Source: Clostridia bacterium
GTDB taxonomy: Bacteria > Bacillota > Clostridia > Christensenellales > CAG-314
DNA length: 64,000 bases
Direction of reading: 5' to 3'
NCBI GenBank assembly: GCA_028698585.1
Contig: JAQVWG010000003.1
Coordinates: 3,518 to 67,517 of the forward strand
Positions 1-64,000 of this stretch are shown here, in pieces. Positions within the stretch are counted from its first letter, which is position 1. Every line of letters starts with the position of its first letter. The position numbers were made by a program, and so were the translations under genes. The notes under the pieces are model-generated. The model saw only the letters and a list, made by a program, of their open reading frames with translations, searched no databases and was not told where the DNA came from.

Positions 1-327
1 TTCATGGGAATCGACCATTATAGGCACACTCGTCCCTGTAATAACATGCCGTGTAAGTAAACCATCTGTTGTGGACACGCGTTACTTATACAGGACACTA
101 TATAGTATCTACTGAGCTCCTAGACAACACACAAGAATCAATCTATATGTTACTACACCCCTGTCTGTGCGTATTATATGGCTATTCGTGCCAAGTTATC
201 GCTATAGGATATTGCGCGCAATTATCAGCGTATCAGCGACAGGGCAGTTGTAAATGGCATAGCGCGTCATATAGGTATAATTACGCTTAATCTCGATAGT
301 AACGGTATCTACCGTATAATAGAGCAG

Positions 328-631
328 AGAACTACCCCTCGAATTGATGGGGTAGTTATATTTACAATTATTCTATGCGGACATAACTAATAACAGGTTG
401 TCGTGTGCGATACGTCTAATTATACTCTATATAGGTAATACTGCGTTTCGACTTGCAGAACATTCTTACACGTGCAATAATATTATAAATAGGCAAACTT
501 CACATTGATTGCTGGTGTGCTTAAATTATATTAAACCCATATAAGAAGAACTACCCCTCGAATTGATGGGGTAGTTATATTTACAATTATTCTATGCGGA
601 CATAACTAATAACAGGTTGTCGTGTGCGATA
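328..631. repeat. Two identical 85-bp direct repeats (328-412 and 547-631, period 219 bp), each opening with an ACTACCCC/GGGGTAGT hairpin
   Basis: Read directly. The sequence agaactacccctcgaattgatggggtagttatatttacaattattctatgcggacataactaataacaggttgtcgtgtgcgata occurs twice with no mismatch, in a non-coding spacer. Confidence 0.9.
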
Positions 632-652
632 AGCCAATAATTCGATATAAGG

Positions 653-682
653 AGACTACCCCTTCTATTGAAGGGGTAGTCT
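653..682 (-). terminator. Stem-loop 23 nt downstream of the 705..1040 gene (12-bp perfect stem agactacccctt/aaggggtagtct, 6-nt loop)
   Basis: Inverted repeat read from the sequence. Its core CTACCCC..GGGGTAG is shared with the hairpins in the 85-bp repeats. There is no clean U-tract, so terminator function is inferred from position only. Confidence 0.45.
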
Positions 683-704
683 GCACTAAATAAATTACTT
701 GATT

Positions 705-1040
705 CTATGTAATAGCGCCCTTAACTTGTGACCAAATGTCTGGGAAAAATTGTGGTAGTAGTATAATTGCAAGTAGTACTGCAACTATGATAAACACGAC
801 GAAACCACGCTTAAATGCCAGCTCTAATGCAACAAGTCCAGCCATAATTAAAGCACCGAATCTTGCTACGATATCAACTACGATATTAACATATACCAGT
901 GCTTGTGCGGGTATATTTACCCCCCATGAATTGAGTAGTGCAATTATTGTTGCGCTACCAAGTGCTAATAGAACGACTAAAGCAGCGACCTTTGACAAGA
1001 AGTCAAAAAACTTGTTTAATCCTCCATCATTATCAGCCAT
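705..1040 (-). CDS. Small integral membrane protein, function unknown
   Basis: 111-aa ORF with three long hydrophobic segments (VAALVVLLALGSATIIALL, IVARFGALIMAGLVALELAF, VVFIIVAVLLAIILL). The 736..1092 + ORF is its antisense shadow. Confidence 0.55.
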   Translation of the reverse strand: MADNDGGLNKFFDFLSKVAALVVLLALGSATIIALLNSWGVNIPAQALVYVNIVVDIVARFGALIMAGLVALELAFKRGFVVFIIVAVLLAIILLPQFFPDIWSQVKGAIT

Positions 1041-1181
1041 CCTTAATTACCTCCTTGTTTTAATATGCATATATTATAATATGCTATGTTAATTATCAAT
1101 CACTTATGTGAAAACTGCGTGTGGATTTTGTAAGATTTTGGTGTTATTTTTGACTTTTCCACTTAATTGACAGCGTAAATG

Positions 1182-2081
1182 CTAATTAACGCGTAGATTG
1201 TTAAGAAAACTTAATACATCAGCATATACCTGAGTATTGTTTATCTCGTTGAGCATCTCGTGCCTGCACTCTTGATATATCTTGAGTGTAACATTCTCAC
1301 AGCCAATTCTCTTATAGTAATCAAGTAGTTTGGTCGGACCGACGCCATTATCACCTACAGGATCGCAACTGCCACTGAATATATATATGGGCTTATCCTT
1401 GTCTACGCTTGCTTGAGCCTCACGAGTGTATAGCAACTTGATACCTTGCATAAATGTAGAATAGAAGTTGTTGCTGGCAACATATCCACATGCAGGGTCG
1501 TCATTATATCTTGCGACCACTTCTTCATTGCGTGATAGCCAGTTGTTGGTACCCGGTATCTGTTTCTCGTATGCCTTGAAGGATAAATTAGCCATAGTTA
1601 TGCCGGGAGCCTTCGGGTCCTTATTACACGCCATCTTGGCAATAATTGCGCCCAGTGTAAACAGTGGACTCTTCATATAATTACTGCCAGATAGTATGAA
1701 TGCGATAGGTGTCTTAGACAGACTTATTAGGCGTTGAGTTAAGAAACTGCCGTATGAGTGTCCCATGACTACTATTGGTAAATTATATTTGCCTGCCCAG
1801 TCAGTCAATTCTAGTTGGTCATTGACATTATTGGTCCACATATCTCCCTCTTCATAACCATAACTGTCTGGTGTGGTGCTCAATCCGTGCCCTCTCTGGT
1901 CAACCATTACGACTATTATGCCGTTATTGTTAAGATATCTTGCAAAATCATCATATCTAGCGCTGTGTTCACACATACCGTGTACTAACTGTAGTACCAT
2001 TCTCGGTTGCTCGACCTTGTCCCATACATATAGTGCCAGTTGTTTGCCACTGCTAGTTGTAAACGTGCTAGTAGTAATCAT
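1182..2081 (-). CDS. Alpha/beta-fold hydrolase (lysophospholipase / monoacylglycerol-lipase-like)
   Basis: 299 aa. Contains a nucleophile elbow GHSYG (GxSxG), an N-terminal HGMCEHSARY block typical of the lysophospholipase-like hydrolase family, and a C-terminal His (CRHEM). Confidence 0.8.
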   Translation of the reverse strand: MITTSTFTTSSGKQLALYVWDKVEQPRMVLQLVHGMCEHSARYDDFARYLNNNGIIVVMVDQRGHGLSTTPDSYGYEEGDMWTNNVNDQLELTDWAGKYNLPIVVMGHSYGSFLTQRLISLSKTPIAFILSGSNYMKSPLFTLGAIIAKMACNKDPKAPGITMANLSFKAYEKQIPGTNNWLSRNEEVVARYNDDPACGYVASNNFYSTFMQGIKLLYTREAQASVDKDKPIYIFSGSCDPVGDNGVGPTKLLDYYKRIGCENVTLKIYQECRHEMLNEINNTQVYADVLSFLNNLRVN

Positions 2082-2161
2082 AGTTATTATCTCCTTATAA
2101 GGTATTAATAGGTTTAGTATATTATGATAAAAGTGTCAGTATCGCTCTAATATCATCAAAC

Positions 2162-3673
2162 TCATTCTATCCAATTAAGGCACCTAGATACTGCCCTCTG
2201 CCAACCTGCGTACAGTTGATTAACCTGACTTAGGTCCATAGCGGGGGTAAACTGCCTCTCTATTCGGTGGTTATGTGAGATATCTTGAAGGCTATTAAAC
2301 ACACCCAATCCCAGTCCACATAGATAGATTGCACCCAGTGCCGTAGTCTCAGTGCTAGCCGGCCGTACTATGTTGACACCCAGCATATCTGACTGGAACT
2401 GAACTAGGAAGTCGTTAGCACTGGCGCCACCGTCTACTGCTATTGTGTGAATAAGACTGTTGCTGTCCTTCTGCATGGATGTCAATATATCTTTGACAGA
2501 ATATGCGATAGATTCTAGCGTGGCACGTATTATGTGGCTTTTTTCGGTATTGCGTGTTATGCCTATTATCATGCCACGAGCGTTTTGATTCCAATAAGGT
2601 GCGCCCAGCCCTGTAAAAGCAGGCACTACATATACTCCGTCACTGCCCTTGCTACCATCTCCGTTGACAGCACTCTGTGCCCAGTCGCAACTCTGGCACG
2701 AGTTGTCAAAAAACTTGAGGTTATCTCTCAACCACTGTACGCTACTGCCTGCATTAAATATACTGCCTTCTAGTGCATAAGTAGGTTTGCCATTGATTGT
2801 CCATGCAACTGTTGATAACATATTGTTGCTAGATACAGTTACCTTATCTCCCATATTCATTAGGATAAAACAGCCTGTACCATATGTTATTTTGGCGTCC
2901 CCTTGCATATAACACGTCTGCCCGAACAGTGCGCTCTGCTGGTCGCCACAGATACCACATATAGTAATGGGGGTGCGAAGTACCCTAGTCTGTCCAACGG
3001 CACAATTACTGTCAACCACTTTAGGCATCATACACTTGGGTATGTCGAAAAAATCCAGTAACTCATCATCCCACTCTAACGTGTTGATGTTAAACAGCAT
3101 GGTGCGACTGGCGTTACTTGCGTCCGTGACGAACACTTCGCCGTCAGTTAATTTATAGATTATCCATGTATCGATGGTGCCGCACATCAGTTGACCTGCC
3201 TGAGCCTTACGCCTAGCGCCCGGCACATTGTCTAGTATCCACTTGATTTTGCTTGCTGAGAAATAAGCATCTACTATCAGTCCTGTCTTTCCTCGAATGG
3301 TATCAACCGCCTGCTTATCTTGTTTTAACTCATCACAGTATTTGGCAGTCCTGCGACATTGCCAAACGATAGCGTTATATATGGGCTCGCCCGTCTGCTT
3401 ATCCCATACGACTACAGTTTCCCTCTGATTGGTGATACCGATGCCGATAATCTCTCTAGTATCTATACCTGTCTTGGCAATCAACTCATTAAGTGCGCCG
3501 AACTGGTGTGCCCACACCTCGGTAGCCTTCTGTTCCACCCAGCCTGACTGGGGGTAGTAGAGTGGAAAAGTATGCGATACCATATCGACTATGTTCTTGC
3601 TTACGGTATCGAAACATAGACACCTTGCGCTTGAAGTGCCCTCGTCTAATGCTAAAATGTATCTTTTTTTCAT
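2162..3673 (-). CDS. glpK: Glycerol kinase
   Basis: 503 aa with FGGY-kinase motifs ILALDEGTSSAR, GITNQRETVVVWD, GDQQSALFGQ and VDGGAS. Full length with no disruptions. Confidence 0.95.
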   Translation of the reverse strand: MKKRYILALDEGTSSARCLCFDTVSKNIVDMVSHTFPLYYPQSGWVEQKATEVWAHQFGALNELIAKTGIDTREIIGIGITNQRETVVVWDKQTGEPIYNAIVWQCRRTAKYCDELKQDKQAVDTIRGKTGLIVDAYFSASKIKWILDNVPGARRKAQAGQLMCGTIDTWIIYKLTDGEVFVTDASNASRTMLFNINTLEWDDELLDFFDIPKCMMPKVVDSNCAVGQTRVLRTPITICGICGDQQSALFGQTCYMQGDAKITYGTGCFILMNMGDKVTVSSNNMLSTVAWTINGKPTYALEGSIFNAGSSVQWLRDNLKFFDNSCQSCDWAQSAVNGDGSKGSDGVYVVPAFTGLGAPYWNQNARGMIIGITRNTEKSHIIRATLESIAYSVKDILTSMQKDSNSLIHTIAVDGGASANDFLVQFQSDMLGVNIVRPASTETTALGAIYLCGLGLGVFNSLQDISHNHRIERQFTPAMDLSQVNQLYAGWQRAVSRCLNWIE

Positions 3674-4010
3674 ATCGATTCCTCTGGTTATTCGATTGTG
3701 ACTGCTTAGTGTTTACTTACTCTGCAAGCAGTGTTGATGATAATAACTAGCGTGTGATGTATAACCGTGTGATTGCCGTATGTATTCGACTACTTAAGAG
3801 TAGTAATGTCGTAACTTGCCTGAGTTGTCGTAAAGAGTGTTGACATTAATAATTATTTACTTGGCACGTAATGCTACTGACAGTGCAACCCCGTGCTATA
3901 CGACACAAGATTTGGTCAGTATTTACTTACTCTGCAACTTATATAGTTGCTAGCTTGCGTGTGTGGTATATGAATTGCCTTAACGCTAATAGGTTGAACG
4001 TATTGGCAAC

Positions 4011-4787
4011 CTATATGGGCAACTGGGCAATAGAGGGCAGACAGTAGTCAACTGTTAGTCCACTGGCATTCAACATATCTATACTGGTCTCGCCACTCAG
4101 CACCAACACTGATAAGAATGAGTTATTGATAGCGAACTGTATATCTGTGTATAATCTGTCTCCTACGAATGCTATCTGGCTCTTGTCTATGTTGAACTTA
4201 CTTGCTATGGCATCACCCATAAGTGTCGACGGTTTACCACAGTCAATGGTGGGTAGCTGGCCACAAGACTTGTGTATGAGCGCAACGAAGCACCCAACAT
4301 CGGGCAAATAGACTGGATACGCAGGGCAGTTGATGTCGCTGTGTGTAACCATATACTCAGCACCCTGAACAATATAGGTAACGGCATTAGATAGTTTAGC
4401 ATAGTCTAGAGTGGTATCGTAGCCAACGAGCACTATGTCTGGTTGCGAATCAACCAGTTGAACGCCCGACTCACGTAACTGCTGTGCAAGTGCAGGTGTC
4501 CCAACTAGGTAGACTCGTTTACCCCGTCTGTAACTGTTAAGAAATCTTATAGCACTATCGCCCGAAGTATATATCTGCTCTCTGGTGGCTGTGATACCCA
4601 GTTGAGACAGTTTAGCCATATAGTCTGCAGGACTCTTACTGCTGTTGTTGGTTACATAACACACCTGTCTACCCGATTGCACTATGGCGTCAATTCTGTC
4701 CTTAGCACCATTGATAAGAGTGTTGTCCACATAGATTGTACCGTCTAGGTCTAACAAAAATAGTTTAATGTCACGCGTTGTTCTCAT
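4011..4787 (-). CDS. HAD-IIA family phosphatase (NagD/YutF-like)
   Basis: 258 aa. Motif I is LLDLDGTIY, followed by VTNNS and motif IV VGDRLYTDI. Confidence 0.8.
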   Translation of the reverse strand: MRTTRDIKLFLLDLDGTIYVDNTLINGAKDRIDAIVQSGRQVCYVTNNSSKSPADYMAKLSQLGITATREQIYTSGDSAIRFLNSYRRGKRVYLVGTPALAQQLRESGVQLVDSQPDIVLVGYDTTLDYAKLSNAVTYIVQGAEYMVTHSDINCPAYPVYLPDVGCFVALIHKSCGQLPTIDCGKPSTLMGDAIASKFNIDKSQIAFVGDRLYTDIQFAINNSFLSVLVLSGETSIDMLNASGLTVDYCLPSIAQLPI

Positions 4788-5003
4788 ATATACCCACTAA
4801 TGATTGACTTACTTATATATTCTAACCCCAAGTGTCCTCAAAGTCAACATCTGTTTACAAAAAACGAAAGATTTACGCATAATTGTGAATGAACATTATG
4901 AAAAAATATACACAATCATTTATAATTATGCAATAATGTTTGATTGTAACAATTTGTGGAGCAAAAGTGTGCAAAAATGATGTATTATTATGCAGAATAC
5001 TAC

Positions 5004-5032
5004 TTGATTTATAACTCAATATGTGCTATAAT
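5004..5032 (+). promoter_or_regulatory. Sigma-A-type promoter candidate: TTGATT, 17 nt, TGcTATAAT (extended -10)
   Basis: Hexamers read at 5004-5009 and 5027-5032 with TG at 5023-5024, 107 nt upstream of the 5139 start. Confidence 0.5.
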
Positions 5033-5138
5033 ACAATTGTATATTAGCTATGTTGGTGTTCAACTGTACTGATTGGACATAATCAATCGTGTATGCACGA
5101 TATTATTGACTAGGATTGATACTGCAGGAGGTATGTGA

Positions 5139-7100
5139 GTGGCAGAATATAAGGCAAAAGATATTCAAGTGTTAGGTGGACTGGATGCAGTCCGTATGAG
5201 GCCTGGTATGTACATTGGTACGACCAGTAGTAGAGGATTACATCACTTGCTGTGGGAGATAGTAGACAATGCAGTAGATGAGGGTAGTAATGGATACGCT
5301 ACTAGGATAGAAATAACACTTAATGAGGACAACAGCGTAACAGTAGAGGATAACGGCAGAGGCATTCCGGTGGACATTCACCCCGACCTCAAGGTGTCGG
5401 CAGTGGAAGTAGTATATACGCAACTGCATGCAGGTGGCAAGTTCAACACCAACAATTACGCATACTCGGGTGGTCTGCACGGTGTGGGCGCATCCGTTAC
5501 TAACGCTCTATCTGAGTTCCTCGAGGTAGAGGTATACAAGAACGGATACGTATATTACCAGAAGTTCACTTCTCATCCTGATTCTAACAACCCGTCCAAA
5601 ATTATATCTGGCGACCCTGTTGAGCCCCTCAAGAAGATGGGCAAGACGGATAAGAATGGTACCAGAGTTACATTCCTACCAGATACAAGAGTATTCGGCA
5701 GTGTGGCAATGAATTATGAGGTTGTCAATAAGAGGATTAATGAGTTAGCGTTTCTCAATAACGGACTTGAGTTCATTCTCAACGACAAGCGACAATCAGA
5801 CGACCTATCCCAGTCACTGAAGAAGATTTATAAGTACGACGGTGGTATTGCAGACTTTGTTAAAGATATCAACCAGAACAAGATACCACTTCACCTCAAG
5901 GTGCTCTTCGGCGAAGGACAGAATGAGGTTATGAAACTGTCTTTTGCATTGCAGTACACCAATAGTTACAGCGAGACAGTAGTAAGCTATGTCAATAATA
6001 TCCCTACTCCTGAGGGTGGTATGCATGAAACGGGCGTTAAGAATGCAATAACCAAGGTGTTCAACGCATACGCAAGGAAAAGAGGACTACTCAAGGATAA
6101 GGATGACAATCTGCTGGGCGAGGATTACAGAGAGGGTATCTCCTGTATTATCAGCGTTCGTATGTCTAACGTGCAGTTCGAAGGGCAGACCAAGACTAAA
6201 CTAGGTAATGCCGAAGCGCGCCCTGCAGCCGAGCAGATTGTAACGGATTTGCTCACCGATATGCTGGAAAAAGAAAAGGATATAGGCGACATAATAATCA
6301 AAAAATCCATAGCAAGCGCCAACGCAAGAGAGGCGTCTCGCAAGGCCAAGGAGTTGACAAGGGCTAAGAACACCATACTCAACAGTAATCTAGTTGGCAA
6401 ACTCGCCTCATGTACCGGTAAGGATTATTCCAAGAACGAATTATTCATAGTTGAGGGCGACAGCGCAGGTGGTTCTGCCAAGCAGGCTAGGGACAAAAAA
6501 TATCAAGCCATATTGCCCCTACGCGGTAAACCACTCAATGTAGAGCGTAGTAGACTGGACAAGGTGCTAGAGAATGAGGAGTTCAGGTCTATTATTACTG
6601 CCCTTGACACAAGTATCGGTGATGACTTTGACCTGCAGAGCCTTAAGTATGACAAAATCATTATTTTGAGCGATGCTGACCAAGACGGCGCACACATAAG
6701 AGCTATTCTATTGACATTCTTTTTCCGTTATATGAAGGAACTACTAATGAATGGACATGTGTATATAGGTATGCCACCACTGTATAAGGTCAGCAAGAAG
6801 GACAAAGTGATGTACGCATATGACGACAGAGAGTTGACCAATGTCATGAACGAAATAGGGCGCAGTCCTGAGTTACAGAGATATAAGGGGCTGGGCGAGA
6901 TGAATGCTACTCAACTGTGGGACACCACAATGAATCCGGAGAGCAGGGTGCTTATGCGTGTTACCATTGATGACGCAGCCGAAGCAGAAAAGATGGTTAC
7001 AATGTTAATGGGCGACAAGGTAGACGCAAGACGCAGTTTCATTATAGAACACGCCGACTTTAATAAGGATAAGGACGAAACATTCGAGTCATACGTATAG
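5139..7100 (+). CDS. parE: Type IIA topoisomerase subunit B (GyrB/ParE family; ParE-like by context)
   Basis: 653 aa. GTG start preceded by AGGAGG. GHKL motifs GLHHLLWEIVDNAVDE and GGLHGVGASVTNALS. Toprim motifs ELFIVEGDSAGGSAKQARD and LSDADQDGAHI, plus RYKGLGEM. The ParE versus GyrB assignment rests on the partner subunit (see 7192..9672). Confidence 0.9.
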   Translation: MAEYKAKDIQVLGGLDAVRMRPGMYIGTTSSRGLHHLLWEIVDNAVDEGSNGYATRIEITLNEDNSVTVEDNGRGIPVDIHPDLKVSAVEVVYTQLHAGGKFNTNNYAYSGGLHGVGASVTNALSEFLEVEVYKNGYVYYQKFTSHPDSNNPSKIISGDPVEPLKKMGKTDKNGTRVTFLPDTRVFGSVAMNYEVVNKRINELAFLNNGLEFILNDKRQSDDLSQSLKKIYKYDGGIADFVKDINQNKIPLHLKVLFGEGQNEVMKLSFALQYTNSYSETVVSYVNNIPTPEGGMHETGVKNAITKVFNAYARKRGLLKDKDDNLLGEDYREGISCIISVRMSNVQFEGQTKTKLGNAEARPAAEQIVTDLLTDMLEKEKDIGDIIIKKSIASANAREASRKAKELTRAKNTILNSNLVGKLASCTGKDYSKNELFIVEGDSAGGSAKQARDKKYQAILPLRGKPLNVERSRLDKVLENEEFRSIITALDTSIGDDFDLQSLKYDKIIILSDADQDGAHIRAILLTFFFRYMKELLMNGHVYIGMPPLYKVSKKDKVMYAYDDRELTNVMNEIGRSPELQRYKGLGEMNATQLWDTTMNPESRVLMRVTIDDAAEAEKMVTMLMGDKVDARRSFIIEHADFNKDKDETFESYV

Positions 7101-7191
7101 AATGTGTTAATAACTGTCCCATATCTTGAGTTGTCAGTATTTCTGATTATCTCGGCACGATTACACGCAAGCATTATTTAGGAGAGAACTA

Positions 7192-9672
7192 ATGAAGCAA
7201 TTAGAGTTCGATAATATAATAGAAGATACTATCAAAATGGATGACGGGTCCACACTATTGGTTAAGGATATGGAGACCGTTATGCAGGATTCCATGATGC
7301 CATATGCTGAGTACGTCATTATGGATAGAGCAATACCTCGTGTAGAGGATGGACTTAAACCGGTGCAAAGGCGCATTCTATATGCCATGCTAGACCTCGG
7401 CATTACCCCTGATAAACCATACAAGAAGTCTGCCAGAATAGTCGGTGAGTGCCTAGGCAAGTATCACCCACATGGTGATTCTTCCGTGTACAACGCCATG
7501 GTGCGTATGGCACAGCCATTCAATATGAATAGCCCTCTTGTAGAAGGACAAGGCAATTTTGGCTCCATTGACGGAGACGGTGCTGCAGCAATGCGTTACA
7601 CCGAGGCTAGGCTGTCCGAACTGGCTATGGAGTTACTTAAGGATATAGATAAGAACACGGTTAAATGGTCACGCAATTTTGACGACTCCACTAAGGAGCC
7701 AGATATGTTGCCCGGCAGATTTCCCAATCTGTTAGTGAACGGTGCCAGCGGTATTGCAGTAGGACTCGCAACCAACATACCTCCACATAACCTAAGCGAA
7801 GTAATCAACGGTGTGGTAGCATATATTGATAATAATAAGGTCAGTTTGCAGACCATGATGAAGTATATATCTGGACCTGATTTTCCATCTGGCGGGTACT
7901 GTATAGGTGGCGAGGGATTAGTGCAGGCATACGAGACAGGTAAGGGCAGGATATTACTTCGTGCCAAGTGTAGTATAGAGAGACAGGACAACGGTAGGGA
8001 ACAGATAGTTATTACGGAGTTGCCCTATCAAGTCAACAAGAGTCAACTGCTCATAGACATTATGAAACTGCGTGAGGACAGGAAAGAGCAACTGGCAGGA
8101 ATAGCCGAGATAGTAGATGAGTCTGATAAGGATGGGATAAGGGCTGTCATTAAGATTAAGAAGGATTTTGACAGCGAGAAAATACTCGCACTGCTGTTCA
8201 AATATACCAATTTACAGATTTCGTTCAGTATCAATATGGTGGCAATAGCAGACGGCAAGCCTCAACTAATGGGACTATTAGACATTATCGCATACTACAC
8301 CAACTATCAGCGCTCGGTAGTGCTGTTTAGAACCAAGTTCGAGTTGGAAGAAGCTAGGGCTCGTATGCATATATTAGAGGGCTTGGTTATAGCGGTAACC
8401 AACATCGATGAAGTTATCAAGATAATCAAGTCGGCTGCCAGTACTACTGACGCCAAACAAAAACTGCGAGTGAGATTCGACTTATCGGACAAGCAGGCGC
8501 AGGCAATACTGGACTTAAGACTGGCAAGACTGACTAAACTCGAAATAACCAAACTAATGCAGGAGTTGGAGGACTTAAGACGACTTGTAGACAGATTAGA
8601 GTCCATTGTACGCTCACCAAAGCTACTGATGGAAGTAGTTAAGGAAGAACTCATTGCAATCAAGAAGGCGTATAAAGCAGACCGCAAGTCTACAATCATA
8701 GACTCCGAGGACTATGCTGTAGTCGACATAATCAGCAACGAGATTGCCGAGGAATCAACAGTAGTATGCGTGACAACAGAGGGACTCATTAAGCGTTGTG
8801 GTACCAAGAACTATGCACTATCCAATAAGGATTTGAATGATATCAACGGGTTACCGTTACTCACCAGAGAGGTAATCGCAACTAATACGACACGCAGGCT
8901 GATGTTCTTTACGAGCATGGGCAACTGTTATAGAATAGAGGCAGGGCGTATACCAGACGGCAAGTATAAGGATGACGCAATCAACATTTCCGCTGTATTC
9001 CAACTGCAACAAGACGAGAAAGTAATCAAAGTGTTCGAGTTGCCAGTCGACGGAGTACCTGACGGCGAGTTACTGTTCTACACTAAACTAGGCCTCATTA
9101 AGCGCAGTAAATGGGAGGAGTATGCACTACTTAAGACCGGATTCGTAGGATATAAGGGTAAGGACGATGACGAAGTTATCAAGATTGAACAATTAGATAA
9201 CAACAAGCCCAACATATTATATGTTACAAAAGATGGTATGTGTATCAATTTTGCGCTCAGTGAGGTGCCTTTGCAGGGCAGAGTTGCAGGTGGCGTCAAG
9301 GGTATGATGCTGAGTGACAACGATTACGTAGTATTCTGTGGGCAGGTGGATGACACTAGCCAAGTAGCTATTGTTACCGACAAGGGCTTCGCTAAGAAGG
9401 TGGCTGTGAACGAAATTACGCCCATTACTCGTTACCGCAAGGGTGTCAAGATATGTGATATGACTACCAGTAATGGTAAGAGCGTATTACACGCAACGCT
9501 TGCTGATGGTACCAACTACATGGTTCTTGTCGATTCGGTGGGGGTACTGACCCTTAACACTGATGATATTGCCCTAGAATCCAGAACCAGCCGTGGTAAG
9601 CTCTGTAAGGGCAAAAAGAAAAATTCTCAAATTAATTTCGTAATAGGCTATACAAATGCCGTACAGAAGTGA
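7192..9672 (+). CDS. parC: Type IIA topoisomerase subunit A (GyrA/ParC family; ParC-like, no GyrA box seen)
   Basis: 826 aa. Contains [37 protein letters not shown] and the catalytic-Tyr block [12 protein letters not shown] could not find a QxRGGxG GyrA box at the start of the C-terminal domain, and no dnaA/dnaN/recF lie upstream. Confidence 0.85.
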
Positions 9673-9732
9673 TATAATAGTAAAATCAAGTATAATAGAC
9701 AATTATCAAGCAATCATATGGAGGGATATGGT

Positions 9733-10341
9733 ATGTTAAAGAGAATTACATCTATACTGTTGATAATAGTTCTTGCAGTTGCCATGGTCGTTATGACGGG
9801 GTGCGCTGGGACTAGAATGGAGACAATGTACTGGAAACTAGAGAAAGTGTTCGGTTGGGAGTATGTTGACGATGAAGGTGTCGAAGATGTCTATGCACCT
9901 ATCGATTATTATATAACAGAAGTTATGCAACCCAGATATGAGCAAGCCAAGACAAATGACGGCTATAGTGATAGTTATGAACAGTTCCTTAGAGATTATG
10001 AAGACAGACTCATAACGACTATCGTGTTGTTCGGCACATATAATACTTACATAGAGCAATACCGTGCTGGCAGGGCAATGACTGATGGTAGCTATGTACT
10101 GTATTATAATGGGGGGTTCTATGTGCTTGATACGGTCAATGAGCAGTATCATGCGCTATCGTCTAGTGATTATACAGTAGTTGAGCATGCTGATGTTGCA
10201 GACCCTAATTCTTTGCCGACCAAGATTGTATATGACTTCTCCGGTACTTTACCGAATATATACTCTGTGCGTATGAGTAACGGTGCAGTACAGAATGTAT
10301 CTCCTGCGTCTGCATACGATGTATTCATATATCTAACTTAG
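9733..10341 (+). CDS. Lipoprotein, function unknown
   Basis: Signal peptide with a lipobox-like VMTGC. GGAGGG lies 7 nt before the ATG at 9733, while the ORF-track start at 9718 overlaps that RBS. Followed by a strong terminator. Confidence 0.65.
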   Translation: MLKRITSILLIIVLAVAMVVMTGCAGTRMETMYWKLEKVFGWEYVDDEGVEDVYAPIDYYITEVMQPRYEQAKTNDGYSDSYEQFLRDYEDRLITTIVLFGTYNTYIEQYRAGRAMTDGSYVLYYNGGFYVLDTVNEQYHALSSSDYTVVEHADVADPNSLPTKIVYDFSGTLPNIYSVRMSNGAVQNVSPASAYDVFIYLT

Positions 10342-10368
10342 ATATTACATTCAGCTATAACAATAACA

Positions 10369-10406
10369 ATGCACTTAACAGTATTATCTGTTAAGTGCAT
10401 TTTATT
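10369..10406 (+). terminator. Rho-independent terminator (13-bp stem atgcacttaacag/ctgttaagtgcat, then TTTATT)
   Basis: Perfect inverted repeat with a T-rich tail, read from the sequence between convergent genes. Confidence 0.8.
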
Positions 10407-10412
10407 GTAGCG

Positions 10413-11081
10413 TTATTCGCAGGTGGCTGCAGTTTGGTCGACATTCTCATCATACTGAACCGGTTCCGTGACAGCATTACAGTCGATTTTGTTAATGCTG
10501 ACTTCGAATGCAGTGCGGTTCTCGCTGAGTTGCTCAGTGATTTTCTTTACGTACTGCCTAGATTGAATGCGTCCGGTTACAGTCAGCCTGTCGCCGATAC
10601 TTAGTGACCTAATGTAGCGAGCATTTCGTCCCCATGCGATACAAGGTATGTAATCGCTCTTGTTATATGCTCTGTTGACTGCCAGTAAACAATCGCATAT
10701 CTCACGCATGAAAGGCGTAGTGCGAAATATAGGCTCCTTACAGATAAAGCCACTCAACTCTATAGAGTTGGTGTATGCATCATCATAGGGGAGTAAATCT
10801 CGTATGAACACCGTTAGCATTAGACGGCTACGCTCTTTGTCAATCTTGTTGTAACTGCGAAATTGCCCTTTAATGCAGACAAAATCGCCCTCATTAAGCG
10901 TTCTATCTGCCATGAGTCGTTCCGAAAGCGTTATAGGAACGACGTCAGTCATACCCGATAGTCGTTGGACCGAGATAGTAGTACAAAAAAACTTTTCGCC
11001 ATAGACCTCGTGGGAGTAGACTAAACTAGCGGTGATTTGTCCGGATAGAGTAACTGAATTGGTGGTGGTGAGTGTTTCCAT
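10413..11081 (-). CDS. SSB-like protein with two OB-fold-like halves
   Basis: 222 aa. The pattern SHEVYGEKFF..V.RLSG..DV.PITLSERL...GDFV.IKGQFRSYN....RLMLTVF recurs in the second half (..CIAWGRNARY...L.IGDRLTVTGRIQSRQY). It matches my recollection of the Clostridia proteins annotated as single-stranded DNA-binding protein. Confidence 0.55.
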   Translation of the reverse strand: METLTTTNSVTLSGQITASLVYSHEVYGEKFFCTTISVQRLSGMTDVVPITLSERLMADRTLNEGDFVCIKGQFRSYNKIDKERSRLMLTVFIRDLLPYDDAYTNSIELSGFICKEPIFRTTPFMREICDCLLAVNRAYNKSDYIPCIAWGRNARYIRSLSIGDRLTVTGRIQSRQYVKKITEQLSENRTAFEVSINKIDCNAVTEPVQYDENVDQTAATCE

Positions 11082-11101
11082 TGTGTTATATCTCCTGTAT
11101 T

Positions 11102-11872
11102 TTATTGGTTATTGCAATTCGTGTGCTGTTTGCCAGTGTGGTCGATGTGGTAGTCCTGCCAGTATATTAGTTGTCCTACCGGTACTATGCTGAGATTCTT
11201 AACTGTCAGCGCCTGATAGATAAGAGGTATGGCGTCAACTATATGATCGCTGTTGTTATGGCATAGTATTATGTCGCCACCACTGGACTTCTGTATATTG
11301 ATAGCTATCTGCCCTGCTTTGATTCCCTTCCAGTCTAAACTGTCTACACTCCATTGTATTGTAGTCAGCCCTAATTCTGTGGCTATCTCAATCAGCGTGT
11401 TGTTATAAGCGCCGAAAGGAGGGCGAAAAAGCTTAACCTGTTTACCTGTTATGTCTGTGATTGCCTTGCAGCTGTCCTTCAATTCCTGTGTTATCTGCTG
11501 TTTACTCATCTTAGTCATATCGCCGTGCGTACAAGAGTGAGTACCTATCTCATGCCCTCGATTATCAATCTCTTTGACCAAATTAGGGTATTTATCCACC
11601 CATATCGACACGAGGAAAAAAGTGCATTTGACACCCAGTTTATCTAGACAGTCTAGTATTTGACGGGTTTTGTCAGCGCCCCAAGCAGCATCAAATGTCA
11701 GCGACACAGTGTCCATTCGCTGTCCGACGCTGTATATGGGTATCAGTCTGTTGCTAGCTAGCACAGCAGAACTCGGCGCCAGCGTGAGCGCTAGAGTAAC
11801 TGTACCCAGTACTGCTAGAACGAGTGCAAATATTCTTGTTAGTTTGTGATAATTACAATGCAATTCTATCAT
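11102..11872 (-). CDS. Polysaccharide deacetylase (NodB-homology domain), membrane-anchored or secreted
   Basis: 256 aa with an N-terminal hydrophobic anchor. NodB motifs present: TFDAAWG, HEIGTHSCTHGD, RPPFGAY. Confidence 0.85.
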   Translation of the reverse strand: MIELHCNYHKLTRIFALVLAVLGTVTLALTLAPSSAVLASNRLIPIYSVGQRMDTVSLTFDAAWGADKTRQILDCLDKLGVKCTFFLVSIWVDKYPNLVKEIDNRGHEIGTHSCTHGDMTKMSKQQITQELKDSCKAITDITGKQVKLFRPPFGAYNNTLIEIATELGLTTIQWSVDSLDWKGIKAGQIAINIQKSSGGDIILCHNNSDHIVDAIPLIYQALTVKNLSIVPVGQLIYWQDYHIDHTGKQHTNCNNQ

Positions 11873-12605
11873 CTCCGTATTGGTAGTTATATGTCTAATA
11901 TGACATAAGATTGTCGCCTTTTGCAGGATTAATCATTAGTAATATATGCTCATTTGTACCAAAAAAGAAAATAAAATCAGAATAATTAGTATGAGTAGTT
12001 CTTCATGGTGATGTATTGTGCGTTGTCAGTGACAAGGGTGGCAAAAATACTGCTAATTGAGACTCAACACAGTAAAAAAACGATATGTATCTGCGTATAT
12101 AGTGTTCAATTATGGTATGTAATGCAATATAACATCCGAACACTTGCATTAATCTTATATGCTAAACATCGCCTGCGCAAAAGAAATGTGAGTAATCAGT
12201 TATACACCATATTAATGGTCGGTTGGCAGTAAACTAATATGTTAATTATTTACGCGTAAGCATAACCTTGCCTTTACAATCAGTGTTAACCAATACTTAA
12301 GTTAAGTTGCATGTGATAAGTATTGTCATAGTAATATCGAGTGATGAGAGTAGAAGAGAGAAGTGACTTGTTCACCTAATAGTACACATAATTATTGATT
12401 GCACGTTATCAAGTGAACAACTGTACAACTGCGCATATGTGCAACTATTATCCGTGCAAGTGAACAACTGACAAGTGCATTACATGTCGTGTTACGCAGA
12501 GCAGTTGCGTGGCATAAGGTACTGAAGTACTGATAGTGGACAATGGCGCGCAATCGGCATTATGTTAGTCCAAAGCAGAAATGAGTGATGTTCATATATA
12601 ATAAG

Positions 12606-13379
12606 CTAACTCGATTTACTCTTGAATACATTGAGAGCAGACAATAATATCAGTATGCCACAGGGTAGTGCAATGCAAACACTTATAAACTGTGAGGTGG
12701 ACAGCATTAATAGTGTACCTCTAGAATCTATTCTGAAGAACTCAATTATAGTGCGCCACAGCGAATAGAATATTAGATAGGTGCTAACAATTAGCCCGCG
12801 GGTGTTAGTGCGGATAAACAGTATTACCAGTATGGCGAACAGAATACAGTTGAATATGCTCTCGTATAACTGCACTGGCACTAATGGTACTCCTTGCATG
12901 ATAATGTTAGTGCCGTCCCATACACCGTTAGTATATATTACGCCCAGCCCGTCAGTCGGTCTGCCATAACAACAACCGTTATATAGGCAACCTATCCTGC
13001 CTATGGCGTGGGCAACAGGGAGTACAAGTGCGCACATGTCTAGTGTGGCTAATGTGCTGGTATTTTTGACCTTACAGTAAATAATCACTCCGATAGCGCC
13101 ACCAATTAATCCTCCATAGTACATGAATCCAGACAATAACAGGGTGATGAGCATTTGGCTGTTGCCTATTGCCTCTGGTAGCCTGAAAATGAATGAGAAT
13201 AATCTAGCTCCAACTAATCCAAAGGGCGCTACTACTAGTGCTAGCAGTAGCAAGTCGATACGGCTGTAACCAAACTTGCGACATGTAAATAAGGTAATGC
13301 ATACTGCCAGCAGGTAGCCGACAAGAACGGTGAACGTGTAAATGATTGAACCATTAGTGGTGGATATAGTTATGTGCAT
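12606..13379 (-). CDS. lgt: Prolipoprotein diacylglyceryl transferase (paralog 1)
   Basis: 257 aa, polytopic. Contains the signature GRIGCLYNGCCYGRPT and a conserved Y..ES...L region (VQLYESIFNCILF). Confidence 0.8.
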   Translation of the reverse strand: MHITISTTNGSIIYTFTVLVGYLLAVCITLFTCRKFGYSRIDLLLLALVVAPFGLVGARLFSFIFRLPEAIGNSQMLITLLLSGFMYYGGLIGGAIGVIIYCKVKNTSTLATLDMCALVLPVAHAIGRIGCLYNGCCYGRPTDGLGVIYTNGVWDGTNIIMQGVPLVPVQLYESIFNCILFAILVILFIRTNTRGLIVSTYLIFYSLWRTIIEFFRIDSRGTLLMLSTSQFISVCIALPCGILILLSALNVFKSKSS

Positions 13380-13549
13380 ATCATACTCCTATCTCAACTA
13401 TATCATAAGAGTCGGTTAATTTCAACAGGTTTGTCTTACTCTAATGGTAAGTGCTGTTAGCATGCTAATCCAGGTACTTATACCTAGTCTAATTGGTAAG
13501 TAACTGCTAACGTAATACACTGCGCTAATAATTGGTGCATGGCTGTGTC

Positions 13550-13915
13550 CTGATTACCTAAATTAAGTGTGAATATGCATAAGAAGTTGTGTCCCTTACC
13601 GTTAATAAACGAAAAAACGTGTTGATAGATAATTAACTTGAACTGATTGAACTAGTATAGTGGCACTGACATTGATATGTACGGTAAACTGGGGTTATCA
13701 ACACAAGGTACCTGTATAAGTAACTGTAATTGCTGAATATTGTTCTGTCTGCTGTTGTTCGATGTATCTGATTAACTTAAATTAAGTGTGAATATGCATA
13801 AGAAGGTGTGCCCCTTCCCGTTAATAAACGAAAAAACGATTTGATAGATAATTAACTTGAACTGATTGAACTAGTATAGTGGCACTGACATTATTATGTA
13901 CGATACACTGGGTTT
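13550..13915. repeat. Two copies of a 147-bp unit (13550-13696 and 13768-13915) separated by a 71-bp spacer; period 218 bp
   Basis: Aligned by eye: about a dozen substitutions and one 1-nt indel between copies. Lies in the 579-bp spacer upstream of lgt (minus strand). Confidence 0.9.
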
Positions 13916-13958
13916 TAAATATAAGTTGGTAGATTACGGGGAACAATACTAATAATAA

Positions 13959-15803
13959 TTACTCTTCTTCCTTATCTTCACCAAAATCGAACTGTTCACC
14001 CTCGCTCTCTCTGCGCACCTTGATTCTACGGCGCACGACAATAATCACTAGGAATAATGCAAGCGAAATGGACACGATAAACAATGACAGTCCGAGCGCT
14101 TGATAGTTGGTTAAACCATGGTTAATAAGCATATCTGCGCTGACATATCCAATAATGTAGGACTTACCTTGTTCGGTATCGATTTCGGCCTGTATAAGAC
14201 TGATATTGTTCTGTGTGTTTATAACCGTCACACTCTGGCCGACTTCGAGGTTGATATCCTGTTCGTTAAACTTGGCATAAGCAGTCAGTGAACTGTCTGC
14301 ATAGACAGGTAGTTGATGACCAAGTGGGGGATTGACTCGTGAAACACCCTCAATTGATATTGTATTATCTATTGTGATGTCTCCAACGCTCTCTTGTCTT
14401 ATCCAACCACTACAAGCAGTGGTATTATCCATATAGTTAATCAGGTAGTAGTTATGTCCCCATATTGTCAGCATATCACTGATAGTAACAACAGTGCCCT
14501 GCGTTAATGCGCATATGTGATATCTGTCTGCTACATAAGGAGCCGAATACACATGTGCTACCGAACTCACTCTGCCTTGCAAAAATACTGTAGTCTGTTG
14601 TATATCTAACTCGTCTGCGGTTATATCTGATTTTGTTCCCTTCTCGACGAATCCATATCTACCGTTATACATTATCAAGTAGTAGTTATCATTCTGCCAA
14701 TTCTCATAGGTATACACAATGAATACATCGTCACTGCGCAGTGTACCATAATCTACGCTGTTATCTGTTGCCTGAGTTGCGCCATAGAGAATGTTGGTGG
14801 GGTAGCCGGTAGTTCTACATACATGCCAGCCGAGCATCGCGTCTTGACTAGGTATAGGTAAATCAATTGAGTTGGTTCCCAGCGAAAAGGTGGAATCTAA
14901 ATTAAGTTTATATACTGCGCTGTTGATAGTGTATCTAGTGATAGTGTTGTTGCCTTTGGTAATATAGGCATAAGTATTATTGGTATCAATAGTCACGTCT
15001 GCACTGCCCAGTGTCTGATTGTCCTGATCGCTATATTGTGTAAGGGTGCTGTTGACAAAATCCAGTTGACAATAGTTATGCTGTTGTTTGTCGTATAGGT
15101 AGAGTTGTGCGCCCGTCAAATTATCTGCATTGTTGGTTATGCTGTTGACACCCAACAGACTATAGGCGTTATTGGTATAAGAGGTATTATTCCTTATACT
15201 GACTAGATTGCCGTTGTCAAAGTAATATGCGCAGATGCCTGTGCTACCCAGTGCAAAAATGAAACAGTCGCCACCAACAGTAGTGCTATATACTATGTCG
15301 GTGCAGTTGGGCATAATTGCATTGGTAAAGAATGCGCCGGTAGATTGTTTAATAACTACCATATACTCACTGCCACATGCAAAAATATAATTCTCTAATC
15401 CCTCTTGAATGACTGCGATATTACCATTAACTATTCTCTTGTTGTTATCTGTTTGAGCATAACTGCCCACTAAAGAGAAGTTGGTTAATCCAAGTGTACC
15501 CCAACACAGGTATCCATCCTTTAACAGATAGACTGTATTGCCATGAGAATAGATACTATCATAGCAGGTGTCAAGAGTATACCTCGTTCTATTGCCACCG
15601 TTGATATCGAATCTCTGAATGATGCCGACAGTATCATTATCCACTCTGTCTAATACGTAGATATAGTTATCATCGATGAATGTATCGCTCGGTCGTACGA
15701 ATTTGACATCGTCATTGCTTGCGTGTGCTGTCGTTACACCGGCACAAGTTGATACTATTATAAGTAATAATATGATTATACTGGTTAATAATCTCTTAAT
15801 CAA
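13959..15803 (-). CDS. Secreted protein with a C-terminal membrane anchor; repeat-rich N-terminal region plus SH3b-like modules
   Basis: 614 aa. TTG start with GGGAGGA upstream. Signal peptide ends at ..TTAHAS. C-terminal TM (ALGLSLFIVSISLALFLVIIVV) is followed by a charged tail RRRIKVRRESEGEQFDFGEDKEEE. Three segments resemble bacterial SH3 domains (for example VHVYSAPYVADRY..GTVVTI..). The domain call is pattern recognition only. Confidence 0.6.
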   Translation of the reverse strand: MIKRLLTSIIILLLIIVSTCAGVTTAHASNDDVKFVRPSDTFIDDNYIYVLDRVDNDTVGIIQRFDINGGNRTRYTLDTCYDSIYSHGNTVYLLKDGYLCWGTLGLTNFSLVGSYAQTDNNKRIVNGNIAVIQEGLENYIFACGSEYMVVIKQSTGAFFTNAIMPNCTDIVYSTTVGGDCFIFALGSTGICAYYFDNGNLVSIRNNTSYTNNAYSLLGVNSITNNADNLTGAQLYLYDKQQHNYCQLDFVNSTLTQYSDQDNQTLGSADVTIDTNNTYAYITKGNNTITRYTINSAVYKLNLDSTFSLGTNSIDLPIPSQDAMLGWHVCRTTGYPTNILYGATQATDNSVDYGTLRSDDVFIVYTYENWQNDNYYLIMYNGRYGFVEKGTKSDITADELDIQQTTVFLQGRVSSVAHVYSAPYVADRYHICALTQGTVVTISDMLTIWGHNYYLINYMDNTTACSGWIRQESVGDITIDNTISIEGVSRVNPPLGHQLPVYADSSLTAYAKFNEQDINLEVGQSVTVINTQNNISLIQAEIDTEQGKSYIIGYVSADMLINHGLTNYQALGLSLFIVSISLALFLVIIVVRRRIKVRRESEGEQFDFGEDKEEE

Positions 15804-15830
15804 TTAGGTTGTTTTCCTCCCGTTAGGGCA

Positions 15831-15929
15831 CTATGTGGACAGCATGTAGTATAGGAATGTTCCACATACCGTAAATAATAGTAGAAAAGCTAGAATTACA
15901 GCCCAGATTCGTGCAGTTGATTTTTTCAC
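15831..15929 (-). CDS. Possible 32-aa single-TM micropeptide (MKKSTARIWAVILAFLLLFTVCGTFLYYMLST) just upstream of the 614-aa gene
   Basis: GTG start with GGAGAT 7 nt upstream. Basic N-terminus followed by a hydrophobic helix. Stop lies 28 nt before the TTG start of 13959..15803. Below the ORF-track size cutoff. Confidence 0.3.
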   Translation of the reverse strand: MKKSTARIWAVILAFLLLFTVCGTFLYYMLST

Positions 15930-16314
15930 TAATAGTATCTCCTATTGCACAAGTGATTATAAAGTCATTATACCAAATAGTGTAACAATAATCAACAATT
16001 TAACCCAAAAAAACAATATTATCACCACTACACAACAATGGTTTCGGCTTTACTGCTATGTACGTGCGCCATAGTTATTCAATGTTCGACAAAACAAGAC
16101 AGAACATATGTTCTACATTTTTGACACCCACAATATATGTTGTCATTCTGTTGACACTTTAATTTTGGTACTATTTTTTTGTCAGTAGGGACTATATCTT
16201 TTAGCTTTTTGATCTGGCAGAACTAACTGTAATTGAGTTGTTTTTACCACGAGAATAATCCAAAAAAGACTATGCCAATTTTTTTTGCCTGTGCAATAAA
16301 ATGGCATTCACCAC

Positions 16315-16342
16315 TTGATTTTTTGCAGACTTATTGTACAAT
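16315..16342 (+). promoter_or_regulatory. Promoter candidate: TTGATT, 16 nt, TACAAT
   Basis: Hexamers at 16315-16320 and 16337-16342, 115 nt upstream of 16458. Confidence 0.35.
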
Positions 16343-16457
16343 TTTGGCAATTTGGGCAAGCGATTATTACTAATGCTATACCTGTCGTTGTCTCTTTGGA
16401 CTAAGTGTCAAATAATGAAGGTTGTAATTCAGCTGACAGAGGAGTAAATAAAGAATT

Positions 16458-16964
16458 ATGAACAGATTCGCGAAAACAATTCTATGTTGTTATAATGCTA
16501 TCCCTACGATGGTCAAAAAAGTTGATAGACTGGTCTATAGCAAGGCAGTTAAGTCGCACAGTAACAGTTATGGTCATGGAAACACGCTATACCAGATGGA
16601 CAGAATTGTGTCCCTGCTCAATGTTAAGAACGACTTATTGCTTATGCGCAAGATTACCGATAAAGCGCTTGCTTGTCTGCCTGTTAAACAGAGAGTGTTG
16701 ATAGTTAGCAAGTTTTTCCATAACATGACGTGCGAGCAAATACAACAGGCAGTCAATGTGTCCATGCGCACGCTGTTCAGACAGATTAATGCCAGCGTCA
16801 ATTCGTTCGCTAGCGCACTGATTATAGAGGGATATGATAGAGAGTGGTTTATCTCTACCTATCTGTCCGAGCGGTGGATTAAACATATCTATAACACTTG
16901 TTGTGAAAAACAAGGTTTATGCGTACAACTACCACAAGAGCAGAGCATATTGGAAAGTGCATAA
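16458..16964 (+). CDS. Sigma-70 region-4-like HTH protein (candidate phage-type late regulator)
   Basis: 168 aa. The segment LPVKQRVLIVSKFFHNMTCEQIQQAVNVSMRTLFRQINASVNSF has the layout of sigma region 4 / ArpU- or DUF1492-type regulators. No region 2 is visible. Confidence 0.45.
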   Translation: MNRFAKTILCCYNAIPTMVKKVDRLVYSKAVKSHSNSYGHGNTLYQMDRIVSLLNVKNDLLLMRKITDKALACLPVKQRVLIVSKFFHNMTCEQIQQAVNVSMRTLFRQINASVNSFASALIIEGYDREWFISTYLSERWIKHIYNTCCEKQGLCVQLPQEQSILESA

Positions 16965-17092
16965 GATAACTCCTGTTAATAGTAAGCGTGAATTAACTGT
17001 GCAATAGATTGGGTTAGAGATAACGGTGCGTTAATTAATAAATGCTCATATAGTTGACAATATCTTAAGTGTGCAGACACATTGGTAAGATT

Positions 17093-17555
17093 ATCTCATG
17101 TACGTATGTGTGTATAACAACGTATGACAAGGAGATGGCGTGTGATTGGTCAATAATTGTGCGAATGGTGTAGACACCTTATGCTAGATAGGTATTGCAA
17201 TGGTAATCTATATCTCATGTACGTATGTGCGTATAACAACGTATGACAAGGAGTTGGCGCGATGTCTGTTCAATAATTGTGCGAATGGTGTAGACACCTT
17301 ATGCTAGATAGGTATGGCAATGGTAATCTATATCTCATGTACGTATGTGCTTATAACAAAGCATGACAAGGAGTTGGCGTGTGATTGGTCAATAATTATG
17401 CGAATGGTGTAGACACCTTATGCTAGATAGGTATGGCAATGGTAATCTATATCTCATGTACGTATGTGCGTGTAACAATGCATGACAAGGAGTTGGCGTG
17501 TGATTGGTCAATAATTATGCGAATGGTGTAGACACCTTATGCTAGATAGGTATGG
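17093..17555. repeat. Tandem array of about 3.9 copies of a 119-120-bp unit (unit starts at 17093, 17212, 17332, 17451)
   Basis: Read directly. Each unit carries the inverted repeat GGTGTagACACC and a small hairpin whose arms vary but stay pairable. A degenerate partial copy precedes 17093. Confidence 0.95.
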
Positions 17556-17716
17556 AATAATTATTGTTACGGTTGGTGTATATCAAATGGTGGGAGTAAA
17601 CCGCATAACTAGTGTTTTTTAGAGTGAATAGCCCAGTGGTACTGTTATTGATAGAAGTGCGCAAATTGTACTATTAAGTACAAGAATCGTGCGTAACCGT
17701 CAAATGGCAGTATCTA

Positions 17717-18538
17717 TTACAGATAGTCGTCGAAGTATCTAGGCTGATTGGTAGTTGTGTCGGTAGACACTCCGTATCTATCGATTGAGGATTTATCCTT
17801 AATGGCACGTTTACGAGTAGGAATGAACACGACTGCCAGTATCACTAATAAAGGCAAAGTTATCAATAGAATTAACGTTGCCTGAACTGGATTGGACAAG
17901 TCGGCAGATAGTATGCTATTACTGTCTGTCTGGTCGGTGTTAGTTGCCGGAGTGTCGGGTTCATCAATGATAACCACAGCAGGTTGAGTGAGAGGGGTGG
18001 GGTGTAGACTGAATACGGGAACTGTAACTGCTGTTGCCTGACAGTAGCCTAAGTATCCTTGGAAATATACATAATACCACTCGTTGTACTGGGTTATTGC
18101 CTTACCATAGTAAGACATCGACTGACCGCTTACTGCCGTTACAAAGGCTGTGAGGGCTTCATTCGGAGATGGATATATCTTACAGCCGTGATTACCTGCT
18201 TGAATAAGTACCTTAGGGTAGAGTGGAATCAACGGTTTTTCGTAGACTTCTTGTACGCTGTCAATCAGAACGTATCCATTAAGTTTGGCAAAGTTAGCCT
18301 GTTCGTTCAGCAGTTCTACCTGATAGAATCCACCACTTATACCTACCACAGTAAGATAGTACGTGGGAATCAATGCGAACAGTTTACTAGTATTATCCGG
18401 CGCAGAGTAGAAGTACACATTGGTGTTCTCAATGCGAACATAGGGTGGAACCTGCTCTGTCTGTGCGTAGGCACTAAAGGGCAGGTAACACATAACGATT
18501 ATTGATAACATTGCACATACAACAGTTTTCATACGCAC
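17717..18538 (-). CDS. Secreted, C-terminally anchored protein with SH3b-like domains
   Basis: 273 aa. Signal peptide ends at ..FSAYAQTE. Two segments have an SH3b-like pattern (VRIENTNVYFYSAPDNTSKLFALIPTYYLTVVG..GGFYQVEL). TM is ATLILLITLPLLVILAVVFIP, followed by a cytoplasmic tail. Confidence 0.6.
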   Translation of the reverse strand: MRMKTVVCAMLSIIVMCYLPFSAYAQTEQVPPYVRIENTNVYFYSAPDNTSKLFALIPTYYLTVVGISGGFYQVELLNEQANFAKLNGYVLIDSVQEVYEKPLIPLYPKVLIQAGNHGCKIYPSPNEALTAFVTAVSGQSMSYYGKAITQYNEWYYVYFQGYLGYCQATAVTVPVFSLHPTPLTQPAVVIIDEPDTPATNTDQTDSNSILSADLSNPVQATLILLITLPLLVILAVVFIPTRKRAIKDKSSIDRYGVSTDTTTNQPRYFDDYL

Positions 18539-18663
18539 CGACTAAGCGCTATAACAGACGCTTGATTAGTGAATAAACACTAACACAGGCGATGAATGAC
18601 GTTTATGAGAAATAGTAGCGAAAGATAGCAAGTAATGGCTTATGCCAACGGGGAAAGGTAACG

Positions 18664-20094
18664 ATGAAAAGCACGGTTGAACGGATACTAGATATAGAGA
18701 GGGAACAGAAAAGAAGGCGACAGCAACCGCTGACGAACTACAACAAGGACAAAGTACATCCTAAACAGATGATGTTCCACAAGTGCCAAGCAGGCAATCG
18801 GTGGGTGTTCGGTGGTAATCGTAGCGGTAAGACGGAGTGTGGGGCAGTGGAGACGGTATGGTTATCTCGTGGTATACACCCATATAGACCCAACAGGCCA
18901 GATACGGTGTGTTTCGTGGTGTCGTTATCCAGTCAAGTAAGCCGTGAGGTAGCGCAACAAAAGATTCTATATTACCTAGACAAGCAGTATATAGCCGACA
19001 TCGTCATGGTTAGCGGTCGGCGAGACAGCGCCGAGTATGGCATTGTGGACTATATACTGGTCAAGAATGTTTATGGCGGGTTGAGTAAGATTTTTTTCAA
19101 ATCGTGCGAAGCGGGCAGAGAGAAGTTTCAGGGAGTATCCTTGGATTTCGTATGGTTTGACGAAGAGCCACCGCTAGATATATACAGCGAGTGCAAAATG
19201 CGTTTATTGGACCGAAAAGGATTCATTTATGGCACGATGACACCATTAAAAGGGTTGACATGGGTATATGAGCAGATATTCCTCAATGCACAACAAGATG
19301 ATGAAGTGTGGCATATCACTATGGAATGGGCAGATAACCCATATTTACCACAGGACGAAGTGCAACATTACACGCAGACTATGTCCACTGAGGAACTCAA
19401 GTCTCGCCGATACGGTGAGTTCTACTCTCAGAGTGGATTGGTATATAGCGAGTTTGACAGTACTGTACACGTAATTCAACCTTTTGAAGTGCCACATGAG
19501 TGGTATGACAATATTAGTATAGATCCCGGATTGAACAATCCTCTTTCCTGCCATTGGTATGCAGTTGACAGTGATGGTGTGGTGTATGTGATAGCCGAAC
19601 ATTATGAGGCGAAGCAAAGTGTTTCCTACCACGCTCGAAAAATCGAGCATATGTGCAACCAACTTGGCTGGCACCGTGATAGTAGTGGAAGAATAAGTGC
19701 GCTTATTGACAGTGCCAGTAACCAGCGCACTCTAGCGTCAAGCAAAAGTGTGGCTGAACTATTCTATGAGCAGAATATTGCGGTGAATACAAGGGTTAAT
19801 AAGGATTTGTTCAGTGGTATCAATAGAGTCAAGGCGTATCTCAAGCCCGAAGTGGGACAACCCAGATTATATATCTTTTCCTGCTGTGTCAACCTCATAA
19901 GAGAGTTCAAGAGTTACTGGTGGGGAAATGAGGACAGGCCTAAGAAGGTAGACGATCACGCCTTGGACGAATTGAGATATTATCTCAGTTCCAGACCAGA
20001 GGCGCACGTCCCATTGAATCCACCCAAGAGTGTAATCACGCTGGACAAAGAAAACCTATTAAGGAAACATCGGAGAGTACATAAACAGTCATAA
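18664..20094 (+). CDS. terL: Terminase large subunit
   Basis: 476 aa. Walker A-like GGNRSGKTE, Walker B-like LDFVWFDEEP, and C-terminal nuclease-type acidic blocks (SIDPGLNNP, DDHALDELRYY). Confidence 0.85.
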   Translation: MKSTVERILDIEREQKRRRQQPLTNYNKDKVHPKQMMFHKCQAGNRWVFGGNRSGKTECGAVETVWLSRGIHPYRPNRPDTVCFVVSLSSQVSREVAQQKILYYLDKQYIADIVMVSGRRDSAEYGIVDYILVKNVYGGLSKIFFKSCEAGREKFQGVSLDFVWFDEEPPLDIYSECKMRLLDRKGFIYGTMTPLKGLTWVYEQIFLNAQQDDEVWHITMEWADNPYLPQDEVQHYTQTMSTEELKSRRYGEFYSQSGLVYSEFDSTVHVIQPFEVPHEWYDNISIDPGLNNPLSCHWYAVDSDGVVYVIAEHYEAKQSVSYHARKIEHMCNQLGWHRDSSGRISALIDSASNQRTLASSKSVAELFYEQNIAVNTRVNKDLFSGINRVKAYLKPEVGQPRLYIFSCCVNLIREFKSYWWGNEDRPKKVDDHALDELRYYLSSRPEAHVPLNPPKSVITLDKENLLRKHRRVHKQS

Positions 20095-20159
20095 CAGTTG
20101 TCGACAGTAATCTCATGCCAGTTGTTGTAAATTATACCAATGGTATGATAATTAATGCT

Positions 20160-20405
20160 AATAACTACTTGCGTTATATGGCTAGTGGTCATAGCATGTT
20201 GCAACAGTTACAAGACAACGGTTAATGCATAATACTTTTATTTTACTGAATGTCGGTGATAGCACGGAAGTCGTCGGGTAATCGTGGCTCAATAACTACT
20301 TGTGTTATACGGCCAGTGGTCATAGCATGTTGCAACAGTTACAAGACAACGGCTGGTGCAAAAATACTGTTACTATTCTGTATCTCTGTGTAGAGCACGG
20401 CAGAT
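20160..20405. repeat. Tandem duplication, 2 x about 131 bp (unit starts 20160 and 20291); each copy contains the perfect 10-bp palindrome TGTTGCAACA
   Basis: The first 62 nt of each unit are nearly identical (4 substitutions); the rest is more diverged. Lies in the 493-bp gap after terL. Confidence 0.85.
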
Positions 20406-20587
20406 ATATAGAATTGTTGACCCCCGATTGTATCAGTAGTACGACACAGTGAATAAAATTACGACAATTGATAGGCTGTCCTCTATGCATTATCTACCTA
20501 TTTCCGACAGCGAACACAAAACACATATATTTTTGAGTAGATTTACCTATACACAGGCATCAATATTATTAAGGAGCAGTTATCTAA

Positions 20588-20851
20588 TTGACAAAAATTA
20601 AAGATAAATTATATAAGCGCGCGCTTGGTTACACCGTTAAGGAGAAGGCGGAGGATTACAGTGTAGTAGACGGAGAAATGCAACTGGTTAAGAAGCGCAT
20701 TATTACTAAACACATTCCACCCGATATAACGGCATACAAGATGATAGTGGACCAACAGATAGACTTAAGTGACTACACGGATGAGCACTTGGAGAGGGAA
20801 AAACAGCGATTATTGGAGCAATTAAGCACAAAAGGAGATAAAAATGACTAA
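20588..20851 (+). CDS. Terminase small subunit-like fragment (C-terminal part only)
   Basis: 87 aa. TTG start with AAGGAG 11 nt upstream. YKRALGYTVKE....VKKRIITKHIPPDITAYKMIV resembles the conserved ..A.GY.YEE...K..K.VPPDV.A block of Firmicute-phage TerS proteins as I recall them. No N-terminal HTH portion is present. Confidence 0.45.
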   Translation: MTKIKDKLYKRALGYTVKEKAEDYSVVDGEMQLVKKRIITKHIPPDITAYKMIVDQQIDLSDYTDEHLEREKQRLLEQLSTKGDKND

Positions 20852-22676
20852 CAATGATAAGTTCTACGGTGATTTAGTGCAAGAAATCAAAGAAGACTTT
20901 GAGCAACGACAACGGCAAAGGAGAGCATACGAGAATAGCTGGCAACTCAATATCAATTTTGTCTCAGGCAATCAATACTGCTCTGTTACGCCTCAAGGTG
21001 ATATTATTGAACAGGACAAGTATTATTACTGGCAGGAAAAACAAGTGTATAACCACATAGCGCCCATTGTGGAGACTAGAATGGCACGCCTGTCGCACAT
21101 TAGACCCAAGATGACTGTTAGGCCATTCTCCAACACAGATGAGGATATAGAGTCCAGTAAACTGGCAACCAAAATATTATGCGCGACAATGGAGTCTGTT
21201 AACTATGACAGGCTAATAGACAGTGCAACTGCGTGGAGCGAAGTTACGGGGACAGCATTCTATAAGGTAACGTGGGAGAGCCAATATGGACAAACACTTC
21301 TTGAGGATGGTAAGGAGTACAAGACAGGCGACGTAAGTATAACTGTATGTTCACCATTCGAGATATATCCTGACAGTAATGTGGCAGAGGACATAGAACA
21401 ATGCAACTCAATTATCCACGCTAAGGCGTATGATATCGCAGACATCAAGAGTATATGGGGTGTGGAAGTGCCAGGAGAAGATATCAAAGTGTTCGGTTAT
21501 GATGGTTCTGCATGTAATGGTGGATACGGATACAATTCTGCTACGCCGTTCGTGTGCGATGAGGTCAAAAAAAATCATGCAATCGTGATAGAAAGGTACA
21601 CTAAACCCTCACAGCAATACCCCAATGGGCAATTAACTATTATAGCTAGGGACAGCATACTGTATCACGGAGAGTTGCCATACATTGAGCACGGCATAAT
21701 TTATCCGTTCATTAAACAGGTATGCCATAGACAAGTAGGTTGCTTCTGGGGAAGTAGTATTGTGGAGCGCATTATTCCGCTTCAACGCAGTTATAACGCT
21801 ATCAAAAATAGGAAAAACGAGTTTCTTTCACGCATAGCAATGGGTGTGCTGACTGTGGAGGACGGCTCAGTAGATACAGACAATCTAGAGGAGGAGGGAC
21901 TATCCCCTGGAAAAGTGATTATATACCGGCAGGGTGCTAGTAAGCCTGCATTACTGGACGCAGGCAACGTGCCTAACGACTTCATGTATGAAGAGGATAG
22001 ATTGCTCAATGAGTTCATAGTCATATCAGGTGTCAGCGAACTAGCACGAAACTCCACTACTCCATCGCAGATAACCAGTGGCGTCGCACTGCAACTACTT
22101 ATTGAGCAGGACGAACAGCGCTTATCATCTACTGCTAATAATATCAAGATTGCCATTAAACAGATTGGTAAACACATAATCAATCTATATCGCCAGTATG
22201 CAACTGCACTAAGGCTAGCAAAGACTGTTAGCAATGACGGTAGTGTTGAGATATACTACTTTACTAACGCTGACCTAAGAAGCGATGATATCGTTTTCGA
22301 AACGGAGAACGAGATAACTGATAGCCCTGCCAACAGGCGAAATATCGTGATGGAACTATTGCGTTCAGGGTTATTACAGGACGAAAACGGTAAGATGAGA
22401 GAGAGCACCAAGGTCAAGGTAATGGAGATGTTGGGATTAGGCAACTGGGAGCATGCTAAGGATATCGAGAGCCTACACCTAGCTAGAGCAGACAAGGAGA
22501 ATCTAGAGATGACAACGGCTCAAGTGCCACTTACTGTCGATAACCATAACCTACATATTGATAGCCACATTGCTTATGTAATTGACATTAATAATCAGTT
22601 AAACGACAAGAGAAAGAGTGTGATTCTGGAGCATATAGCTATGCATAAGCAGTTGGCACAAGGGGGTATTGTATGA
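20844..22676 (+). CDS. Portal protein
   Basis: 610 aa. Start overlaps the upstream stop. Sits in the expected position between terminase and scaffold/capsid. N-terminal blocks are portal-like by recollection (SWQLNINFVSGNQY, NHIAPIVETRMARL). Confidence 0.75.
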   Translation: MTNNDKFYGDLVQEIKEDFEQRQRQRRAYENSWQLNINFVSGNQYCSVTPQGDIIEQDKYYYWQEKQVYNHIAPIVETRMARLSHIRPKMTVRPFSNTDEDIESSKLATKILCATMESVNYDRLIDSATAWSEVTGTAFYKVTWESQYGQTLLEDGKEYKTGDVSITVCSPFEIYPDSNVAEDIEQCNSIIHAKAYDIADIKSIWGVEVPGEDIKVFGYDGSACNGGYGYNSATPFVCDEVKKNHAIVIERYTKPSQQYPNGQLTIIARDSILYHGELPYIEHGIIYPFIKQVCHRQVGCFWGSSIVERIIPLQRSYNAIKNRKNEFLSRIAMGVLTVEDGSVDTDNLEEEGLSPGKVIIYRQGASKPALLDAGNVPNDFMYEEDRLLNEFIVISGVSELARNSTTPSQITSGVALQLLIEQDEQRLSSTANNIKIAIKQIGKHIINLYRQYATALRLAKTVSNDGSVEIYYFTNADLRSDDIVFETENEITDSPANRRNIVMELLRSGLLQDENGKMRESTKVKVMEMLGLGNWEHAKDIESLHLARADKENLEMTTAQVPLTVDNHNLHIDSHIAYVIDINNQLNDKRKSVILEHIAMHKQLAQGGIV

Positions 22677-23923
22677 AAAACGGCAAGTTCAAGAGTCATA
22701 CAGACCTAGTCAACAGTTATGATAATCTACAGAAGGCATTTACACGCAAGTGCCAGTATGTTAAGCAGTTGAGTAAACTGTTAACAGATGCAGATATACC
22801 GTTGCCGACCAATAGGAATAACCAGTTGAATATTGACAGCGATGTCGGCGCAGACTGTGGTGAAGGTGTGCATATTGGTGATGTTGATGTGTCTTGGCCT
22901 GTACATTATGACAACACCTTTGATAACGACAACACCGTTACTTGTGCAACCGAAGATACTGGAGGTGTTGTCGAACACAATCCAATAGATAATTTAATGC
23001 AAGCGCTGGACGAAAAGGATATTGCTACTATCAATAATGGTATAGACGCAGATGGTGACACTGTAGCTCGAAATAAGAAAAAAGGTATTACTGCGATCAA
23101 TTGCGATATAAACACAGACAGTAACTCTGTCGCTCAAGCACAAGAAATAGGTTGTACTTCAACTAGTATTGATACAGACGCAGACAGTGACGCCGTGGTA
23201 CAGGAGCAGGAGAAAAAGTGTTTAGCTACAATCAATAGTGATTCAGAAGCAGATAGTAACTCTGTCGCTCAAGCACAGGAAATAGGTTGCACTTCAACTA
23301 GTATTGATACAGACGCAGACAGTGACGCCGTGGTACACGAGCAGGAGAAGAAGTGTTTAGCTACAATCCATAGTGATATAGGCTCAGATAGTTACTCTGG
23401 CGTGCAGAATCAGGGAGCGACAGATTACACTGCAACTAATACCAATACAAACACGGATAGTAATGACGCAACGCAAAAGGGACAATCTTCGGTCGATACA
23501 CACATAGGCGCCTCGGCCGAAGTTGATTATATAAGTGGTACAAGCAGTCTGCCACCACGAGAGATGGACAAACAATCATTCTATAACAAGTATCCACTGG
23601 CAACATTGTTCAGCGATCAAATTGAAGCAGTATTGGACAACCCTGATGTTTCATTCTGCAATGACCGTAAAGAAGCGTTGCTCAATGTGTGTTGCGACAA
23701 GACTTTGCTGTATCATGCGCTGGCTGGCGACAAGGATTTTTGCGATTATATATGTAACAACGAACAGATTAAGCGCAGAATACTAGCTGATTACCTGATA
23801 GCGCTACAAAACAATCGTGTCGCACCGACAATTAAATCGGGGGCAAAGTTGCCACTATGTCCACCTCAAAGGCCCACAACTCTTAATGAAGCGAATAGAA
23901 TGGTCAAGCATTATATCGGCTAG
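22673..23923 (+). CDS. Scaffolding-like protein with an acidic repeat-containing centre
   Basis: 416 aa with an ATGA overlap to the portal gene. The N-terminus FKSHTDLVNSYDNLQKAFTRKCQ resembles scaffold N-termini. The D/S/T-rich middle contains a 45-aa tandem repeat. Positioned directly before the capsid gene. Confidence 0.55.
   Translation: MKNGKFKSHTDLVNSYDNLQKAFTRKCQYVKQLSKLLTDADIPLPTNRNNQLNIDSDVGADCGEGVHIGDVDVSWPVHYDNTFDNDNTVTCATEDTGGVVEHNPIDNLMQALDEKDIATINNGIDADGDTVARNKKKGITAINCDINTDSNSVAQAQEIGCTSTSIDTDADSDAVVQEQEKKCLATINSDSEADSNSVAQAQEIGCTSTSIDTDADSDAVVHEQEKKCLATIHSDIGSDSYSGVQNQGATDYTATNTNTNTDSNDATQKGQSSVDTHIGASAEVDYISGTSSLPPREMDKQSFYNKYPLATLFSDQIEAVLDNPDVSFCNDRKEALLNVCCDKTLLYHALAGDKDFCDYICNNEQIKRRILADYLIALQNNRVAPTIKSGAKLPLCPPQRPTTLNEANRMVKHYIG
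23113..23376 (+). repeat. In-frame tandem repeat, 2 x 135 bp (45 aa), inside the scaffold-like CDS
   Basis: ..DSNSVAQAQEIGCTSTSIDTDADSDAVV(Q/H)EQEKKCLATI(N/H)SD.. occurs twice. At the nucleotide level there are only a few substitutions. Confidence 0.9.
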
Positions 23924-24030
23924 GAGCAATCTTATATAACTATTGCTTATTAAGTGAATGTGGCACTAAACTATGCCGACACAGTACATTAAGATTTATT
24001 ACTATTGATGAATACGTGTTGGTTGGCGGT

Positions 24031-24057
24031 AGTTAAAGGGTGATACGCCCTTTAATT
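24031..24057 (+). promoter_or_regulatory. Stem-loop upstream of the capsid gene (arms AAAGGGTG / CGCCCTTT within a 12-bp stem)
   Basis: Inverted repeat read from the sequence. It shares arm sequence with the stem-loop at 25337-25379. Confidence 0.5.
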
Positions 24058-24156
24058 ACTGCTATGTGCGTACAGGTAACATTTGTACACACACGTTCGG
24101 CTACCCGTTAAGTGTGGTCAGAATCTAGAAGTAAATTAATTAACAAGGAGAATCAA

Positions 24157-25326
24157 ATGGTAACATTATCATCAGCAGACAATGCGCTCAAATCACTATA
24201 TCTCAATGTAGTGAGCGAACAACTCAATACCAAGACTAATCCTCTGCTCAACAGAATCGCACAGACCGAAAGTGACGTATGGGGTAAGGAAATAATCAAA
24301 CTAGCACCGTATGGCGTGAACGGTGGTATCGGAGCCGGAGGCGAAACGGACAATCTGCCCACTTCGGCTGAAAACAAGTATGCACGATTCGTATTAACGC
24401 TCAAGAATCTATATGGTACTATCGAGCTGTCGGATAAGGCAATCAGGGCGTCTCAAAACAATGCAGGCGCATTCGTCAACCTACTTAATGCAGAAATGGA
24501 CGGTCTGATTAAGGCCAGCAAGTTCAATTTTGGCCGTATGTTGTATGGAGACGGCACAGGCACACTGGCAACTATTGAATCAGTATCTGGCAACGTAATC
24601 ATTGTAGACAGTGTACAGTACCTAATGGAAGGTATGATGATCGATATCTGCACAAGTCTTGGTGTGGCTAGGTCGGGTTATACGTCAAGGCGAATAACAA
24701 GTATTGACAGAACAGACCTTGCAGTCACAGTGTCTGGTACAGCTATTGATGACGACGTAGTTGTCGCAACAGATATACTAGTAGTGCAGGGCAGTTATGG
24801 TAAAGAGCTGACTGGTCTTGGCGCAATATTCGGCAGTTCTGCTACCTTGTACGGCATAACAAGACAGGGTAACAACTGGCTGACACCATATACAGACACT
24901 ATGTCTACAGTAAGCGACGTAGACATACAGACAGCCATTGACCATGTAGAATCTGTCAGTGGAGGAGCAATCGACTTCATCGTATGCAGTTATGGTGTGC
25001 GCAGAGCATATCAAGCTTATTTAAGAACATCGGCGTCAAACATAGATGTACTTAATCTCGAAGGTGGCTATAAGGCAATATCATATAGTGGCATTCCTAT
25101 GGTAGCAGACAGATTCTGTCCGTCTAACACTATGTATCTACTGGATACTAAGGAGTTCAATCTGCACCAACTATGTGATTGGCGCTGGTTGGAGGGCGAA
25201 GAAGGACGCATACTCAAACAGAAGGCAGGTCAACCAGTATATACCGCAACATTAGTCAAATATGCTGATATGATATGTAACAAACCAATAGGTCAAGCAC
25301 AATTAACGAGTATCACAGAGGCATAG
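24157..25326 (+). CDS. Major capsid protein candidate (HK97-fold type)
   Basis: 389 aa from the ATG at 24157 (AAGGAG 6 nt upstream; the ORF-track start at 24112 lacks an RBS). Sits after the scaffold. The N-terminal ALKSLYLNVVSEQLN..NPLLNRI and G-rich loop resemble capsid families by recollection. Confidence 0.7.
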   Translation: MVTLSSADNALKSLYLNVVSEQLNTKTNPLLNRIAQTESDVWGKEIIKLAPYGVNGGIGAGGETDNLPTSAENKYARFVLTLKNLYGTIELSDKAIRASQNNAGAFVNLLNAEMDGLIKASKFNFGRMLYGDGTGTLATIESVSGNVIIVDSVQYLMEGMMIDICTSLGVARSGYTSRRITSIDRTDLAVTVSGTAIDDDVVVATDILVVQGSYGKELTGLGAIFGSSATLYGITRQGNNWLTPYTDTMSTVSDVDIQTAIDHVESVSGGAIDFIVCSYGVRRAYQAYLRTSASNIDVLNLEGGYKAISYSGIPMVADRFCPSNTMYLLDTKEFNLHQLCDWRWLEGEEGRILKQKAGQPVYTATLVKYADMICNKPIGQAQLTSITEA

Positions 25327-25336
25327 TTACTTATCG

Positions 25337-25379
25337 AAAGGGTGCAGGATACCTAATAATAGTGCTTCTTGCGCCCTTT
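25337..25379 (+). terminator. Stem-loop immediately after the capsid gene (13-bp stem aaagggtgcagga/tcttgcgcccttt, 17-nt loop)
   Basis: Read from the sequence, 11 nt after the stop. No strong U-tract, so it may be a partial terminator or an mRNA stabiliser. Confidence 0.45.
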
Positions 25380-25433
25380 ACCTTCGTTTAACGACAACAT
25401 AAAATAAAGGACATATTATATAAGGACGTATAT

Positions 25434-25754
25434 ATGGATAACATGATAGAAATTGTGAGCGATGTATTCGACATTGCCTGCTGGATACGTTCGCTGGGTA
25501 GTTACAAGGTGGTATACAACTTAGACAAAAGAGTTTTTCAGGTAAGAGATGCATACAGTAATGCGTTATGCGTAACGCTATATGACAGACTGGACTACAG
25601 AAGTGTCTATACGGTGTATAGCACTATGCGACAACATGCAGATGAGATATTCGCACTGGTAGAACGGCATAATGCTCAACTAGACAGGCAGGCAGAATAT
25701 AATGCACAGGTCAGATACGAGCAAACACTAGAGAATATAAGGAGAATGATATAA
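25434..25754 (+). CDS. Hypothetical protein in the phage-like cluster
   Basis: 106 aa. Its stop overlaps the next start by 1 nt (TAATG). Confidence 0.5.
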   Translation: MDNMIEIVSDVFDIACWIRSLGSYKVVYNLDKRVFQVRDAYSNALCVTLYDRLDYRSVYTVYSTMRQHADEIFALVERHNAQLDRQAEYNAQVRYEQTLENIRRMI

Positions 25755-26329
25755 TGAAAATGAGTCAATGTATACAACTGGCAGATTTGTTACTAAACAC
25801 GGAAATCGACACAGCGCTGTTTAGCAAGACGCAGATGGACGACCAGTTATCTACGGCTCTTGCTAACAAACCTTTATCACTGCTTGTCAGTTGCGCCAAC
25901 ATAGTGCTAGCTGAGATTGCCAACGAGTATGTGCCATTGGTGTATAAAGAAGATGTAAATTGTGTTAACGGCACAGTAGCGTACAGCACTTTTGCTAAAG
26001 ATATGTTATCTGTACTGCGTATAAGTGACAGTAACGGCGCAAGAGTGAGATACAGATACAGACCGGACGGGATAGATATAGACAGTAATAAAGTGTGCAC
26101 AGTGGTGTACTCATATAGACCTATATATGCTGATTTCCTTGATGATGTACAGGTAGGCAAGTCTGTTATAACTGAGCGAATAATAGCATTCGGAACTATT
26201 GCCGAGTACTACCTATTGACAGGTAAATATGAGGACGCAGTGTTGTGGGATAAGCGATATAAGGACAGTCTGCTGGCTGTATCAGGCAAAAAGGGCGAGA
26301 TTAGAGTCAAATCTCGACCGTTAATCTAG
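25754..26329 (+). CDS. Hypothetical protein (head-tail connector/adaptor suggested by position only)
   Basis: 191 aa, translationally coupled to the upstream ORF. No motif recognised. Confidence 0.5.
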   Translation: MKMSQCIQLADLLLNTEIDTALFSKTQMDDQLSTALANKPLSLLVSCANIVLAEIANEYVPLVYKEDVNCVNGTVAYSTFAKDMLSVLRISDSNGARVRYRYRPDGIDIDSNKVCTVVYSYRPIYADFLDDVQVGKSVITERIIAFGTIAEYYLLTGKYEDAVLWDKRYKDSLLAVSGKKGEIRVKSRPLI

Positions 26330-26348
26330 TGCGCGGGGAGAATGTATA

Positions 26349-27821
26349 ATGATTTATAATAAACCAATGCCTCTTAAACAGCGCACAATTAAGAGTACAC
26401 GGATAACATTCAGTAACCAAATAGATACGGTTACCGATCAGTTGGTATTAGCACAATCAGTAGGTGTAATCAGTTATAATACCAGTGGCGCCAAGGGCAG
26501 TCTATTGTCTGTGGGCGGAATGGGTAGATTATACTTAACTGATAGTATAACCAATCAACCAATAGCAGTAGACGCACCTATAGGATTAACGTATGTCAAG
26601 GGGTGGTATTATCGCAAATATAATGCGTTAAACTGTGTTTATGATGATAGTTTAATTATGCTGTGTTCTAACTATTATCTATACAAGTTGTCAGTAAGTG
26701 CGCCCGAAAACGGCTGGACGCAGATAGATAACTCACACTTCGACGCTATGCCTTGTGCAATTAACTACAAGTTGGGTGACGATGATATACTACTGTTGTC
26801 CAGTAGTCAAGATGACTTAACCGTATATGACGGCACAACAATCAGTACCGTTAGTACTGCGCCTAAAATAACGTCAATGTGCGTGCATTACGAAAGGCTG
26901 TTCGCAACAGGCGAAGACAACATACTGTGGTTTAGTGATGACTTGGACCCGACCAACTGGAATATCGGTATAGATCAGGCAGGTTATATCGAGTTCGCAG
27001 ATAACAAGGGAAAGCTACTTAAAGTTGTTAGTTTCCTAGATTATCTATACATATTCAGGCAATATGGTATAACTAGATTGACAGCGTATTCCTCTCAAGA
27101 GGATTTCACTGTTACGCAGTTATATACTACCAGTGCCGAGATAGTCGCAGATACGGTAGTGGTTTGCGGCGACAGAATACATTTCCTTGCAACTGACGGA
27201 CTCTATTCCTTTGACGGTATTAATACCACAAGAATACTGTCTAATCTAGATAATCTATTACAACGCGTCAACAGTAGTGCATGTGCCGAATATGCAGACG
27301 GTAAATATATGCTTGCATGCAAGTTGAATTACAATGACAGCGTGTCGATTGACAGTCTAGCTGATAATTATGCTAACAACACTTTGCTCAATTATGACTT
27401 TGTCAAAGGCATAGTGACTCTGTGTAGAGGTATGGATGTAAGACATATCACATTGTCTTATTATCAAGGGTTGCAAGGCATATTCATACTCGGTGGTCAA
27501 TATGCAGACAAGTTGCTTGTGCAGGAGGATAGTGGGTGCGTACTTGATAAGGCGCTACCCAAGTGTCATATCTGTCCAATAACTAACCTCGGCAACAGCG
27601 AAAAAGATAAAATTATAGACAAAATAACGTTGATGAGTATATATAACTGTACTCTATGTATCTGCGCGGATAATGTATGGCACTACTACGACATAACAGG
27701 CAGTAATAAGTACGTAACCCTACCCCTTGGGCTAATAGGCAACTTGTTCCAGTTCGCATTGATGAGCAATCAGGCTAGAATGGATGTCAAGTCCATTACT
27801 GTAGTTTTCTCGCTGTACTAA
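26349..27821 (+). CDS. Hypothetical large structural-type protein
   Basis: 490 aa with GGGGAG upstream. Rich in beta-strand-like repeats (..LYIFRQYGITRLT.., ..IHFLATDGLYSFDG..). No family recognised. Confidence 0.55.
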   Translation: MIYNKPMPLKQRTIKSTRITFSNQIDTVTDQLVLAQSVGVISYNTSGAKGSLLSVGGMGRLYLTDSITNQPIAVDAPIGLTYVKGWYYRKYNALNCVYDDSLIMLCSNYYLYKLSVSAPENGWTQIDNSHFDAMPCAINYKLGDDDILLLSSSQDDLTVYDGTTISTVSTAPKITSMCVHYERLFATGEDNILWFSDDLDPTNWNIGIDQAGYIEFADNKGKLLKVVSFLDYLYIFRQYGITRLTAYSSQEDFTVTQLYTTSAEIVADTVVVCGDRIHFLATDGLYSFDGINTTRILSNLDNLLQRVNSSACAEYADGKYMLACKLNYNDSVSIDSLADNYANNTLLNYDFVKGIVTLCRGMDVRHITLSYYQGLQGIFILGGQYADKLLVQEDSGCVLDKALPKCHICPITNLGNSEKDKIIDKITLMSIYNCTLCICADNVWHYYDITGSNKYVTLPLGLIGNLFQFALMSNQARMDVKSITVVFSLY

Positions 27822-27835
27822 GGGAGAGTAAAATA

Positions 27836-28996
27836 ATGGATTATGGAAAACTAGCATATATGAAAGTTGAGGACATCAATCGAAGACTCAATAATTATGC
27901 CAAAATTGTCGCAAGTAATAAGGGCAGCCGACTGGTATTCAACAGACAATGCATAAGTATAAGCACAGTCAACAACAGTATCGACATGTGGACGTATTTA
28001 CCCACAACTACCGATATAGAGATAGAGTTGATTGCGTCCACACTTGCCACTGACAGTGTTAGTATCAATGCTCGTATACTGCTCAACGATGTGGTGTGCT
28101 TGCCATTTACATGTCAGTTGCATAATGGCATTGTGGGACTAATCAACTGTGGTACGACCGTAACACAGGTGCAAGGGCTGTGCCATATAACATTACAATT
28201 CGATACCAATGTAGACTTCGAGTTAAACAGTCTTATGTTATCAGTATATGGGCAAGCATTGCAGAAGTACCAACGTAAACCCACACTGTGCTACACCAAT
28301 GATAGCGGAGTGGACTACTACGGTATAGTGCAGATACACACGCTGACTGTATATCAAACGAATCTGAGCACTGCGCCTACTATTATCGACCTAGGTCAAC
28401 TTGACATAAATCAAGCGCAAATACAATTCATCAATGGCGTGTTACATCTTATATACACAATCAATGGGAAATTGTACGTGTCAAGTTGTGTGGGAACAAT
28501 AGGTAGTGGAGTACTTATAGCCAGCAATATATCTCAGTTTTGTTGTTACAGCGTAAATGGGGTGCTGTATGTGTTTATAGTTGTCAAGAACAAACTGTAT
28601 TTAATTACAGTCGACAGTCAATATCATGCGTGTGCGCCCATACCGATAACACTGCCATACACTAATGCGCTAGACAGTATCAGTTGTTATGTTACAGCAG
28701 ACTCTATCTATTTAGTTACACAAGACAATAAGATTACTAGGCTGTATCGAACGAGCAGTGTTCAACAACCATTCGATATGTTGTCTGCACTTAGTTATGG
28801 ACAGCAGAAGGGTTGTTACGCAACCGATACACATCTGTACTGCACAATAGTAGTTAATTCGCTGTGTCTAAGCACTGACACGCTACTGACAGATTGTAGT
28901 ACAACTGCGCTCAGCAAGTGTTACTGTGAGGACGCATTACAGACAGGAGCAAACAGACTGATATTACAAGACGGTCTGACAATTCATTCGAATTAG
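27836..28996 (+). CDS. Hypothetical Cys-rich structural-type protein
   Basis: 386 aa with GGGAGAG upstream. Repeated motif NG.LY.. / ..LYL.T (INGKLYVSS, VNGVLYVFIV, NKLYLITV, DSIYLVTQ). Confidence 0.55.
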   Translation: MDYGKLAYMKVEDINRRLNNYAKIVASNKGSRLVFNRQCISISTVNNSIDMWTYLPTTTDIEIELIASTLATDSVSINARILLNDVVCLPFTCQLHNGIVGLINCGTTVTQVQGLCHITLQFDTNVDFELNSLMLSVYGQALQKYQRKPTLCYTNDSGVDYYGIVQIHTLTVYQTNLSTAPTIIDLGQLDINQAQIQFINGVLHLIYTINGKLYVSSCVGTIGSGVLIASNISQFCCYSVNGVLYVFIVVKNKLYLITVDSQYHACAPIPITLPYTNALDSISCYVTADSIYLVTQDNKITRLYRTSSVQQPFDMLSALSYGQQKGCYATDTHLYCTIVVNSLCLSTDTLLTDCSTTALSKCYCEDALQTGANRLILQDGLTIHSN

Positions 28997-29005
28997 GAGG
29001 ATTAG

Positions 29006-30037
29006 ATGGCAATAACAATAACCAATAGCATACCCAACAATATTAAACTCAAGGAAAAAGCAATTGCATTAGTAGGTGATGAGATAAGCAACAGACCACA
29101 GGTTAAGGATAATGGATCTAACGCGCATCAGTCAACAACTACCGATGTTAAAGGCGTATACAGTGAGTTGGTTAAGAAACTAGATAATGTTGAACATAAG
29201 TATTCGACAGACTATATTGAACCTGAGATAGAGTATGACCAAACACTGGGATTAGAAAAAATTGAGTATGAAATGCCGACCAGAGAGGAGGCACACATTA
29301 GGGCAGAACAGATACTTGAACCTAATTATAACAAGGACAAGGCCAAGGTCGAAAGTAATTTGAACAAGGCGCAAGTGCAGGCAGATACCCGAATATCACA
29401 GATAAGGCAGGAAACACAACAGAAGATAGATACACTTAATGACAATTTTAAGAATCAACTGGAGGACATCAAACGAAATGCGATAGATAGGGGTGTCGCA
29501 CGCTCATCTATCATTAACAGTGAACGTGATAATGCACATCAAGAGGTCGAGAGCGTAGCCGACACTTTACATTCACAGGCGGAGGGAGAGATTGTGCAGT
29601 TAGAAAAGGGCATACAAGAGGCACGACAACAGGCTCAGCAGGCGCTTGATACGTTAAAGCAGAGTTATGACAGCGAAGTAGTCAATCAGATAACAGAGAT
29701 TCTACAACAGGCAATTAAGGACAAAGTCAATGCAATCAAGTACAATAACACAGTAAACGAAAGGGAGACTAAATATCAAATATCTCGGCAGAATGCCATA
29801 TCAAAGGCTAATGCAGATGAACTAGACAGGCAGAATACAATCTATGATTTGATTTCCCAATATGGTGTAGATACAGTTAACAGGCGCAAATATGAGGAAA
29901 AATACCAGATTGTTAAACAGTATCTTGACACATTAAGTAAGTACGACGCGCTTAAACTATGCCAGTCGACCAGCGCCATTAAACAGCATTTAGGCCCTAG
30001 TTATAACGCCCTAATTGAGTATCTGATGAATAAATGA
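29006..30037 (+). CDS. Hypothetical coiled-coil protein
   Basis: 343 aa with AGGAGG upstream. Long Q/E/K/D-rich heptad-like stretches. Last gene of the cluster, followed by a strong terminator. Confidence 0.55.
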   Translation: MAITITNSIPNNIKLKEKAIALVGDEISNRPQVKDNGSNAHQSTTTDVKGVYSELVKKLDNVEHKYSTDYIEPEIEYDQTLGLEKIEYEMPTREEAHIRAEQILEPNYNKDKAKVESNLNKAQVQADTRISQIRQETQQKIDTLNDNFKNQLEDIKRNAIDRGVARSSIINSERDNAHQEVESVADTLHSQAEGEIVQLEKGIQEARQQAQQALDTLKQSYDSEVVNQITEILQQAIKDKVNAIKYNNTVNERETKYQISRQNAISKANADELDRQNTIYDLISQYGVDTVNRRKYEEKYQIVKQYLDTLSKYDALKLCQSTSAIKQHLGPSYNALIEYLMNK

Positions 30038-30110
30038 TACTGCTCTTACTAGTGTAGTTATATGAGCAGTGGAAATAAAGATATCGTATGCATTACATAA
30101 CTATATACGG

Positions 30111-30144
30111 ACAGTGCCTGAGAGGAAATTATCTCAGGCACTGT
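30111..30144. terminator. Bidirectional terminator hairpin (13-bp perfect stem acagtgcctgaga/tctcaggcactgt)
   Basis: Read from the sequence, between convergent genes 29006..30037 (+) and 30172..31149 (-). TAATTTAT follows on the + strand. Confidence 0.8.
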
Positions 30145-30171
30145 TAATTTATATTACTGATAAAGTGTGCG

Positions 30172-31149
30172 TTACTCAATAATTATGTTAGAAACGTCGG
30201 TCGTGGTGTCTAGTTTAATGCGTCTAGTGAAAAACTTGCGATTATCCAGTTGATAATATTCGACTAGAGCGATGCACTTGAACTGATAGAGCATATAGAC
30301 ACATGCAAGTGTGAGGATGATATTGACGATGGCTAAATTGATATTGAACAGAAGTGATACATAGTTGATGACGACAGATACAACAGTGAATGTAACCATC
30401 AACAGAACGTATTTACAAAATATGCTCCAAAAACAGTTGAGTACCTTCTGCATGCCTACTTTGAGCGCTTTTTTAATCAAATAGCCGTTATTGACATACT
30501 CTATTGGCCAGAATGAATATAGCGCCATTCTCGTCATATATACACAGATACACAGTATCAATGCCAACGGTACCGTTATTATGCCTAACGGTAGGAATAT
30601 AATCAGAGATGCTAGTGAACCAAATATGATGAATATGTCTAGCCATACTGTACTCAGTAGGTGAATCAAAGAGAACTTACATGACTCGCCGAAATGCTTG
30701 AGCAGATACCACAAAAAATGTTTCTTACTACTGGTGTCCATAAAATCCTTACAATAACTAGTTATGGGTATATACACCAGATTATTGGTAAAGCGCAACA
30801 AGAACAAGACTATCGCACCACTTAAGTATGTCAGCGCTAAACTTCCCGCTGTAAGACTGGTTTGGCTATATGCCAGTACGAAATTATCATATGCCTGTAT
30901 CAGATAATCGGCAATCTGTTGCGCGTTAATTCGCAGAGATTGTCCATCAGTCAGTAGAGTTATAACTTGATTGATTGTATACGCCAAGCCACTCTGTGTC
31001 AGTAGTATGTGTAGCTTGACAACTATAGGATAGGTCGCAAGTGCGAACACGCCCAATATGATAACGGTGATGAGCAGTTGAGTTAAGAAACTCAGCAAAA
31101 AAGCTCTAAAAGTGTTGTTTGATAATCTTATTGATTTACTTAACTTCAT
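30172..31149 (-). CDS. Polytopic membrane protein, unknown function
   Basis: 325 aa with at least 6 hydrophobic segments, 3 nt downstream of the 31153..32016 gene. Confidence 0.6.
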   Translation of the reverse strand: MKLSKSIRLSNNTFRAFLLSFLTQLLITVIILGVFALATYPIVVKLHILLTQSGLAYTINQVITLLTDGQSLRINAQQIADYLIQAYDNFVLAYSQTSLTAGSLALTYLSGAIVLFLLRFTNNLVYIPITSYCKDFMDTSSKKHFLWYLLKHFGESCKFSLIHLLSTVWLDIFIIFGSLASLIIFLPLGIITVPLALILCICVYMTRMALYSFWPIEYVNNGYLIKKALKVGMQKVLNCFWSIFCKYVLLMVTFTVVSVVINYVSLLFNINLAIVNIILTLACVYMLYQFKCIALVEYYQLDNRKFFTRRIKLDTTTDVSNIIIE

Positions 31150-31152
31150 AAT

Positions 31153-32016
31153 CTACCTATTAAATAACGAGGTCGACAAATCTCGGCGCTGTCCGTCTGT
31201 AAGCGAGATGTAGGTCTTGAGCCCAAAAATGCAGAACATCATCAACCAGAAGAGGAATAACATCGTTAGAATAATTGTGTGGTATATTGGCAGATACCAA
31301 CTATATGTAAGGAAAAGATACTTAGATATCGAAGCCACACCTATGCTGAGCATGAATCCCGCCAGTATTTTGGCATACGTGCTCCAGTATTTACCGGCAA
31401 CTAACTGTATAGAATAGCTCACGGCTATGTTGAAGTTATAGTTATCCATCAATTTACTCGGAATGGCGCAGGCAGTCATGGTGTAGGCATAGAGAATGTA
31501 GAATATGTCCACCATGAACATTACGGCAGATATTATAGTTATAGATAATCCACGCAAACCTACTTTATAGCAGGAAAACACTACTGCCGAGGTAATCAAA
31601 TTGAAACACTCGATATAAGTGGCCATAAGCAGGAAATACAGCATTACAACCAGTAATATATTGAAATTGTAGCTCGATAGACGTCTGTATCGCCGTATGC
31701 CCAGACGCATGTGTTTCTCAATCATGGGGAAAAGAACGCAACAGGCAATGAACAGAACTATCCACCCAATTACCCATATCCACCAACTGCTCGAGAAGTT
31801 GAGAAACGAGAAGTATTTATATGCGCCATTATAGTAATCTGTGCCGATAAAACCGTCTCCTTGTGTGAAAAGCATATAGAAGAAGTCAACAAATGTGTAA
31901 AAACTACGGTTGGTACAGGATAAGCCCAACAAGAACGAAGGCACTATGCATAATGGCAACAGATAAAAAAAGTTGCGAAAAAAATAACTCAATGATGAGG
32001 TGCTTTGTTGTCTCAT
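31153..32016 (-). CDS. Polytopic membrane protein, unknown function
   Basis: 287 aa with at least 6 hydrophobic segments. Forms an operon-like pair with 30172..31149. Confidence 0.6.
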   Translation of the reverse strand: MRQQSTSSLSYFFRNFFYLLPLCIVPSFLLGLSCTNRSFYTFVDFFYMLFTQGDGFIGTDYYNGAYKYFSFLNFSSSWWIWVIGWIVLFIACCVLFPMIEKHMRLGIRRYRRLSSYNFNILLVVMLYFLLMATYIECFNLITSAVVFSCYKVGLRGLSITIISAVMFMVDIFYILYAYTMTACAIPSKLMDNYNFNIAVSYSIQLVAGKYWSTYAKILAGFMLSIGVASISKYLFLTYSWYLPIYHTIILTMLFLFWLMMFCIFGLKTYISLTDGQRRDLSTSLFNR

Positions 32017-32142
32017 AAATATCCTCTCGTAGTCTATACTCTGTATCTTGACTGAATCATTATAGCCTAGTTATGATATCTTATCAAGTATTTAGCAAAA
32101 AAATAATGTACTGTCAGCGTAATTGAACAAAATGATACGAAT

Positions 32143-32169
32143 AAGGGCTGACATATATGTCGGCCCTTA
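32143..32169 (-). terminator. Stem-loop after serA (aagggctgacat / atgtcggccctt)
   Basis: 12-bp stem with one G-U pair, located 29 nt past the serA stop. Confidence 0.6.
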
Positions 32170-32197
32170 TGTAGATTATTAGTATTATGCGATGTAA

Positions 32198-33322
32198 TTA
32201 TTTAGTGAATATTCTCAGGTGGGGGATATTATCAAATAGCGCAAGGTCTACCTTGTCTTGGAAGTCGAACTTGGCAACGCCGTACTTACCGTTAGACTTA
32301 ATCATATAGTCGTGTAATTTCCAACTCTTGCCCTCTTGAGCGAACAGCTCGCCCTGTCCCTTGAATAGTACCAGCACGGCATAACCCTTAGTTGGCATAG
32401 AGATTGAGGGGAAATTGACAGAATTGACAATGTTGAGATTATCGTAGAACTCTACTATCTGTTCGCCTGCAATTGTTGCGCAGTTTTCCTCAGCCTCGGG
32501 AGTGCTTGCTCCAATGTGTGGCAATGCGATAATGTTGTCGACATTAAGTAGGCGTGAGTTAGCAAAGTCTGTTACATAACGGTTGACCTTACCACTATTG
32601 ACTGCCTCTATAATAGCGTCGTCATTAACTAATTCTCCCCTTGCAGTATTGATAATATTGACTCCGTCCTTCATCTGTGCAATTACGTCCGCATTGATAA
32701 TGCCGCGAGTTGAGGGCAGTAGGGGTAGGTGCAGGCTAATAAAATCTGCCTGTGCCAACAGCTCAGGTTGTTGAACTTGTTTAGCTTCGCTTGGTAAATC
32801 TTTATCGCCACTGACATCTCTAACTTCGGTAAAGACTACGCGCATACCTAGTGCGATAGCAGCCCTTGCTACTTTCTTGCCGATAGCGCCTAGACCGATA
32901 AGACCAAGAGTCTTGCCCATTATCTCGTTGCCAACGAACTGTGCCTTACCCTTCTCAACTTGCTCAACGACTGTCGTGTCGTCATCTCTTAATTTGGATG
33001 CCCAGTTGAATGCTGGGATAATTTTACGCCCGCATAGGAAAAGAGAACATATTGCTAATTCTTTGACTGCGTTACCGTTAGCACCGGGAGTGTTATATAC
33101 GATGACGCCTTGATCTGCGTAGGTATCGAGTGGAATATTATTGACACCAGCACCACAACGAGCAACTAGTTGTACTGATGGCGCGAGAGTATAATCGTGC
33201 ATCTTGAATGAGCGCACGAGTATGCAATCTGGGTCCTTAATGTCCTCTGCCAGTAGGTAGTTGTCGCCTAAAGCCTGTTGGGCGAGAGGGCTGATTTTGT
33301 TAAGTGTTAATACTTTTTTCAT
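32198..33322 (-). CDS. serA: D-3-phosphoglycerate dehydrogenase (2-hydroxyacid dehydrogenase family)
   Basis: NAD-binding motif GLIGLGAIGKKVA, plus ..NTARGELV.. and HIGAST. I place the start at 33322 (MKKVLTLNK, GGAG RBS) rather than the ORF-track 33352, which overlaps serC. Adjacent to serC. Confidence 0.85.
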   Translation of the reverse strand: MKKVLTLNKISPLAQQALGDNYLLAEDIKDPDCILVRSFKMHDYTLAPSVQLVARCGAGVNNIPLDTYADQGVIVYNTPGANGNAVKELAICSLFLCGRKIIPAFNWASKLRDDDTTVVEQVEKGKAQFVGNEIMGKTLGLIGLGAIGKKVARAAIALGMRVVFTEVRDVSGDKDLPSEAKQVQQPELLAQADFISLHLPLLPSTRGIINADVIAQMKDGVNIINTARGELVNDDAIIEAVNSGKVNRYVTDFANSRLLNVDNIIALPHIGASTPEAEENCATIAGEQIVEFYDNLNIVNSVNFPSISMPTKGYAVLVLFKGQGELFAQEGKSWKLHDYMIKSNGKYGVAKFDFQDKVDLALFDNIPHLRIFTK

Positions 33323-33332
33323 TATGGCTCCT

Positions 33333-34436
33333 TTACTTGTTGCAACAAGCACACTTACTGCCGTGTTCTTGTTCGAACTTCTTCATGAACTCGATTAGAT
33401 AGTCAACAGACTCAAGCGTCATAGCGTTATAAATGCTTGCACGCAGTCCGCCCACGCTCTTATGTCCCTTGACGGCAATTATGTTGGCTGCTGACGCTTC
33501 CTTGACGAACTCTGCATCTAGTTCCTCGTGGCAGGTCCTGAAGATTACGTTCATTATGCTTCTGTCTTGCTTCTTGACATTATTGCGATACATCTTACTG
33601 CTATCGATATAGTCGTATAACCTTCTTGCCTTCTCACGGTTAATCTTCTCTATTGCCTCAATGCCACCTTGCTCCTTAATCCATTCTAGCACACGTAGTA
33701 GCACATAGATAGTGAAGGTAGGGGGAGTATTGAATAGACTGTCCTTGTCGGCGTGTGTTTTCCACTTCATGATAGTAGGACATATTGGTAAAACATAGTT
33801 ATTATCTACCCATTCTTTCTTGACTATAACTACTGTCAGTCCTGCGCCGGACATATTCTTCTGTGCGCCTGCATATATCAATGCGAACTTGCTAACGTCA
33901 ACCTTGCGAGAGAGTATCTCACTGCTCATATCTGCAACAATGGGCACTCTACACTCTGGAAATGTGTTATAGCAGTTGCCTGCAATGGTACCGTTAGTGG
34001 TGATATGCACATACTTGGCATCGGGACGAATCTTGTCTGCAAAGTCAGGTATACTGGTCCACTTGTCTGCCTCTGTGCTGGCTATCTCGACTACATCGCC
34101 GTATTTCTTGGCTTCATCGTAAGATCTCTTAGCCCAGTGGCCAGAGTTGACATAGTCTGCCTTGTTGTTTACACCTAGCAGGTTGAGTGGGATTGCCTCG
34201 AACTGAAGCGTTGCGCCACCTTGTAAGAACAGAACATAATAGTCGTCGGGAATACCCATTAACTCACGTAGCAGTGCCTGTGCCTGACTGTGAATCTTCT
34301 CGTATGGTTTACCCCTATGAGACATCTCCAATGGATTCATACCCGAACCGTCAACATCCAGAAACTCTGCTTGTATTCTCTTAAGTACCTCTAAAGGTAG
34401 GGTAGATGGACCGGCAGAAAAATTGAAAACTCGCAT
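33333..34436 (-). CDS. serC: Phosphoserine aminotransferase
   Basis: 367 aa. N-terminus MRVFNFSAGPSTLPLEVL, then MSHRG..Y and GAQKN (PLP-Lys region). Confidence 0.9.
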   Translation of the reverse strand: MRVFNFSAGPSTLPLEVLKRIQAEFLDVDGSGMNPLEMSHRGKPYEKIHSQAQALLRELMGIPDDYYVLFLQGGATLQFEAIPLNLLGVNNKADYVNSGHWAKRSYDEAKKYGDVVEIASTEADKWTSIPDFADKIRPDAKYVHITTNGTIAGNCYNTFPECRVPIVADMSSEILSRKVDVSKFALIYAGAQKNMSGAGLTVVIVKKEWVDNNYVLPICPTIMKWKTHADKDSLFNTPPTFTIYVLLRVLEWIKEQGGIEAIEKINREKARRLYDYIDSSKMYRNNVKKQDRSIMNVIFRTCHEELDAEFVKEASAANIIAVKGHKSVGGLRASIYNAMTLESVDYLIEFMKKFEQEHGSKCACCNK

Positions 34437-34759
34437 TTGATACCTCCAAAAAAATGATTATTGTAAGTCAATGACTTAATCAATGGCATTATACACGAGG
34501 ACGAGTTTTTTTGCAAGGGTAAAAGGGTACTATTTTGGCCAAAATGAACAATATTACAGCATAATTATGTGCAATTAAACTATTAGAGTTATTTTGCACT
34601 TGGTACACTCAATGACCGCCATTCGCTTGCTAATAAATTGATTATAACGTATAATTATACAATAGTCTACCTGCGCAAATGATAGCGTCATAATAGTGCT
34701 ATGAATGTATCAATTATACGCAATTTGGACACAAAGCAATACATAATAAGGAAGTAATA

Positions 34760-37081
34760 ATGAAAAACAAGCAGAACCAATCAACCAATAGAGACACCAC
34801 GAATGCCGTTAATACAGTAGCTGTGAACAATCAAATTAAGGGTAACAATCACGGTGGTAGGTATAATAATAGTAATAAGCCTAATGACAATAAGTCAAGT
34901 GGTAATAAGCCCACACAGAATGCAGCTCATAACAGTCAATCGACCAACAATCAAGCTGTAGACAATAACATGGCTAAGGGCAACATACCATACGGTAAGC
35001 CCACTACTAATTCCAACAAGAGTAATACAGACAAGCTAATTGTTAACACGAGTAATGCCGATAAGCCTCGCACTGGTAAAGGTAACGTAAATACACCCAA
35101 TGCGAACAAGAGTAGCACAGGCAAGCCTAGTGTAGATAAGGGCAACAATGGATTAAAGGGTAACAAGAGCAAGGGTGGCAAGTCCGTTAATAATTTAACC
35201 ACTACTCTTGCTAGCTCTAATAACAACAACAAGGGCACTAACCAGCAACGCAATCCCGAACATAGAGCAGGGAATGATAATAATACTAACCATATCAATG
35301 CTTCGAATCCAATCAATAACTCGTCTGTTGACGATCGTTCAATCAATGTTGACAGTTCACCCAAGAAGGGCTCTAATCGGCATGTAGACACTAAAGGACG
35401 TCTCAAGATAGCATTTCTCGGCGGACTGGGCGAGATAGGCAAGAACATGATGTTGTTCGAGTACGAACAAGATATAGTCATAGTAGACTGTGGTGTATCT
35501 TTTCCAACAGGAGACATGCCAGGCGTGGACTTGGTTATCCCTGACATAACTTATCTAAAAGAGAATCAACATAAGTTGCACGGACTGCTTCTCACACACG
35601 GACATGAGGACCATATAGGCGCAGTGCCGTTTATTGTTAAGGATATAGCCAACGAGAGTAAACTAGACATATATGGCAGCAAACTGACACTGGCACTTGT
35701 GGATAATAAACTGATTGAACACAACTGCATGGACAAGGTAGAGCGTCATATAGTGGATGATTCGCAAGTAATACGCCTAGGAGTGTTCGAGATAGAGTTC
35801 TTGAGAGTAACGCACTCTGTGGCTGGCTCGCTGGCAATCGTGATTAAGACGCCCGTTGGCAAGGTTTTTCTCACCGGCGACTTCAAGATTGACCACACTC
35901 CCATACACTCTCCCCCTATGAATCTGGCGAGGATAGCTCAACTAGGTGATGAGGGGATACAATTACTGCTTTGCGACAGCACTAACGTAGAAGTAGAGGG
36001 GTACACCTTGTCGGAAAGGTGCGTCAGTCAGCAACTGGCCGAGATTTTTGCCGACAACGTAGGCAAGCGCATAATAGTCGCCACATTCTCGTCCAATGTG
36101 GACAGAGTTCAGGAAGTGTTCCAACTGGCAATTAAATATAATCGCAAGGTAGCAATATCCGGTCGCAGTATGGCCAACACTATTGAGACAGCCTCCAATG
36201 CAGGATATATGTCGTACGACAAGAGTATTATAGTGCCTAATAATCAGATTGAGAAAGTAGATGACGGCAACCTCGTCATACTTTCAACCGGTAGTCAAGG
36301 TGAACCTTTCTCTGCCCTTACACGTATGGCAAGTGGTGAGTTCAATAAGGTCAAAATAACCTCTAACGACACCATAGTCATATCTGCATCACCCATACCG
36401 GGGAACGAAAAAGATATCAATAGGGTAATCAATAACCTGTTCAGGCTAGGCGCCAACGTTATATATAACCAAATACAAGCAGTGCACGTGTCCGGACACG
36501 CTCATGTTGAGGAACTTAAACTACTGCACGCACTTGTCAAACCTAAGTTTTTTGTCCCTGTGCACGGCGAGTATAGACACCTTGTAATTCACCGCAATTT
36601 GGCAATGTCAATGGGCATGAAGGACAAGAACATACTGATTGCCGAGAACGGCGACCTAGTTGAGCTATCCAGTAAAGGCATAGCTATTAAGGGTAAGGTG
36701 CCAAGTGGTAACGTGTATATTGATGGGCTGGGTGTAGGAGATGTGGGTAGCGAGATACTGCACGATAGACTCGCCTTGAGCGAGGATGGCATAATCATAG
36801 TCGTGTGTGGCGTAGAAAACGGCACAGTAACGGCTAGACCACAAGTGTTCAGTCGTGGATGCCTATATGCAGGCAATCAACGGACGGAGCAGACCATAGA
36901 GGAAATCAAAGATATAGCAATGGGTGTGCTTGCTAATGCAGACTTGATTAAACTAGATTTACAGTCCATTAAGACAGCCATAACTAAACAGATTAGATCA
37001 TACTACCGTAAGACTTATCAGCGTTTCCCCATGGTGATAGCCATAGTTATGTCGTCGGCGCTTGACGAGAGAGAGTCATAG
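34760..37081 (+). CDS. rnj: Ribonuclease J with a roughly 213-aa low-complexity N-terminal extension
   Basis: 773 aa. AAGGAAG RBS 5 nt before the ATG at 34760. The catalytic part starts near 35400 (KIAFLGGLGEIGKNM, HGHEDHIG, beta-CASP region). Residues 1 to about 213 are N/K/S/T/G-rich. Confidence 0.9.
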   Translation: MKNKQNQSTNRDTTNAVNTVAVNNQIKGNNHGGRYNNSNKPNDNKSSGNKPTQNAAHNSQSTNNQAVDNNMAKGNIPYGKPTTNSNKSNTDKLIVNTSNADKPRTGKGNVNTPNANKSSTGKPSVDKGNNGLKGNKSKGGKSVNNLTTTLASSNNNNKGTNQQRNPEHRAGNDNNTNHINASNPINNSSVDDRSINVDSSPKKGSNRHVDTKGRLKIAFLGGLGEIGKNMMLFEYEQDIVIVDCGVSFPTGDMPGVDLVIPDITYLKENQHKLHGLLLTHGHEDHIGAVPFIVKDIANESKLDIYGSKLTLALVDNKLIEHNCMDKVERHIVDDSQVIRLGVFEIEFLRVTHSVAGSLAIVIKTPVGKVFLTGDFKIDHTPIHSPPMNLARIAQLGDEGIQLLLCDSTNVEVEGYTLSERCVSQQLAEIFADNVGKRIIVATFSSNVDRVQEVFQLAIKYNRKVAISGRSMANTIETASNAGYMSYDKSIIVPNNQIEKVDDGNLVILSTGSQGEPFSALTRMASGEFNKVKITSNDTIVISASPIPGNEKDINRVINNLFRLGANVIYNQIQAVHVSGHAHVEELKLLHALVKPKFFVPVHGEYRHLVIHRNLAMSMGMKDKNILIAENGDLVELSSKGIAIKGKVPSGNVYIDGLGVGDVGSEILHDRLALSEDGIIIVVCGVENGTVTARPQVFSRGCLYAGNQRTEQTIEEIKDIAMGVLANADLIKLDLQSIKTAITKQIRSYYRKTYQRFPMVIAIVMSSALDERES

Positions 37082-37085
37082 TTCA

Positions 37086-37688
37086 ATGGACTGCGTACAG
37101 GCATTAGCCGACCTAAGAGTATCGGCAAGACAACGCAATATCCCCATTATTCGTGAGCAATCTGCCAGACTACTCGAAAGCATTGTAAAACAATGTAAGC
37201 CTAACAGAATACTTGAGATAGGCACTGCGTACGGATACTCCACCTCCCTTATGTTACTAGCCAGTCCTAATGCACGCATTAATACCATAGATATTAGCGA
37301 TAGCAGTCAATGTATAGCTAAACAATCGTTAGACAGATACGGTTTAACAGACAGAGCCAACTTCATTTGTGGTGACAGTCAATCGATAGTGCCTATGCTG
37401 ACAGGTCAATATGACTTGATATTCATGGACGGCGCTAAGTCGCAGTATATCAGTCTACTACCTTATCTACTTGACTTACTGTGTGTGGGTGGTACACTCG
37501 TGTGCGATAATGTCAACTATATGGGATTACCACAGATTGTCGATAGTCTGCCTAATAATCATAAGCATATTACCATAGCACGCAATATGGCCAACTTTAT
37601 CAAGACTATCAAGGCAGACGTTAGACTGCTCACAGACATATATCAAGTAGAGGACGGACTGTCGGTCAGCAAGAAACTGACCGATTAA
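37086..37688 (+). CDS. Class I SAM-dependent O-methyltransferase (YrrM/TrmR-like)
   Basis: SAM-binding motif ILEIGTAYGYST and acidic FMDGAK. Start placed at the ATG 37086 just after the rnj stop (ORF-track 37062 overlaps rnj). A U32 peptidase lies downstream, as in the B. subtilis yrrMNO arrangement. Confidence 0.75.
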   Translation: MDCVQALADLRVSARQRNIPIIREQSARLLESIVKQCKPNRILEIGTAYGYSTSLMLLASPNARINTIDISDSSQCIAKQSLDRYGLTDRANFICGDSQSIVPMLTGQYDLIFMDGAKSQYISLLPYLLDLLCVGGTLVCDNVNYMGLPQIVDSLPNNHKHITIARNMANFIKTIKADVRLLTDIYQVEDGLSVSKKLTD

Positions 37689-37997
37689 GAAGATACCCAT
37701 TAATGACTGACTGTAGACATAAGGCGTGATTGCAACTAACTGATTATAGTATCAAGTACTTAAGTATAAATAGTTATTCGACTTATTATTGACTGTACAT
37801 TAAGCATGTGATAAAGGCAGTTATAGATACGCTTAACCTATATAGCGCAATCATGACATCATATTAAATGTGAATCTATGCTAATATAATCACGAACTAT
37901 GCAAGTGTATGGATAACCATTGCATTGAATGACTAACGATTAATCAACTGCACGCAGTAAGTACATTGAATGGCGATACAGCTAAGGCGATACTAAT

Positions 37998-38389
37998 ATA
38001 GCGCAATTATGACACTAGACAATCATTAGAAAACCACAGTTAATCTATGAATATCAATATAGATAACAAGAATTAAGGAAACCGACCGTTAATCTATGAA
38101 TAACAATAGTACCCACAAAATAGCGCAAAAATGACACTAGACAATCATTAGGAAACCACAGTTAATCTATGAATATCAATATAGATAACAAGAATTAAGG
38201 AAACCGACCGTTAATCTATGAAAAACAATAGTACCCACAAAATAGCGCAAATATGACACTAGACAATAATTAGGAAACCGACCGTTAATCTATGAATAAC
38301 AATAGTACCTACAAAATAGCGCAAATATGACACTAGACAATCATTAGGAAACCGACCGTTAATCTATGAATAACAATAGTACCCACAAA
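37998..38389 (+). repeat. Tandem array of 4 units (122, 122, 74, 74 bp), each ending with the start codon and first 8 codons of the downstream U32 gene
   Basis: Unit starts (atagcgcaa) are at 37998, 38120, 38242 and 38316. ATGs are at 38096, 38218, 38292 and the real one at 38366. A degenerate older copy lies near 37843-37900. Confidence 0.95.
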
Positions 38390-39610
38390 AGAATAGAATT
38401 ACTTGCTCCCTGTGGCGATTGGGAAAAACTACTTACAGCACTACACTTCGGCGCAGACGCTGTGTACCTCGCCGGTAAACAACTAGGACTGAGGGCATAC
38501 TCTGGCAACTTTACAGATGAGCAGATAGCCTCAGCCTGCACTCTAGCACACTCAATGGGGAGAAGGGTGTATGTAACAGTCAACATTTTTGCCAGAAACA
38601 ATCACTTTGACACACTTGACGCATATTTGACTTATCTGTACAACTGCGGTGTGGACGCCATAATAGTATCTGACGCAGGGATAATTGCACGAGCGCATGA
38701 AGTAGTGCCAAACCTACCCATTCACATGTCTACTCAAGCCAATATCACTAACAGCAGAGCAGTCAATTTCTGGGCATGTCAAGGTGTTACAAGGGTAGTG
38801 CTAGCCAGAGAATTATCGCTGAGTGAGATTGCCGACATCGTTGCTGACAGCAATGCCGAAATTGAGACATTCGTACATGGGGCTATGTGTATGAGTTATT
38901 CGGGCAGATGTCTGCTCTCTAACTACTTTACTGGTCGCAAGAGCAACATGGGCGAGTGCGCACAGCCCTGTCGGTGGGAGTATGCACTCACACAGGCAAC
39001 GGTATATCCAACTGATAAGACTGACCAACCCATGATAGTGGAGGAGGACTGCGAGGGTACTTATCTGTTTAATAGCAGAGACCTCAATATGCTCTCATAT
39101 ATCGATAGACTTATTCAAGCTGGCATAACCTCTCTCAAGATTGAGGGCAGGATGAAGTCGCCATATTACGTAGCTACGGTAGTTAATGCTTATAGAAGGG
39201 CAATTGACAGTTATTACGACAACGATTGCCATTATCGGTTAGACAAGACACTACTAGCAGACCTAGATAAAGCCAGCCACAGACTTTATACTACTGGATT
39301 CTATTTCGACCAGACGGACAGGCAGAATAATGAGAGTTCGAGGGCTGTTGGCGAGAGTACGTTTATTGCTGTGGTGCTGTCATATAATAATGGACAAGCA
39401 ATCGTTGAGATGCGCAACAGGTTCTGCGTGGGGGATAGGTTAGAGATACTGTCCAGCGGTGACAGTTTCAATAAGAGTTTCGTGGTGGATAGCATAACAA
39501 TGCAGGGTATGAGTGTAACTGACGCTAAGGTAGTGCAACAAGAATACTGCATTAACTGTCCATATCCCGTACAGCCGTTAGATATATTGCGTACGGGCAA
39601 TAAGGACTAG
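38366..39610 (+). CDS. Peptidase U32 family protein (YrrO/TrhP-like)
   Basis: 414 aa. N-terminus ELLAPCGDWEKLLTALHFGADAVYLAG, plus the Cys-rich block GAMCMSYSGRCLLS...ECAQPCR typical of the U32 family. Confidence 0.85.
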   Translation: MNNNSTHKRIELLAPCGDWEKLLTALHFGADAVYLAGKQLGLRAYSGNFTDEQIASACTLAHSMGRRVYVTVNIFARNNHFDTLDAYLTYLYNCGVDAIIVSDAGIIARAHEVVPNLPIHMSTQANITNSRAVNFWACQGVTRVVLARELSLSEIADIVADSNAEIETFVHGAMCMSYSGRCLLSNYFTGRKSNMGECAQPCRWEYALTQATVYPTDKTDQPMIVEEDCEGTYLFNSRDLNMLSYIDRLIQAGITSLKIEGRMKSPYYVATVVNAYRRAIDSYYDNDCHYRLDKTLLADLDKASHRLYTTGFYFDQTDRQNNESSRAVGESTFIAVVLSYNNGQAIVEMRNRFCVGDRLEILSSGDSFNKSFVVDSITMQGMSVTDAKVVQQEYCINCPYPVQPLDILRTGNKD

Positions 39611-39775
39611 TCAACGAAATAACTTGTACGCCTGTGGATTAGTTTAACGAGATTTACGAATAGTTATATTGGTACACAGTTGGTACAAATTAAATTATAT
39701 TTTAATTGTGTAGATATACCATAAGCAAATGCCTGATATCAAGGTATTATTTACGCAAACAATGGATAAAAAAAA

Positions 39776-39804
39776 TTGACAACACAACAATAGTGTTGTA
39801 GAAT
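39776..39804 (+). promoter_or_regulatory. Sigma-A-type promoter candidate: TTGACA, 17 nt, TAGAAT
   Basis: Hexamers at 39776-39781 and 39799-39804, 79 nt upstream of 39883. Confidence 0.5.
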
Positions 39805-39882
39805 AACTAATTGGAATACAACAAAGTATTTATCCTGTATTCTAGGTATTAAATACAGGAGATAGGATACTCGGGAGGCAAA

Positions 39883-42345
39883 ATGAAAAAGTTAACTACT
39901 ATATTGCTAGTTATTGTCTTGCTTGCAACCACTCTACTGGGTGTTACGGCATGCGATGGCAGTAAGAATGTGTATAATGTTACTCTAGACTTCAATGGAG
40001 GCACAGATACCGCAGGCAATACAACCAAGGTATTCAAGGATGTCAAGCAGGTTAATGCTGAGGACGTACCAGAGATATCTAGATTCGGCTATACATTCGT
40101 GGGATGGTATTTCTCTAGTTTTATTGACAAGGATGATGTCGATCCAATCACGATGCCATTTATCCCATCTGTTGAGAATCAATACAATTATGTGTTACTC
40201 GCCAAGTGGGAAATGATAGATGGTTATGCCAGTGTGTCCTTTACGGTCAACGGTGGCGAATCCACCAATGGCACGTCATACAGTAGTAAGGTTACTCTTA
40301 TTAGCAGTTTTGATATAGCACAATATACTGGCGAGAATGCACCCAGCAAGACAGGTTATACATTCGACGGGTGGTACACAGACAGCACACTTAATGTCCC
40401 ATACAGCACATCAGTACTTGTTAGTAAGGGTTCTGCAACACTTTATGCCAAGTACACCCCAGTTGATAATATCAAGGTTACCGTCCAGTCACATATAGAA
40501 GATGATGATACAGTGGTAAATGTCGGCACATTCACAGGCACAGTTGGCACAACTCTAGCCGAGCCCGGTATGCCTACAAGGGACGGATATTACTTTGCCG
40601 GTTGGTACGCTGACGCAGAGCTGACAAAAGTGTATACATTCGGCGTGTTCCCGACAACTGACACCACAGTATATATCAAGTGGATTGGCGAAGAAGATTA
40701 TACATCAGGACTTGAGTATGAGTTGAACGGCGACGGCTCAGGATACATCCTTACTGGCCTTGGCGATGTAACGGCTACAACCATATATGTACCATATAAC
40801 TATGCACCAGAAGGTGGTTCAGAGAAACCAGTAGTAGAAGTGAGTGCAACTGCATTTACTAATGAGGACGACAAGGCTGTGGCTAGCACAATCAAAGTGC
40901 TGTATCTGCCTAATACAATTGTCAAAATCAATGCTGGCGCATTCAGTGGAATGAAGTCATTGAACAAGATGAGACTGCCATTTGTGGGCACAGAAGACGG
41001 CGCTAGCGGTATTAACTCGGTGTTCGGAGTGATATTCGGCACCACTCAGTTTGACGGCACAACGGCAATAGCACAGAGATATAATACCGACTCCAATGAT
41101 GTGGTCTGCAATTATATACCATTATCACTGGTATCTGTAGATATAACGAGTCAAACGACCATACCTAACTATGCATTCTATAACTGTGAGGATATAGTCA
41201 ATATTACTCTGTGTAATAATGCTCTCAGTATAGGCACATATGCATTCTGGGAGTGTAGCGCGCTGACATCGTTTAAGATGCCCAGCACTGTTACCACACT
41301 GGGAACACAAGCCTTCAGTGGCTGTACAGCACTCAAGACAGTTACCTTAAGTGACGAGTTAACCAGAATTAATGAGAAAACGTTCTATATGTGTATTGCA
41401 TTGACATCAGTTCAAATGGGCGCCAAAGTGCAGTCTATTGAGAGCGAAGCATTCGCATTCTGCACTGCATTAGTATCAGTTAACTACAACGGCACACCGA
41501 TATTGCAGACCATCAGCCGTAGAGCATTCTATTACTGTAAATTATTGACCACATTTAAGCTAGGTGGATTAACTAGTCTAATATCAATAGGCGATAGTGC
41601 ATTCGAGGAATGCGTTGCATATTACAGTGGTGACAAGCAGGAAATACGCAAACTTCAAACTGTTAACATTACATTACTTCCCGATTCGCTGACTACTATC
41701 GGCAACAGAGCATTCGCTAACTGTGACGCATTATATGCTGTCGAGTTCGTCCATACCAATAGCACCCTAGTATCAATAGGTAATGAAGCATTCTTTAGTT
41801 GTAATAAACTATATAATATCAATCTATCCCAGTTAACTGCTCTGACAACCATAGGCACTAGTGCGTTCAAGGACTGCGTAGCACTATTCGGCACCGACAG
41901 TATTACACTATACGGCGTAGCAACCAAGAGTTTTACCGGTGTGATTCTACCTAACTGTCTAACTAGTGTGGGAAATAACCTGTTTTCCGGTTGTATTGCA
42001 CTTGCTACAGTACAGTTCCAGGCTGGTTCTGTGGGTCTAGCTGTAAGCGATAGCATGTTCTATACATGCACAGTGTTAACTAATGTTGACCTTAATGATG
42101 TTGTAGCAATAGGCGAACATGCATTCTCATCTTGTCCCGCACTTAAGACTCTGGTAGTCCCGACCACCGTGACTACAATGAGTGCTAATGCACTAAAGGG
42201 CGCAATATGTAAGGTATTCTCTGGTGCTACAGCGCAACCTGCAGGGTGGGTTGAAGGCTGGAATGCTGATAATCTTATCGTTTACTGGGCTGATGAATGG
42301 AGCATGGTAGCAGGAGTGCCCACTGTCAACGCAACTGGTGAATAG
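39883..42345 (+). CDS. Surface lipoprotein with Listeria-Bacteroides-type repeats and BspA-type leucine-rich repeats
   Basis: 820 aa with lipobox LLGVTAC. Contains three GYTF.GWY-type repeats (GYTFVGWY, GYTFDGWYTD, GYYFAGWYAD), followed by many units of about 23-25 aa with the form ..I(G)..AF..C..L..V. Confidence 0.8.
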   Translation: MKKLTTILLVIVLLATTLLGVTACDGSKNVYNVTLDFNGGTDTAGNTTKVFKDVKQVNAEDVPEISRFGYTFVGWYFSSFIDKDDVDPITMPFIPSVENQYNYVLLAKWEMIDGYASVSFTVNGGESTNGTSYSSKVTLISSFDIAQYTGENAPSKTGYTFDGWYTDSTLNVPYSTSVLVSKGSATLYAKYTPVDNIKVTVQSHIEDDDTVVNVGTFTGTVGTTLAEPGMPTRDGYYFAGWYADAELTKVYTFGVFPTTDTTVYIKWIGEEDYTSGLEYELNGDGSGYILTGLGDVTATTIYVPYNYAPEGGSEKPVVEVSATAFTNEDDKAVASTIKVLYLPNTIVKINAGAFSGMKSLNKMRLPFVGTEDGASGINSVFGVIFGTTQFDGTTAIAQRYNTDSNDVVCNYIPLSLVSVDITSQTTIPNYAFYNCEDIVNITLCNNALSIGTYAFWECSALTSFKMPSTVTTLGTQAFSGCTALKTVTLSDELTRINEKTFYMCIALTSVQMGAKVQSIESEAFAFCTALVSVNYNGTPILQTISRRAFYYCKLLTTFKLGGLTSLISIGDSAFEECVAYYSGDKQEIRKLQTVNITLLPDSLTTIGNRAFANCDALYAVEFVHTNSTLVSIGNEAFFSCNKLYNINLSQLTALTTIGTSAFKDCVALFGTDSITLYGVATKSFTGVILPNCLTSVGNNLFSGCIALATVQFQAGSVGLAVSDSMFYTCTVLTNVDLNDVVAIGEHAFSSCPALKTLVVPTTVTTMSANALKGAICKVFSGATAQPAGWVEGWNADNLIVYWADEWSMVAGVPTVNATGE

Positions 42346-42394
42346 AATAAGTTATTAATCATTTATTATAAGATTACTAATTAACAGATAGTAA

Positions 42395-42425
42395 GAGAGG
42401 CTCAATGAATTACATTGAGCCTCTC
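42395..42425. terminator. Hairpin (13-bp perfect stem gagaggctcaatg/cattgagcctctc, 5-nt loop) between the LRR gene and rnpB
   Basis: Read from the sequence. Lies 3' of both convergent transcription units. Confidence 0.7.
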
Positions 42426-42432
42426 GCATTGG

Positions 42433-42778
42433 TTGGCAAGTATAGACTATAAGCCGAGTTCTGTATTAAGCAGTCATCTATCTAGACAAATTGTTACCAA
42501 TATGTTCGAGCGAATCTCATCGTGGTCGCCGGGCTAGCGATAATTCCACACTTCTTGCACCGAGTGGGGTTTACATATTACTCTCTGTCGCCAGAGAGTC
42601 TGTGGTCTCTTACACCTCATTTCCACCCTTACAGTTAATATAACTTGCGGTTTATTTCTGTTGCACTGTCCTTGAAGTCGCCTTCACAGGGTATTACCCT
42701 GCACTCTGCCCTTCGGTGCTCGGACTTTCCTCGTGCATGTTATTGCAACGCACGCGACTGCCTGTCTATCTTGCACGA
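42433..42778 (-). ncRNA. rnpB: RNase P RNA, bacterial type A
   Basis: The minus strand reads ..GACAGGCAGUCGCG..GAGGAAAGUCCGAGC..GGGCAGAGUGCAGGGUAAUACCCUG..AGUGCAACAGAAA..GUAAGGGUG..GUAAACCCCAC..AGAUGACUG..ACAGAACUCGGCUUAU, matching the universally conserved CR-I to CR-V blocks. P1 pairs GCAAGAUAGAC with GUCUAUACUUGC. End positions are accurate to about +/-5 nt. Confidence 0.92.
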
Positions 42779-43405
42779 TTACTATAACTCATTATTGAGT
42801 TTTTGTCAAGTAAAATGTGTTAACATAACACTCATTTGCGCCTAGTTGTGCTAAGTGTAGCGTTTGTACTTGAATGAATATGACTTGTGTAAATGAGCTA
42901 ATTGTGATTTATAAGGATAGTTATGTGTTAAATGGTGCTAAATATAGTTTTGACAAGATTGGTCTATCTGCACAGGAAAATGTGTATAGCGAAAATTGCC
43001 GATATGTAAGCATTCGTTCTGCACGCAATGTCATGAATACAGATTATTTACAGTTATATAACCTACTCTTGATTAAGAGCAACGTTGGTCGGTCTGTAAT
43101 TAATTCTAAGGTTCTATCTATGGTATTATGGAGTATCACAGTAGTTGCAGCAGTAGTTGCAGTGGCCAGATACAACTATGCTAATAGATTATTACGACCA
43201 CACATTGCCGACAGTGCAGTAATGTAAATGTGTACTCATTCTCGTTAATATAGTCATCTTATCTATAAGAGTGCACAATGTTACCGTCTATATATTGGTA
43301 TTGTTTATCTATAGTCAAGCAAGGCATGAGTGTGCGATTACGATAGGTGTATCACGCTAAGGATGGTTTACTTATACAATGCACAACATTTACTCACGGT
43401 AAAAA

Positions 43406-44098
43406 TTAAAAATCCTCTTTATTGAGTTTAGCCTTAACCTTGGCGAGTGCTTTGGTCTCTATTCGTGATACGTAACTGCGAGATATACCCAGTTTGCTGG
43501 CTGTCTGTAACTGAGTGAGTGGGGTAACGCCCAGTCCATAGCGATATTTAAGTATACTGTACTCTCGTTTAGTCAGTGTTCGTTTCATTATATCATCTAG
43601 TTTTTTTGACAGAATAGACTGCTCTACTTGTTTAAAAACACTATCTTCTTGTTGTTCCAGCACTTCCATTAGGGTATATGCGTTACCCTCGTCATCGGTG
43701 CCAATGCGATCCTGAAGATATAGGGTGTTGCGATAGCGCTTGTTAGAGCGTAACATCATCAGTATTTCATTCTCAATACAGCGAGCAAGATAGGTGGCAA
43801 GTGCAGTCCCCTTGTCTTGCTGATAACTGCCTATGCCCTTAATCATACCTATGCTACCAACTGACAGTAGGTCATCTAGTTCTGCTGACGCACTGTACTT
43901 CTTAGCTATATGCGCAACTAATCGTAAATTGTGGTTGATGAGCTTCTCTCTAGCTTGTGCATTGCCTTGCTTGGCTAGCGCTAGGTACTTCTGCTCTTGT
44001 TCGTACGGTAACGGCTCAGGATAGGAAGTGTTCTTGGTAAAATATCCACTAAAAAAGAATATTCTGGCGAGCATTGTGAGGAAGTTCATCATAACCAC
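43406..44098 (-). CDS. sigK: Sporulation sigma factor, pro-sigma-K-like
   Basis: 230 aa. A hydrophobic pro-sequence precedes ..KNTSYPEPLPYEQEQKYL. Also HNLRLVAHIAKKY (region 2), CIENEILMMLR, and GISRSYVSRIETKAL (region 4.2). This is closest to my memory of B. subtilis SigK. The gene is uninterrupted. Confidence 0.8.
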   Translation of the reverse strand: MVMMNFLTMLARIFFFSGYFTKNTSYPEPLPYEQEQKYLALAKQGNAQAREKLINHNLRLVAHIAKKYSASAELDDLLSVGSIGMIKGIGSYQQDKGTALATYLARCIENEILMMLRSNKRYRNTLYLQDRIGTDDEGNAYTLMEVLEQQEDSVFKQVEQSILSKKLDDIMKRTLTKREYSILKYRYGLGVTPLTQLQTASKLGISRSYVSRIETKALAKVKAKLNKEDF

Positions 44099-44204
44099 CT
44101 ATATTAGTTGTTAATGTTATGCTATGTAATCTCTGCTTGTACATATTCGCTTGTTATGCATTACATTAGGTAATATTTGGCAATAATAGTAGCGAAGAAT
44201 TATA

Positions 44205-46985
44205 GTGAGGCTATTTATAATGGTAATGCGCCACCTGTATTACAATACCAAATATATTTTGCGACGCAATCACTTCTCGCAGTTAATAGGTAGTTTACCT
44301 GTTACTATGGCGCAACTAGAGAGTGAATTGAACGATATGAACGCGCATAACATGGTCGTTGGCGAAAAACTGGTTGATACTCTCACAACCGAGTTTGCTA
44401 TATCCAATATATCTATTCGTGGAAAGGATAGGCTGAGCGCATATCTAAGAAGCAAAAAGACTTATGTTCAACGTTCATTCTATATAAGCGCAGATAAACT
44501 CAATAACATCTATCTACCCTCTTATGCTCACGCAACGAGACTAGATACTATTATGGATACGGTTATTAAGTGCAGTTGGTCGGCGTTAACCGGCAGCCAA
44601 TATGCACACATCAAATCTTATTGTAGTAAGTTAATGCAGTTGACAACTCAAGAGATAAGATTATTCGATACGGTATACCAGTTATACAGAGTGCAGTTGT
44701 TCGTACTGGCAGTCAAAAAACGCAAAAAGGATAATGAACTGTCGCAACGACTAGCATGTTATCTGTTCGACTATGTGAATAACCTTGAACACCTAGAATA
44801 CGTAGATTCTAACGAATATAACTACCAGTGTGGTAGTAGTGGACAGTTAAATTATGTGGTAGACTGTATGGGCAACAGCAGTGAGTTTTATGGCAACAAG
44901 CCTACGTTCTTGCCGACTGCGCAACTTAATCGTAATGGCGTGTCAGTTGACGTTAGAGATAATAGAGTTATGCCACCATATAGCCAGCATAAGTATGACC
45001 AGTCCACGTATATGTTCAAGCGACAGGCATACGGTTTAACGGACACGCTCAAGTTGAGATATGTGGACAACAGCGTAATCAGGCGGTATACAATAACCAA
45101 CAGCTATCACAAGAGCCGTAAGTTATCAATAGATATCAATTATACACCATACAGTCTAGGGCGATGCATATGTCAACACTTATCAATTAACGGCAGTGAT
45201 ATAATCGAATACACTAATGACAGCATTAGAATGTTCTGCTGTATCACCGTCTTGATAGGGGAAAAAGTCGTACAACCAGCATATCTGCTAGATGATAACG
45301 GCGCATGTTGCAGGCTGACACTTTCGTGCCAATTAAGTATTGCTAAACTGCGCACGCAACGAGTAACCGTTATCATCAACTATGCACAGAGTATTGAGCA
45401 AATAACCCAACACATCAACCAGAATAAATGCCTTGATTATCTGCGTGACAAAGCAATTTTTCCTACACCCATCCAACCCTATTGCAGTACCCAGTTGCGC
45501 GAGTATTGTGCTCAGTACTTATCTGATGCTGTAATCCCGAGCCTACACCAACTCACTAGAACATACCGCTACTACCATGCTCGCCGTCTGCCATTGTTAC
45601 ACTATGATAAGTGCACCTATATAATGGGTGGTGTTGACAGTGCAGTTGATAGCGAGGGTAATATGGCTACGCTTAATGAAGGGTATATAACTAAACTAGG
45701 TGGTGAAAAAGTGTATTTGATTAACGGAAACTGTGCAGTAGATATGACAATGGGCGATTTATCAGTTGACAGCAAGCGAATTATATACACATATAAGCAG
45801 AATAATATTGAGGCACAACTGACCGTGCAAAACAACCAGTCCAAGTCCTATACAGTAACAACTAACGGTCAAGAGGTAATAATTCTGTATTGTTACCATT
45901 TTACTACAAAAGTTCAGTTCTGTTATGCTAATAACACCTTCTTCTGCCTTGACACAGGCTGTCAAATCAAGGTCGACAATGTAATCAACTACTCCAGCAA
46001 CATCTTGGAGTTTGATGATTACACGTTCATGCTCTCATTGTCTAATAATTTGTATTCATCCTGTTTCCTCGCATTTACAGTTAAGGCACAACCTAATGAC
46101 AGTAGTTGTAGTGGCTCGAGCGCAAGCGTGGTAGAATTGTCTGTCAACACCCCGACATACCCTAGCCATAAGGTAATAGATGACTGTCAACTAGCCACAA
46201 GTTTGAATTATTACAGCAACCTTAATCTCTTCCTTTGCCGTCATCACTTGACGCCCTGTGACGCCTATATGCTGGCATCTACTGTTTACACCAATCCTAC
46301 GTATCTACGCTCACAGTTGCATTCAATGGCTCAAAACGCATATTGTGATAACTATGCTTTGCCTTATATTGATAATATAGGGCTAACAAAGTACTCGTTG
46401 GACAATTATCGTTTCGCTCTGTCCGTGATATATTACACTAATGTTACAGGCGATACAGACATAATCGAGCAACCCGATACTCTGGCAGTAGTCAGGCGAC
46501 AACTACTTGCCGAGGTAGATGAGCATGGCAACAAAATGACACAGTTACTGTGTCTGAAAAAAAGTTTTAATCTGTTCGATGATAACGCAGAACTGGTGTG
46601 CAAGTATCAGCACCTGGTGGATAAATTAACGGACGAGGAGTATGAGTACGCCCAACTGATTGGCGCTGTGAGTTGTCGGCTAGATAGTCAACATTTGCTT
46701 GATTTATACAACAAGTACTCGCACCTTATTGATAAGGTATGGTTATACGTCAGCATGCTCGAGAATGTGTATGGCGTGCGCATGGAAAAAGGGTTGATTA
46801 CCATTAAGCCTAACACTAAGCTGTACTTACAACCCTTACACTTTTCTACGCACAGTAAGAGCTTGAATGTGCAGTTCTTACCTAGTGCGAATAGGAGCAC
46901 ACAGATAGGGAACGCCACAGTTATTACTCCCATAGGTGTGTGCGCATTACCACGCAAACATAACTACGCAACCGTATACCACTGA
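44205..46985 (+). CDS. Large hypothetical protein (926 aa), no family recognised
   Basis: Long intact ORF divergent from sigK. Start is uncertain (GTG 44205 or ATG 44307). Cys/Tyr/Asn-rich. Confidence 0.6.
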   Translation: MRLFIMVMRHLYYNTKYILRRNHFSQLIGSLPVTMAQLESELNDMNAHNMVVGEKLVDTLTTEFAISNISIRGKDRLSAYLRSKKTYVQRSFYISADKLNNIYLPSYAHATRLDTIMDTVIKCSWSALTGSQYAHIKSYCSKLMQLTTQEIRLFDTVYQLYRVQLFVLAVKKRKKDNELSQRLACYLFDYVNNLEHLEYVDSNEYNYQCGSSGQLNYVVDCMGNSSEFYGNKPTFLPTAQLNRNGVSVDVRDNRVMPPYSQHKYDQSTYMFKRQAYGLTDTLKLRYVDNSVIRRYTITNSYHKSRKLSIDINYTPYSLGRCICQHLSINGSDIIEYTNDSIRMFCCITVLIGEKVVQPAYLLDDNGACCRLTLSCQLSIAKLRTQRVTVIINYAQSIEQITQHINQNKCLDYLRDKAIFPTPIQPYCSTQLREYCAQYLSDAVIPSLHQLTRTYRYYHARRLPLLHYDKCTYIMGGVDSAVDSEGNMATLNEGYITKLGGEKVYLINGNCAVDMTMGDLSVDSKRIIYTYKQNNIEAQLTVQNNQSKSYTVTTNGQEVIILYCYHFTTKVQFCYANNTFFCLDTGCQIKVDNVINYSSNILEFDDYTFMLSLSNNLYSSCFLAFTVKAQPNDSSCSGSSASVVELSVNTPTYPSHKVIDDCQLATSLNYYSNLNLFLCRHHLTPCDAYMLASTVYTNPTYLRSQLHSMAQNAYCDNYALPYIDNIGLTKYSLDNYRFALSVIYYTNVTGDTDIIEQPDTLAVVRRQLLAEVDEHGNKMTQLLCLKKSFNLFDDNAELVCKYQHLVDKLTDEEYEYAQLIGAVSCRLDSQHLLDLYNKYSHLIDKVWLYVSMLENVYGVRMEKGLITIKPNTKLYLQPLHFSTHSKSLNVQFLPSANRSTQIGNATVITPIGVCALPRKHNYATVYH

Positions 46986-47488
46986 TTGAATTGATTAATA
47001 CGTAATTGCAGTCGCTGTATCATCAATACTAATGAATAATATCTTGTTCTGCTTATTTGGTGCATTAATATGCATGTGCTAACTCAAGCGTGTTAAAAAT
47101 GACTGAATTGCGTCTGCTGATTATCACTTGTTTCTCTGTGTTGTCGTCAAGATATCATATAGTATGATTCATTCATTGTTAATAATATGTATTGTTAAGT
47201 CAGGCATTATCAGGCACTGTCTAATCCGTTCCCTTATAAGGCACAACAATATATCTACATGTAGTCGCCATAAGCAATATCTCGTCCAACTCATTCATTG
47301 AACGTAGATGATGTGCTAGGTCAAGCGTTGCCAAAAAAATGTCTATACTGTTTCCACTATTGATATAAAAATATCTAGGCTGAGTTCTTGCATAAACAAC
47401 GCTATTGTGTTATTATTACATAATAGCGTGTGGTTTATTGCTCATATTTGACGCTTATGTATCACTTACGGTGCAGGAGAATTATCTA

Positions 47489-48772
47489 TTGGATATCTTA
47501 TACGACAAGCAAAAAATGGCACCATTGGCAGACAGAATGCGTCCTGTTGTGCTGAACGAGTTCATAGGTCAAGAGCACATTCTATCCAAGGGCTCGTTAT
47601 TATATCGTGCAATACAGAGTAATGGAGTGGGCAGTTGCATATTCTGGGGGCCTCCTGGAGTAGGCAAAACGACACTTGCTAATGTTATGGCCAACAGCAC
47701 TGACAGCCATTTCGAGAAACTCAACGCTGTACTCTCTGGTGTTAAGGACGCCAAAATGATAATCGAACAAGCGATAGAGCGATTCGAGAGGACAGGCAAG
47801 CGTACATATCTGCTACTTGATGAGTGCCACAGGTGGAACAAGGCACAGAGCGACTGTGTTCTACAAGCCATAGAGAAGGGTTATATCATTTTTATCGGCA
47901 GTACCACCGAGAATCCCTACGTCGCCATGACACCTGCTATTGTGTCAAGGTGCAGAGTATTCGAGTTCAAGCCACTATCTGTAGATAACGTTAGAACGGG
48001 CATACTTAGAGCAATTAACAGCCCCAAGGGGTTAGCACCATATAACGTCAGCATAGATGATGATGCTGTAGATGTATTCGTAGACATAGCCTCAGGAGAC
48101 ATACGCAGTGGGTATAATGCACTAGAGTTTGCAACATTGACTACGCCACCACAACAAGACGGCGTAATACATATCACTAAACAGATTGCGCTGGACAGTA
48201 GCCAAAGGAAAGCGTTATCTGTAGATAAGAACACCTATTATGATATGATTAGCGCATTTATCAAGAGTATGCGTGGCAGTGACGCCAATGCAGCGTCCTT
48301 CTGGTTTATGCGATTGCTTAATGCTGGCGTAGACCCGTTATTGCTTGCTCGCCGTATAGTAATACATGCTAGCGAAGACGTAGGACTCGCCGATAGTAAT
48401 GCGCTGGTTGTGGCTACCTCGGCACTGACTGCCTTTACTCACCTAGGTCTGCCTGAGGGCAGAATACCACTTATGCATGCCATATTGTATATATGTAACG
48501 CGCCAAAGTCCAATTCAGTAGTTGACACAATTGCGGGCGCTGAGGAGGATGCACTTAATAATCCCAAGGCTAAGGTGCCCGATTACCTATGCAGTAGCAG
48601 TTATCCACACAGTAATGGAGTTAAGTTGGGTAGCGGTTACAAGTATCCCCACGAGTATGAGGGTGGGTGGGTACAACAACAGTATTTACCAGACGAACTG
48701 AAGGATAAGGTCTATTACAACCCTAAACACATAGGTGATGACAATGGATTCAAGGGTAATCAACAAGGGTAA
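47489..48772 (+). CDS. rarA: Replication-associated recombination protein A (RarA/MgsA AAA+ ATPase)
   Basis: PLADRMRP..L.EFIGQEHIL, Walker A GPPGVGKTT, Walker B LLLDECHRWNK, then the MgsA C-terminal region. I prefer the TTG at 47489 (AGGAGA 8 nt upstream); ATG 47516 is the alternative. The ORF-track start at 47405 adds an implausible hydrophobic leader. Confidence 0.85.
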   Translation: MDILYDKQKMAPLADRMRPVVLNEFIGQEHILSKGSLLYRAIQSNGVGSCIFWGPPGVGKTTLANVMANSTDSHFEKLNAVLSGVKDAKMIIEQAIERFERTGKRTYLLLDECHRWNKAQSDCVLQAIEKGYIIFIGSTTENPYVAMTPAIVSRCRVFEFKPLSVDNVRTGILRAINSPKGLAPYNVSIDDDAVDVFVDIASGDIRSGYNALEFATLTTPPQQDGVIHITKQIALDSSQRKALSVDKNTYYDMISAFIKSMRGSDANAASFWFMRLLNAGVDPLLLARRIVIHASEDVGLADSNALVVATSALTAFTHLGLPEGRIPLMHAILYICNAPKSNSVVDTIAGAEEDALNNPKAKVPDYLCSSSYPHSNGVKLGSGYKYPHEYEGGWVQQQYLPDELKDKVYYNPKHIGDDNGFKGNQQG

Positions 48773-48902
48773 TGTTGGATTACTTGCACACACAATCACC
48801 GTTAAATATCGCCATAATTAGCTGTTGTCTTATGTATAAGCGGACACATGGAACATGCCGATTAGATAATAGACTATATAAATGAACATAGAGGATTTAA
48901 TT

Positions 48903-49655
48903 ATGTTACAGATAACTAATTTAAGCAAAACTTATACAAAATCTAACACTAAAGCAGTAGATAACTTAGACCTCCACGTCAACAGGGGAGAGATTTTCGG
49001 ATTCTTGGGGCCTAATGGCGCCGGTAAATCTACGACAATCAAAATGATTGCCGGTATACTCAACATAGACAGTGGCAGTATTATGGTCAATGGTGTCGAC
49101 GTCGTCAGTAATCCACTTCTCGCTAAACGACAGATAGGTTATGTGTCGGATAACCACAATACGTTCGACAGATTGACAGGACTAGAGTATCTGCGTTTTA
49201 TGGGGGAGATGTATGACGTAGAGCAGAGAGTTCTTAATGAGCGTATAGATAAGTACTTGACTATGTTCAACTTGACCGAAGTTAAGGGTGACAGAATCAA
49301 GACATACTCTCACGGCATGCAACAGAAGATAGTTATTATCGGCGCGTTGATACATGACCCATTGCTGTGGATACTAGATGAGCCGTTGACCGGGTTAGAC
49401 CCAGCATCAGCATATCAACTCAAGCAACTGATGAAAGAGCGTACTAAAGAAGGTTGTACAGTATTCTTTTCCTCTCACGTAATCGAAGTCGTAGAGAAAC
49501 TATGCGACCGTATAGCCATTATTAATAAGGGCAGAATAGTAGCCGTTGACACTCTAGATAATATCAGAGCAGATAGCTCTATCTCTCTAGAAGACGTATT
49601 CTTGCAGGCAACTCGTAACTCTGGCGATAATGCTAAGGATGTATATGGTGAATAG
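48903..49655 (+). CDS. ABC transporter ATP-binding protein
   Basis: Walker A GPNGAGKST, signature YSHGMQQK, Walker B LWILDEP. Start placed at 48903 (MLQITNLSK, AGAGGA RBS). Confidence 0.9.
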   Translation: MLQITNLSKTYTKSNTKAVDNLDLHVNRGEIFGFLGPNGAGKSTTIKMIAGILNIDSGSIMVNGVDVVSNPLLAKRQIGYVSDNHNTFDRLTGLEYLRFMGEMYDVEQRVLNERIDKYLTMFNLTEVKGDRIKTYSHGMQQKIVIIGALIHDPLLWILDEPLTGLDPASAYQLKQLMKERTKEGCTVFFSSHVIEVVEKLCDRIAIINKGRIVAVDTLDNIRADSSISLEDVFLQATRNSGDNAKDVYGE

Positions 49656-49670
49656 TGGGGTAATTATGGT

Positions 49671-51338
49671 ATGTCAAAAATATTAACATTAGTAAAGACT
49701 TATCTCCTACAGCGTTACAGACTAGATAGAAACACTGGTAAGAAGGGTAAAATAATTGCCCTTACAGTAGGATTAACTGTGGGAATATTGCCAATGGCAG
49801 TGTTTATGTTTATTCTCATATTCAGTATGGGTAAGGTAGCACGCTATTTGAACATAACTACACAGATATTGACGCTCAATATATTAGCAATGCAGGCTAT
49901 AGTATTCTTCTTCGGAATAGCGTCACTACTTAATACCATATATCTGGCCAAGGACACTTCCATATTATTGCCCTTACCCCTGCGTCCAACACAAATATTC
50001 GTTAGTAAACTCATATATGTGTACCTAACCGAAACACTAGCAAGCATTGCCTTAGCAATAGTTATGTTACTGCCATTCGGAATAGGTGCTAATATGGCAT
50101 GGTGGTATTATCCACAAATGTTGTTGGTAATATTGATACTGCCCATGTTACCTTTACTGATTGCCAGCATAGTTGCTATACCGCTTATGTGGTTCGTGTC
50201 CTTCTTTAAGAACAAGGGCGTTATCACCACATTAGTATATCTGCTCATATTCAGCATGGCATTATTGGGCTACTATTACCTTATCTCTCGCCTTAATAAC
50301 GTGCCTGAGGATGGCGGGGGTTTCGAACACATGCTAGGCGAACTGCTAGAGAGATTATCTAGAACTGCCAAATTGATATATCCAGACTACTTGCTGGCGA
50401 CATCTCTAACTGCCACCACGATATGGCAATATCTAATGGGATTGTTCGGTAGCTTAGTAATCAATGTAGTGCTACTATGTGGGTCGGTTGGTGTATCTTC
50501 GCTAGTGTATAGGAAGAGCGTGAGTGGTCAACTGGAGATATCCAAGGGCTCAACCAAGCGTGATAGTGGTAACTATGTTAAGAGGGGGAGAGTTTTTTCA
50601 CTTATTGCAACGGACATTAAACAAATAATGGGAGATACAGCAATGGGTACTAGTTGCTGTATGTGTGTGGTGCTCGCTCCGTTAATGGCAATAGTGTTGC
50701 CTGTAGTGTATAATATGGATATGTCTATGTTCGTCGATGTGCCTCATACATTGATTGAGATTGGTGCGTCCGTTGTTATTATGTCCATATTCTCATTTAT
50801 GACCTTATCGACCAATATGGTTGCTACTAGTTCATTTACTAGAGAGGCGCAAGGGTTGTTTATATATAAGACAATGCCTATTGACGCTCGTACAATAGTT
50901 AAGTCCAAGGTGCTGATTGCAGTTGTTTTTTCCTTCCTTGCCAGTGCGCTATCTGTTATACCTATCGGCATAACATTCAAGGTGTCTATCGCATATCTAC
51001 TGCCGACTATAGCAGTAACGTGGCTATACTTGTTGGGTGCGATATACTTGCAAGTACGAATTGATTTAGCTAAACCTAGGCTAGTGTGGAATACTTTTAA
51101 CGAGGGCGCCAAAAACAATCCGTCAGCATTATGGTCGATGCTTTTCGGATTCATCACGTTATTTCTCGTTGCAGGTATCGGGGCATTGTTTGCCTACCTA
51201 TGGTATATCATCAATAGCGTGTGGCTGATAATTGTTATGTATGCACTACTGGCAGTAATCGGCATAGTATATACGTTGCTTGCACGCAGGTCGCTATACA
51301 ATAATTGTGATAAACTATATTCTCGATTGGAGGGTTAA
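49671..51338 (+). CDS. ABC exporter permease-like polytopic membrane protein
   Basis: 555 aa with at least 10 hydrophobic segments, immediately downstream of the ATPase. Confidence 0.65.
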   Translation: MSKILTLVKTYLLQRYRLDRNTGKKGKIIALTVGLTVGILPMAVFMFILIFSMGKVARYLNITTQILTLNILAMQAIVFFFGIASLLNTIYLAKDTSILLPLPLRPTQIFVSKLIYVYLTETLASIALAIVMLLPFGIGANMAWWYYPQMLLVILILPMLPLLIASIVAIPLMWFVSFFKNKGVITTLVYLLIFSMALLGYYYLISRLNNVPEDGGGFEHMLGELLERLSRTAKLIYPDYLLATSLTATTIWQYLMGLFGSLVINVVLLCGSVGVSSLVYRKSVSGQLEISKGSTKRDSGNYVKRGRVFSLIATDIKQIMGDTAMGTSCCMCVVLAPLMAIVLPVVYNMDMSMFVDVPHTLIEIGASVVIMSIFSFMTLSTNMVATSSFTREAQGLFIYKTMPIDARTIVKSKVLIAVVFSFLASALSVIPIGITFKVSIAYLLPTIAVTWLYLLGAIYLQVRIDLAKPRLVWNTFNEGAKNNPSALWSMLFGFITLFLVAGIGALFAYLWYIINSVWLIIVMYALLAVIGIVYTLLARRSLYNNCDKLYSRLEG

Positions 51339-51340
51339 AT

Positions 51341-52552
51341 ATGGAAAATGTGTTAGATGTGTTCAAACAAAGGGGTCTGCTCAAACAGACAGTGTACGAA
51401 GACGAGTTATATGAAAAACTGGGTAAAGAAAGTGTTACCTTCTATATAGGATTCGACCCAACTGCCGACAGCCTGCATATTGGACATTTCGTGCAGTTCA
51501 TGGTTATTAAACAAATGCTCAAATACGGCCATAAGGCTATCATTCTATTGGGTGGTGGCACAGGAATGGTCGGTGACCCGACAGACAAGACGCAGATGCG
51601 TGAGTTAATGACCACTGACGTTATTGATGATAATTGCAGACATTTCGTCAAGCAGATGAGTAAATACCTAGATTTTAATGACACCAACTGTCGCATAGTC
51701 AATAATGCTGACTGGTTGAGGGACCTCAACTACATTTCGTTCTTGAGAGAGATAGGTGTGTACTTCAGCGTTAACAAAATGCTCACGGCTGAATGTTATC
51801 GCAGCAGAATGGAAAAAGGTCTATCATTCCTCGAACTCAACTATATGTTAATGCAAGCATACGACTTCTTAATGCTCAACAGACTGTACGGCTGTCAGGT
51901 AGAACTAGGTGGCGATGACCAGTGGAGCAACATCTTAGCAGGCGCAGATTTAATCAGGAGAAAGGAACAGAAGCCGGCATACGCAATGACATTCGCCCTA
52001 TTAGAGAACAAGGAGGGCAAGAAAATGGGTAAGACCAGCAGTGGCGCTATATGGCTGGACGAGAACAAGACAACGCCTTACGAGTTCTATCAATACTGGC
52101 GCAACATTGACGATGCAGATGTCGCCAAGACATTCAAGGTGCTAACTTTCCTACCCGTTGAAGAGATAGAAGAGTTGACCAAGTATAATGACGAGAGGAT
52201 GAATATGGCAAAAGTTCGCCTCGCATACGAGATCACCAAGATTATTCATGGTGAGTCAAAAGCGCAGTTGGCTAAACAACAGGCAGAGGCGGCATTTAAT
52301 GGTGCAACGGAGAATATGCAGAGTATCACACTTAGCGCACAGACAGTTCACAATGTAATAGATGTGTTAATTGCTTCTAAGTTCGCGCTGTCTAAGGGAG
52401 AGGCTAAACGGTTAATTGAGGGTGGTGGTGTATCTATTGACGACCATAAGATAACACAGTTTGACCAGCCTATACCACAATGTGCGCTTGATAAGGGCGA
52501 GTTCGTTATTCATAAGGGCAAGAAGAATCATCTCAAGATAGTATTAGAGTAA
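51341..52552 (+). CDS. tyrS: Tyrosyl-tRNA synthetase
   Basis: 403 aa. HIGH motif (SLHIGHF), KMSKS variant (KMGKTS), GGDDQW, and a C-terminal S4-like domain. Confidence 0.93.
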   Translation: MENVLDVFKQRGLLKQTVYEDELYEKLGKESVTFYIGFDPTADSLHIGHFVQFMVIKQMLKYGHKAIILLGGGTGMVGDPTDKTQMRELMTTDVIDDNCRHFVKQMSKYLDFNDTNCRIVNNADWLRDLNYISFLREIGVYFSVNKMLTAECYRSRMEKGLSFLELNYMLMQAYDFLMLNRLYGCQVELGGDDQWSNILAGADLIRRKEQKPAYAMTFALLENKEGKKMGKTSSGAIWLDENKTTPYEFYQYWRNIDDADVAKTFKVLTFLPVEEIEELTKYNDERMNMAKVRLAYEITKIIHGESKAQLAKQQAEAAFNGATENMQSITLSAQTVHNVIDVLIASKFALSKGEAKRLIEGGGVSIDDHKITQFDQPIPQCALDKGEFVIHKGKKNHLKIVLE

Positions 52553-52646
52553 CTCTGCTAAGCAGAATAATTATGTGGTAATTAGCAACGCAGTGACACA
52601 TCAATCTGTATCAATTGCAGTAATATGATTGACTGTCAATAGAGTC

Positions 52647-52905
52647 TAAGTAGTACAGGGCTATAATGGACAAAACCATAGGTTATACAACTATATCTAA
52701 TATCAATAAGTATCAACTGCAATGATTGTAATTGAAAGTAATCTGAGTTCAAGCAGTAGCAGGGCTATAATGGACAAAACCATAGGTTATACAACTATAT
52801 CTAATATCAATAAGTATCAACTGCAATGATTGTAATTGAATGTAATCTGAGTTCAAGCAGTAGCAGGGCTATAATGGACAAAACCATAGGTTATACAACT
52901 ATATC
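52647..52905 (+). repeat. Tandem array of about 2.5 copies of a 104-bp unit containing the yigZ start codon and first 10-11 codons
   Basis: ATGGACAAAACCATAGGTTATACAACTATATC occurs at 52666, 52770 and 52874. Only the last copy continues into the gene. Confidence 0.95.
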
Positions 52906-53509
52906 AAGCGAGATAATAAGCGAGGAGTTTGTGATAAACAAATCTCGCTTTATTGGTTATGCCAAGGGAATAACGGATATAGACGATGCCAAGTGGTTCA
53001 TTAAACAGATTAGTAAGAAGCATTATGACGCTACCCATAACTGCTACGCTTATTTATTGGACACATACGCTAAATACGGTGATGACGGTGAGCCACAGGG
53101 AACGGCTGGATTACCCATACTTGACTGTATCAAGAAGAATGAATTGACCAATGTATGCGTAGTCGTTACTAGATATTACGGCGGTGTTAAACTGGGTGCA
53201 GGCGGACTTGTCCGAGCATACTCTCAGGGCGCTTCGACAGTACTTGCCAGTGCTAAACTACTCAATTATTACCCTTGTGCATTGATTGAGATACAGTTAT
53301 CTTATGACAACTATCAGCCCGTTCTCAACTATTTACCTAAAGTAGCCGATTATGCAATAGTTAAGAGCGTGGATTATGCAGACAGCGTGTGCGTTAGATG
53401 TGCCGTCAAAGTAGATAAAGTGCAACAGCTAGAGCAGACTATATCTAATTACAGTAATGGTAAGGCCATTTGGCAGATAACCGACTATACATACCAGTTA
53501 TACAACTGA
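52874..53509 (+). CDS. yigZ: IMPACT/YigZ family protein
   Basis: INKSRFIGYA and THNCYAYLL..DDGEPQGTAG.P are family hallmarks. Start placed at 52874. The ORF-track start at 52826 lies inside the repeat and has no RBS. Confidence 0.85.
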   Translation: MDKTIGYTTISSEIISEEFVINKSRFIGYAKGITDIDDAKWFIKQISKKHYDATHNCYAYLLDTYAKYGDDGEPQGTAGLPILDCIKKNELTNVCVVVTRYYGGVKLGAGGLVRAYSQGASTVLASAKLLNYYPCALIEIQLSYDNYQPVLNYLPKVADYAIVKSVDYADSVCVRCAVKVDKVQQLEQTISNYSNGKAIWQITDYTYQLYN

Positions 53510-53595
53510 ATACTATAATTGATTACTGAGAACATATTAACAGACAATTGATAATGCCTGTATAACCTAGCAGGTGCAGGTATAATAGGTACACA

Positions 53596-54219
53596 ATGGG
53601 AACGATTACGGCAATTCGACCGACATACAGACATAAGGATAGAGTAGACTTATACGTAGATGACAACTATTGTTGCAGTCTAACTGCATTTTCGGTTGCC
53701 AAGGCAAGGCTGGTTGTGGGCAAATGTATTGAACAGAGCGATATTGACGACATTATGCGCACCAGTGAGAATGAGATAGCATTCGACAAGGCGTTATCGT
53801 ATATCAGCCGTTCTGTGCGGACAGTCAAGCAGATGAGGGATTACCTAACACAGAAGGCATTCGCTGAGTCAGTCATTGAGGATACTATTAATAAACTCAT
53901 TTACTATAAGTATCTAGATGATACTGCCTACGCTAGTATGTATACTGCATATGCCAGCGGTAACAAGGGTGCGAGGGCTATCGCATATGAACTGAAGAAC
54001 AAGGGAGTAGATTCACAGATAATCGAACTGGCGTTAACGCAACTAGATGAGGACAAAATGTATAACACATGCTATGAACTTGCCCTCAAGTACACTCGCA
54101 GTAAATTGCTCGATGACAAGACTATCAATAATCTTATGCGTTACCTAATGAGCCGTGGGTATGAGTACAGCACTGTCAGTAGCGTGGTTGCGAAAATTAA
54201 GTCAGGCACAGATAGTTAA
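53596..54219 (+). CDS. recX: Recombination regulator RecX
   Basis: 207 aa. N-terminus ..R.R..LY.DD...L and three-helix repeat architecture (..ALSYISRS.RT..QMRDYL..KGF..). Confidence 0.75.
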   Translation: MGTITAIRPTYRHKDRVDLYVDDNYCCSLTAFSVAKARLVVGKCIEQSDIDDIMRTSENEIAFDKALSYISRSVRTVKQMRDYLTQKAFAESVIEDTINKLIYYKYLDDTAYASMYTAYASGNKGARAIAYELKNKGVDSQIIELALTQLDEDKMYNTCYELALKYTRSKLLDDKTINNLMRYLMSRGYEYSTVSSVVAKIKSGTDS

Positions 54220-54469
54220 GAGTTACTGTTAAACACTAGTATATACTGCCTATATATCTGTATCATATCCATAGCGTGTTTTCTGCTTAAACCAGAAAGG
54301 GCATAAATCTAATGTAGTACATAGGACTAATAATTTACCACTAATGCCAATCTATGCTGTAATGCCTTGCATTAACTGTAGACTTAGCAGATTATTCGTT
54401 CATTATTATGTAATAGCAATCCCGTGGTCATTATATATACATTTACATACATAGGCAATACAACTTACA

Positions 54470-55498
54470 GTGTCAGTGATAAGATTGGCACATATTAACA
54501 ACACAAGCATTATGATAAAGAACAAGCAAGTAATGAGCAATATCACCTTAATATTTGCCGCCTTCATATGGGGGACGGCATTTGTTGCGCAGAGCAAAGG
54601 AATGGATTATGTCGGACCTTTAACATTCTTGGCTGTGCGCGCATCTATCGGTGCGGCTGTATTGATACCGGTAATTCTCATCAATGACAGGTTGAGTGGT
54701 AAGCAGTTATCCGTGTTCGGTAGCAAGGACAAGTTGACTATCAAGACGCTTGTGATAGGTGGCCTGTGCGCAGGAGTTGCACTGTTCGGTGGCTCAAGTT
54801 TACAACAGATAGGCATAAGTATGGGTGTGTCTATAGGTAAAGCAGGCTTCATTACCTCACTATATATGGTGTTCGTGCCTGTTTTCGGCATGGTGGTGGG
54901 CAAAAGAACATCTTTTAACCAATGGATTGCAGTTGCTATTGCACTAGTTGGTATGTATCTGTTATCCGTAAATAGTCAATTCACTATATCTATCGGCGAG
55001 TTGACCATGCTAGGCAGTGCTGTCATTTACGCTATACATATACTTACCCTAGACTACTTGAGCAAGCGTGTGGAATGCATAAGGCTGTCCTGTATTCAAT
55101 GGCTGGTAACGGCAATTATCTCCACAATAGGGATGTTTATATTCGAGCAACCGAATATTCAACACATCAACGACGCAATATGGTCCATTCTCTATCTAGG
55201 CGTGCTCTCTAGTGGTGTTGCATTTACACTACAAGTTATAGCACAGAAGAATCTCAATCCAACAGTAGCAACGCTCATTATGTGTCTAGAATCTGTGTTC
55301 GCACTTCTGTCGGGCTACTTAATACTGCACGAGATATTACTACCCAAGGAATTGTTAGGTTGTGCATTAGTGCTGGTATCTGTGGTACTTGCTCAACTGC
55401 CTATTACTTACTGGATATCTCGGCGCAGAATAAGAGTTATCAATAATACTAATGTTAAGCGAGATAGTAGTAATCCAGACAACGATACAGATAAATAA
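54470..55498 (+). CDS. EamA/DMT-family transporter
   Basis: 10 hydrophobic segments forming two EamA-like halves. Start is uncertain (GTG 54470, ATG 54512 or ATG 54533). Confidence 0.8.
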   Translation: MSVIRLAHINNTSIMIKNKQVMSNITLIFAAFIWGTAFVAQSKGMDYVGPLTFLAVRASIGAAVLIPVILINDRLSGKQLSVFGSKDKLTIKTLVIGGLCAGVALFGGSSLQQIGISMGVSIGKAGFITSLYMVFVPVFGMVVGKRTSFNQWIAVAIALVGMYLLSVNSQFTISIGELTMLGSAVIYAIHILTLDYLSKRVECIRLSCIQWLVTAIISTIGMFIFEQPNIQHINDAIWSILYLGVLSSGVAFTLQVIAQKNLNPTVATLIMCLESVFALLSGYLILHEILLPKELLGCALVLVSVVLAQLPITYWISRRRIRVINNTNVKRDSSNPDNDTDK

Positions 55499-55775
55499 TA
55501 ACGTAGTATTATTAAGCGCGTTAACACTTAACACCATTACTCGATAGTAGTAGATAATCCTATAGATAGCGTCCTGCGTGACAGTATCTATAGAGGCAAC
55601 ATGATAATGGCAACTATTAATACAGTAACACCGACTGAGTTAATGCTCAACTAACCAAAGAAATACCGATTAATAACGATAAGGTATCATAAACAAAGTG
55701 AATTACTACTGACACATATCTTGGATAGAGTTACATAAGATTGAATCAGAGCCATTGCGATATAACTGATTAATA

Positions 55776-55808
55776 CATAAGGCTGTGTTTAATGAACACA
55801 GCCTTATG
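55776..55808. terminator. Bidirectional terminator hairpin (14-bp perfect stem cataaggctgtgtt/aacacagccttatg)
   Basis: Read from the sequence, between convergent genes 54470..55498 (+) and 55910..56767 (-). Confidence 0.8.
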
Positions 55809-55909
55809 TATTGAATTGAGGTCAATACTATATAGATTCATCGCTAATTATATATCAGTTACTGAATGTTATCATAGACAATGTAAACAAGCGATAACTT
55901 CACTAATTA

Positions 55910-56767
55910 TTACATGTAAATGATCGCAATACCGACCAGCATGCCGACAAGTGCTGCTACTGCGGGCATTTTGCTTCGCCATATTAGTATGGATTCCGGC
56001 AATAATTCTCCCAGTACCACATACAACATAGCGCCCCCTGCGAAAGATAGTGACAATGCTAGCCATATAGGATTGATTAATCCCAGCGTATATCCAATGA
56101 GTGCGCCGATAACTGTTGGTGCGCCACATAGAGCAGTAACCACAACTGCCTTAACTCTATTCATGCCACCTGCTACTAATGGTACGCATACAGCCATACC
56201 CTCGGGTATATTATGTAGACCTATGACTATTGCCAGTGATAATCCCGATGAGGACAATATACCTTGTGCACTATCACTAGCGAGAACTGCGCCGATTGCC
56301 ATGCCCTCTGGCATATTATGCAGTGCGATTGCTGACGCCATGACTACTCCGGCTATGAATAGGTGAGAGGGCTTGGATTTAACTGCCTTGTGCTTGTGCA
56401 AGTGGTCGGCATGTATCAATTCATCTAGGTCATCTGCAGTTTTTGGGTGATTGGCATCTATATGTTCTACTTCTTTATTGCTGTGATAGTCAATCATATA
56501 ATTGAGTAGATATATAACGAAGAATCCAACAACAGTCCCGAGTATTACCATCAATATACTGGATACTTGTGAGGAAACTAAATTGATTGCCTCTACAATT
56601 AAGTCGAAACATACTATAGCAAGCATTACTCCACTTGCGAATGCCAGTAGCAAACTGACGATAAACTTACTGTCTTTTTTTACGAATATACTAACTACGC
56701 CGCCCAGTCCCGTTCCTACTATGCCTGCTATTGCAGTTAATATGATAACCCACGCGATAGTGCTCAT
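55910..56767 (-). CDS. zupT: ZIP-family divalent metal transporter (ZupT-like)
   Basis: 285 aa with duplicated HN.PEG motifs (LHNMPEGMAIG, LHNIPEGMAV) and a His-rich cytoplasmic loop. Confidence 0.85.
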   Translation of the reverse strand: MSTIAWVIILTAIAGIVGTGLGGVVSIFVKKDSKFIVSLLLAFASGVMLAIVCFDLIVEAINLVSSQVSSILMVILGTVVGFFVIYLLNYMIDYHSNKEVEHIDANHPKTADDLDELIHADHLHKHKAVKSKPSHLFIAGVVMASAIALHNMPEGMAIGAVLASDSAQGILSSSGLSLAIVIGLHNIPEGMAVCVPLVAGGMNRVKAVVVTALCGAPTVIGALIGYTLGLINPIWLALSLSFAGGAMLYVVLGELLPESILIWRSKMPAVAALVGMLVGIAIIYM

Positions 56768-56837
56768 TGTGCCTCCTATAGATGATTGTTATGTGCATAC
56801 CTATAACTAATAATATTATGGTTATGCAATTTTAGTC

Positions 56838-57086
56838 AACTATTTTTACACGCACGCGAGTTAAACAATGCGAACACATACCATAACACGCCATATCGAG
56901 CGCACAGAATGCCCTCTATTTACTATCGAAGCATGCACACAAACTAACGCATATAGATTGGTTAACAGTTATCATAACTCAATCATATTTGAGAATGAAT
57001 TATGATATAGAGAATGGGTTAACTATTTTTGCATGCACGAGAATTAAACAATGCGAACACATACCATAACACGCCATATCGAGCGC
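56838..57086. repeat. Two copies of a 66-bp unit (56838-56903 and 57021-57086; period 183 bp)
   Basis: The 43-bp core aaacaatgcgaacacataccataacacgccatatcgagcgc is identical in both copies and the 5' part is diverged. Lies in the spacer upstream of zupT and downstream of mazF. Confidence 0.9.
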
Positions 57087-57281
57087 TCCAAGATGTCTTA
57101 AATAATCCTGTGTTGACAACTTATATTATTACACGGTCTATTGAGCGAATACAATTATAATAAACACAAAATTGATTGAGATAAACTAAACTACCAATTA
57201 CAACGACTGTCCAGTCATAAATATTTACATTACTGCTAAATTACGTACATTAAATAACGCTATTATGTTATAACACATGTC

Positions 57282-57629
57282 TTAATTTAATACTCCCAGT
57301 GACAGTAATAGTGCCCTGTCCACCTTAGTCATAGTATCTGTGGGTAATACACCTATTTTTTCCTTAAGCCTACTCTTGTCTAGCGTTCGTATCTGTTCTA
57401 ATAATAATATGGAGTTCTTGGGCAGAGGACTGGACTGCGTGTCTAGTGGAATGTGGGTTGGTAAACGCGCTTTTTCTAGTTTACTGGTGGTCGCAGATAC
57501 TATGACTGTTGGTGAGTATTTGTTGCCGATGTCATTCTGTAACACCAATACAGGTCTAAGCCCACCCTGTTCGCTCCCCACAACAGGGCTTAAATCAGCA
57601 TAATAAAGTTCTCCTCTTCGAATATCCAT
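57282..57629 (-). CDS. mazF: MazF/PemK-family endoribonuclease toxin (EndoA-like)
   Basis: 115 aa. [36 protein letters not shown]...TS closely matches the MazF/EndoA N-terminal signature. Confidence 0.9.
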
Positions 57630-58085
57630 ATATAATACCTTCTGTCCCCACTATTATGGTATTCTCACAAGACTGATTTGTGATTATGTAGGGACAACAC
57701 AATTATTACCAGCAAGGCACTAATCTATACTGTAACGCAAGCGATTGTCTATATTAGGTATCGCACCAATTAGCGTTATCTATCTCTTAGACAGAATGAA
57801 TTAACGTGTATAGGAGTAGATATTAGCGTTACTATAGTTAACAGAGATTACCGAATAGTAGCATTGTCAGTAAATTGAATTAGGGGAGTATATATGCAAT
57901 TAATTGTTGCGACATTAAAGTAATAGAGACATAGATATAAGCGATTAGAAGTACCACTAGGAGGTAACTAAGTTAACAATAGTGGTATATGTAAATAATT
58001 AATTACGGTCAAAGAAATGCAATGATTATATATTATGTGTTGTCGTTATATGATTACAGACAATAACGGGCAAGGAGAGGAAAAT

Positions 58086-58267
58086 ATAATAGACATAATT
58101 CGCACCGTGCCCATTGATATGCGATATTATTAGTAGTATCGAATAACTGTATTCGAATGAGTAGAGTTGATTAGTTCTCTTAACACTATCGTACATGGTA
58201 GATTAATCGGTAATGTCTAAATATCAATAATGGACACGATTCGTACCGTGCCCATTGATAAGTGATA
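58086..58267. repeat. Two copies of a 41-bp unit (58086-58126 and 58227-58267; period 141 bp)
   Basis: ataatRgacaYRattcgYaccgtgcccattgataWgYgata, aligned by eye. Confidence 0.8.
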
Positions 58268-58287
58268 ATTATAGTCAAGTAAGCTTG

Positions 58288-59001
58288 TTACACATTCCAC
58301 TTGCGAGTGTACTCGTCCTTAAGGGTATGGAAGCAACAGATTGTCACTATCCCGAAATTGAGTAGTGCTATAAGGAATGCAATAGTAGCAAGTGTTGGGG
58401 GAATAGCTCTCATTGAGGGTATGAAAAACAGTACAACTCGATATAACACAATGAACGCCGTACAGAACAACAGTATGGAAAAATACCCACCGGTATCCTT
58501 TTTGATTTTGAGCGCTATAAAGAAGTCTAGCATAACTAGTGACGCAATATAGATAGAGGGCAGTATCCACCTTACCGTTATTTCTGCCGAAATATAATTG
58601 GTTGCAACCAGTTCCATGAATATGCTCATTGCCGTAACCAACGGGAAACCGATTAATAATTGAACGTATACCTTAAACTTGTGCGTGATAGGGGTGATTA
58701 TCGAGAACATAGTTATCAATCCGCCTGCCAACACGTATGCAGACCACTTGAATGTATGCGTTATCATCAACTCTATAATAACACATATTATCATACCGAG
58801 TAGAATTAGTCTGTTGGTCTTGGTATTGAAGAAGTCAACGTTCTGCTGAATACCTGCATGGGGGTACTTAACGTATGGTTGACAGGCTTGGTCGTATTTC
58901 TCGAAAGGCTGGTCGACGCTAGTCGATAAATGGCTTCCACACAGTGGACAGTTGGTCTGTTGCTCCTCTACATTGAGTTTACATACATTACAATACTTCA
59001 T
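58288..59001 (-). CDS. Membrane protein with an N-terminal zinc-ribbon (CxxC..CxxC)
   Basis: 237 aa. N-terminus is CNVCKLNVEEQQTNCPLCG, followed by about 6 TM segments. Its start overlaps the stop of 58998..60548. Confidence 0.65.
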   Translation of the reverse strand: MKYCNVCKLNVEEQQTNCPLCGSHLSTSVDQPFEKYDQACQPYVKYPHAGIQQNVDFFNTKTNRLILLGMIICVIIELMITHTFKWSAYVLAGGLITMFSIITPITHKFKVYVQLLIGFPLVTAMSIFMELVATNYISAEITVRWILPSIYIASLVMLDFFIALKIKKDTGGYFSILLFCTAFIVLYRVVLFFIPSMRAIPPTLATIAFLIALLNFGIVTICCFHTLKDEYTRKWNV

Positions 59002-60548
59002 AACTGCTCACCTCTATACGTGCTCTCCACGCATAACTGTACGCCGTCTTTGGTCAGATTGGACATCAGGTGTCGCTCGAATAACGTGTCCTTGACTATG
59101 GATGAACAAGTTATGACTGTCAATCCGTTATATGATGCCATAGTAACACCTATTGGCTCGCAGAACGCCTCGCCAAAAGCGAACTCATAGCGTACCACGT
59201 GCTGAGAAAACTCTCTGGGCGCCTTAACTACGCCTAGGTTGGAGAGAGAGGATGAGTTAAGCGTCCTGCCGAATGCGTTATATACTAGCCTGAGTGCTAG
59301 GTTCTTAACTGGTAGGGGCGCAATCCTCATCCACATATTGGTCTGTGCATTAGTGTTATAGTTAATCATATTCTGAAAATATTCTTTATTAACCTGCCGT
59401 GCAAAGTCTTGTTTAACGCTGTCAATCAACTGTTCGAATGTGTCGCTCTCCTTATAATATGCGTAGAAGTAAGAGGAAAAATTGCGGTAAGTACAGCTAT
59501 TGAACTTCTCACGCAGGTTACAGGGGATAGATACTTTAATGGGTTTCTTGTCATTATTAAGAGTTGTCTTCAACTGGTAATGAATACTGTCTAGTACTCT
59601 TGACGCCAGATATTGAGTAATAGTACAGCCGTATTTCTTGGCAACTGCCACCAGTGATGAAGAATCACACACAGCCTTCCTTAGAATTACAGAGTGGTGG
59701 GGTAATATCTCGCCCTTAATGTGTGATGCCTTGACATGCTCTGCCTTGCCCTTATGGTTATTACGCGCGGTTTGAAAACTATCTACTGTTTCCTCATATC
59801 TGGGCTTATCGAGGTAATGAGGGCAGTTGGTTCTGTCCTTAATCTCTCCGTATCCACTCAGTTCAAAATAAGTGGCTAATAAACAGTTGAATAGCGCTAG
59901 TCCGCCACTACCGTCTGTCGCCGTGTGAAAAAACTCTATGGCCACCTCGAACTGCTTATATAATACCCGAATCATAGGGTGCTTATGGTCAGGACGGAAA
60001 GTACGACAAGTCAGACCTGTTTCCTCCTCAACAATCAATGGGATGGATGGGCTGTCTAGGTAATACCAGAATATGCCCGCCTTGAGCGTACTACATATTG
60101 TGGGGAACCGTGGCACGATTAAATTGACTGCTTTTTGCAGAATAAGTGGGTTGACCTCCTTATTGAGCAATACGGACAACCTGAACAACGCATTGTTCTT
60201 GTATGCAATGGGTGGGTATATTAGTCCTGCGTTGTCTAACTTATACCAAGATAGATTCTTATAGTTCTGCCGTTTAGCAATCTGATGAATCTTGTACTCC
60301 GTAGAGTTGAGTATAGCCTCTCTGCGTTGCTCTCGATGGGCAATGAGTACTTGTTGATTCTCTTGATGGTGTAATCGCTTACTCTCTTTTCGTTCCAGTT
60401 TCTGTTGCTTATTGCTGAGTGCAACAAGTTGCTTATTCTCTCTTTTCTGAGACAAAAGTAACATTGCATGCTCTTTCTTGGCACGCTTCAATTCTGCCTT
60501 GCCAGTAGCTATCGTTTCCTTGTCTTGTTTAGTCTGTTTATATTTCAT
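58998..60548 (-). CDS. Condensation/alcohol-acetyltransferase-like acyltransferase (HxxxDG) with a charged N-terminal extension
   Basis: 516 aa. The FFHTATDGSG motif matches the HHxxxDG active site of the condensation / WS-DGAT / AATase superfamily. The first roughly 95 aa are K/E/Q/R-rich and coiled-coil-like. Confidence 0.65.
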   Translation of the reverse strand: MKYKQTKQDKETIATGKAELKRAKKEHAMLLLSQKRENKQLVALSNKQQKLERKESKRLHHQENQQVLIAHREQRREAILNSTEYKIHQIAKRQNYKNLSWYKLDNAGLIYPPIAYKNNALFRLSVLLNKEVNPLILQKAVNLIVPRFPTICSTLKAGIFWYYLDSPSIPLIVEEETGLTCRTFRPDHKHPMIRVLYKQFEVAIEFFHTATDGSGGLALFNCLLATYFELSGYGEIKDRTNCPHYLDKPRYEETVDSFQTARNNHKGKAEHVKASHIKGEILPHHSVILRKAVCDSSSLVAVAKKYGCTITQYLASRVLDSIHYQLKTTLNNDKKPIKVSIPCNLREKFNSCTYRNFSSYFYAYYKESDTFEQLIDSVKQDFARQVNKEYFQNMINYNTNAQTNMWMRIAPLPVKNLALRLVYNAFGRTLNSSSLSNLGVVKAPREFSQHVVRYEFAFGEAFCEPIGVTMASYNGLTVITCSSIVKDTLFERHLMSNLTKDGVQLCVESTYRGEQL

Positions 60549-60775
60549 ATTCTCACTTCGTAGTTGTAGTTGTTATCTGCTATGAGCCGTGTAACAGTAA
60601 GAGATAATCTAACTGTAAGAGATAACCTTGATGTATTCTATCACAGTTTGTGATAAATGTCATACGATTACACTGTAATTGTGTAAAGTTGCGATAAGTT
60701 GACGCAATAGCTCTGTTTGGACGTATTTATGCGCGTACGAGATAGAGCACTTTTCAACAATTTCGTGGTATGCTA

Positions 60776-60804
60776 TTGACATCAAGGATTGGTTATTATA
60801 TACT
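60776..60804 (+). promoter_or_regulatory. Sigma-A-type promoter candidate: TTGACA, 17 nt, TATACT
   Basis: Hexamers at 60776-60781 and 60799-60804, 56 nt upstream of 60860. Confidence 0.5.
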
Positions 60805-60859
60805 ATTATGTAGTCTAAACAGCAGTAATTGAACTAATAAGCGCAGGTAGGGATAACAT

Positions 60860-61759
60860 TTGATTGAGTTTGGTGCGAGAAGTATAACTATATTCGGGTT
60901 TGATATATACTATTATGCCATGATTATCACATCAGGCATTATTGTTGCTATGATTGTTGCATCACTCATACTTAAACACAAGGGTATCAAGTCTGACATT
61001 GTACTGGACTACACAATAATCGTTATGCCATTGGCAATAATCGGCAGTAGATTGTATTTCCTGCTCTTTCCGTACAGTACCGTTATCGATTACTATACCG
61101 TTAGATATGGCGAGAGGGCAGCGTACGACTGGTTTATTAATCAATGGGAGTTCAGTCATGTCATAGACACTCGAGGTGGTGGACTGGGAGTATATGGTGG
61201 TGTAATCGTCGGCTACGCAGTCGGTTGGATACTGACTAAAGTGAAGCGACTCAACACTACGGAGATGGCAGACACGATTATGCCTGCGGTAATGCTAGCT
61301 CAAAGTGTCGGTAGGTGGGGCAATTTCATCAACGGCGAGGCACACGGCGTACTCATAACTAACCCTAATATGCAATGGTTCCCATTCGGTGTATATGTGG
61401 ACGGCAGTTGGTACCAAGCCACTTTTTTCTACGAGAGTCTGTGTACGCTAGTTGGATTCTTGATATGCGTATGGCTACTACGCCGTAAGAATTATCGCAA
61501 TGGTTGGACGGTATCATTCTATGGTATCTATTATGGTATAGTTAGATTGTTTATCGAGGGATTGCGTACCGATAGTCTATACTTGATTATTCCAGACTTC
61601 ATCAATAAGAGAATGATTAACACCAATATAAGGATATCTCAGGCAATTAGTATTATATGTATCTGTCTGGGAGTGATTAGATTGATTGTGCTATATCGCA
61701 AGGAGATTATCCTGCTGATTAAACGGATATTCGGCAGGAAATCGGAGCTGAACGCATAA
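60860..61759 (+). CDS. lgt: Prolipoprotein diacylglyceryl transferase (paralog 2)
   Basis: 299 aa with a TTG start. Canonical Lgt signature VGRWGNFINGEAHG, and Y..ES...L (FFYESLCTLVGF). Confidence 0.88.
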   Translation: MIEFGARSITIFGFDIYYYAMIITSGIIVAMIVASLILKHKGIKSDIVLDYTIIVMPLAIIGSRLYFLLFPYSTVIDYYTVRYGERAAYDWFINQWEFSHVIDTRGGGLGVYGGVIVGYAVGWILTKVKRLNTTEMADTIMPAVMLAQSVGRWGNFINGEAHGVLITNPNMQWFPFGVYVDGSWYQATFFYESLCTLVGFLICVWLLRRKNYRNGWTVSFYGIYYGIVRLFIEGLRTDSLYLIIPDFINKRMINTNIRISQAISIICICLGVIRLIVLYRKEIILLIKRIFGRKSELNA

Positions 61760-61820
61760 ATAACACTTGGCTATTATTGTCGAGTGACATGATACACATA
61801 CTAGTGATAATAGGAGAATT

Positions 61821-63260
61821 ATGCAAAGGAATCTAACAATGATGACCGATTACTATGAATTAACAATGGGTAACGGTTATTTCGCCAAAAAACTCGGTAA
61901 CGAAACAGCAGTATTCGATATGTTCTACAGACCCAACCTCGAACATTCATTCTGCATAGTAGCAGGTATTGAACAACTGGTTGAGTATATAACCAACCTA
62001 CACTTTGAGCAAGATGATATAGATTTCTTGCGCAAGACTAAGGAAATGAGCGAGGAGTTCTTGACATACCTTGCAGACTTCAAGTTCACTGGCAATGTGT
62101 ATGCAGTTGAAGAGGGAGCAATTGTGTTTCCCTTCGAGCCCATAGTAATAGTCGAAGCACCCATAATAGAAGCGCAAATTGTGGAGAGTGCACTACTCAA
62201 TATAGTCAATTTCCAGACGCTAATCGCGACTAAATCGCAGAGAGTGTGCCGTGCCGCTAATGGCAGTGGAGTACTGGAGTTCGGGCTGAGAAGGGCTCAG
62301 GGACCAGATGCCGCCATATACGGAGCAAGGGCTGCCGTTATAGGTGGCTGTGTTAGCACTAGTAACACCATATGTGCGCAAATGTTTGATTTAGTTCCCA
62401 AGGGTACGCACGCACACAGTTGGGTGATGACATTCGAGGATGAGATTGATTCTTTTCGTGCATACGCCGACCTATATCCCAACAACTGTCTACTGCTAGT
62501 GGACACTTACGACACTTTGCGCAGTGGCGTACCTAACGCTATTAAAGTGTTCGATGAGATGAAATCTCGTGGACTGCACCCAGTTGGCATTAGGCTAGAC
62601 TCGGGCGACCTAGCCTATCTATCCAAGAAGGCTAGGACAATGTTGGATAACGCCGGTCATGCCGACACCAAGATATTCGCATCGGGCGACCTTGACGAAT
62701 ACGTTATAAGTTCACTAATATCTCAGGGCGCCAAAATAGACATCTACGGCGTAGGCACTAAACTGATAACAAGCAACGACACTCCTAGCCTCGGTGGCGT
62801 ATATAAGATGTCTGCAGTATATAAGGACGGCAAATATATCCCCAAAATGAAAATCAGCGACAATCCTATCAAAATGACTAATCCATGTAAGAAGACATTC
62901 TATCGCTTGATAGATAAGGCAACTGGCAAGGCAATTGCAGACTTAATCACACTGTACGATGAAGTGATAGATACTAGTAAGCCTCTGGTGATAACCAGCC
63001 CTACAGAACGCTGGAAGAAACTCACTCTCGACAACTTCGACGCTATACCAATGATGACCAGAATCATCGATAACGGCAAATTAATTGTAGATTTACCCAC
63101 TGTCAAGCAGATTAAGAGCAAAGTACAGGATAACCTCAATATGTTCTGGGAGGAATACACTCGTAACGTTCGTCCAGAGTATTATAAGGTAGACTTATCG
63201 GATGCACTATACGATATTAAACAAGAGTTGATTAATCAACACATAAGGGGGCAAGAATGA
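61821..63260 (+). CDS. pncB: Nicotinate phosphoribosyltransferase
   Basis: 479 aa. N-terminus LTMMTDYYELTMGNGYF, plus FGLRRAQG, GTHAHSWVM and RLDSGDL. Confidence 0.9.
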   Translation: MQRNLTMMTDYYELTMGNGYFAKKLGNETAVFDMFYRPNLEHSFCIVAGIEQLVEYITNLHFEQDDIDFLRKTKEMSEEFLTYLADFKFTGNVYAVEEGAIVFPFEPIVIVEAPIIEAQIVESALLNIVNFQTLIATKSQRVCRAANGSGVLEFGLRRAQGPDAAIYGARAAVIGGCVSTSNTICAQMFDLVPKGTHAHSWVMTFEDEIDSFRAYADLYPNNCLLLVDTYDTLRSGVPNAIKVFDEMKSRGLHPVGIRLDSGDLAYLSKKARTMLDNAGHADTKIFASGDLDEYVISSLISQGAKIDIYGVGTKLITSNDTPSLGGVYKMSAVYKDGKYIPKMKISDNPIKMTNPCKKTFYRLIDKATGKAIADLITLYDEVIDTSKPLVITSPTERWKKLTLDNFDAIPMMTRIIDNGKLIVDLPTVKQIKSKVQDNLNMFWEEYTRNVRPEYYKVDLSDALYDIKQELINQHIRGQE

Positions 63261-63985
63261 AGAGATTTAATCAAGCAGGTGCTAGCAGACAGCGTAACAT
63301 ACAGAGAGTAACCGAGAAGTACACCGAGTTCGTTACGCAAACTGCAGTTGAGAGAGTACCCGGTGAGTATGCTCGTGGCAGACAACTATTTAGAGAAGTG
63401 CCCGACGCCAAATTCGTCATTGTGGAGAAGCCACCCAAGAAAGTGTATGTTGAGCCTGCCATAGGATTACAGGTTGAGCGTGAAGAGAATGAATCAGCAG
63501 ATATTATACTACAAGTAGCGGAGCAACAGTTGGCTGACGAGCAAGTGGAAGAATCAGATGTTAATGCAGATAAGAACGATAATGAGGACCTGATTGTTGC
63601 AACCGAGATTGTTAAACCAGTAAACGCACAAAGGAAATCCAAGCAATTACAACCAATAGCAACTATCGAGGTACCCAGAGAGGAGCAGATTATCGACCAA
63701 GAGAAGTTGTCCATCAATAAACCTGTTAGGTCTAACCCACTTGCAGAGCGTGTTGAGAAACCTGTAAAACCACGCATTAAGAAGTCCAAGGTTGAGATAT
63801 ATGTGCCAGTGGATAATGACCCTATAGTTGATACTCCGCAACCCAGTGAGCGCACTGGTAAATCAACCAATAAACAAGCGCACGCTGTCGAGCTGGAGGA
63901 ATTGCTCATTGTCAACCAGCCACTCGAAGAGTTGTTGGAAGTGGTTCTAGATGAAGGTAAACCCAAGAGCAACAAGACTGAATAG
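63257..63985 (+). CDS. Hypothetical charged (E/K/Q/V-rich) protein, translationally coupled to pncB
   Basis: 242 aa with an ATGA overlap to the pncB stop. The full-length antisense ORF 63271..63975 has the S/T/L/C-rich composition typical of a shadow ORF. Confidence 0.55.
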   Translation: MKRFNQAGASRQRNIQRVTEKYTEFVTQTAVERVPGEYARGRQLFREVPDAKFVIVEKPPKKVYVEPAIGLQVEREENESADIILQVAEQQLADEQVEESDVNADKNDNEDLIVATEIVKPVNAQRKSKQLQPIATIEVPREEQIIDQEKLSINKPVRSNPLAERVEKPVKPRIKKSKVEIYVPVDNDPIVDTPQPSERTGKSTNKQAHAVELEELLIVNQPLEELLEVVLDEGKPKSNKTE

Positions 63986-64000
63986 CATATTGTCGGTTTA

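Follow-up and report, generated by a model that had tools for sequence, protein, structure and literature searches.

A conserved podovirus-derived gene cluster in Christensenellales-type chromosomes that probably makes GTA-like particles

RcGTA-type GTAs of Alphaproteobacteria are siphovirus-like, with an HK97-type prohead protease, a tape measure and a long tail, and PBSX of Bacillus subtilis, which acts as a bacteriocin, is myovirus-like, spans about 28 kb and has a contractile tail as well as repressor and lysis genes of its own. Phage satellites are mobile, rely on the tails of a helper and possess integrase, regulatory and replication modules. FpGTA of Faecalibacterium prausnitzii produces 40-nm particles with 8.4-8.9-kb host DNA, and the same study also saw Christensenellaceae DNA (4.1 and 6.3 kb) packaged in a GTA-like manner, with no locus identified (Nat Commun 2026, PMC12946183). 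Here, we investigated a cluster of phage-type genes (18664-30037) in a 64-kb window (the whole stretch of DNA that was analyzed) and compared it with these systems. FpGTA, compared by published layout and annotations, is the closest known system and has nearly the same architecture: both are chromosomal ten-gene operons of about 10-11 kb in gut Clostridia and of podovirus type, with TerL, portal, a scaffold-position gene and the major capsid protein (MCP), with the nozzle encoded by the third and a coiled-coil protein by the fifth gene after MCP, with a TerS that has no DNA-binding domain, without integrase or replication genes and with lysis genes outside the operon (locus II in FpGTA; here, none in the cluster). 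The fifth gene encodes an abundant virion protein annotated as 'TolA' in FpGTA, whereas here it encodes the DUF7934 protein p343. Likewise, MCP is annotated as N4-gp56 family in FpGTA whereas only NF033394 capsid_maj_Podo scores here, the scaffold-position gene has a Prp-like annotation in FpGTA but no Pfam match here, and TerS is found upstream of TerL in FpGTA but between TerL and portal here. Unlike FpGTA, the cluster has companion genes for a sigma-r4-like regulator, for SH3b-type membrane proteins and for multi-pass membrane proteins. FpGTA has been shown to form particles and to package DNA, while the present cluster is known from its genes.

RcGTA has in common with the cluster phage-derived head and packaging genes, vertical inheritance across a large clade, slow evolution, purifying selection and a TerS without DNA-binding specificity, and its accessory and lysis genes are located elsewhere in the genome. 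However, the cluster contains no protease, its portal is of the P22 type and its nozzle of the podovirus type, and there is no sequence relationship to RcGTA beyond shared folds. As is the case for PBSX, the cluster is a Gram-positive chromosomal phage-like element unable to propagate, and host-DNA packaging, which we infer for the cluster, would be a further likeness; the contractile tail, repressor and lysis genes of PBSX have no counterpart in the cluster. The closest deposited phages (24-31% identity only) are Jasminevirus-type podoviruses of Actinobacteria (Arthrobacter phage Jasmine, Microbacterium phage Shocker), which show the same order of TerL, small ORFs, portal, scaffold-position gene and MCP. 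These are complete phages whose 45-47-kb genomes include genes for tailspike, endolysin and replication and whose hosts belong to a different phylum, and the identities of 28-31% for MCP and 22-25% for portal, over at least 95% of the length, are far too low for a recent origin.

According to the ORF listing, the cluster consists of ten co-oriented intact ORFs (Table 1). A first-pass annotation made from the sequence had counted eleven; co-orientation and intactness held, but the count did not, and the ORFs named in that annotation also sum to ten. Its other descriptions of the locus were borne out: the stop/start overlaps are at 20851/20844, 22676/22673 and 25754/25754, the flanks are housekeeping genes (pda and lgt on the left, serA-serC-rnj on the right), and base and codon usage is close to that of the flanks (GC 0.42 in the cluster and 0.44 in the flanks, codon-frequency correlation 0.88). 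The calls of TerL, a TerS-like protein, portal, a scaffold-like protein and capsid were confirmed by Pfam, PHROG and NCBIfam matches together with the scaffold-position profile of the relatives. Among the five ORFs considered unassignable, the one of 490 aa turned out to encode a podovirus tail nozzle and that of 343 aa a DUF7934 protein, while those of 106, 191 and 386 aa have candidate roles. The operon from TerL to p343 lacks its own sigma-70-like promoter, and the terminator-like hairpin is located between the convergent genes of p343 and tm325. The unit is probably larger than the ten genes and extends over 13959-32016: a regulator accompanies the cluster, as do two SH3b-type and two multi-pass membrane proteins.

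Table 1. Features of the cluster and of the genes accompanying it (positions in the window).
Feature	Position	Strand	Description and evidence
m614	13959..15803	-	Large secreted protein with C-terminal membrane anchor; signal peptide and C-terminal TM in translation
sig168	16458..16964	+	Regulator with sigma-70 region-4-like helix-turn-helix; Pfam Sigma70_r4_2 3.5e-4
m273	17717..18538	-	Signal peptide, bacterial SH3 domain(s), C-terminal membrane anchor; divergent from TerL
TerL	18664..20094	+	Large terminase (packaging ATPase and nuclease), 476 aa; Pfam Terminase_6N 1.6e-14, Terminase_6C 1.4e-5; phrog_2 2.9e-27
s87	20588..20851	+	Truncated TerS-like protein, 87 aa; phrog_309 (TerS) 1.2e-5
Portal	20844..22676	+	P22 type, 610 aa; Pfam P22_portal 1.8e-18; phrog_156 3.9e-36
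Scaffolding-position protein	22673..23923	+	416 aa, acidic; family F2 profile hmmsearch 1e-26
MCP	24157..25326	+	Major capsid protein, 389 aa; phrog_14242 2.4e-64; NCBIfam NF033394 capsid_maj_Podo 3.5e-85
p106	25434..25754	+	Small conserved protein, 106 aa; in 55/80 loci at same position
p191	25754..26329	+	Conserved protein directly before nozzle, 191 aa; in 69/80 loci
Nozzle p490	26349..27821	+	Tail nozzle/hub of short-tailed (podovirus) particle, 490 aa; AlphaFold2 and Foldseek
p386	27836..28996	+	Fast-evolving, lineage-variable protein after nozzle, 386 aa
p343	29006..30037	+	DUF7934 protein, last operon gene, 343 aa; Pfam DUF7934 6e-29
Terminator-like hairpin	30110..30145	+	Strong, closing the operon; 14-bp stem with 7 GC pairs, then T-rich tail
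tm325 and tm287	30172..32016	-	Pair of multi-pass membrane proteins; tm325, f16 family profile 2e-13; tm287, own family

In TerL (dN/dS 0.05), the two Walker motifs (A and B) and the acidic motifs of the nuclease are at least 95% conserved among 69 species-level sequences, and dN/dS of portal is 0.03. The TerS-like protein s87 is present in 73 of 80 loci and has no recognisable DNA-binding domain; 36 of 40 family members match phrog_309 (best E 1.8e-9), the matches are confined to profile positions ~198-240 of 319, and the family has the conserved motif GY..E..EEY...G...L.K+KVT.K..PPD..A.K. A member of family F2 is found between portal and MCP in all 80 loci; position and acidic composition suggest that the 416-aa ORF, which an in-frame tandem duplication of 135 bp (23115-23399) has lengthened here, encodes the scaffold. 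MCP (dN/dS 0.07) reaches 286 bits against NF033394 (cutoff 80); its ORF opens at a GTG at 24112 (404 aa), and a 100% identical database protein starts at M16, i.e. at the position given in Table 1. For p106, which is a candidate head-completion or connector protein, there was no match in Pfam or PHROG. The adaptor gp4 of P22 precedes the hub gp10, and p191 (dN/dS 0.11, no informative match in PHROGs or PDB) is by its position a candidate head-to-tail adaptor.

A structure search, which the first-pass annotation had proposed, was run on the 490-aa ORF and confirmed the short-tailed particle type. The AlphaFold2 model (mean pLDDT 90.3, pTM 0.88) has a nozzle fold with the Pa223 tail as best Foldseek match in the PDB (9nwi_Y, E 2.3e-21, TM 0.73), followed by VP1 (8zkk_O), GP4 (8jov_A), P22 gp10 (8u10_1), SU10 and T7 gp12, and the family profile matches SU10 (7z47_G). 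The module therefore encodes a head and a short tail. The next protein, p386, without matches in PHROG, is merely 22-30% identical in genomes in which MCP is 69-75% identical, and in other lineages it is absent or exchanged for unrelated ORFs of 340-390 aa and 660-770 aa, suggesting a tail-tip or receptor-binding protein as candidate role. The model of p343 (58 of 80 loci; pLDDT 84) is a long alpha-helical coiled-coil hairpin (helices 93-161 and 167-286) with no significant match in the PDB, and its best viral match is an uncharacterised gut podovirus protein (E 2.4e-5).

Regarding the accompanying genes, sig168 occupies its position in 21 of 80 loci as well as in loci L083 and L084 and is missing from the flank in most lineages. 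It also matches PHROG transcription regulator/activator families, its family profile matches region 4 of SigF (PDB 8jzt, 6.7e-5), and promoter-like sites are found at sig168, making it a candidate activator of the operon. The gene of m273 (median dN/dS 0.15) lies directly upstream of TerL in 58 of 80 loci, and its homologue in L084 matches Pfam SH3_3 (3.8e-9). L083 and L084 have homologues of m614 in the corresponding place, and hhalign aligned the C-terminal 170 columns of this family with 'f14' (probability 95.8%, E 7.6e-9), a family of 830-890-aa proteins that the Borkfalkia-type lineage encodes upstream of its cluster. The tm325/tm287 pair follows the cluster, in either orientation, in L083-L085 and in the Borkfalkia-type lineage and is absent from other lineages.

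The cluster was compared at the same locus in relatives and dN/dS was estimated, as the first-pass annotation had suggested. A search for presence of the cluster in species-representative genomes yielded 105 relatives, and in the 80 species-level loci examined, each from a different assembly, the gene order was the same and chromosomal neighbours were shared. All seven core genes were kept in 56 of 56 loci spanning the region. A gene was broken in only two loci; most of the genomes are MAGs, and assembly quality could account for these two apparent disruptions or for some of the genes that look intact. Median dN/dS ranged from 0.03 to 0.35 across all eleven families and, judged from these sequences, every core gene is under purifying selection. 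Core identity correlated with the identity of flanking housekeeping genes (Spearman about 0.6-0.9). Between the window and its relatives, TerL and MCP were 56-63% identical; in these loci, the values were 54-56% for gyrB, 57-68% for gyrA and 46-51% for rnj. The divergence of TerL and MCP is about as slow as that of gyrB and gyrA from the same genomes. The pda...serA-serC-rnj locus is common to genomes with 70-75% MCP identity, and distant lineages keep an rnj-omt-U32 or gyrBA neighbourhood.

The first-pass annotation had concluded that the cluster is not a functional prophage and had offered a decaying remnant, a domesticated particle module (GTA-like or of short-tailed podovirus type) and a capsid-forming satellite as options. 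Its conclusion is supported by the conserved order, purifying selection, the TerL motifs and the divergence tracking flanking housekeeping genes, and the comparative data together with the tail nozzle favour the second option over the other two. A non-functional podovirus prophage remnant, stripped of its integrase, replication and lysis modules, would account for the truncated TerS, for the cluster fragments called viral in IMG/VR and for the scanned ORFs, among which no lysogeny, replication or lysis genes were found. Yet a remnant would be patchy and gather frameshifts, while here the core genes are complete in every spanning locus, dN/dS is low, the catalytic motifs of TerL are conserved in 69 species, and TerL and MCP match gyrB and gyrA in conservation, which leaves hardly any probability for decay. 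A small capsid-type module also resembles capsid-forming satellites (cf-PICIs), which share with the cluster a small self-contained head and packaging gene set without lysis genes; the cluster has its own TerL and TerS-like gene and might be a mobile island that uses a helper phage for induction, tails and lysis and preferentially packages itself. We consider this very unlikely, because it carries none of the satellite genes, encodes its own nozzle and is positionally fixed between housekeeping flanks relative to pda, serA, rnj and gyrBA in loci from 80 different assemblies, with a divergence that tracks host genes. In agreement with the first-pass annotation, a Pfam scan of the 40 larger ORFs of the window detected no families for integrase, repressor, replication, protease, long tail or lysis; no excisionase, primase/replicase or att-like boundary was found and no tRNA gene in the window, and in relatives a scan of ten recurrent flank families gave no integrase, replication or lysis genes.

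The particle might instead be domesticated for a purpose other than transfer, such as PBSX-like killing, lysis-linked release of DNA or public goods, or a defence decoy, with the DNA not being productively delivered. PBSX, in which host DNA is packaged and the action is nevertheless that of a bacteriocin, is a precedent for this, and the authors of the FpGTA study raise the same caveat (PMC12946183). In addition, no recognisable tail fibre, receptor-binding protein or recipient-side function was found in the cluster or the 64-kb window, and classical GTAs have nothing equivalent to the conserved membrane proteins of SH3b type that adjoin the operon. However, TerL, the TerS-like protein and portal are strongly constrained, which indicates selection for DNA packaging as such; a contractile apparatus for killing is not part of podovirus-type particles, and the fast-evolving p386 fits a receptor-binding role. 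We therefore regard a non-transfer purpose as a minor, though appreciable, possibility. The reading we prefer, with reasonable though not high confidence, is that of a podovirus-derived domesticated gene set fixed in the Christensenellales-type chromosome and making small DNA-filled, short-tailed GTA-like particles. Dozens of related species inherit the cluster like ordinary chromosomal genes and hence it probably makes such particles; DNA packaging and transfer are deduced from the genes.

In the GTA-like mechanism we propose, a host-side signal would switch on sig168, which would drive the operon from TerL to p343, as suggested by the promoter-like sites at sig168 and the missing sigma-70-like promoter of the operon. 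Portal, scaffold and MCP would build a procapsid without protease, and TerL, assisted by the TerS remnant, would fill the head by a headful mechanism. Because this remnant has no DNA-recognition part, the cargo would be non-specific host DNA, in analogy to RcGTA and FpGTA. The candidate connector and adaptor proteins p106 and p191 and the nozzle, whose fold is seen in the model, would close the head, and p386 and p343 may complete the tail tip or internal cargo. Release would depend on lysis genes from another part of the genome, as is the case for locus II of FpGTA; holin or endolysin genes are found neither in the cluster nor in the 64-kb window. The SH3b-type and multi-pass membrane proteins would act as conserved partners. 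The Christensenellales-type cluster is an intact and probably GTA-like gene set akin to FpGTA, in a group for which the previous paper gave packaging of Christensenellaceae DNA without a locus.

The cluster consists of ten co-oriented ORFs and not of eleven, as counted in the first-pass annotation, whose own list also sums to ten; the stop/start overlaps described there (20844/20851, 22673/22676 and 25754) were confirmed. In profile searches TerL matched Terminase_6N/6C and phrog_2, the portal was of the P22 type (P22_portal, 1.8e-18) and the major capsid protein (MCP) matched phrog_14242 (2.4e-64) and the NCBIfam family NF033394, capsid_maj_Podo (3.5e-85; 286 bits at a cutoff of 80). The identities originally assigned to TerL, portal, capsid and the TerS-like 87-aa ORF (s87) are borne out by these profile matches, that of s87 being weak. 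The last ORF (p343) matched DUF7934 (6e-29). The family of the acidic 416-aa ORF is placed between portal and MCP in every relative (scaffold position); compared with a family median of ~229 aa, this ORF is enlarged here by an in-frame 135-bp tandem duplication.

Features of the cluster and its surroundings (positions in nucleotides of the window)
Feature	Position	Strand	Description
Cluster	18664-30037	+	Ten ORFs of 476 (TerL), 87 (s87), 610 (portal), 416 (scaffold position), 404 (MCP), 106 (p106), 191 (p191), 490 (nozzle), 386 (p386) and 343 aa (p343), in this order
MCP	likely start 24157	+	389 aa instead of 404
Scaffold duplication	23115-23399	+	135-bp unit, 2.1 copies
m614 (family f14)			Large secreted, membrane-anchored protein; hhalign probability 95.8%
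sig168			Regulator; family profile matches sigma region 4 (PDB 8jzt, 6.7e-5)
m273			SH3b-type, membrane-anchored, divergent from TerL; 58/80 loci; SH3_3 at 3.8e-9 in one homologue
tm287 and tm325 (family f16)			Downstream of the operon; pair of multi-pass membrane proteins
Tandem repeat	17092-17617		sig168-m273 gap; 119-bp unit, ~four copies, 93-94% identity between full copies
Direct repeats	20160-20232 and 20291-20363		TerL-to-s87 gap; 73 nt, 90% identical
Hydrolase and gyrB-gyrA	1182-9672		Alpha/beta-hydrolase and gyrase genes, within ~10-17 kb of the cluster
SSB-domain protein	10413-11081	-	Long N-terminal extension; matches uncharacterised phrog_26861 (1e-31)
Downstream region	39883-46985		BspA-type leucine-rich-repeat surface protein, 820 aa; sigma factor, 230 aa, - strand, phrog_351 at 1.6e-39; 926-aa ORF without Pfam or PHROG match

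The structure search proposed at the first pass was run on the 490-aa ORF and returned a virion protein, a tail nozzle. Its AlphaFold2 model (mean pLDDT 90, pTM 0.88) had the Pa223 tail nozzle/hub as best Foldseek match (E 2e-21, TM 0.73), followed by other nozzle/hub proteins of short-tailed phages (VP1, GP4, P22 gp10, SU10 and T7 gp12). Since this ORF has the nozzle fold, the module specifies the core of a podovirus tail as well as a head. P22-/Jasmine-like podovirus modules combine a P22-type portal, an HK97-fold MCP and a beta-propeller nozzle without prohead protease or tape measure; the cluster, with its P22-type portal, podovirus-family MCP and tail nozzle and with no protease or long-tail family matches, has the composition of a podovirus structural module. 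The model of p343 is a long helical hairpin (AlphaFold2, pLDDT 84) with no significant match in the PDB; the homologue search yielded 8 proteins only, and the single viral match, weak to modest, was an uncharacterised gut podovirus protein. Pfam/PHROG scans gave no matches for p106 and p191, and for p191 the family profile against the PDB and the per-member PHROG scan were both empty; judged solely by their position before the nozzle, the two are candidate connector/adaptor proteins. No PHROG matches were obtained for p386 and other variable ORFs after the nozzle, and p386 evolves much faster than the other cluster genes (22-30% identity where the MCP has 69-75%).

Thirty-six of 40 members of the s87 family matched the TerS family phrog_309, aligning only with positions ~198-240 of a profile with 319 positions; the family showed no HTH. 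As the match is confined to this part of the profile, we read the s87 family, from sequence, as an apparent TerS remnant without the N-terminal DNA-recognition part; a separate TerS may be encoded elsewhere in the genome. A small terminase lacking a sequence-specific DNA-binding domain is a hallmark of GTAs, in whose particles random host DNA is packed as pieces that are shorter than the encoding locus. In 69 TerL sequences the Walker A, Walker B and nuclease motifs show conservation of at least 95%. DNA packaging is probably retained, given the strong constraint on TerL, portal and TerS remnant alike, and the apparent loss of the TerS DNA-recognition part, by comparison with the alphaproteobacterial RcGTA and the Faecalibacterium FpGTA, suggests that it would be non-specific headful packaging of host DNA.

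MCP relatives number in the thousands, all of them from genomes of uncultured Clostridia or of Christensenellales type, on contigs that often measure 0.1-1 Mb; a search of cluster representatives gave 2967 clusters at E <=1e-3. A scan with one genome per species gave 105 relatives, and 80 loci were examined, each from a different assembly; the carriers, at least 80 genomes at species level, come from the guts of animals that include humans, ruminants and birds. Family profiles revealed the same order at all 80 loci, i.e. TerL, s87, portal, scaffold, MCP, (p106), p191, nozzle, (variable) and DUF7934, and all seven core genes were present wherever the contig spanned the region (56/56 loci). A broken gene occurred in two loci only. 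In L022 (~1-5400) TerL measures only 153 aa and two paralogous ORFs (~510-530 aa) lie upstream, and in L018 (2663-4600) the portal is split into ORFs of 364 and 285 aa; this apparent damage may be genuine or an artefact of MAG assembly. Nei-Gojobori dN/dS, an estimate also proposed at the first pass, was determined for sixteen close pairs and indicated purifying selection, with medians from 0.03 to 0.35 (portal 0.03, TerL 0.05, MCP 0.07, DUF7934 0.09, p191 0.11, nozzle 0.12, m273 0.15, s87 0.18, scaffold 0.25, sig168 0.27 and p106 0.35).

The recurrent flank families scanned were housekeeping or without Pfam match, and the set differs from lineage to lineage. Members of a lineage share their flanks, and flank divergence is there correlated with core-gene divergence (Spearman ~0.6-0.9). 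When the window is compared with distant relatives, TerL and MCP have 56-63% identity; at the same loci the values are 54-56% for gyrB, 57-68% for gyrA and 46-51% for RNase J. Three closer genomes (MCP 69-75%) carry the same block, and the search for the same locus in relatives, as suggested earlier, recovered the serA-serC-rnj right flank in two of the three and pda on the left in one. The very distant locus L043 keeps rnj-omt-U32 downstream. The hydrolase and gyrB genes of the window are also found near the cluster in the distant loci L045, L053 and L055-L057, on the other side, with gyrA where the contig reaches. An ancestral chromosomal neighbourhood of the cluster near gyrBA is suggested. 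The cluster is a chromosomal set of phage-like structural genes, vertically inherited and under purifying selection, as is characteristic of a GTA.

Several other origins of such a gene set were considered. Of the components of a functional temperate prophage (integrase/recombinase, repressor, replication genes, lysis cassette, attachment site) none was detected in the window. The Pfam scan of its 40 larger ORFs contained no integrase, repressor, replication, protease, long-tail or lysis families, which upholds the absence of lysogeny, replication, protease, long-tail and lysis genes reported in the first-pass annotation; ten recurrent flank families from other loci likewise held no replication, integration or lysogeny-control genes. 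The flanks had been described as housekeeping genes and the base and codon usage of the cluster as no different from theirs, and both statements hold: the other large ORFs with Pfam matches were housekeeping only (pda, lgt, serA and serC as named before, and glpK, gyrB/gyrA, RNase J, U32 peptidase, tyrS, recX and transporters), and GC content and codon use of the cluster were measured as close to those of the flanks. There were no tRNA genes in the 64-kb window and no RNA family in an Rfam scan of positions 13000-32500. An active prophage is unsupported by the data. A decaying prophage remnant is ruled out by the data on conservation, selection and synteny. Capsid-forming satellites of the cf-PICI type have an integrase, an AlpA-type regulator and a primase/replication module flanking the capsid genes and occupy variable insertion sites, whereas the cluster lacks all of these genes and its chromosomal position is conserved; conservation, selection and synteny also speak against a satellite, and this reading was rejected.

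The observations agree with a particle-forming system that derives from a podovirus, was domesticated and is inherited vertically, the reading already preferred at the first pass and now supported and sharpened by conservation, selection and the nozzle fold. Neither a lysis gene nor a recognisable receptor-binding protein was found in the cluster or elsewhere in the window, so that release and delivery are hypothetical; a role of the particles other than transfer, like that of PBSX, is a serious alternative.

Among deposited phages, Jasminevirus-type actinophage podoviruses come closest (24-31% identity, similar gene order). An IMG/VR scan with a single protein retrieved only 8 fragments, all of the same chromosomal cluster. 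One of these, locus L086 (IMGVR_UViG_3300024272_000420, 6583-16463), is as usual from TerL to MCP and differs downstream, with a 946-aa helicase-like ORF (phrog_16694, 1e-60) and no profile matches to p106, p191 or nozzle. Virus-prediction pipelines call the locus viral, and recognising the cluster keeps host genes from being taken for phage. Besides the SSB-domain gene of the window, an SSB gene is present at L084 (1-177), directly left of the conserved block despite different outer flanks. The genes at the downstream region listed in the table appear unrelated to the cluster.

Five more genes (m614, sig168, m273, tm325 and tm287) accompany the operon in the window lineage and a Borkfalkia-type lineage, and at L084 they are retained although the outer flanks are replaced. 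A terminator with a 14-bp stem follows the DUF7934 gene. No sigma-70-like promoter was found upstream of TerL, whereas promoter-like sites precede sig168; such promoter evidence is weak, as promoter-like counts overall were not above shuffles. A TGACATAA-like motif lies in the 150 nt before TerL in L016-L067 and other loci of many lineages, including high-GC ones, and in one lineage TATAATACTATAAT and AAAGTCTTT boxes accompany it; the motif may be a regulatory site under conservation. The 119-bp unit in the sig168-m273 gap was found nowhere else in the window or the fetched loci. The TerL-to-s87 gap is unusually long (494 bp), while in most other lineages the genes abut or overlap; at L083 the TerS-like protein is extended at its N terminus and occupies the gap. 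Both sets of repeats are local and lineage-specific.

FpGTA, the first podovirus-like GTA, described in January 2026, is a 10.5-kb operon of ten genes that include TerL, portal, a scaffold-position gene, MCP and a TerS without DNA-binding domain; counted from MCP, the nozzle gene comes third and that of an abundant coiled-coil 'TolA' protein fifth (PMC12946183). Its 40-nm particles contain 8.4-8.9 kb of host DNA, and fibres and lysis genes reside in a second locus (PMC12946183). No second locus of this type, with tail fibres, holin and endolysin, was seen among the scanned ORFs of the 64-kb window. Compared by position and annotation only (RCH50852-RCH50844 versus the window ORFs), both systems have the order TerL, portal, scaffold position, MCP, x, x, nozzle, x, coiled-coil. 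They differ in the MCP, annotated N4-gp56 in FpGTA (RCH50849.1) whereas that of the window scores only NF033394 (NCBIfam, E <=0.01), in the scaffold-position gene, Prp-like in FpGTA and without such a match here, and in the placement of the TerS-like gene. Looking up the MCP clusters for a link to FpGTA gave 'Clostridia bacterium' as the only named entries. FpGTA is the only described close analogue, with particles seen there while the present cluster is known from genes alone, and a literature search found no other published description of such a cluster in the Christensenellales-type group.

To our knowledge, GTAs are known in detail from very few lineages, and the cluster is probably a further podovirus-like GTA-like element, widely and deeply conserved, whose candidate regulators and partners form a defined set. 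For human faeces, Christensenellaceae DNA was reported to undergo GTA-like packaging, with no locus named (QANA01, 6.3 kb; HGM11616, 4.1 kb), and the cluster is a concrete candidate for the genes behind it (PMC12946183). A more far-reaching joint reading, which we offer tentatively and hold to be somewhat doubtful, is that a Jasmine-like podovirus was domesticated once, anciently, at the base of a large part of Christensenellales, that the module evolves as slowly as gyrB/gyrA with its own sigma-region-4-type switch and SH3b-type envelope partners, and that it is the genetic basis of the Christensenellaceae GTA-like packaging in human gut viromes. If true, it would be a Bacillota counterpart of the clade-wide alphaproteobacterial RcGTA, independent of FpGTA. 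Christensenellales are a heritable, health-associated gut group. If active, the cluster would be a major route of gene flow within them, and clade-wide GTA domestication would not be peculiar to Alphaproteobacteria.

Follow-up and report, generated by a model that had tools for sequence, protein, structure and literature searches.

A start-spanning tandem repeat separates a TrmR-like methyltransferase gene from a U32 peptidase-family gene in a Clostridia bacterium

Results

The locus described here lies in a 64-kb stretch of contig JAQVWG010000003.1 of the Clostridia bacterium assembly GCA_028698585.1, which we refer to as the window; all positions are window coordinates (Table 1). The upstream gene of the pair encodes an O-methyltransferase, with a TTG at 37062 as an alternative start; counted from ATG 37086 the protein has 200 aa, a form that is called in another assembly too. 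A sequence-only reading of this DNA had taken the protein for a homologue of YrrM/TrmR, and its top match in the PDB is indeed B. subtilis YrrM/TrmR (5zw3, E 8.6e-20); it also matches 8k1f, a tRNA 5-hydroxyuridine methyltransferase. The downstream gene is intact and encodes a U32 peptidase-family protein, for which sequence searches found no solved structure homologue. In line with its assignment to the trhP type, TrhP is the top NCBIfam match (E 1.7e-101, with UbiU second), but the score, 340 bits, lies below the 534-bit equivalog cutoff. The joining of yrrM with U32 genes in a single B. subtilis operon, yrrM-yrrN-yrrO, is documented (PMC6599085). The two genes form a candidate trmR-trhP-type pair for tRNA (m)o5U34 synthesis, with an activity that is predicted.

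Table 1. Features of the methyltransferase-U32 locus and other large-period arrays of the window.
Feature	Position	Strand	Details
O-methyltransferase gene (Methyltransf_3, TrmR/YrrM-like)	37086..37688	+	PF01596, E 6.7e-23
Non-repeat part of spacer, 309 bp	37689..37997	+	Absent from relatives; no unit similarity beyond 19-nt seed
19-nt seed ATATAGCGCAATCATGACA	37840..37858	+	18/19 match to 5' edge of unit 1; score reached by 4/500 shuffles
Unit 1 (122 bp)	37998..38119	+	38-nt block, 48-nt nested sub-unit, 36-nt initiation-region block
Unit 2 (122 bp)	38120..38241	+	4 differences from unit 1
Unit 3 (74 bp)	38242..38315	+	Private variants A at 38268 and T at 38311
Unit 4 (74 bp)	38316..38389	+	Authentic start codon 38366 and U32 codons 1-8
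Nested sub-unit, 48 nt, two copies	38036..38083 and 38158..38205	+	48/48 identical (global alignment)
Nested mini-ORF MNINIDNKN* (9 codons), two copies	38047..38076 and 38169..38198	+	
Decoy mini-ORF 1, MNNNSTHKIAQK*	38096..38134	+	
Decoy mini-ORF 2, MKNNSTHKIAQI*	38218..38256	+	
Decoy mini-ORF 3, MNNNSTYKIAQI*	38292..38330	+	Stop 35 nt upstream of real ATG
U32 peptidase-family gene (TrhP-like, 414 aa), intact	38366..39610	+	PF01136, E 1e-94; PF16325 (C-terminal domain)
Sibling array, 119 nt x3.9	17092..17555	.	Between convergent ORFs (TRF)
Sibling array, 135 nt (45 codons) x2.1	23115..23399	+	In frame inside ORF 22673-23923 (TRF)
Sibling array, 104 nt x2.5	52648..52905	+	tyrS-yigZ junction; yigZ/IMPACT start region and 10 codons

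From the methyltransferase stop (37688) to the U32 ATG (38366) the two genes are separated by 677 bp. This spacer had been described as filled with repeats; the length is correct, but only 368 bp of it belong to a tandem array, and the first unit starts 309 bp past the methyltransferase stop. Tandem Repeats Finder (TRF) reports a period of 122 x2.5 (37998-38304) and, overlapping it, a period of 74 x2.7 (38188-38390), each with 95% matches and no indels. Together with an alignment in register this places four units of 122, 122, 74 and 74 bp at 37998-38389, in agreement with the order and sizes first proposed. The 74-bp unit consists of two blocks, ATAGCGCAAATATGACACTAGACAATCATTAGGAAACC (38 nt) on the 5' side and GACCGTTAATCTATGAATAACAATAGTACCCACAAA (36 nt) on the 3' side; the latter contains the U32 start codon and the first 8 codons of the gene. 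Each of the two blocks occurs four times when up to 2 mismatches are allowed and nowhere else in the 64-kb window, where the chance expectation is 0.

Identity between the units is about 95-100%. Private variants are present in every unit, and the longest exact repeat within the array is 70 nt, beginning at 38031 and 38153. The statement that all units end in one shared 27-mer is therefore approximate, unit 2 having AAA for AAT and unit 3 CCTAC for CCCAC. All the same, each unit does end in the initiation region and 8 codons, which bears out the view that the 5' end of the U32 gene has been tandemly duplicated and has given rise to truncated copies of its own start. Both long units also contain the nested sub-repeat with a mini-ORF of its own that had been noticed earlier. 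At both ends this 48-nt sub-unit matches the corresponding end of the 74-nt unit (about 20/23 and 11/12), and the middle is absent; by its alignment, the sub-unit is an older, decayed and internally deleted copy of the 74-nt unit.

A further degenerate copy had been suspected at 37843-37900. Local alignments compared with shuffled sequence uphold only the 19-nt seed there, whereas the remainder of 37689-37997 resembles the unit no more than shuffled sequence does. We therefore rejected the idea that older decayed copies fill the spacer. By BLAST, the 309-bp non-repeat part has no other copy in the window.

Translation of the array confirmed that the first three copies of the U32 start open ORFs that end after 12 codons and that only the fourth, at 38366, opens the 414-aa ORF. 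The stops of the mini-ORFs lie 19-35 nt upstream of the next ATG. The first decoy and the real start have the same context from -30 to +24 and differ only in the part that precedes AGGAAACC. All three substitutions in the coding parts of the decoys change the amino acid (N2K, H7Y and K12I), and there is thus no sign of constraint on the peptide. The U32 start lacks a canonical Shine-Dalgarno site and has only an AGGA about 16 nt upstream, in an A-rich, G-poor and unstructured region, whereas in most genes of the window a GGAGG-type site lies 6-10 nt upstream; the GC content of the array region is 0.31-0.33. Since all copies share this context from at least -30 to +24, the mode of initiation used at the real start should work equally well at each of the decoys, and these are probably translated with about the efficiency of U32 itself, be it low or high. 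Bacterial ribosomes bind each start site directly and are not intercepted by upstream starts. The suggestion that the chain of upstream ORFs might titrate ribosomes is contrary to this.

The lineage is sparsely sampled. In a scan of genome collections the closest species-representative genomes were 53% identical in U32, and the closest U32 proteins in databases are 64, 61 and 59% identical. The three closest loci share the synteny serC/serA, RNase J, methyltransferase, U32 and BspA-type LRR protein, and their methyltransferase-U32 spacers, as given by gene calls, measure 128, 10 and 72 bp. Among 83 Clostridia U32 loci that we fetched, a methyltransferase homologue lies directly upstream of U32 in 30, with spacers from -50 to +104 bp and a median of -4, an overlap of stop and start. 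An ancestral -4 overlap implies that the methyltransferase and U32 genes would have been translationally coupled. Because orthologous junctions elsewhere are tight, the 677-bp spacer is derived and lineage-specific and breaks an ancestrally coupled pair. The proposal that the array splits a normally tight gene pair thus agrees with the comparison of 677 bp here against a median of -4 in 30 other loci. As a separate observation, the neighbouring RNase J gene has an Asn/Lys/Ser-rich N-terminal extension of about 200 aa that is missing in relatives and contains a decayed internal DNA repeat.

Comparable arrays at further U32 or trmR loci, a prospect raised by the sequence-only reading, were absent from all 83 loci: TRF, run with the settings used for the window, found 0 large-period arrays (period at least 50, score at least 300) in their 788 kb, a figure to be read in the knowledge that these control loci are mostly short-read MAGs, which under-represent repeats. 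TRF likewise found none in 48 kb of the three closest relatives. A TRF match near the U32 start of one of the fetched loci proved to be A-rich low-complexity sequence and not a similar array.

The window itself contains three further large-period arrays, four in all (Table 1). The one at the tyrS-yigZ junction has the same anatomy as the U32 array and lies at another co-directional junction. Its units consist of an upstream region and ATGGACAAAACCATAGGTTATACAACTATATC, the first 10 codons of the YigZ/IMPACT gene; the true start is at 52874, and decoy ORFs MDKTIGYTTISNINKYQLQ* begin at 52666 and 52770. As with U32, the yigZ start is without a canonical Shine-Dalgarno site. That both junction arrays include a start codon, and that the U32 start has no canonical Shine-Dalgarno site, would allow for a compensatory or tuning role. 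The three intergenic arrays have mutually unrelated units, each unique to its own locus in the window; in BLAST searches against the window each unit matched its own array only, and a dispersed or mobile family (MIRU- or MITE-like) was rejected. The array at 17092 was also considered as an RNA gene, but its only match, to a snoRNA, was below threshold and meaningless.

Across the yigZ array, a MEGAHIT contig from ERZ27250894 agrees with the window at 100% identity for 7.1 kb, except that it lacks exactly one 104-nt unit. The most parsimonious explanation is a real polymorphism between samples. A collapse of the shorter allele during assembly is unlikely, in that the window lacks 59 of the 141-mers of this contig, and exact repeats in the yigZ array reach at most 81 nt. 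Other contigs break inside the yigZ and 119-nt arrays, among them an independent contig that breaks inside the array at 17092-17555. Given the difference of exactly one unit at yigZ between samples, it is plausible that the U32 array also varies in copy number.

Discussion

We consider it probable that the U32 array is a recent, lineage-specific minisatellite, a VNTR or 'exact tandem repeat', and that its mini-ORFs are by-products. The array consists of head-to-tail units in the range of tens to about 150 bp with high identity. The unit is confined to one locus both in the 64-kb window and in a scan of public metagenomes, and neither the three closest relatives nor the 83 U32 loci have it at the orthologous site. 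Furthermore, the identity of 96-100% between units and of 48/48 between sub-units indicates that the duplication events are recent.

The alignments show how the array arose. A 74-bp segment, from -50 to +24 of the U32 start codon, underwent tandem duplication; later one copy decayed and lost its middle, which left the 48-nt sub-unit, and both the 122-bp compound unit and the 74-bp unit went through a further duplication. This amounts to at least four events at one site. We infer that the duplications took place by slipped-strand mispairing or unequal recombination. Arrays typically keep growing once there are repeats on which these processes can act. The duplications were presumably tolerated, as the last copy runs into the intact gene and the earlier copies stop after 12 codons. 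The mini-ORFs would accordingly be structural by-products of the gene's own N-terminus. Translation of the decoys probably keeps ribosomes on a spacer that would otherwise be untranslated, and some of these ribosomes may reinitiate at the real start; the overall consequence for U32 expression is likely to be small and to vary with copy number. The cause would lie in a genome-wide propensity to form and keep tandem duplications of about 100 bp, and not a regulatory design for this operon.

The sibling arrays are important for this interpretation. One lies between convergent genes and another inside a coding region, and the arrays therefore have no regulatory logic in common. The idea of the array as a dedicated switch for U32 does not fit a window with three unrelated large-period arrays, one of them with identical anatomy at yigZ. 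It could be asked whether the inclusion of a start codon in both arrays at co-directional junctions calls for a special explanation. At a tight junction, however, any tolerated duplication of about 100 bp spans either the downstream start or the upstream stop, and 2/2 start-spanning arrays are thus unremarkable: if any duplication that spares one intact copy is tolerated, about 50% are expected to span the start, and two of two is indistinguishable from this.

The main alternative is that the array is a selected tuner. According to this reading, the loss of coupling left U32 with a weak start, and the mini-ORFs now form a relay, in which ribosomes that leave a 12-codon mini-ORF start again 35 nt further on and translation of the spacer counters polarity, so that output rises with the number of units. 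The ancestral junction, typically a -4 overlap that implies translational coupling, is in keeping with this, as are the AGGA about 16 nt upstream of U32 where most genes of the window have a GGAGG-type site at 6-10 nt, and the 19-35 nt between each mini-ORF stop and the next ATG. Termination-reinitiation and short 'delivery' ORFs are documented (PMC12548453), the length of the ETR-F repeat is positively correlated with fpg1 expression (PMC2734929), and the second start-including array belongs to yigZ, another gene without a canonical Shine-Dalgarno site. However, the same genome has arrays between convergent genes and inside a coding region, where this logic fails, and the two start-including cases fit neutral tolerance as well. 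For efficient reinitiation, moreover, gaps of 35 nt are long, and the array occurs in no relative, neither the three closest nor the 83 U32 loci. On balance we regard a selected tuner as unlikely.

A broader form of this reading is that the lineage systematically amplifies initiation regions, each a start with 8-10 codons, at co-directional junctions, where they would serve as translational rheostats, heritable and variable in copy number. The U32 and yigZ arrays might then be two instances within 64 kb, acting through a reinitiation relay and anti-polarity. We think this improbable.

The array had also been credited with providing multiple promoters, one in each unit, which would multiply transcription initiation upstream of U32. 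The region is AT-rich, at the GC content given above, and ATGACA and TAGACA, two hexamers similar to a -35 element, are present in each unit. A simple consensus scan, confined to sigma-70-like sites, nevertheless found no -35/-10 pair in the repeated unit upstream of the start codons, and by eye the TAnnnT-type hexamers at suitable spacing reach at most 3/6 matches. The only match of the scan that touches the array, at 38370-38399 (9/12), begins past the U32 ATG and extends out of the last unit into unique coding sequence. Furthermore, no intrinsic terminator was found on the + strand between the methyltransferase and U32 genes, and read-through from upstream is possible. Tandem promoters are thus a very unlikely explanation of the array.

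It is also important to consider whether a single unit could have been inflated by the mis-assembly of strain variants, given that the source is a metagenome-type assembly and that public short-read contigs stop at the array. In exact-protein look-ups the U32 and methyltransferase proteins were each found on one contig, and both contigs stop there. The positions at which contigs end are informative in this respect. Beginning upstream of the RNase J gene, a Logan (k=31) contig from SRR22315503 follows the window with 100% identity and stops at 38060, where the first 31-mer common to units 1 and 2 also ends. The same contig passes the left side of the private variant of unit 1 unbranched. A repeat predicts branching on one side only, and the one-sided branching therefore indicates a repeat and not a SNP bubble. 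On the other side, a JGI contig begins within unit 3, has the private CCTAC variant of that unit and runs through unit 4 into U32, reproducing in an independent assembly both this variant and the order of the two units. A scan of public metagenomes with a 24-nt probe from the unit returned only this JGI contig, that is, the same locus. Two independent short-read assemblies of the same strain thus break exactly where the four-unit structure predicts. In addition, with a longest exact repeat of 70 nt and private variants in every unit, the order and number of units can be resolved by ordinary assembly, and a concatenation of haplotypes does not produce the nested 122/74 architecture. We conclude that an assembly artefact is highly improbable.

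Finally, a structured regulatory RNA, or a leader-peptide attenuator that senses a charged tRNA or metabolite, is next to negligible as an explanation: the array does lie upstream of a predicted tRNA-modification gene and its short ORFs have Asn-rich starts, but a 423-nt stretch with the whole array (37998-38420) folds no more stably than shuffles (z -0.10), Rfam gave no match at the gathering threshold, nor at E<=1 over 37600-38500 (on which grounds a riboswitch was rejected), there is no terminator-like hairpin, and the peptide is the U32 gene's own N-terminus and is absent from relatives, whereas leader peptides and attenuators are recognised by hairpins or a terminator and by a uORF that is conserved in relatives.

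Based on these results, we conclude that the U32 array is real but of an ordinary kind, a tandem repeat that probably belongs to the intergenic VNTR/ETR class. Its importance as it stands is limited. It offers a clear case in which a start-spanning duplication was tolerated and then grew, with the result that a series of decoy starts now stands between the two genes of a once translationally coupled pair. The array is a ready strain-typing marker for a rarely sampled organism, and arrays of this kind explain why short-read assemblies of this genome are fragmented at these loci. They also call for care in annotation: the true start is the last copy, and the yigZ ORF is easily over-extended to 52826. 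More noteworthy is the richness of the genome as a whole, with about 60 large-period minisatellites per Mb (four in the 64-kb window) against none in the related loci examined, which points to unusual replication or repair, or to unusual population genetics. Should the arrays tune expression after all, natural alleles that differ in unit number would provide a simple system for the study of reinitiation and of non-Shine-Dalgarno initiation in Clostridia.

Several known systems resemble the locus in part. The yrrM-yrrN-yrrO (trmR-trhP2-trhP1) operon of B. subtilis, which serves (m)o5U34 tRNA modification (PMC6599085, PMC6158493), likewise has a Methyltransf_3 O-methyltransferase adjoining a U32 protein with the C-terminal domain. 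In B. subtilis, however, there is a yrrN/yrrO pair, whereas here there is a single U32 gene that falls below the TrhP equivalog cutoff and whose role is predicted from sequence.

Bacterial uORFs can promote or modulate downstream initiation, and termination and reinitiation can be coupled (PMC12548453; PMC8092293). The mini-ORFs share with regulatory uORFs that they are short and lie upstream of a gene on the same transcript. In contrast, known regulatory uORFs are single and conserved and usually come with RNA structure or a stalling peptide, whereas those described here are multiple, very recent and unconserved copies of the U32 start without structure.

Similarly, MIRUs are tandem units of 40-100 bp inside operons, with small ORFs co-directional with the flanking genes, and their tolerance is attributed to the ORF, which would let translation carry on into the gene that follows (PMC12548453). 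The U32 array resembles them as an operon-internal set of tandem units with small ORFs in the direction of the flanking genes. MIRUs, however, are an interspersed and apparently mobile family whose sequence is common to many loci, and their ORFs have a -4 overlap with the start or stop of the flanking genes. In the window each unit is unique to its locus, and the mini-ORF stops lie 19-35 nt from the next ATG; on both counts the U32 array differs from a MIRU.

The closest precedent is ETR-F (VNTR3239) of M. tuberculosis, at the rnc-fpg1 junction. This junction measures 1-54 bp in other mycobacteria and has been widened to 279-358 bp; the repeat has five core copies, arranged as two long and two short compound units (79 and 55 bp) that end at the fpg1 start codon, and strains differ in its copy number, which shows a positive correlation with expression (PMC2734929). 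Like ETR-F, the U32 array is lineage-specific and widens a tight co-directional junction, here from a median of -4 to 677 bp. Both consist of compound long and short units with a repeated core and nested sub-repeats (79/55 bp there, 122/74 bp here), and both abut the downstream start codon and contain a possible small ORF. For ETR-F the variation and its effect on expression have been measured, whereas for the U32 array both would be predictions, and the two organisms differ in phylum and GC content. ETR-F also stops at the start codon, whereas the U32 unit reaches 24 nt into the coding sequence and recreates the start and 8 codons. Thus, what is new in the U32 array relative to the VNTR/ETR class is that the start site is included in the unit.

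Tandem repeats in the window

The window carries four minisatellites in 64 kb, or approximately 60 per Mb, whereas none was found in 788 kb covering 83 related Clostridia U32 loci (TRF, period at least 50, score at least 300). Repair defects and population size are both possible causes of the high density in the window, and assembly bias in the control loci may possibly account for the gap between the two sets.

The array at the start of the YigZ/IMPACT-family gene creates two decoy ORFs, each of 19 codons. As a consequence of this array, the mechanical ORF call for yigZ reaches too far 5', to 52826, while the true start is at 52874. In an ENA contig from the same strain, the array is shorter than in the window by exactly one unit.

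In every unit of the 119-nt array, a strong Shine-Dalgarno site precedes a start-stop (AAGGAG-N5-GTGTGA). The last 17 nt of the array overlap a possible 27-aa hydrophobic ORF (17539-17622), and the break of an independent contig falls within the array.

The ORF that contains the 135-nt repeat had no match in Pfam or NCBIfam. RNase J is 773 aa long in the window, compared to 571 and 556 aa in relatives, and within the stretch coding for its extension there is a decayed internal repeat at the DNA level, suggesting that in-frame duplications took place long ago at the gene's 5' end.

Repeats and neighboring features in the window
Feature	Position	Strand	Details
Tandem array, 119 nt x3.9	17092-17555		Between convergent ORFs 16458-16964 (+) and 17717-18538 (-)
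Tandem repeat, 135 nt (45-codon) x2.1, in-frame	23115-23399		Within ORF 22673-23923
RNase J N-terminal extension, ~200 aa	34760-35400		Asn/Lys/Ser/Thr-rich
Non-repeat spacer, 309 bp	37689-37997		3' of methyltransferase gene
BspA-type leucine-rich-repeat/Listeria-Bacteroides-repeat surface protein gene, large	39883-42345
Bacterial RNase P RNA class A	42433-42773	-	Rfam, 261 bits
Tandem array, 104 nt x2.5	52648-52905		Copies upstream region and first 10 codons of YigZ/IMPACT-family gene

Surroundings of the U32 gene

Relatives lack an equivalent of the non-repeat spacer, which resembles neither the U32 array nor any other sequence in the window. Just downstream of the BspA-type gene lies the RNase P RNA gene, the sole Rfam match at gathering level in the entire 64 kb. 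The BspA-type gene itself is directly 3' of U32 and is kept in this position across the lineage (the window and control loci L083 and L084), with a product that differs widely in size among relatives (820, 922 and 1383 aa).

Follow-up and report, generated by a model that had tools for sequence, protein, structure and literature searches.

The start of yigZ in this uncultured landfill Clostridia species is repeated in tandem directly upstream of the gene. In the window, by which we mean the whole 64,000-nucleotide stretch of DNA that was analysed, a 104-bp unit containing the weak ribosome-binding site, the ATG and the first 11 codons of yigZ is laid head to tail three times. We put the probability at about 80% that this array represents an unstable tandem duplication peculiar to the locus (a minisatellite or VNTR) and lying across the yigZ initiation region, and that the relay of overlapping stop and start codons carried by its units is a by-product of the duplication. 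Taken alone, this array is a variable tandem repeat of an ordinary kind; the wider interest lies in the genome-wide background to which it belongs.

The genes at the locus are arranged in the order tyrS, yigZ and recX. All three are on the forward strand, with tyrS at 51341-52552 (tyrosyl-tRNA synthetase, Pfam PF00579, E 1.2e-76) and recX at 53596-54219 (Pfam RecX HTH1-3). The C-terminal tail of TyrS, KNHLKIVLE followed by the stop, matches the conserved tail of its relatives and ranks in the top 1e-5 of all ORF tails. The yigZ product is assigned to the YigZ/IMPACT-N (UPF0029) family through a PF01205 match well above the gathering score (E 3.6e-37, 127 bits against a cutoff of 27) and a family-typical N-terminus, with a further match to PF09186 (DUF1949, E 7.6e-6). 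Its best match among species representatives and 5.8 billion proteins is 50-53% identical, and no closer relative was found there.

Triplication of the yigZ head, with ATGs at 52666, 52770 and 52874, had been proposed in a sequence-only reading of this DNA and is borne out both by inspection of the sequence and by Tandem Repeats Finder, which reports 52648-52905 as a repeat of period 104 with 2.5 copies, 98% matches and a score of 495, placing the head-to-tail copies above chance. The core of the unit is a 42-nt head block (CAGGGCTATA, the ATG and a further 29 nt) that is 100% identical at 52656-52697 (H1), 52760-52801 (H2) and 52864-52905 (H3). H1 is a decoy head comprising a weak SD-like CAGGG (SD duplex -3.1 kcal/mol), a TATAAT hexamer at 52662-52667, the ATG at 52666 and the first 10 2/3 codons; H2 is a second decoy with its ATG at 52770, while H3 is the putative functional head, identified by register and homologue alignment, which runs on into yigZ. 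The heads are separated by two inter-head segments, U1 (52698-52759), which contains the decoy stop and an ATGA at 52722-52725, and U2 (52802-52863), with the corresponding ATGA at 52826-52829. A single base distinguishes U1 from U2, A52737 against T52841, and it changes Ser to Cys in the relay frame.

The full array extends over 3 x 104 = 312 bp, since a decayed first half-unit, U0, occupies 52600-52655. U0 is about 71% identical to U1 and U2 with 4 indels, and its similarity to them (local score 31, against 14.5 +/- 2.5 for shuffles) was reached by none of 2000 shuffles and none of 1267 window controls. The spacer that follows the tyrS stop, 52553-52599, has no relation to the unit: a further decayed head right after that stop was considered and rejected, as semi-global alignment of 52553-52598 with the head gave p = 0.27 against shuffles and p = 0.28 against window DNA, leaving 46 nt between tyrS and U0 unrelated to the repeat. 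No other occurrence of the unit was found in the genome, making yigZ its single locus. The 29% divergence of U0 directly adjoins heads with 100% identity, a pattern for which uniform decay would give 0.71^42, or about 6e-7. To account for the identity of the heads, one would have to invoke concerted evolution limited to the block that has homology on both sides, exchange of the left flank by recombinational replacement, or selection acting on the decoy head.

The presence of a repeat at this position is supported by read data and by an independent assembly. Logan k=31 contigs of SRR22315503 show 100% identity with the window; one ends at 52685, 30 nt beyond the last base specific to U0, and the next starts at 52876, with 30 nt still to go to the first base specific to the gene. 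Breaks at the borders of the head block indicate that a branching repeat is present in the reads. The head-to-U junction is also found in an ENA MEGAHIT k=141 contig (ERZ27250894, k141_2387271), where the layout is U0, head, a T-type U, head and gene. This contig carries the same U0 and is 100% identical to the window outside the array, and its only inter-head segment corresponds to U2. It holds two heads where the window assembly holds three, and the distance from the tyrS stop to the yigZ ATG is correspondingly 217 nt in place of 321 nt. Both forms encode an identical 211-aa YigZ.

The difference between the two assemblies could itself be an assembly problem, in that the whole array might be an artefact or two U alleles, one A-type and one T-type, might have been joined to give a spurious third head. 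The genome assembly is scaffolded and of the short-read type, and 7 of its 14 100-N gaps adjoin tandem arrays, which implies that scaffolding fails at arrays. Redundancy is also evident, contig C16 repeating 57.3 kb of C15 in reverse complement at 100% identity, and the k=141 contig, with flanks identical to the window, has only two heads and the T-type U. An artefact of the whole array is nevertheless excluded by the junction in that independent contig and by the branching of the Logan graph at the head-block borders. Since k=141 exceeds the 104-bp unit and an A/T marker is present, a three-head array would contain no repeated 141-mer, so the two-head contig should reflect real molecules; moreover, the arrays of this genome keep largely clear of coding sequence and consist of copies that have diverged from one another (75-100% identity), neither of which is expected from an assembler. 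We therefore regard an assembly error as unlikely, and where one is entertained, a false third head derived from a two-head population is more plausible than an artefactual array. The broader warning is that array-rich genomes fragment and are mis-scaffolded in short-read assemblies.

Variation in copy number between close populations is thus seen, at the level of assemblies, for yigZ, and it is seen for other arrays too. A 93-bp array has 4 copies here and 2 in each of the ENA and JGI assemblies, a 112-bp array has 4.2 copies here and 2.2 in another assembly, and a 90-bp array has 2 copies here and 1 elsewhere, in each case differing by whole units between flanks that are 99.5-100% identical. 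The apparently consistent excess of copies in this genome reflects ascertainment, as the arrays were chosen for being visible in it. The JGI sample containing this species is a municipal landfill metagenome (PMC10076291). No third assembly carrying the yigZ locus was found. A scan of JGI metagenome contigs and a junction-pattern search of genome contigs gave no matches.

The position of the native start bears directly on what the upstream copies could do. The sequence-only reading had allowed two products, native YigZ from 52874 and a form with 16 additional residues from 52826, of which the first is upheld and the second finds no support. In 14 of 14 aligned homologues the N-terminus lies 1-3 residues before a conserved Y-T-[TI] motif, the position of the ATG at 52874, and none of the 14 has anything like the extension MIVIECNLSSSSSRAI. 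The 227-aa form is absent from a collection of 15 billion proteins, in which the 211-aa form is present, and the public gene call (P0001, 52874-53509, UPF0029/IMPACT-N plus DUF1949) is likewise the 211-aa form. Comparison with homologues thus shows the predicted native start of the 211-aa protein to be the ATG at 52874. For annotation the lesson is that the longest yigZ ORF (227 aa, 52826-53509, as in the ORF list) misleads, the correct call being the 211-aa one.

The geometry of the proposed relay is nonetheless exactly as it had been described. The two upstream copies each encode the same 19-aa peptide, MDKTIGYTTISNINKYQLQ, followed by a stop (52666-52725 and 52770-52829), and each of these decoy ORFs ends in an ATGA at 52722-52725 or 52826-52829 in which the stop overlaps a new ATG. 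The frame opened by that ATG runs without a stop into the next head, giving a 35-aa relay ORF at 52722-52829 that ends at the next ATGA, and then the 227-aa ORF. The overlapping stop and start would lie on one putative mRNA, no terminator having been found within the array or between tyrS and yigZ, and transfer of a ribosome across the overlap is physically plausible, as a -4 ATGA overlap is a recognised geometry for termination and reinitiation. What had also been suggested, a ribosome handed from unit to unit, holds up as geometry in its overlaps and open frame; as a selected device it finds no support in the homologues, the Shine-Dalgarno signals or the context of the array. Nor does copy number switch the reading frame in the manner of a phase-variable contingency locus, as the last head is always continuous with yigZ.

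How often such a relay would arise by accident was estimated from 43,860 simulated random duplications over SD-supported starts of this genome, using the observed unit lengths. The exact ATGA relay appeared in 0.76% of these and any overlapping stop/start relay in 2.4%; an open, in-frame restart between -10 and +20 nt was found in 9.2%, an in-frame fusion in 8.2%, and about 20% offered one route or another into the real ORF. The value of 0.76% for a single event counts against a by-product. The overlap was copied with every further unit, so the two relays are not independent evidence, and because it arose once in a unit and was copied along with it, the relay is a modest coincidence among several head-duplicating arrays and not a signature of design.

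The relatives point to a history of coupling between tyrS and yigZ. In 74 of 80 of them (loci L123-L202; Ca. Borkfalkia, Scatosoma and Gallimonas-type Clostridia, whose TyrS proteins are 60-65% identical), yigZ follows tyrS. The gap across these 74 junctions has a median of 4.5 nt, the commonest junction is an ATGA overlap (16 of 74), and another 15 have a gap of 0-3 nt. This pairing of an aminoacyl-tRNA synthetase gene with yigZ is conserved among the relatives and apparently translationally coupled; the tightness of the junction implies that yigZ was ancestrally coupled to tyrS and that the 321-bp spacer seen here is derived. In the window the tyrS stop lies in GAGTAACTC (52548-52556), with no overlapping start codon. 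The idea that the decoy peptide's final LQ and stop are a relic of the tyrS 3' end, from a duplication straddling an old ATGA junction, was examined and is unsupported (p = 0.06).

On this basis it could be argued that, after loss of the ATGA coupling to tyrS, the repeated heads became a dedicated ramp, tunable by copy number, which gathers ribosomes at several weak starts, delivers them to yigZ and so sets both the dose of YigZ and its N-terminal isoform. The SD of the MDKT start is weak (-3.8 kcal/mol; two thirds of the genes in this genome have a stronger one), and a relay survives as a minority reading because such a weakly served yigZ has lost its ribosome supply from tyrS. The confirmed overlaps, their rarity by chance, the ancestral junction and a perfectly conserved head block beside the decayed U0 are all consistent with a ramp, and the mycobacterial MIRU provides a precedent for repeat-borne ORFs coupled at -4 nt (PMC12548453). 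Against this, the restart ATG has no Shine-Dalgarno (duplex +0.1 kcal/mol), the extension it would add occurs in none of the homologues, the sole difference between U1 and U2 is non-synonymous in the relay frame, and the tyrS stop is not linked to the first head. A -4 overlap is, furthermore, present in only one of the five head-duplicating arrays inspected, and the yigZ array is one of about 100 and unstable in copy number. We find a dedicated ramp very doubtful. As the -4 geometry of the relatives' tyrS-yigZ junction has been recreated here, in a form expected in 0.76% of duplications, selection for duplications that are tolerated or that preserve expression is a weaker possibility, and may have acted.

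Multiplication of a promoter or regulatory site could offer another function for the repeat: every additional unit would bring with it further transcription starts or regulator sites ahead of yigZ. A TATAAT overlapping each ATG had been pointed out in the sequence-only reading, and the hexamer is indeed there, perfect in every unit and in H1 covering the AT of the ATG; it falls outside any forward-strand promoter match. A motif of the form GCAG(N1-4)GCAGG(N0-2)TATAAT has three matches genome-wide, two in the younger yigZ units (52752-52771 and 52856-52875) and one upstream of recX (53568-53589, 9 nt before its ATG), which may be a shared promoter or operator, or chance. These sites, together with a tyrS-yigZ interval in which no terminator was found, would suit added transcription starts, but the promoter scan found no forward-strand -35/-10 pair in the array, the number of promoter-like matches in the region equals that of shuffles (6 against 5.6 +/- 2.3), and TATAAT lacks a TG extension and is not rare at this base composition. 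We accordingly give promoter multiplication very little credence. On the minus strand each unit contains a TTGAAC-16-TACAAT promoter-like match directed back at tyrS (52829-52856 and 52725-52752), within a regional total that is not above shuffles. A leader-peptide attenuator or riboregulator was also considered and set aside: Rfam gave no match at the locus at E <= 1, the folds of the spacer and unit are ordinary (z-scores 0.05 to 1.3), and the locus contains no detected terminator.

The rest of the genome alters how the array is best read. Across 1.49 Mb, Tandem Repeats Finder identified 107 distinct arrays with a period of at least 40, having a median unit of 131 bp, a median of 2.4 copies, copy identities of 75-100% and a combined length of 37.7 kb; most have units of 90-220 bp in 2-5 copies. 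After removal of the redundant contig C16 and of arrays adjoining N-gaps or contig ends 95 were kept, of which 83 have a unit of at least 90 bp, or 58 per Mb. The same parameters applied to five relatives (1.485 Mb sampled) gave 5 such arrays, or 3.4 per Mb, so that the density of long-unit arrays here is about 17 times theirs. All-against-all comparison of the 107 units found no common repeat family; the exceptions were one 69/138-bp group and the arrays duplicated between C15 and C16. Units unique to each array imply that about 100 local duplications arose independently, rather than by the spread of a mobile element, and a mobile repeat family can be ruled out for yigZ, its unit being confined to a single locus and unrelated to those of the other arrays.

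These arrays are mostly non-coding (mean coding fraction 0.25 vs 0.81). By crude gene calls, 45 begin within the 3' end of a gene, 42 lie wholly between genes, 13 lie inside one and about 10 reach a 5' end; between co-directional genes the array is nearer to the 3' end of the upstream gene in 36 of 55 pairs (p = 0.03). Arrays that duplicate a gene head, besides that of yigZ, were found at tsaD (147 x 2.8, C6:90945-91361), smpB (129 x 1.9, C4:48267-48506), ruvB (168 x 1.9, C2:8592-8913) and another gene (43 x 3, C14:52472-52600). In these, the distance from the end of the decoy ORF to the next start is 19-115 nt; the -4 overlap is found, among the five, at yigZ only. Decoy heads, some of them already decayed, therefore stand upstream of essential or housekeeping genes at these four loci as well.

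Several further arrays deserve mention in their own right. The window contains others at 17092-17555 (119 x 3.9), at 23115-23399 (135 x 2.1, in frame within a gene) and at 37998-38390 (122 x 2.5 plus 74 x 2.7). At C10:32235-32334, a perfect 50-bp tandem duplication breaks the frame in the N-terminal region of an ABC ATPase gene; either the gene was inactivated very recently or the site is heterogeneous. A perfect 99-bp x 2.3 array at C4:177953-178178, which includes a tRNA 3' end (GGTTCGAGTCC...CCA) and adjoins an N gap, is probably an unresolved or mis-scaffolded repeat.

The mismatch repair genes of this genome offer a possible background for so many arrays. MutS_V scores are 240-298 bits in relatives, compared with at most a MutS2-grade 132 bits and a 75-bit protein here. 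The segment C1 151-171 kb of genome G005 is collinear with C2 31.8-52.9 kb of this genome, and at the site of the G005 mutS there are here 980 bp of non-coding DNA (C2:47567-48549) containing a 144 x 3.8 array. The gap lies between a 439-aa gene and mutL, which is kept, and MutS2 and a 471-aa MutS-like gene are also present. Judged by synteny, the canonical mutS is shown to have been truly deleted from its expected site. At C9:2982-3980 there is a 332-aa protein with a MutS-I-like domain in its C-terminal part, 43% identical to residues 11-87 of a relative's MutS, which sits among small phage- or ICE-like genes. PolA/FEN 5'-nuclease, RecJ and ExoVII are all encoded in the genome.

In E. coli, mutS loss is established as permitting exchange between imperfect repeats. 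Loss of mutS is a plausible permissive factor for the arrays of this genome, and may let diverged copies keep exchanging. It is not a sufficient cause, since two relatives without any MutS_V match (G007 and G021) have no excess of arrays, at 7 and 12.5 per Mb. One could extend the idea of a ribosome ramp to the whole genome and view the roughly 100 fast-changing gene-boundary minisatellites, enabled by mutS loss, as expression rheostats, with the yigZ ramp among them; this we hold to be most improbable.

Returning to an unstable tandem duplication as the preferred account, the yigZ array would most likely owe its origin and its changes in size to replication slippage or to unequal exchange between sister strands, and would be one case of a species-wide tendency to carry some 100 arrays at gene boundaries. 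That it spans the translation-initiation region of yigZ would be happenstance. With the last head continuous with the gene, native 211-aa YigZ would still be made from the ATG at 52874, while the two upstream heads would act as decoy initiation sites yielding the 19-aa peptide. The relay geometry would follow from a 104-bp unit length (2 mod 3), one ATGA that happens to be in frame and the copying of both by each duplication. Some reinitiation leading to a YigZ extended by 16 residues may occur, and would be incidental; the array as a whole is probably close to neutral. This species should provide a natural system in which to study what governs the appearance and turnover of bacterial duplications of 100-200 bp, and the ways in which genes tolerate duplication of their start or stop regions.

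Bacterial VNTR or minisatellite loci are familiar from MLVA typing, for example the ETR and MIRU-VNTR loci of M. tuberculosis. The yigZ array resembles these in consisting of head-to-tail units, tens to about 100 bp long, at a gene boundary inside an operon, and in having a copy number that differs between very close strains and outer copies that have decayed. It departs from them in that its unit belongs to no family, being copied from the first 11 codons of yigZ and the sequence upstream of them, and the host differs from other VNTR hosts in having about 58-72 arrays per Mb, far above its relatives.

Two further systems share the 4-nt overlap. Coupling of the trpB-trpA type (Huber et al. 2019, 2023, as cited in PMC12548453, a review of translational coupling) uses the same overlap, but the upstream ORFs at yigZ are decoys made by duplication and not genes, and a restart would add a non-native extension of 16 residues. 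Mycobacterial MIRUs, according to the same review, are intergenic repeats in operons with an internal ORF that is coupled downstream at -4 nt, an arrangement interpreted there as minimising the effect on expression (PMC12548453). In the yigZ unit the internal ORF similarly lies in a -4 overlap and is in frame and open to the next head. Where MIRUs are a dispersed, apparently mobile family found at many loci, the yigZ unit is restricted to one. Reasoning by analogy, the MIRU is the closest putative functional analogue of the yigZ array.

For the genome as a whole, the appropriate comparison is with satellite-rich prokaryotes. A survey found satellites to be scarce in most prokaryotes, with more than 4 per Mb in only 18 of 119 bacteria, and many unique long-unit arrays in Methanobrevibacter ruminantium and Clostridioides difficile (PMC6749651). 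The present genome is like these two in accumulating many unrelated, largely non-coding, long-unit arrays; its density appears much higher than in the surveyed genomes, but detection criteria differ, and the like-for-like control is provided by the relatives (3.4 arrays per Mb, compared with 58 here). Unique long-unit satellites are found in a few species, and this genome represents an extreme of that pattern.
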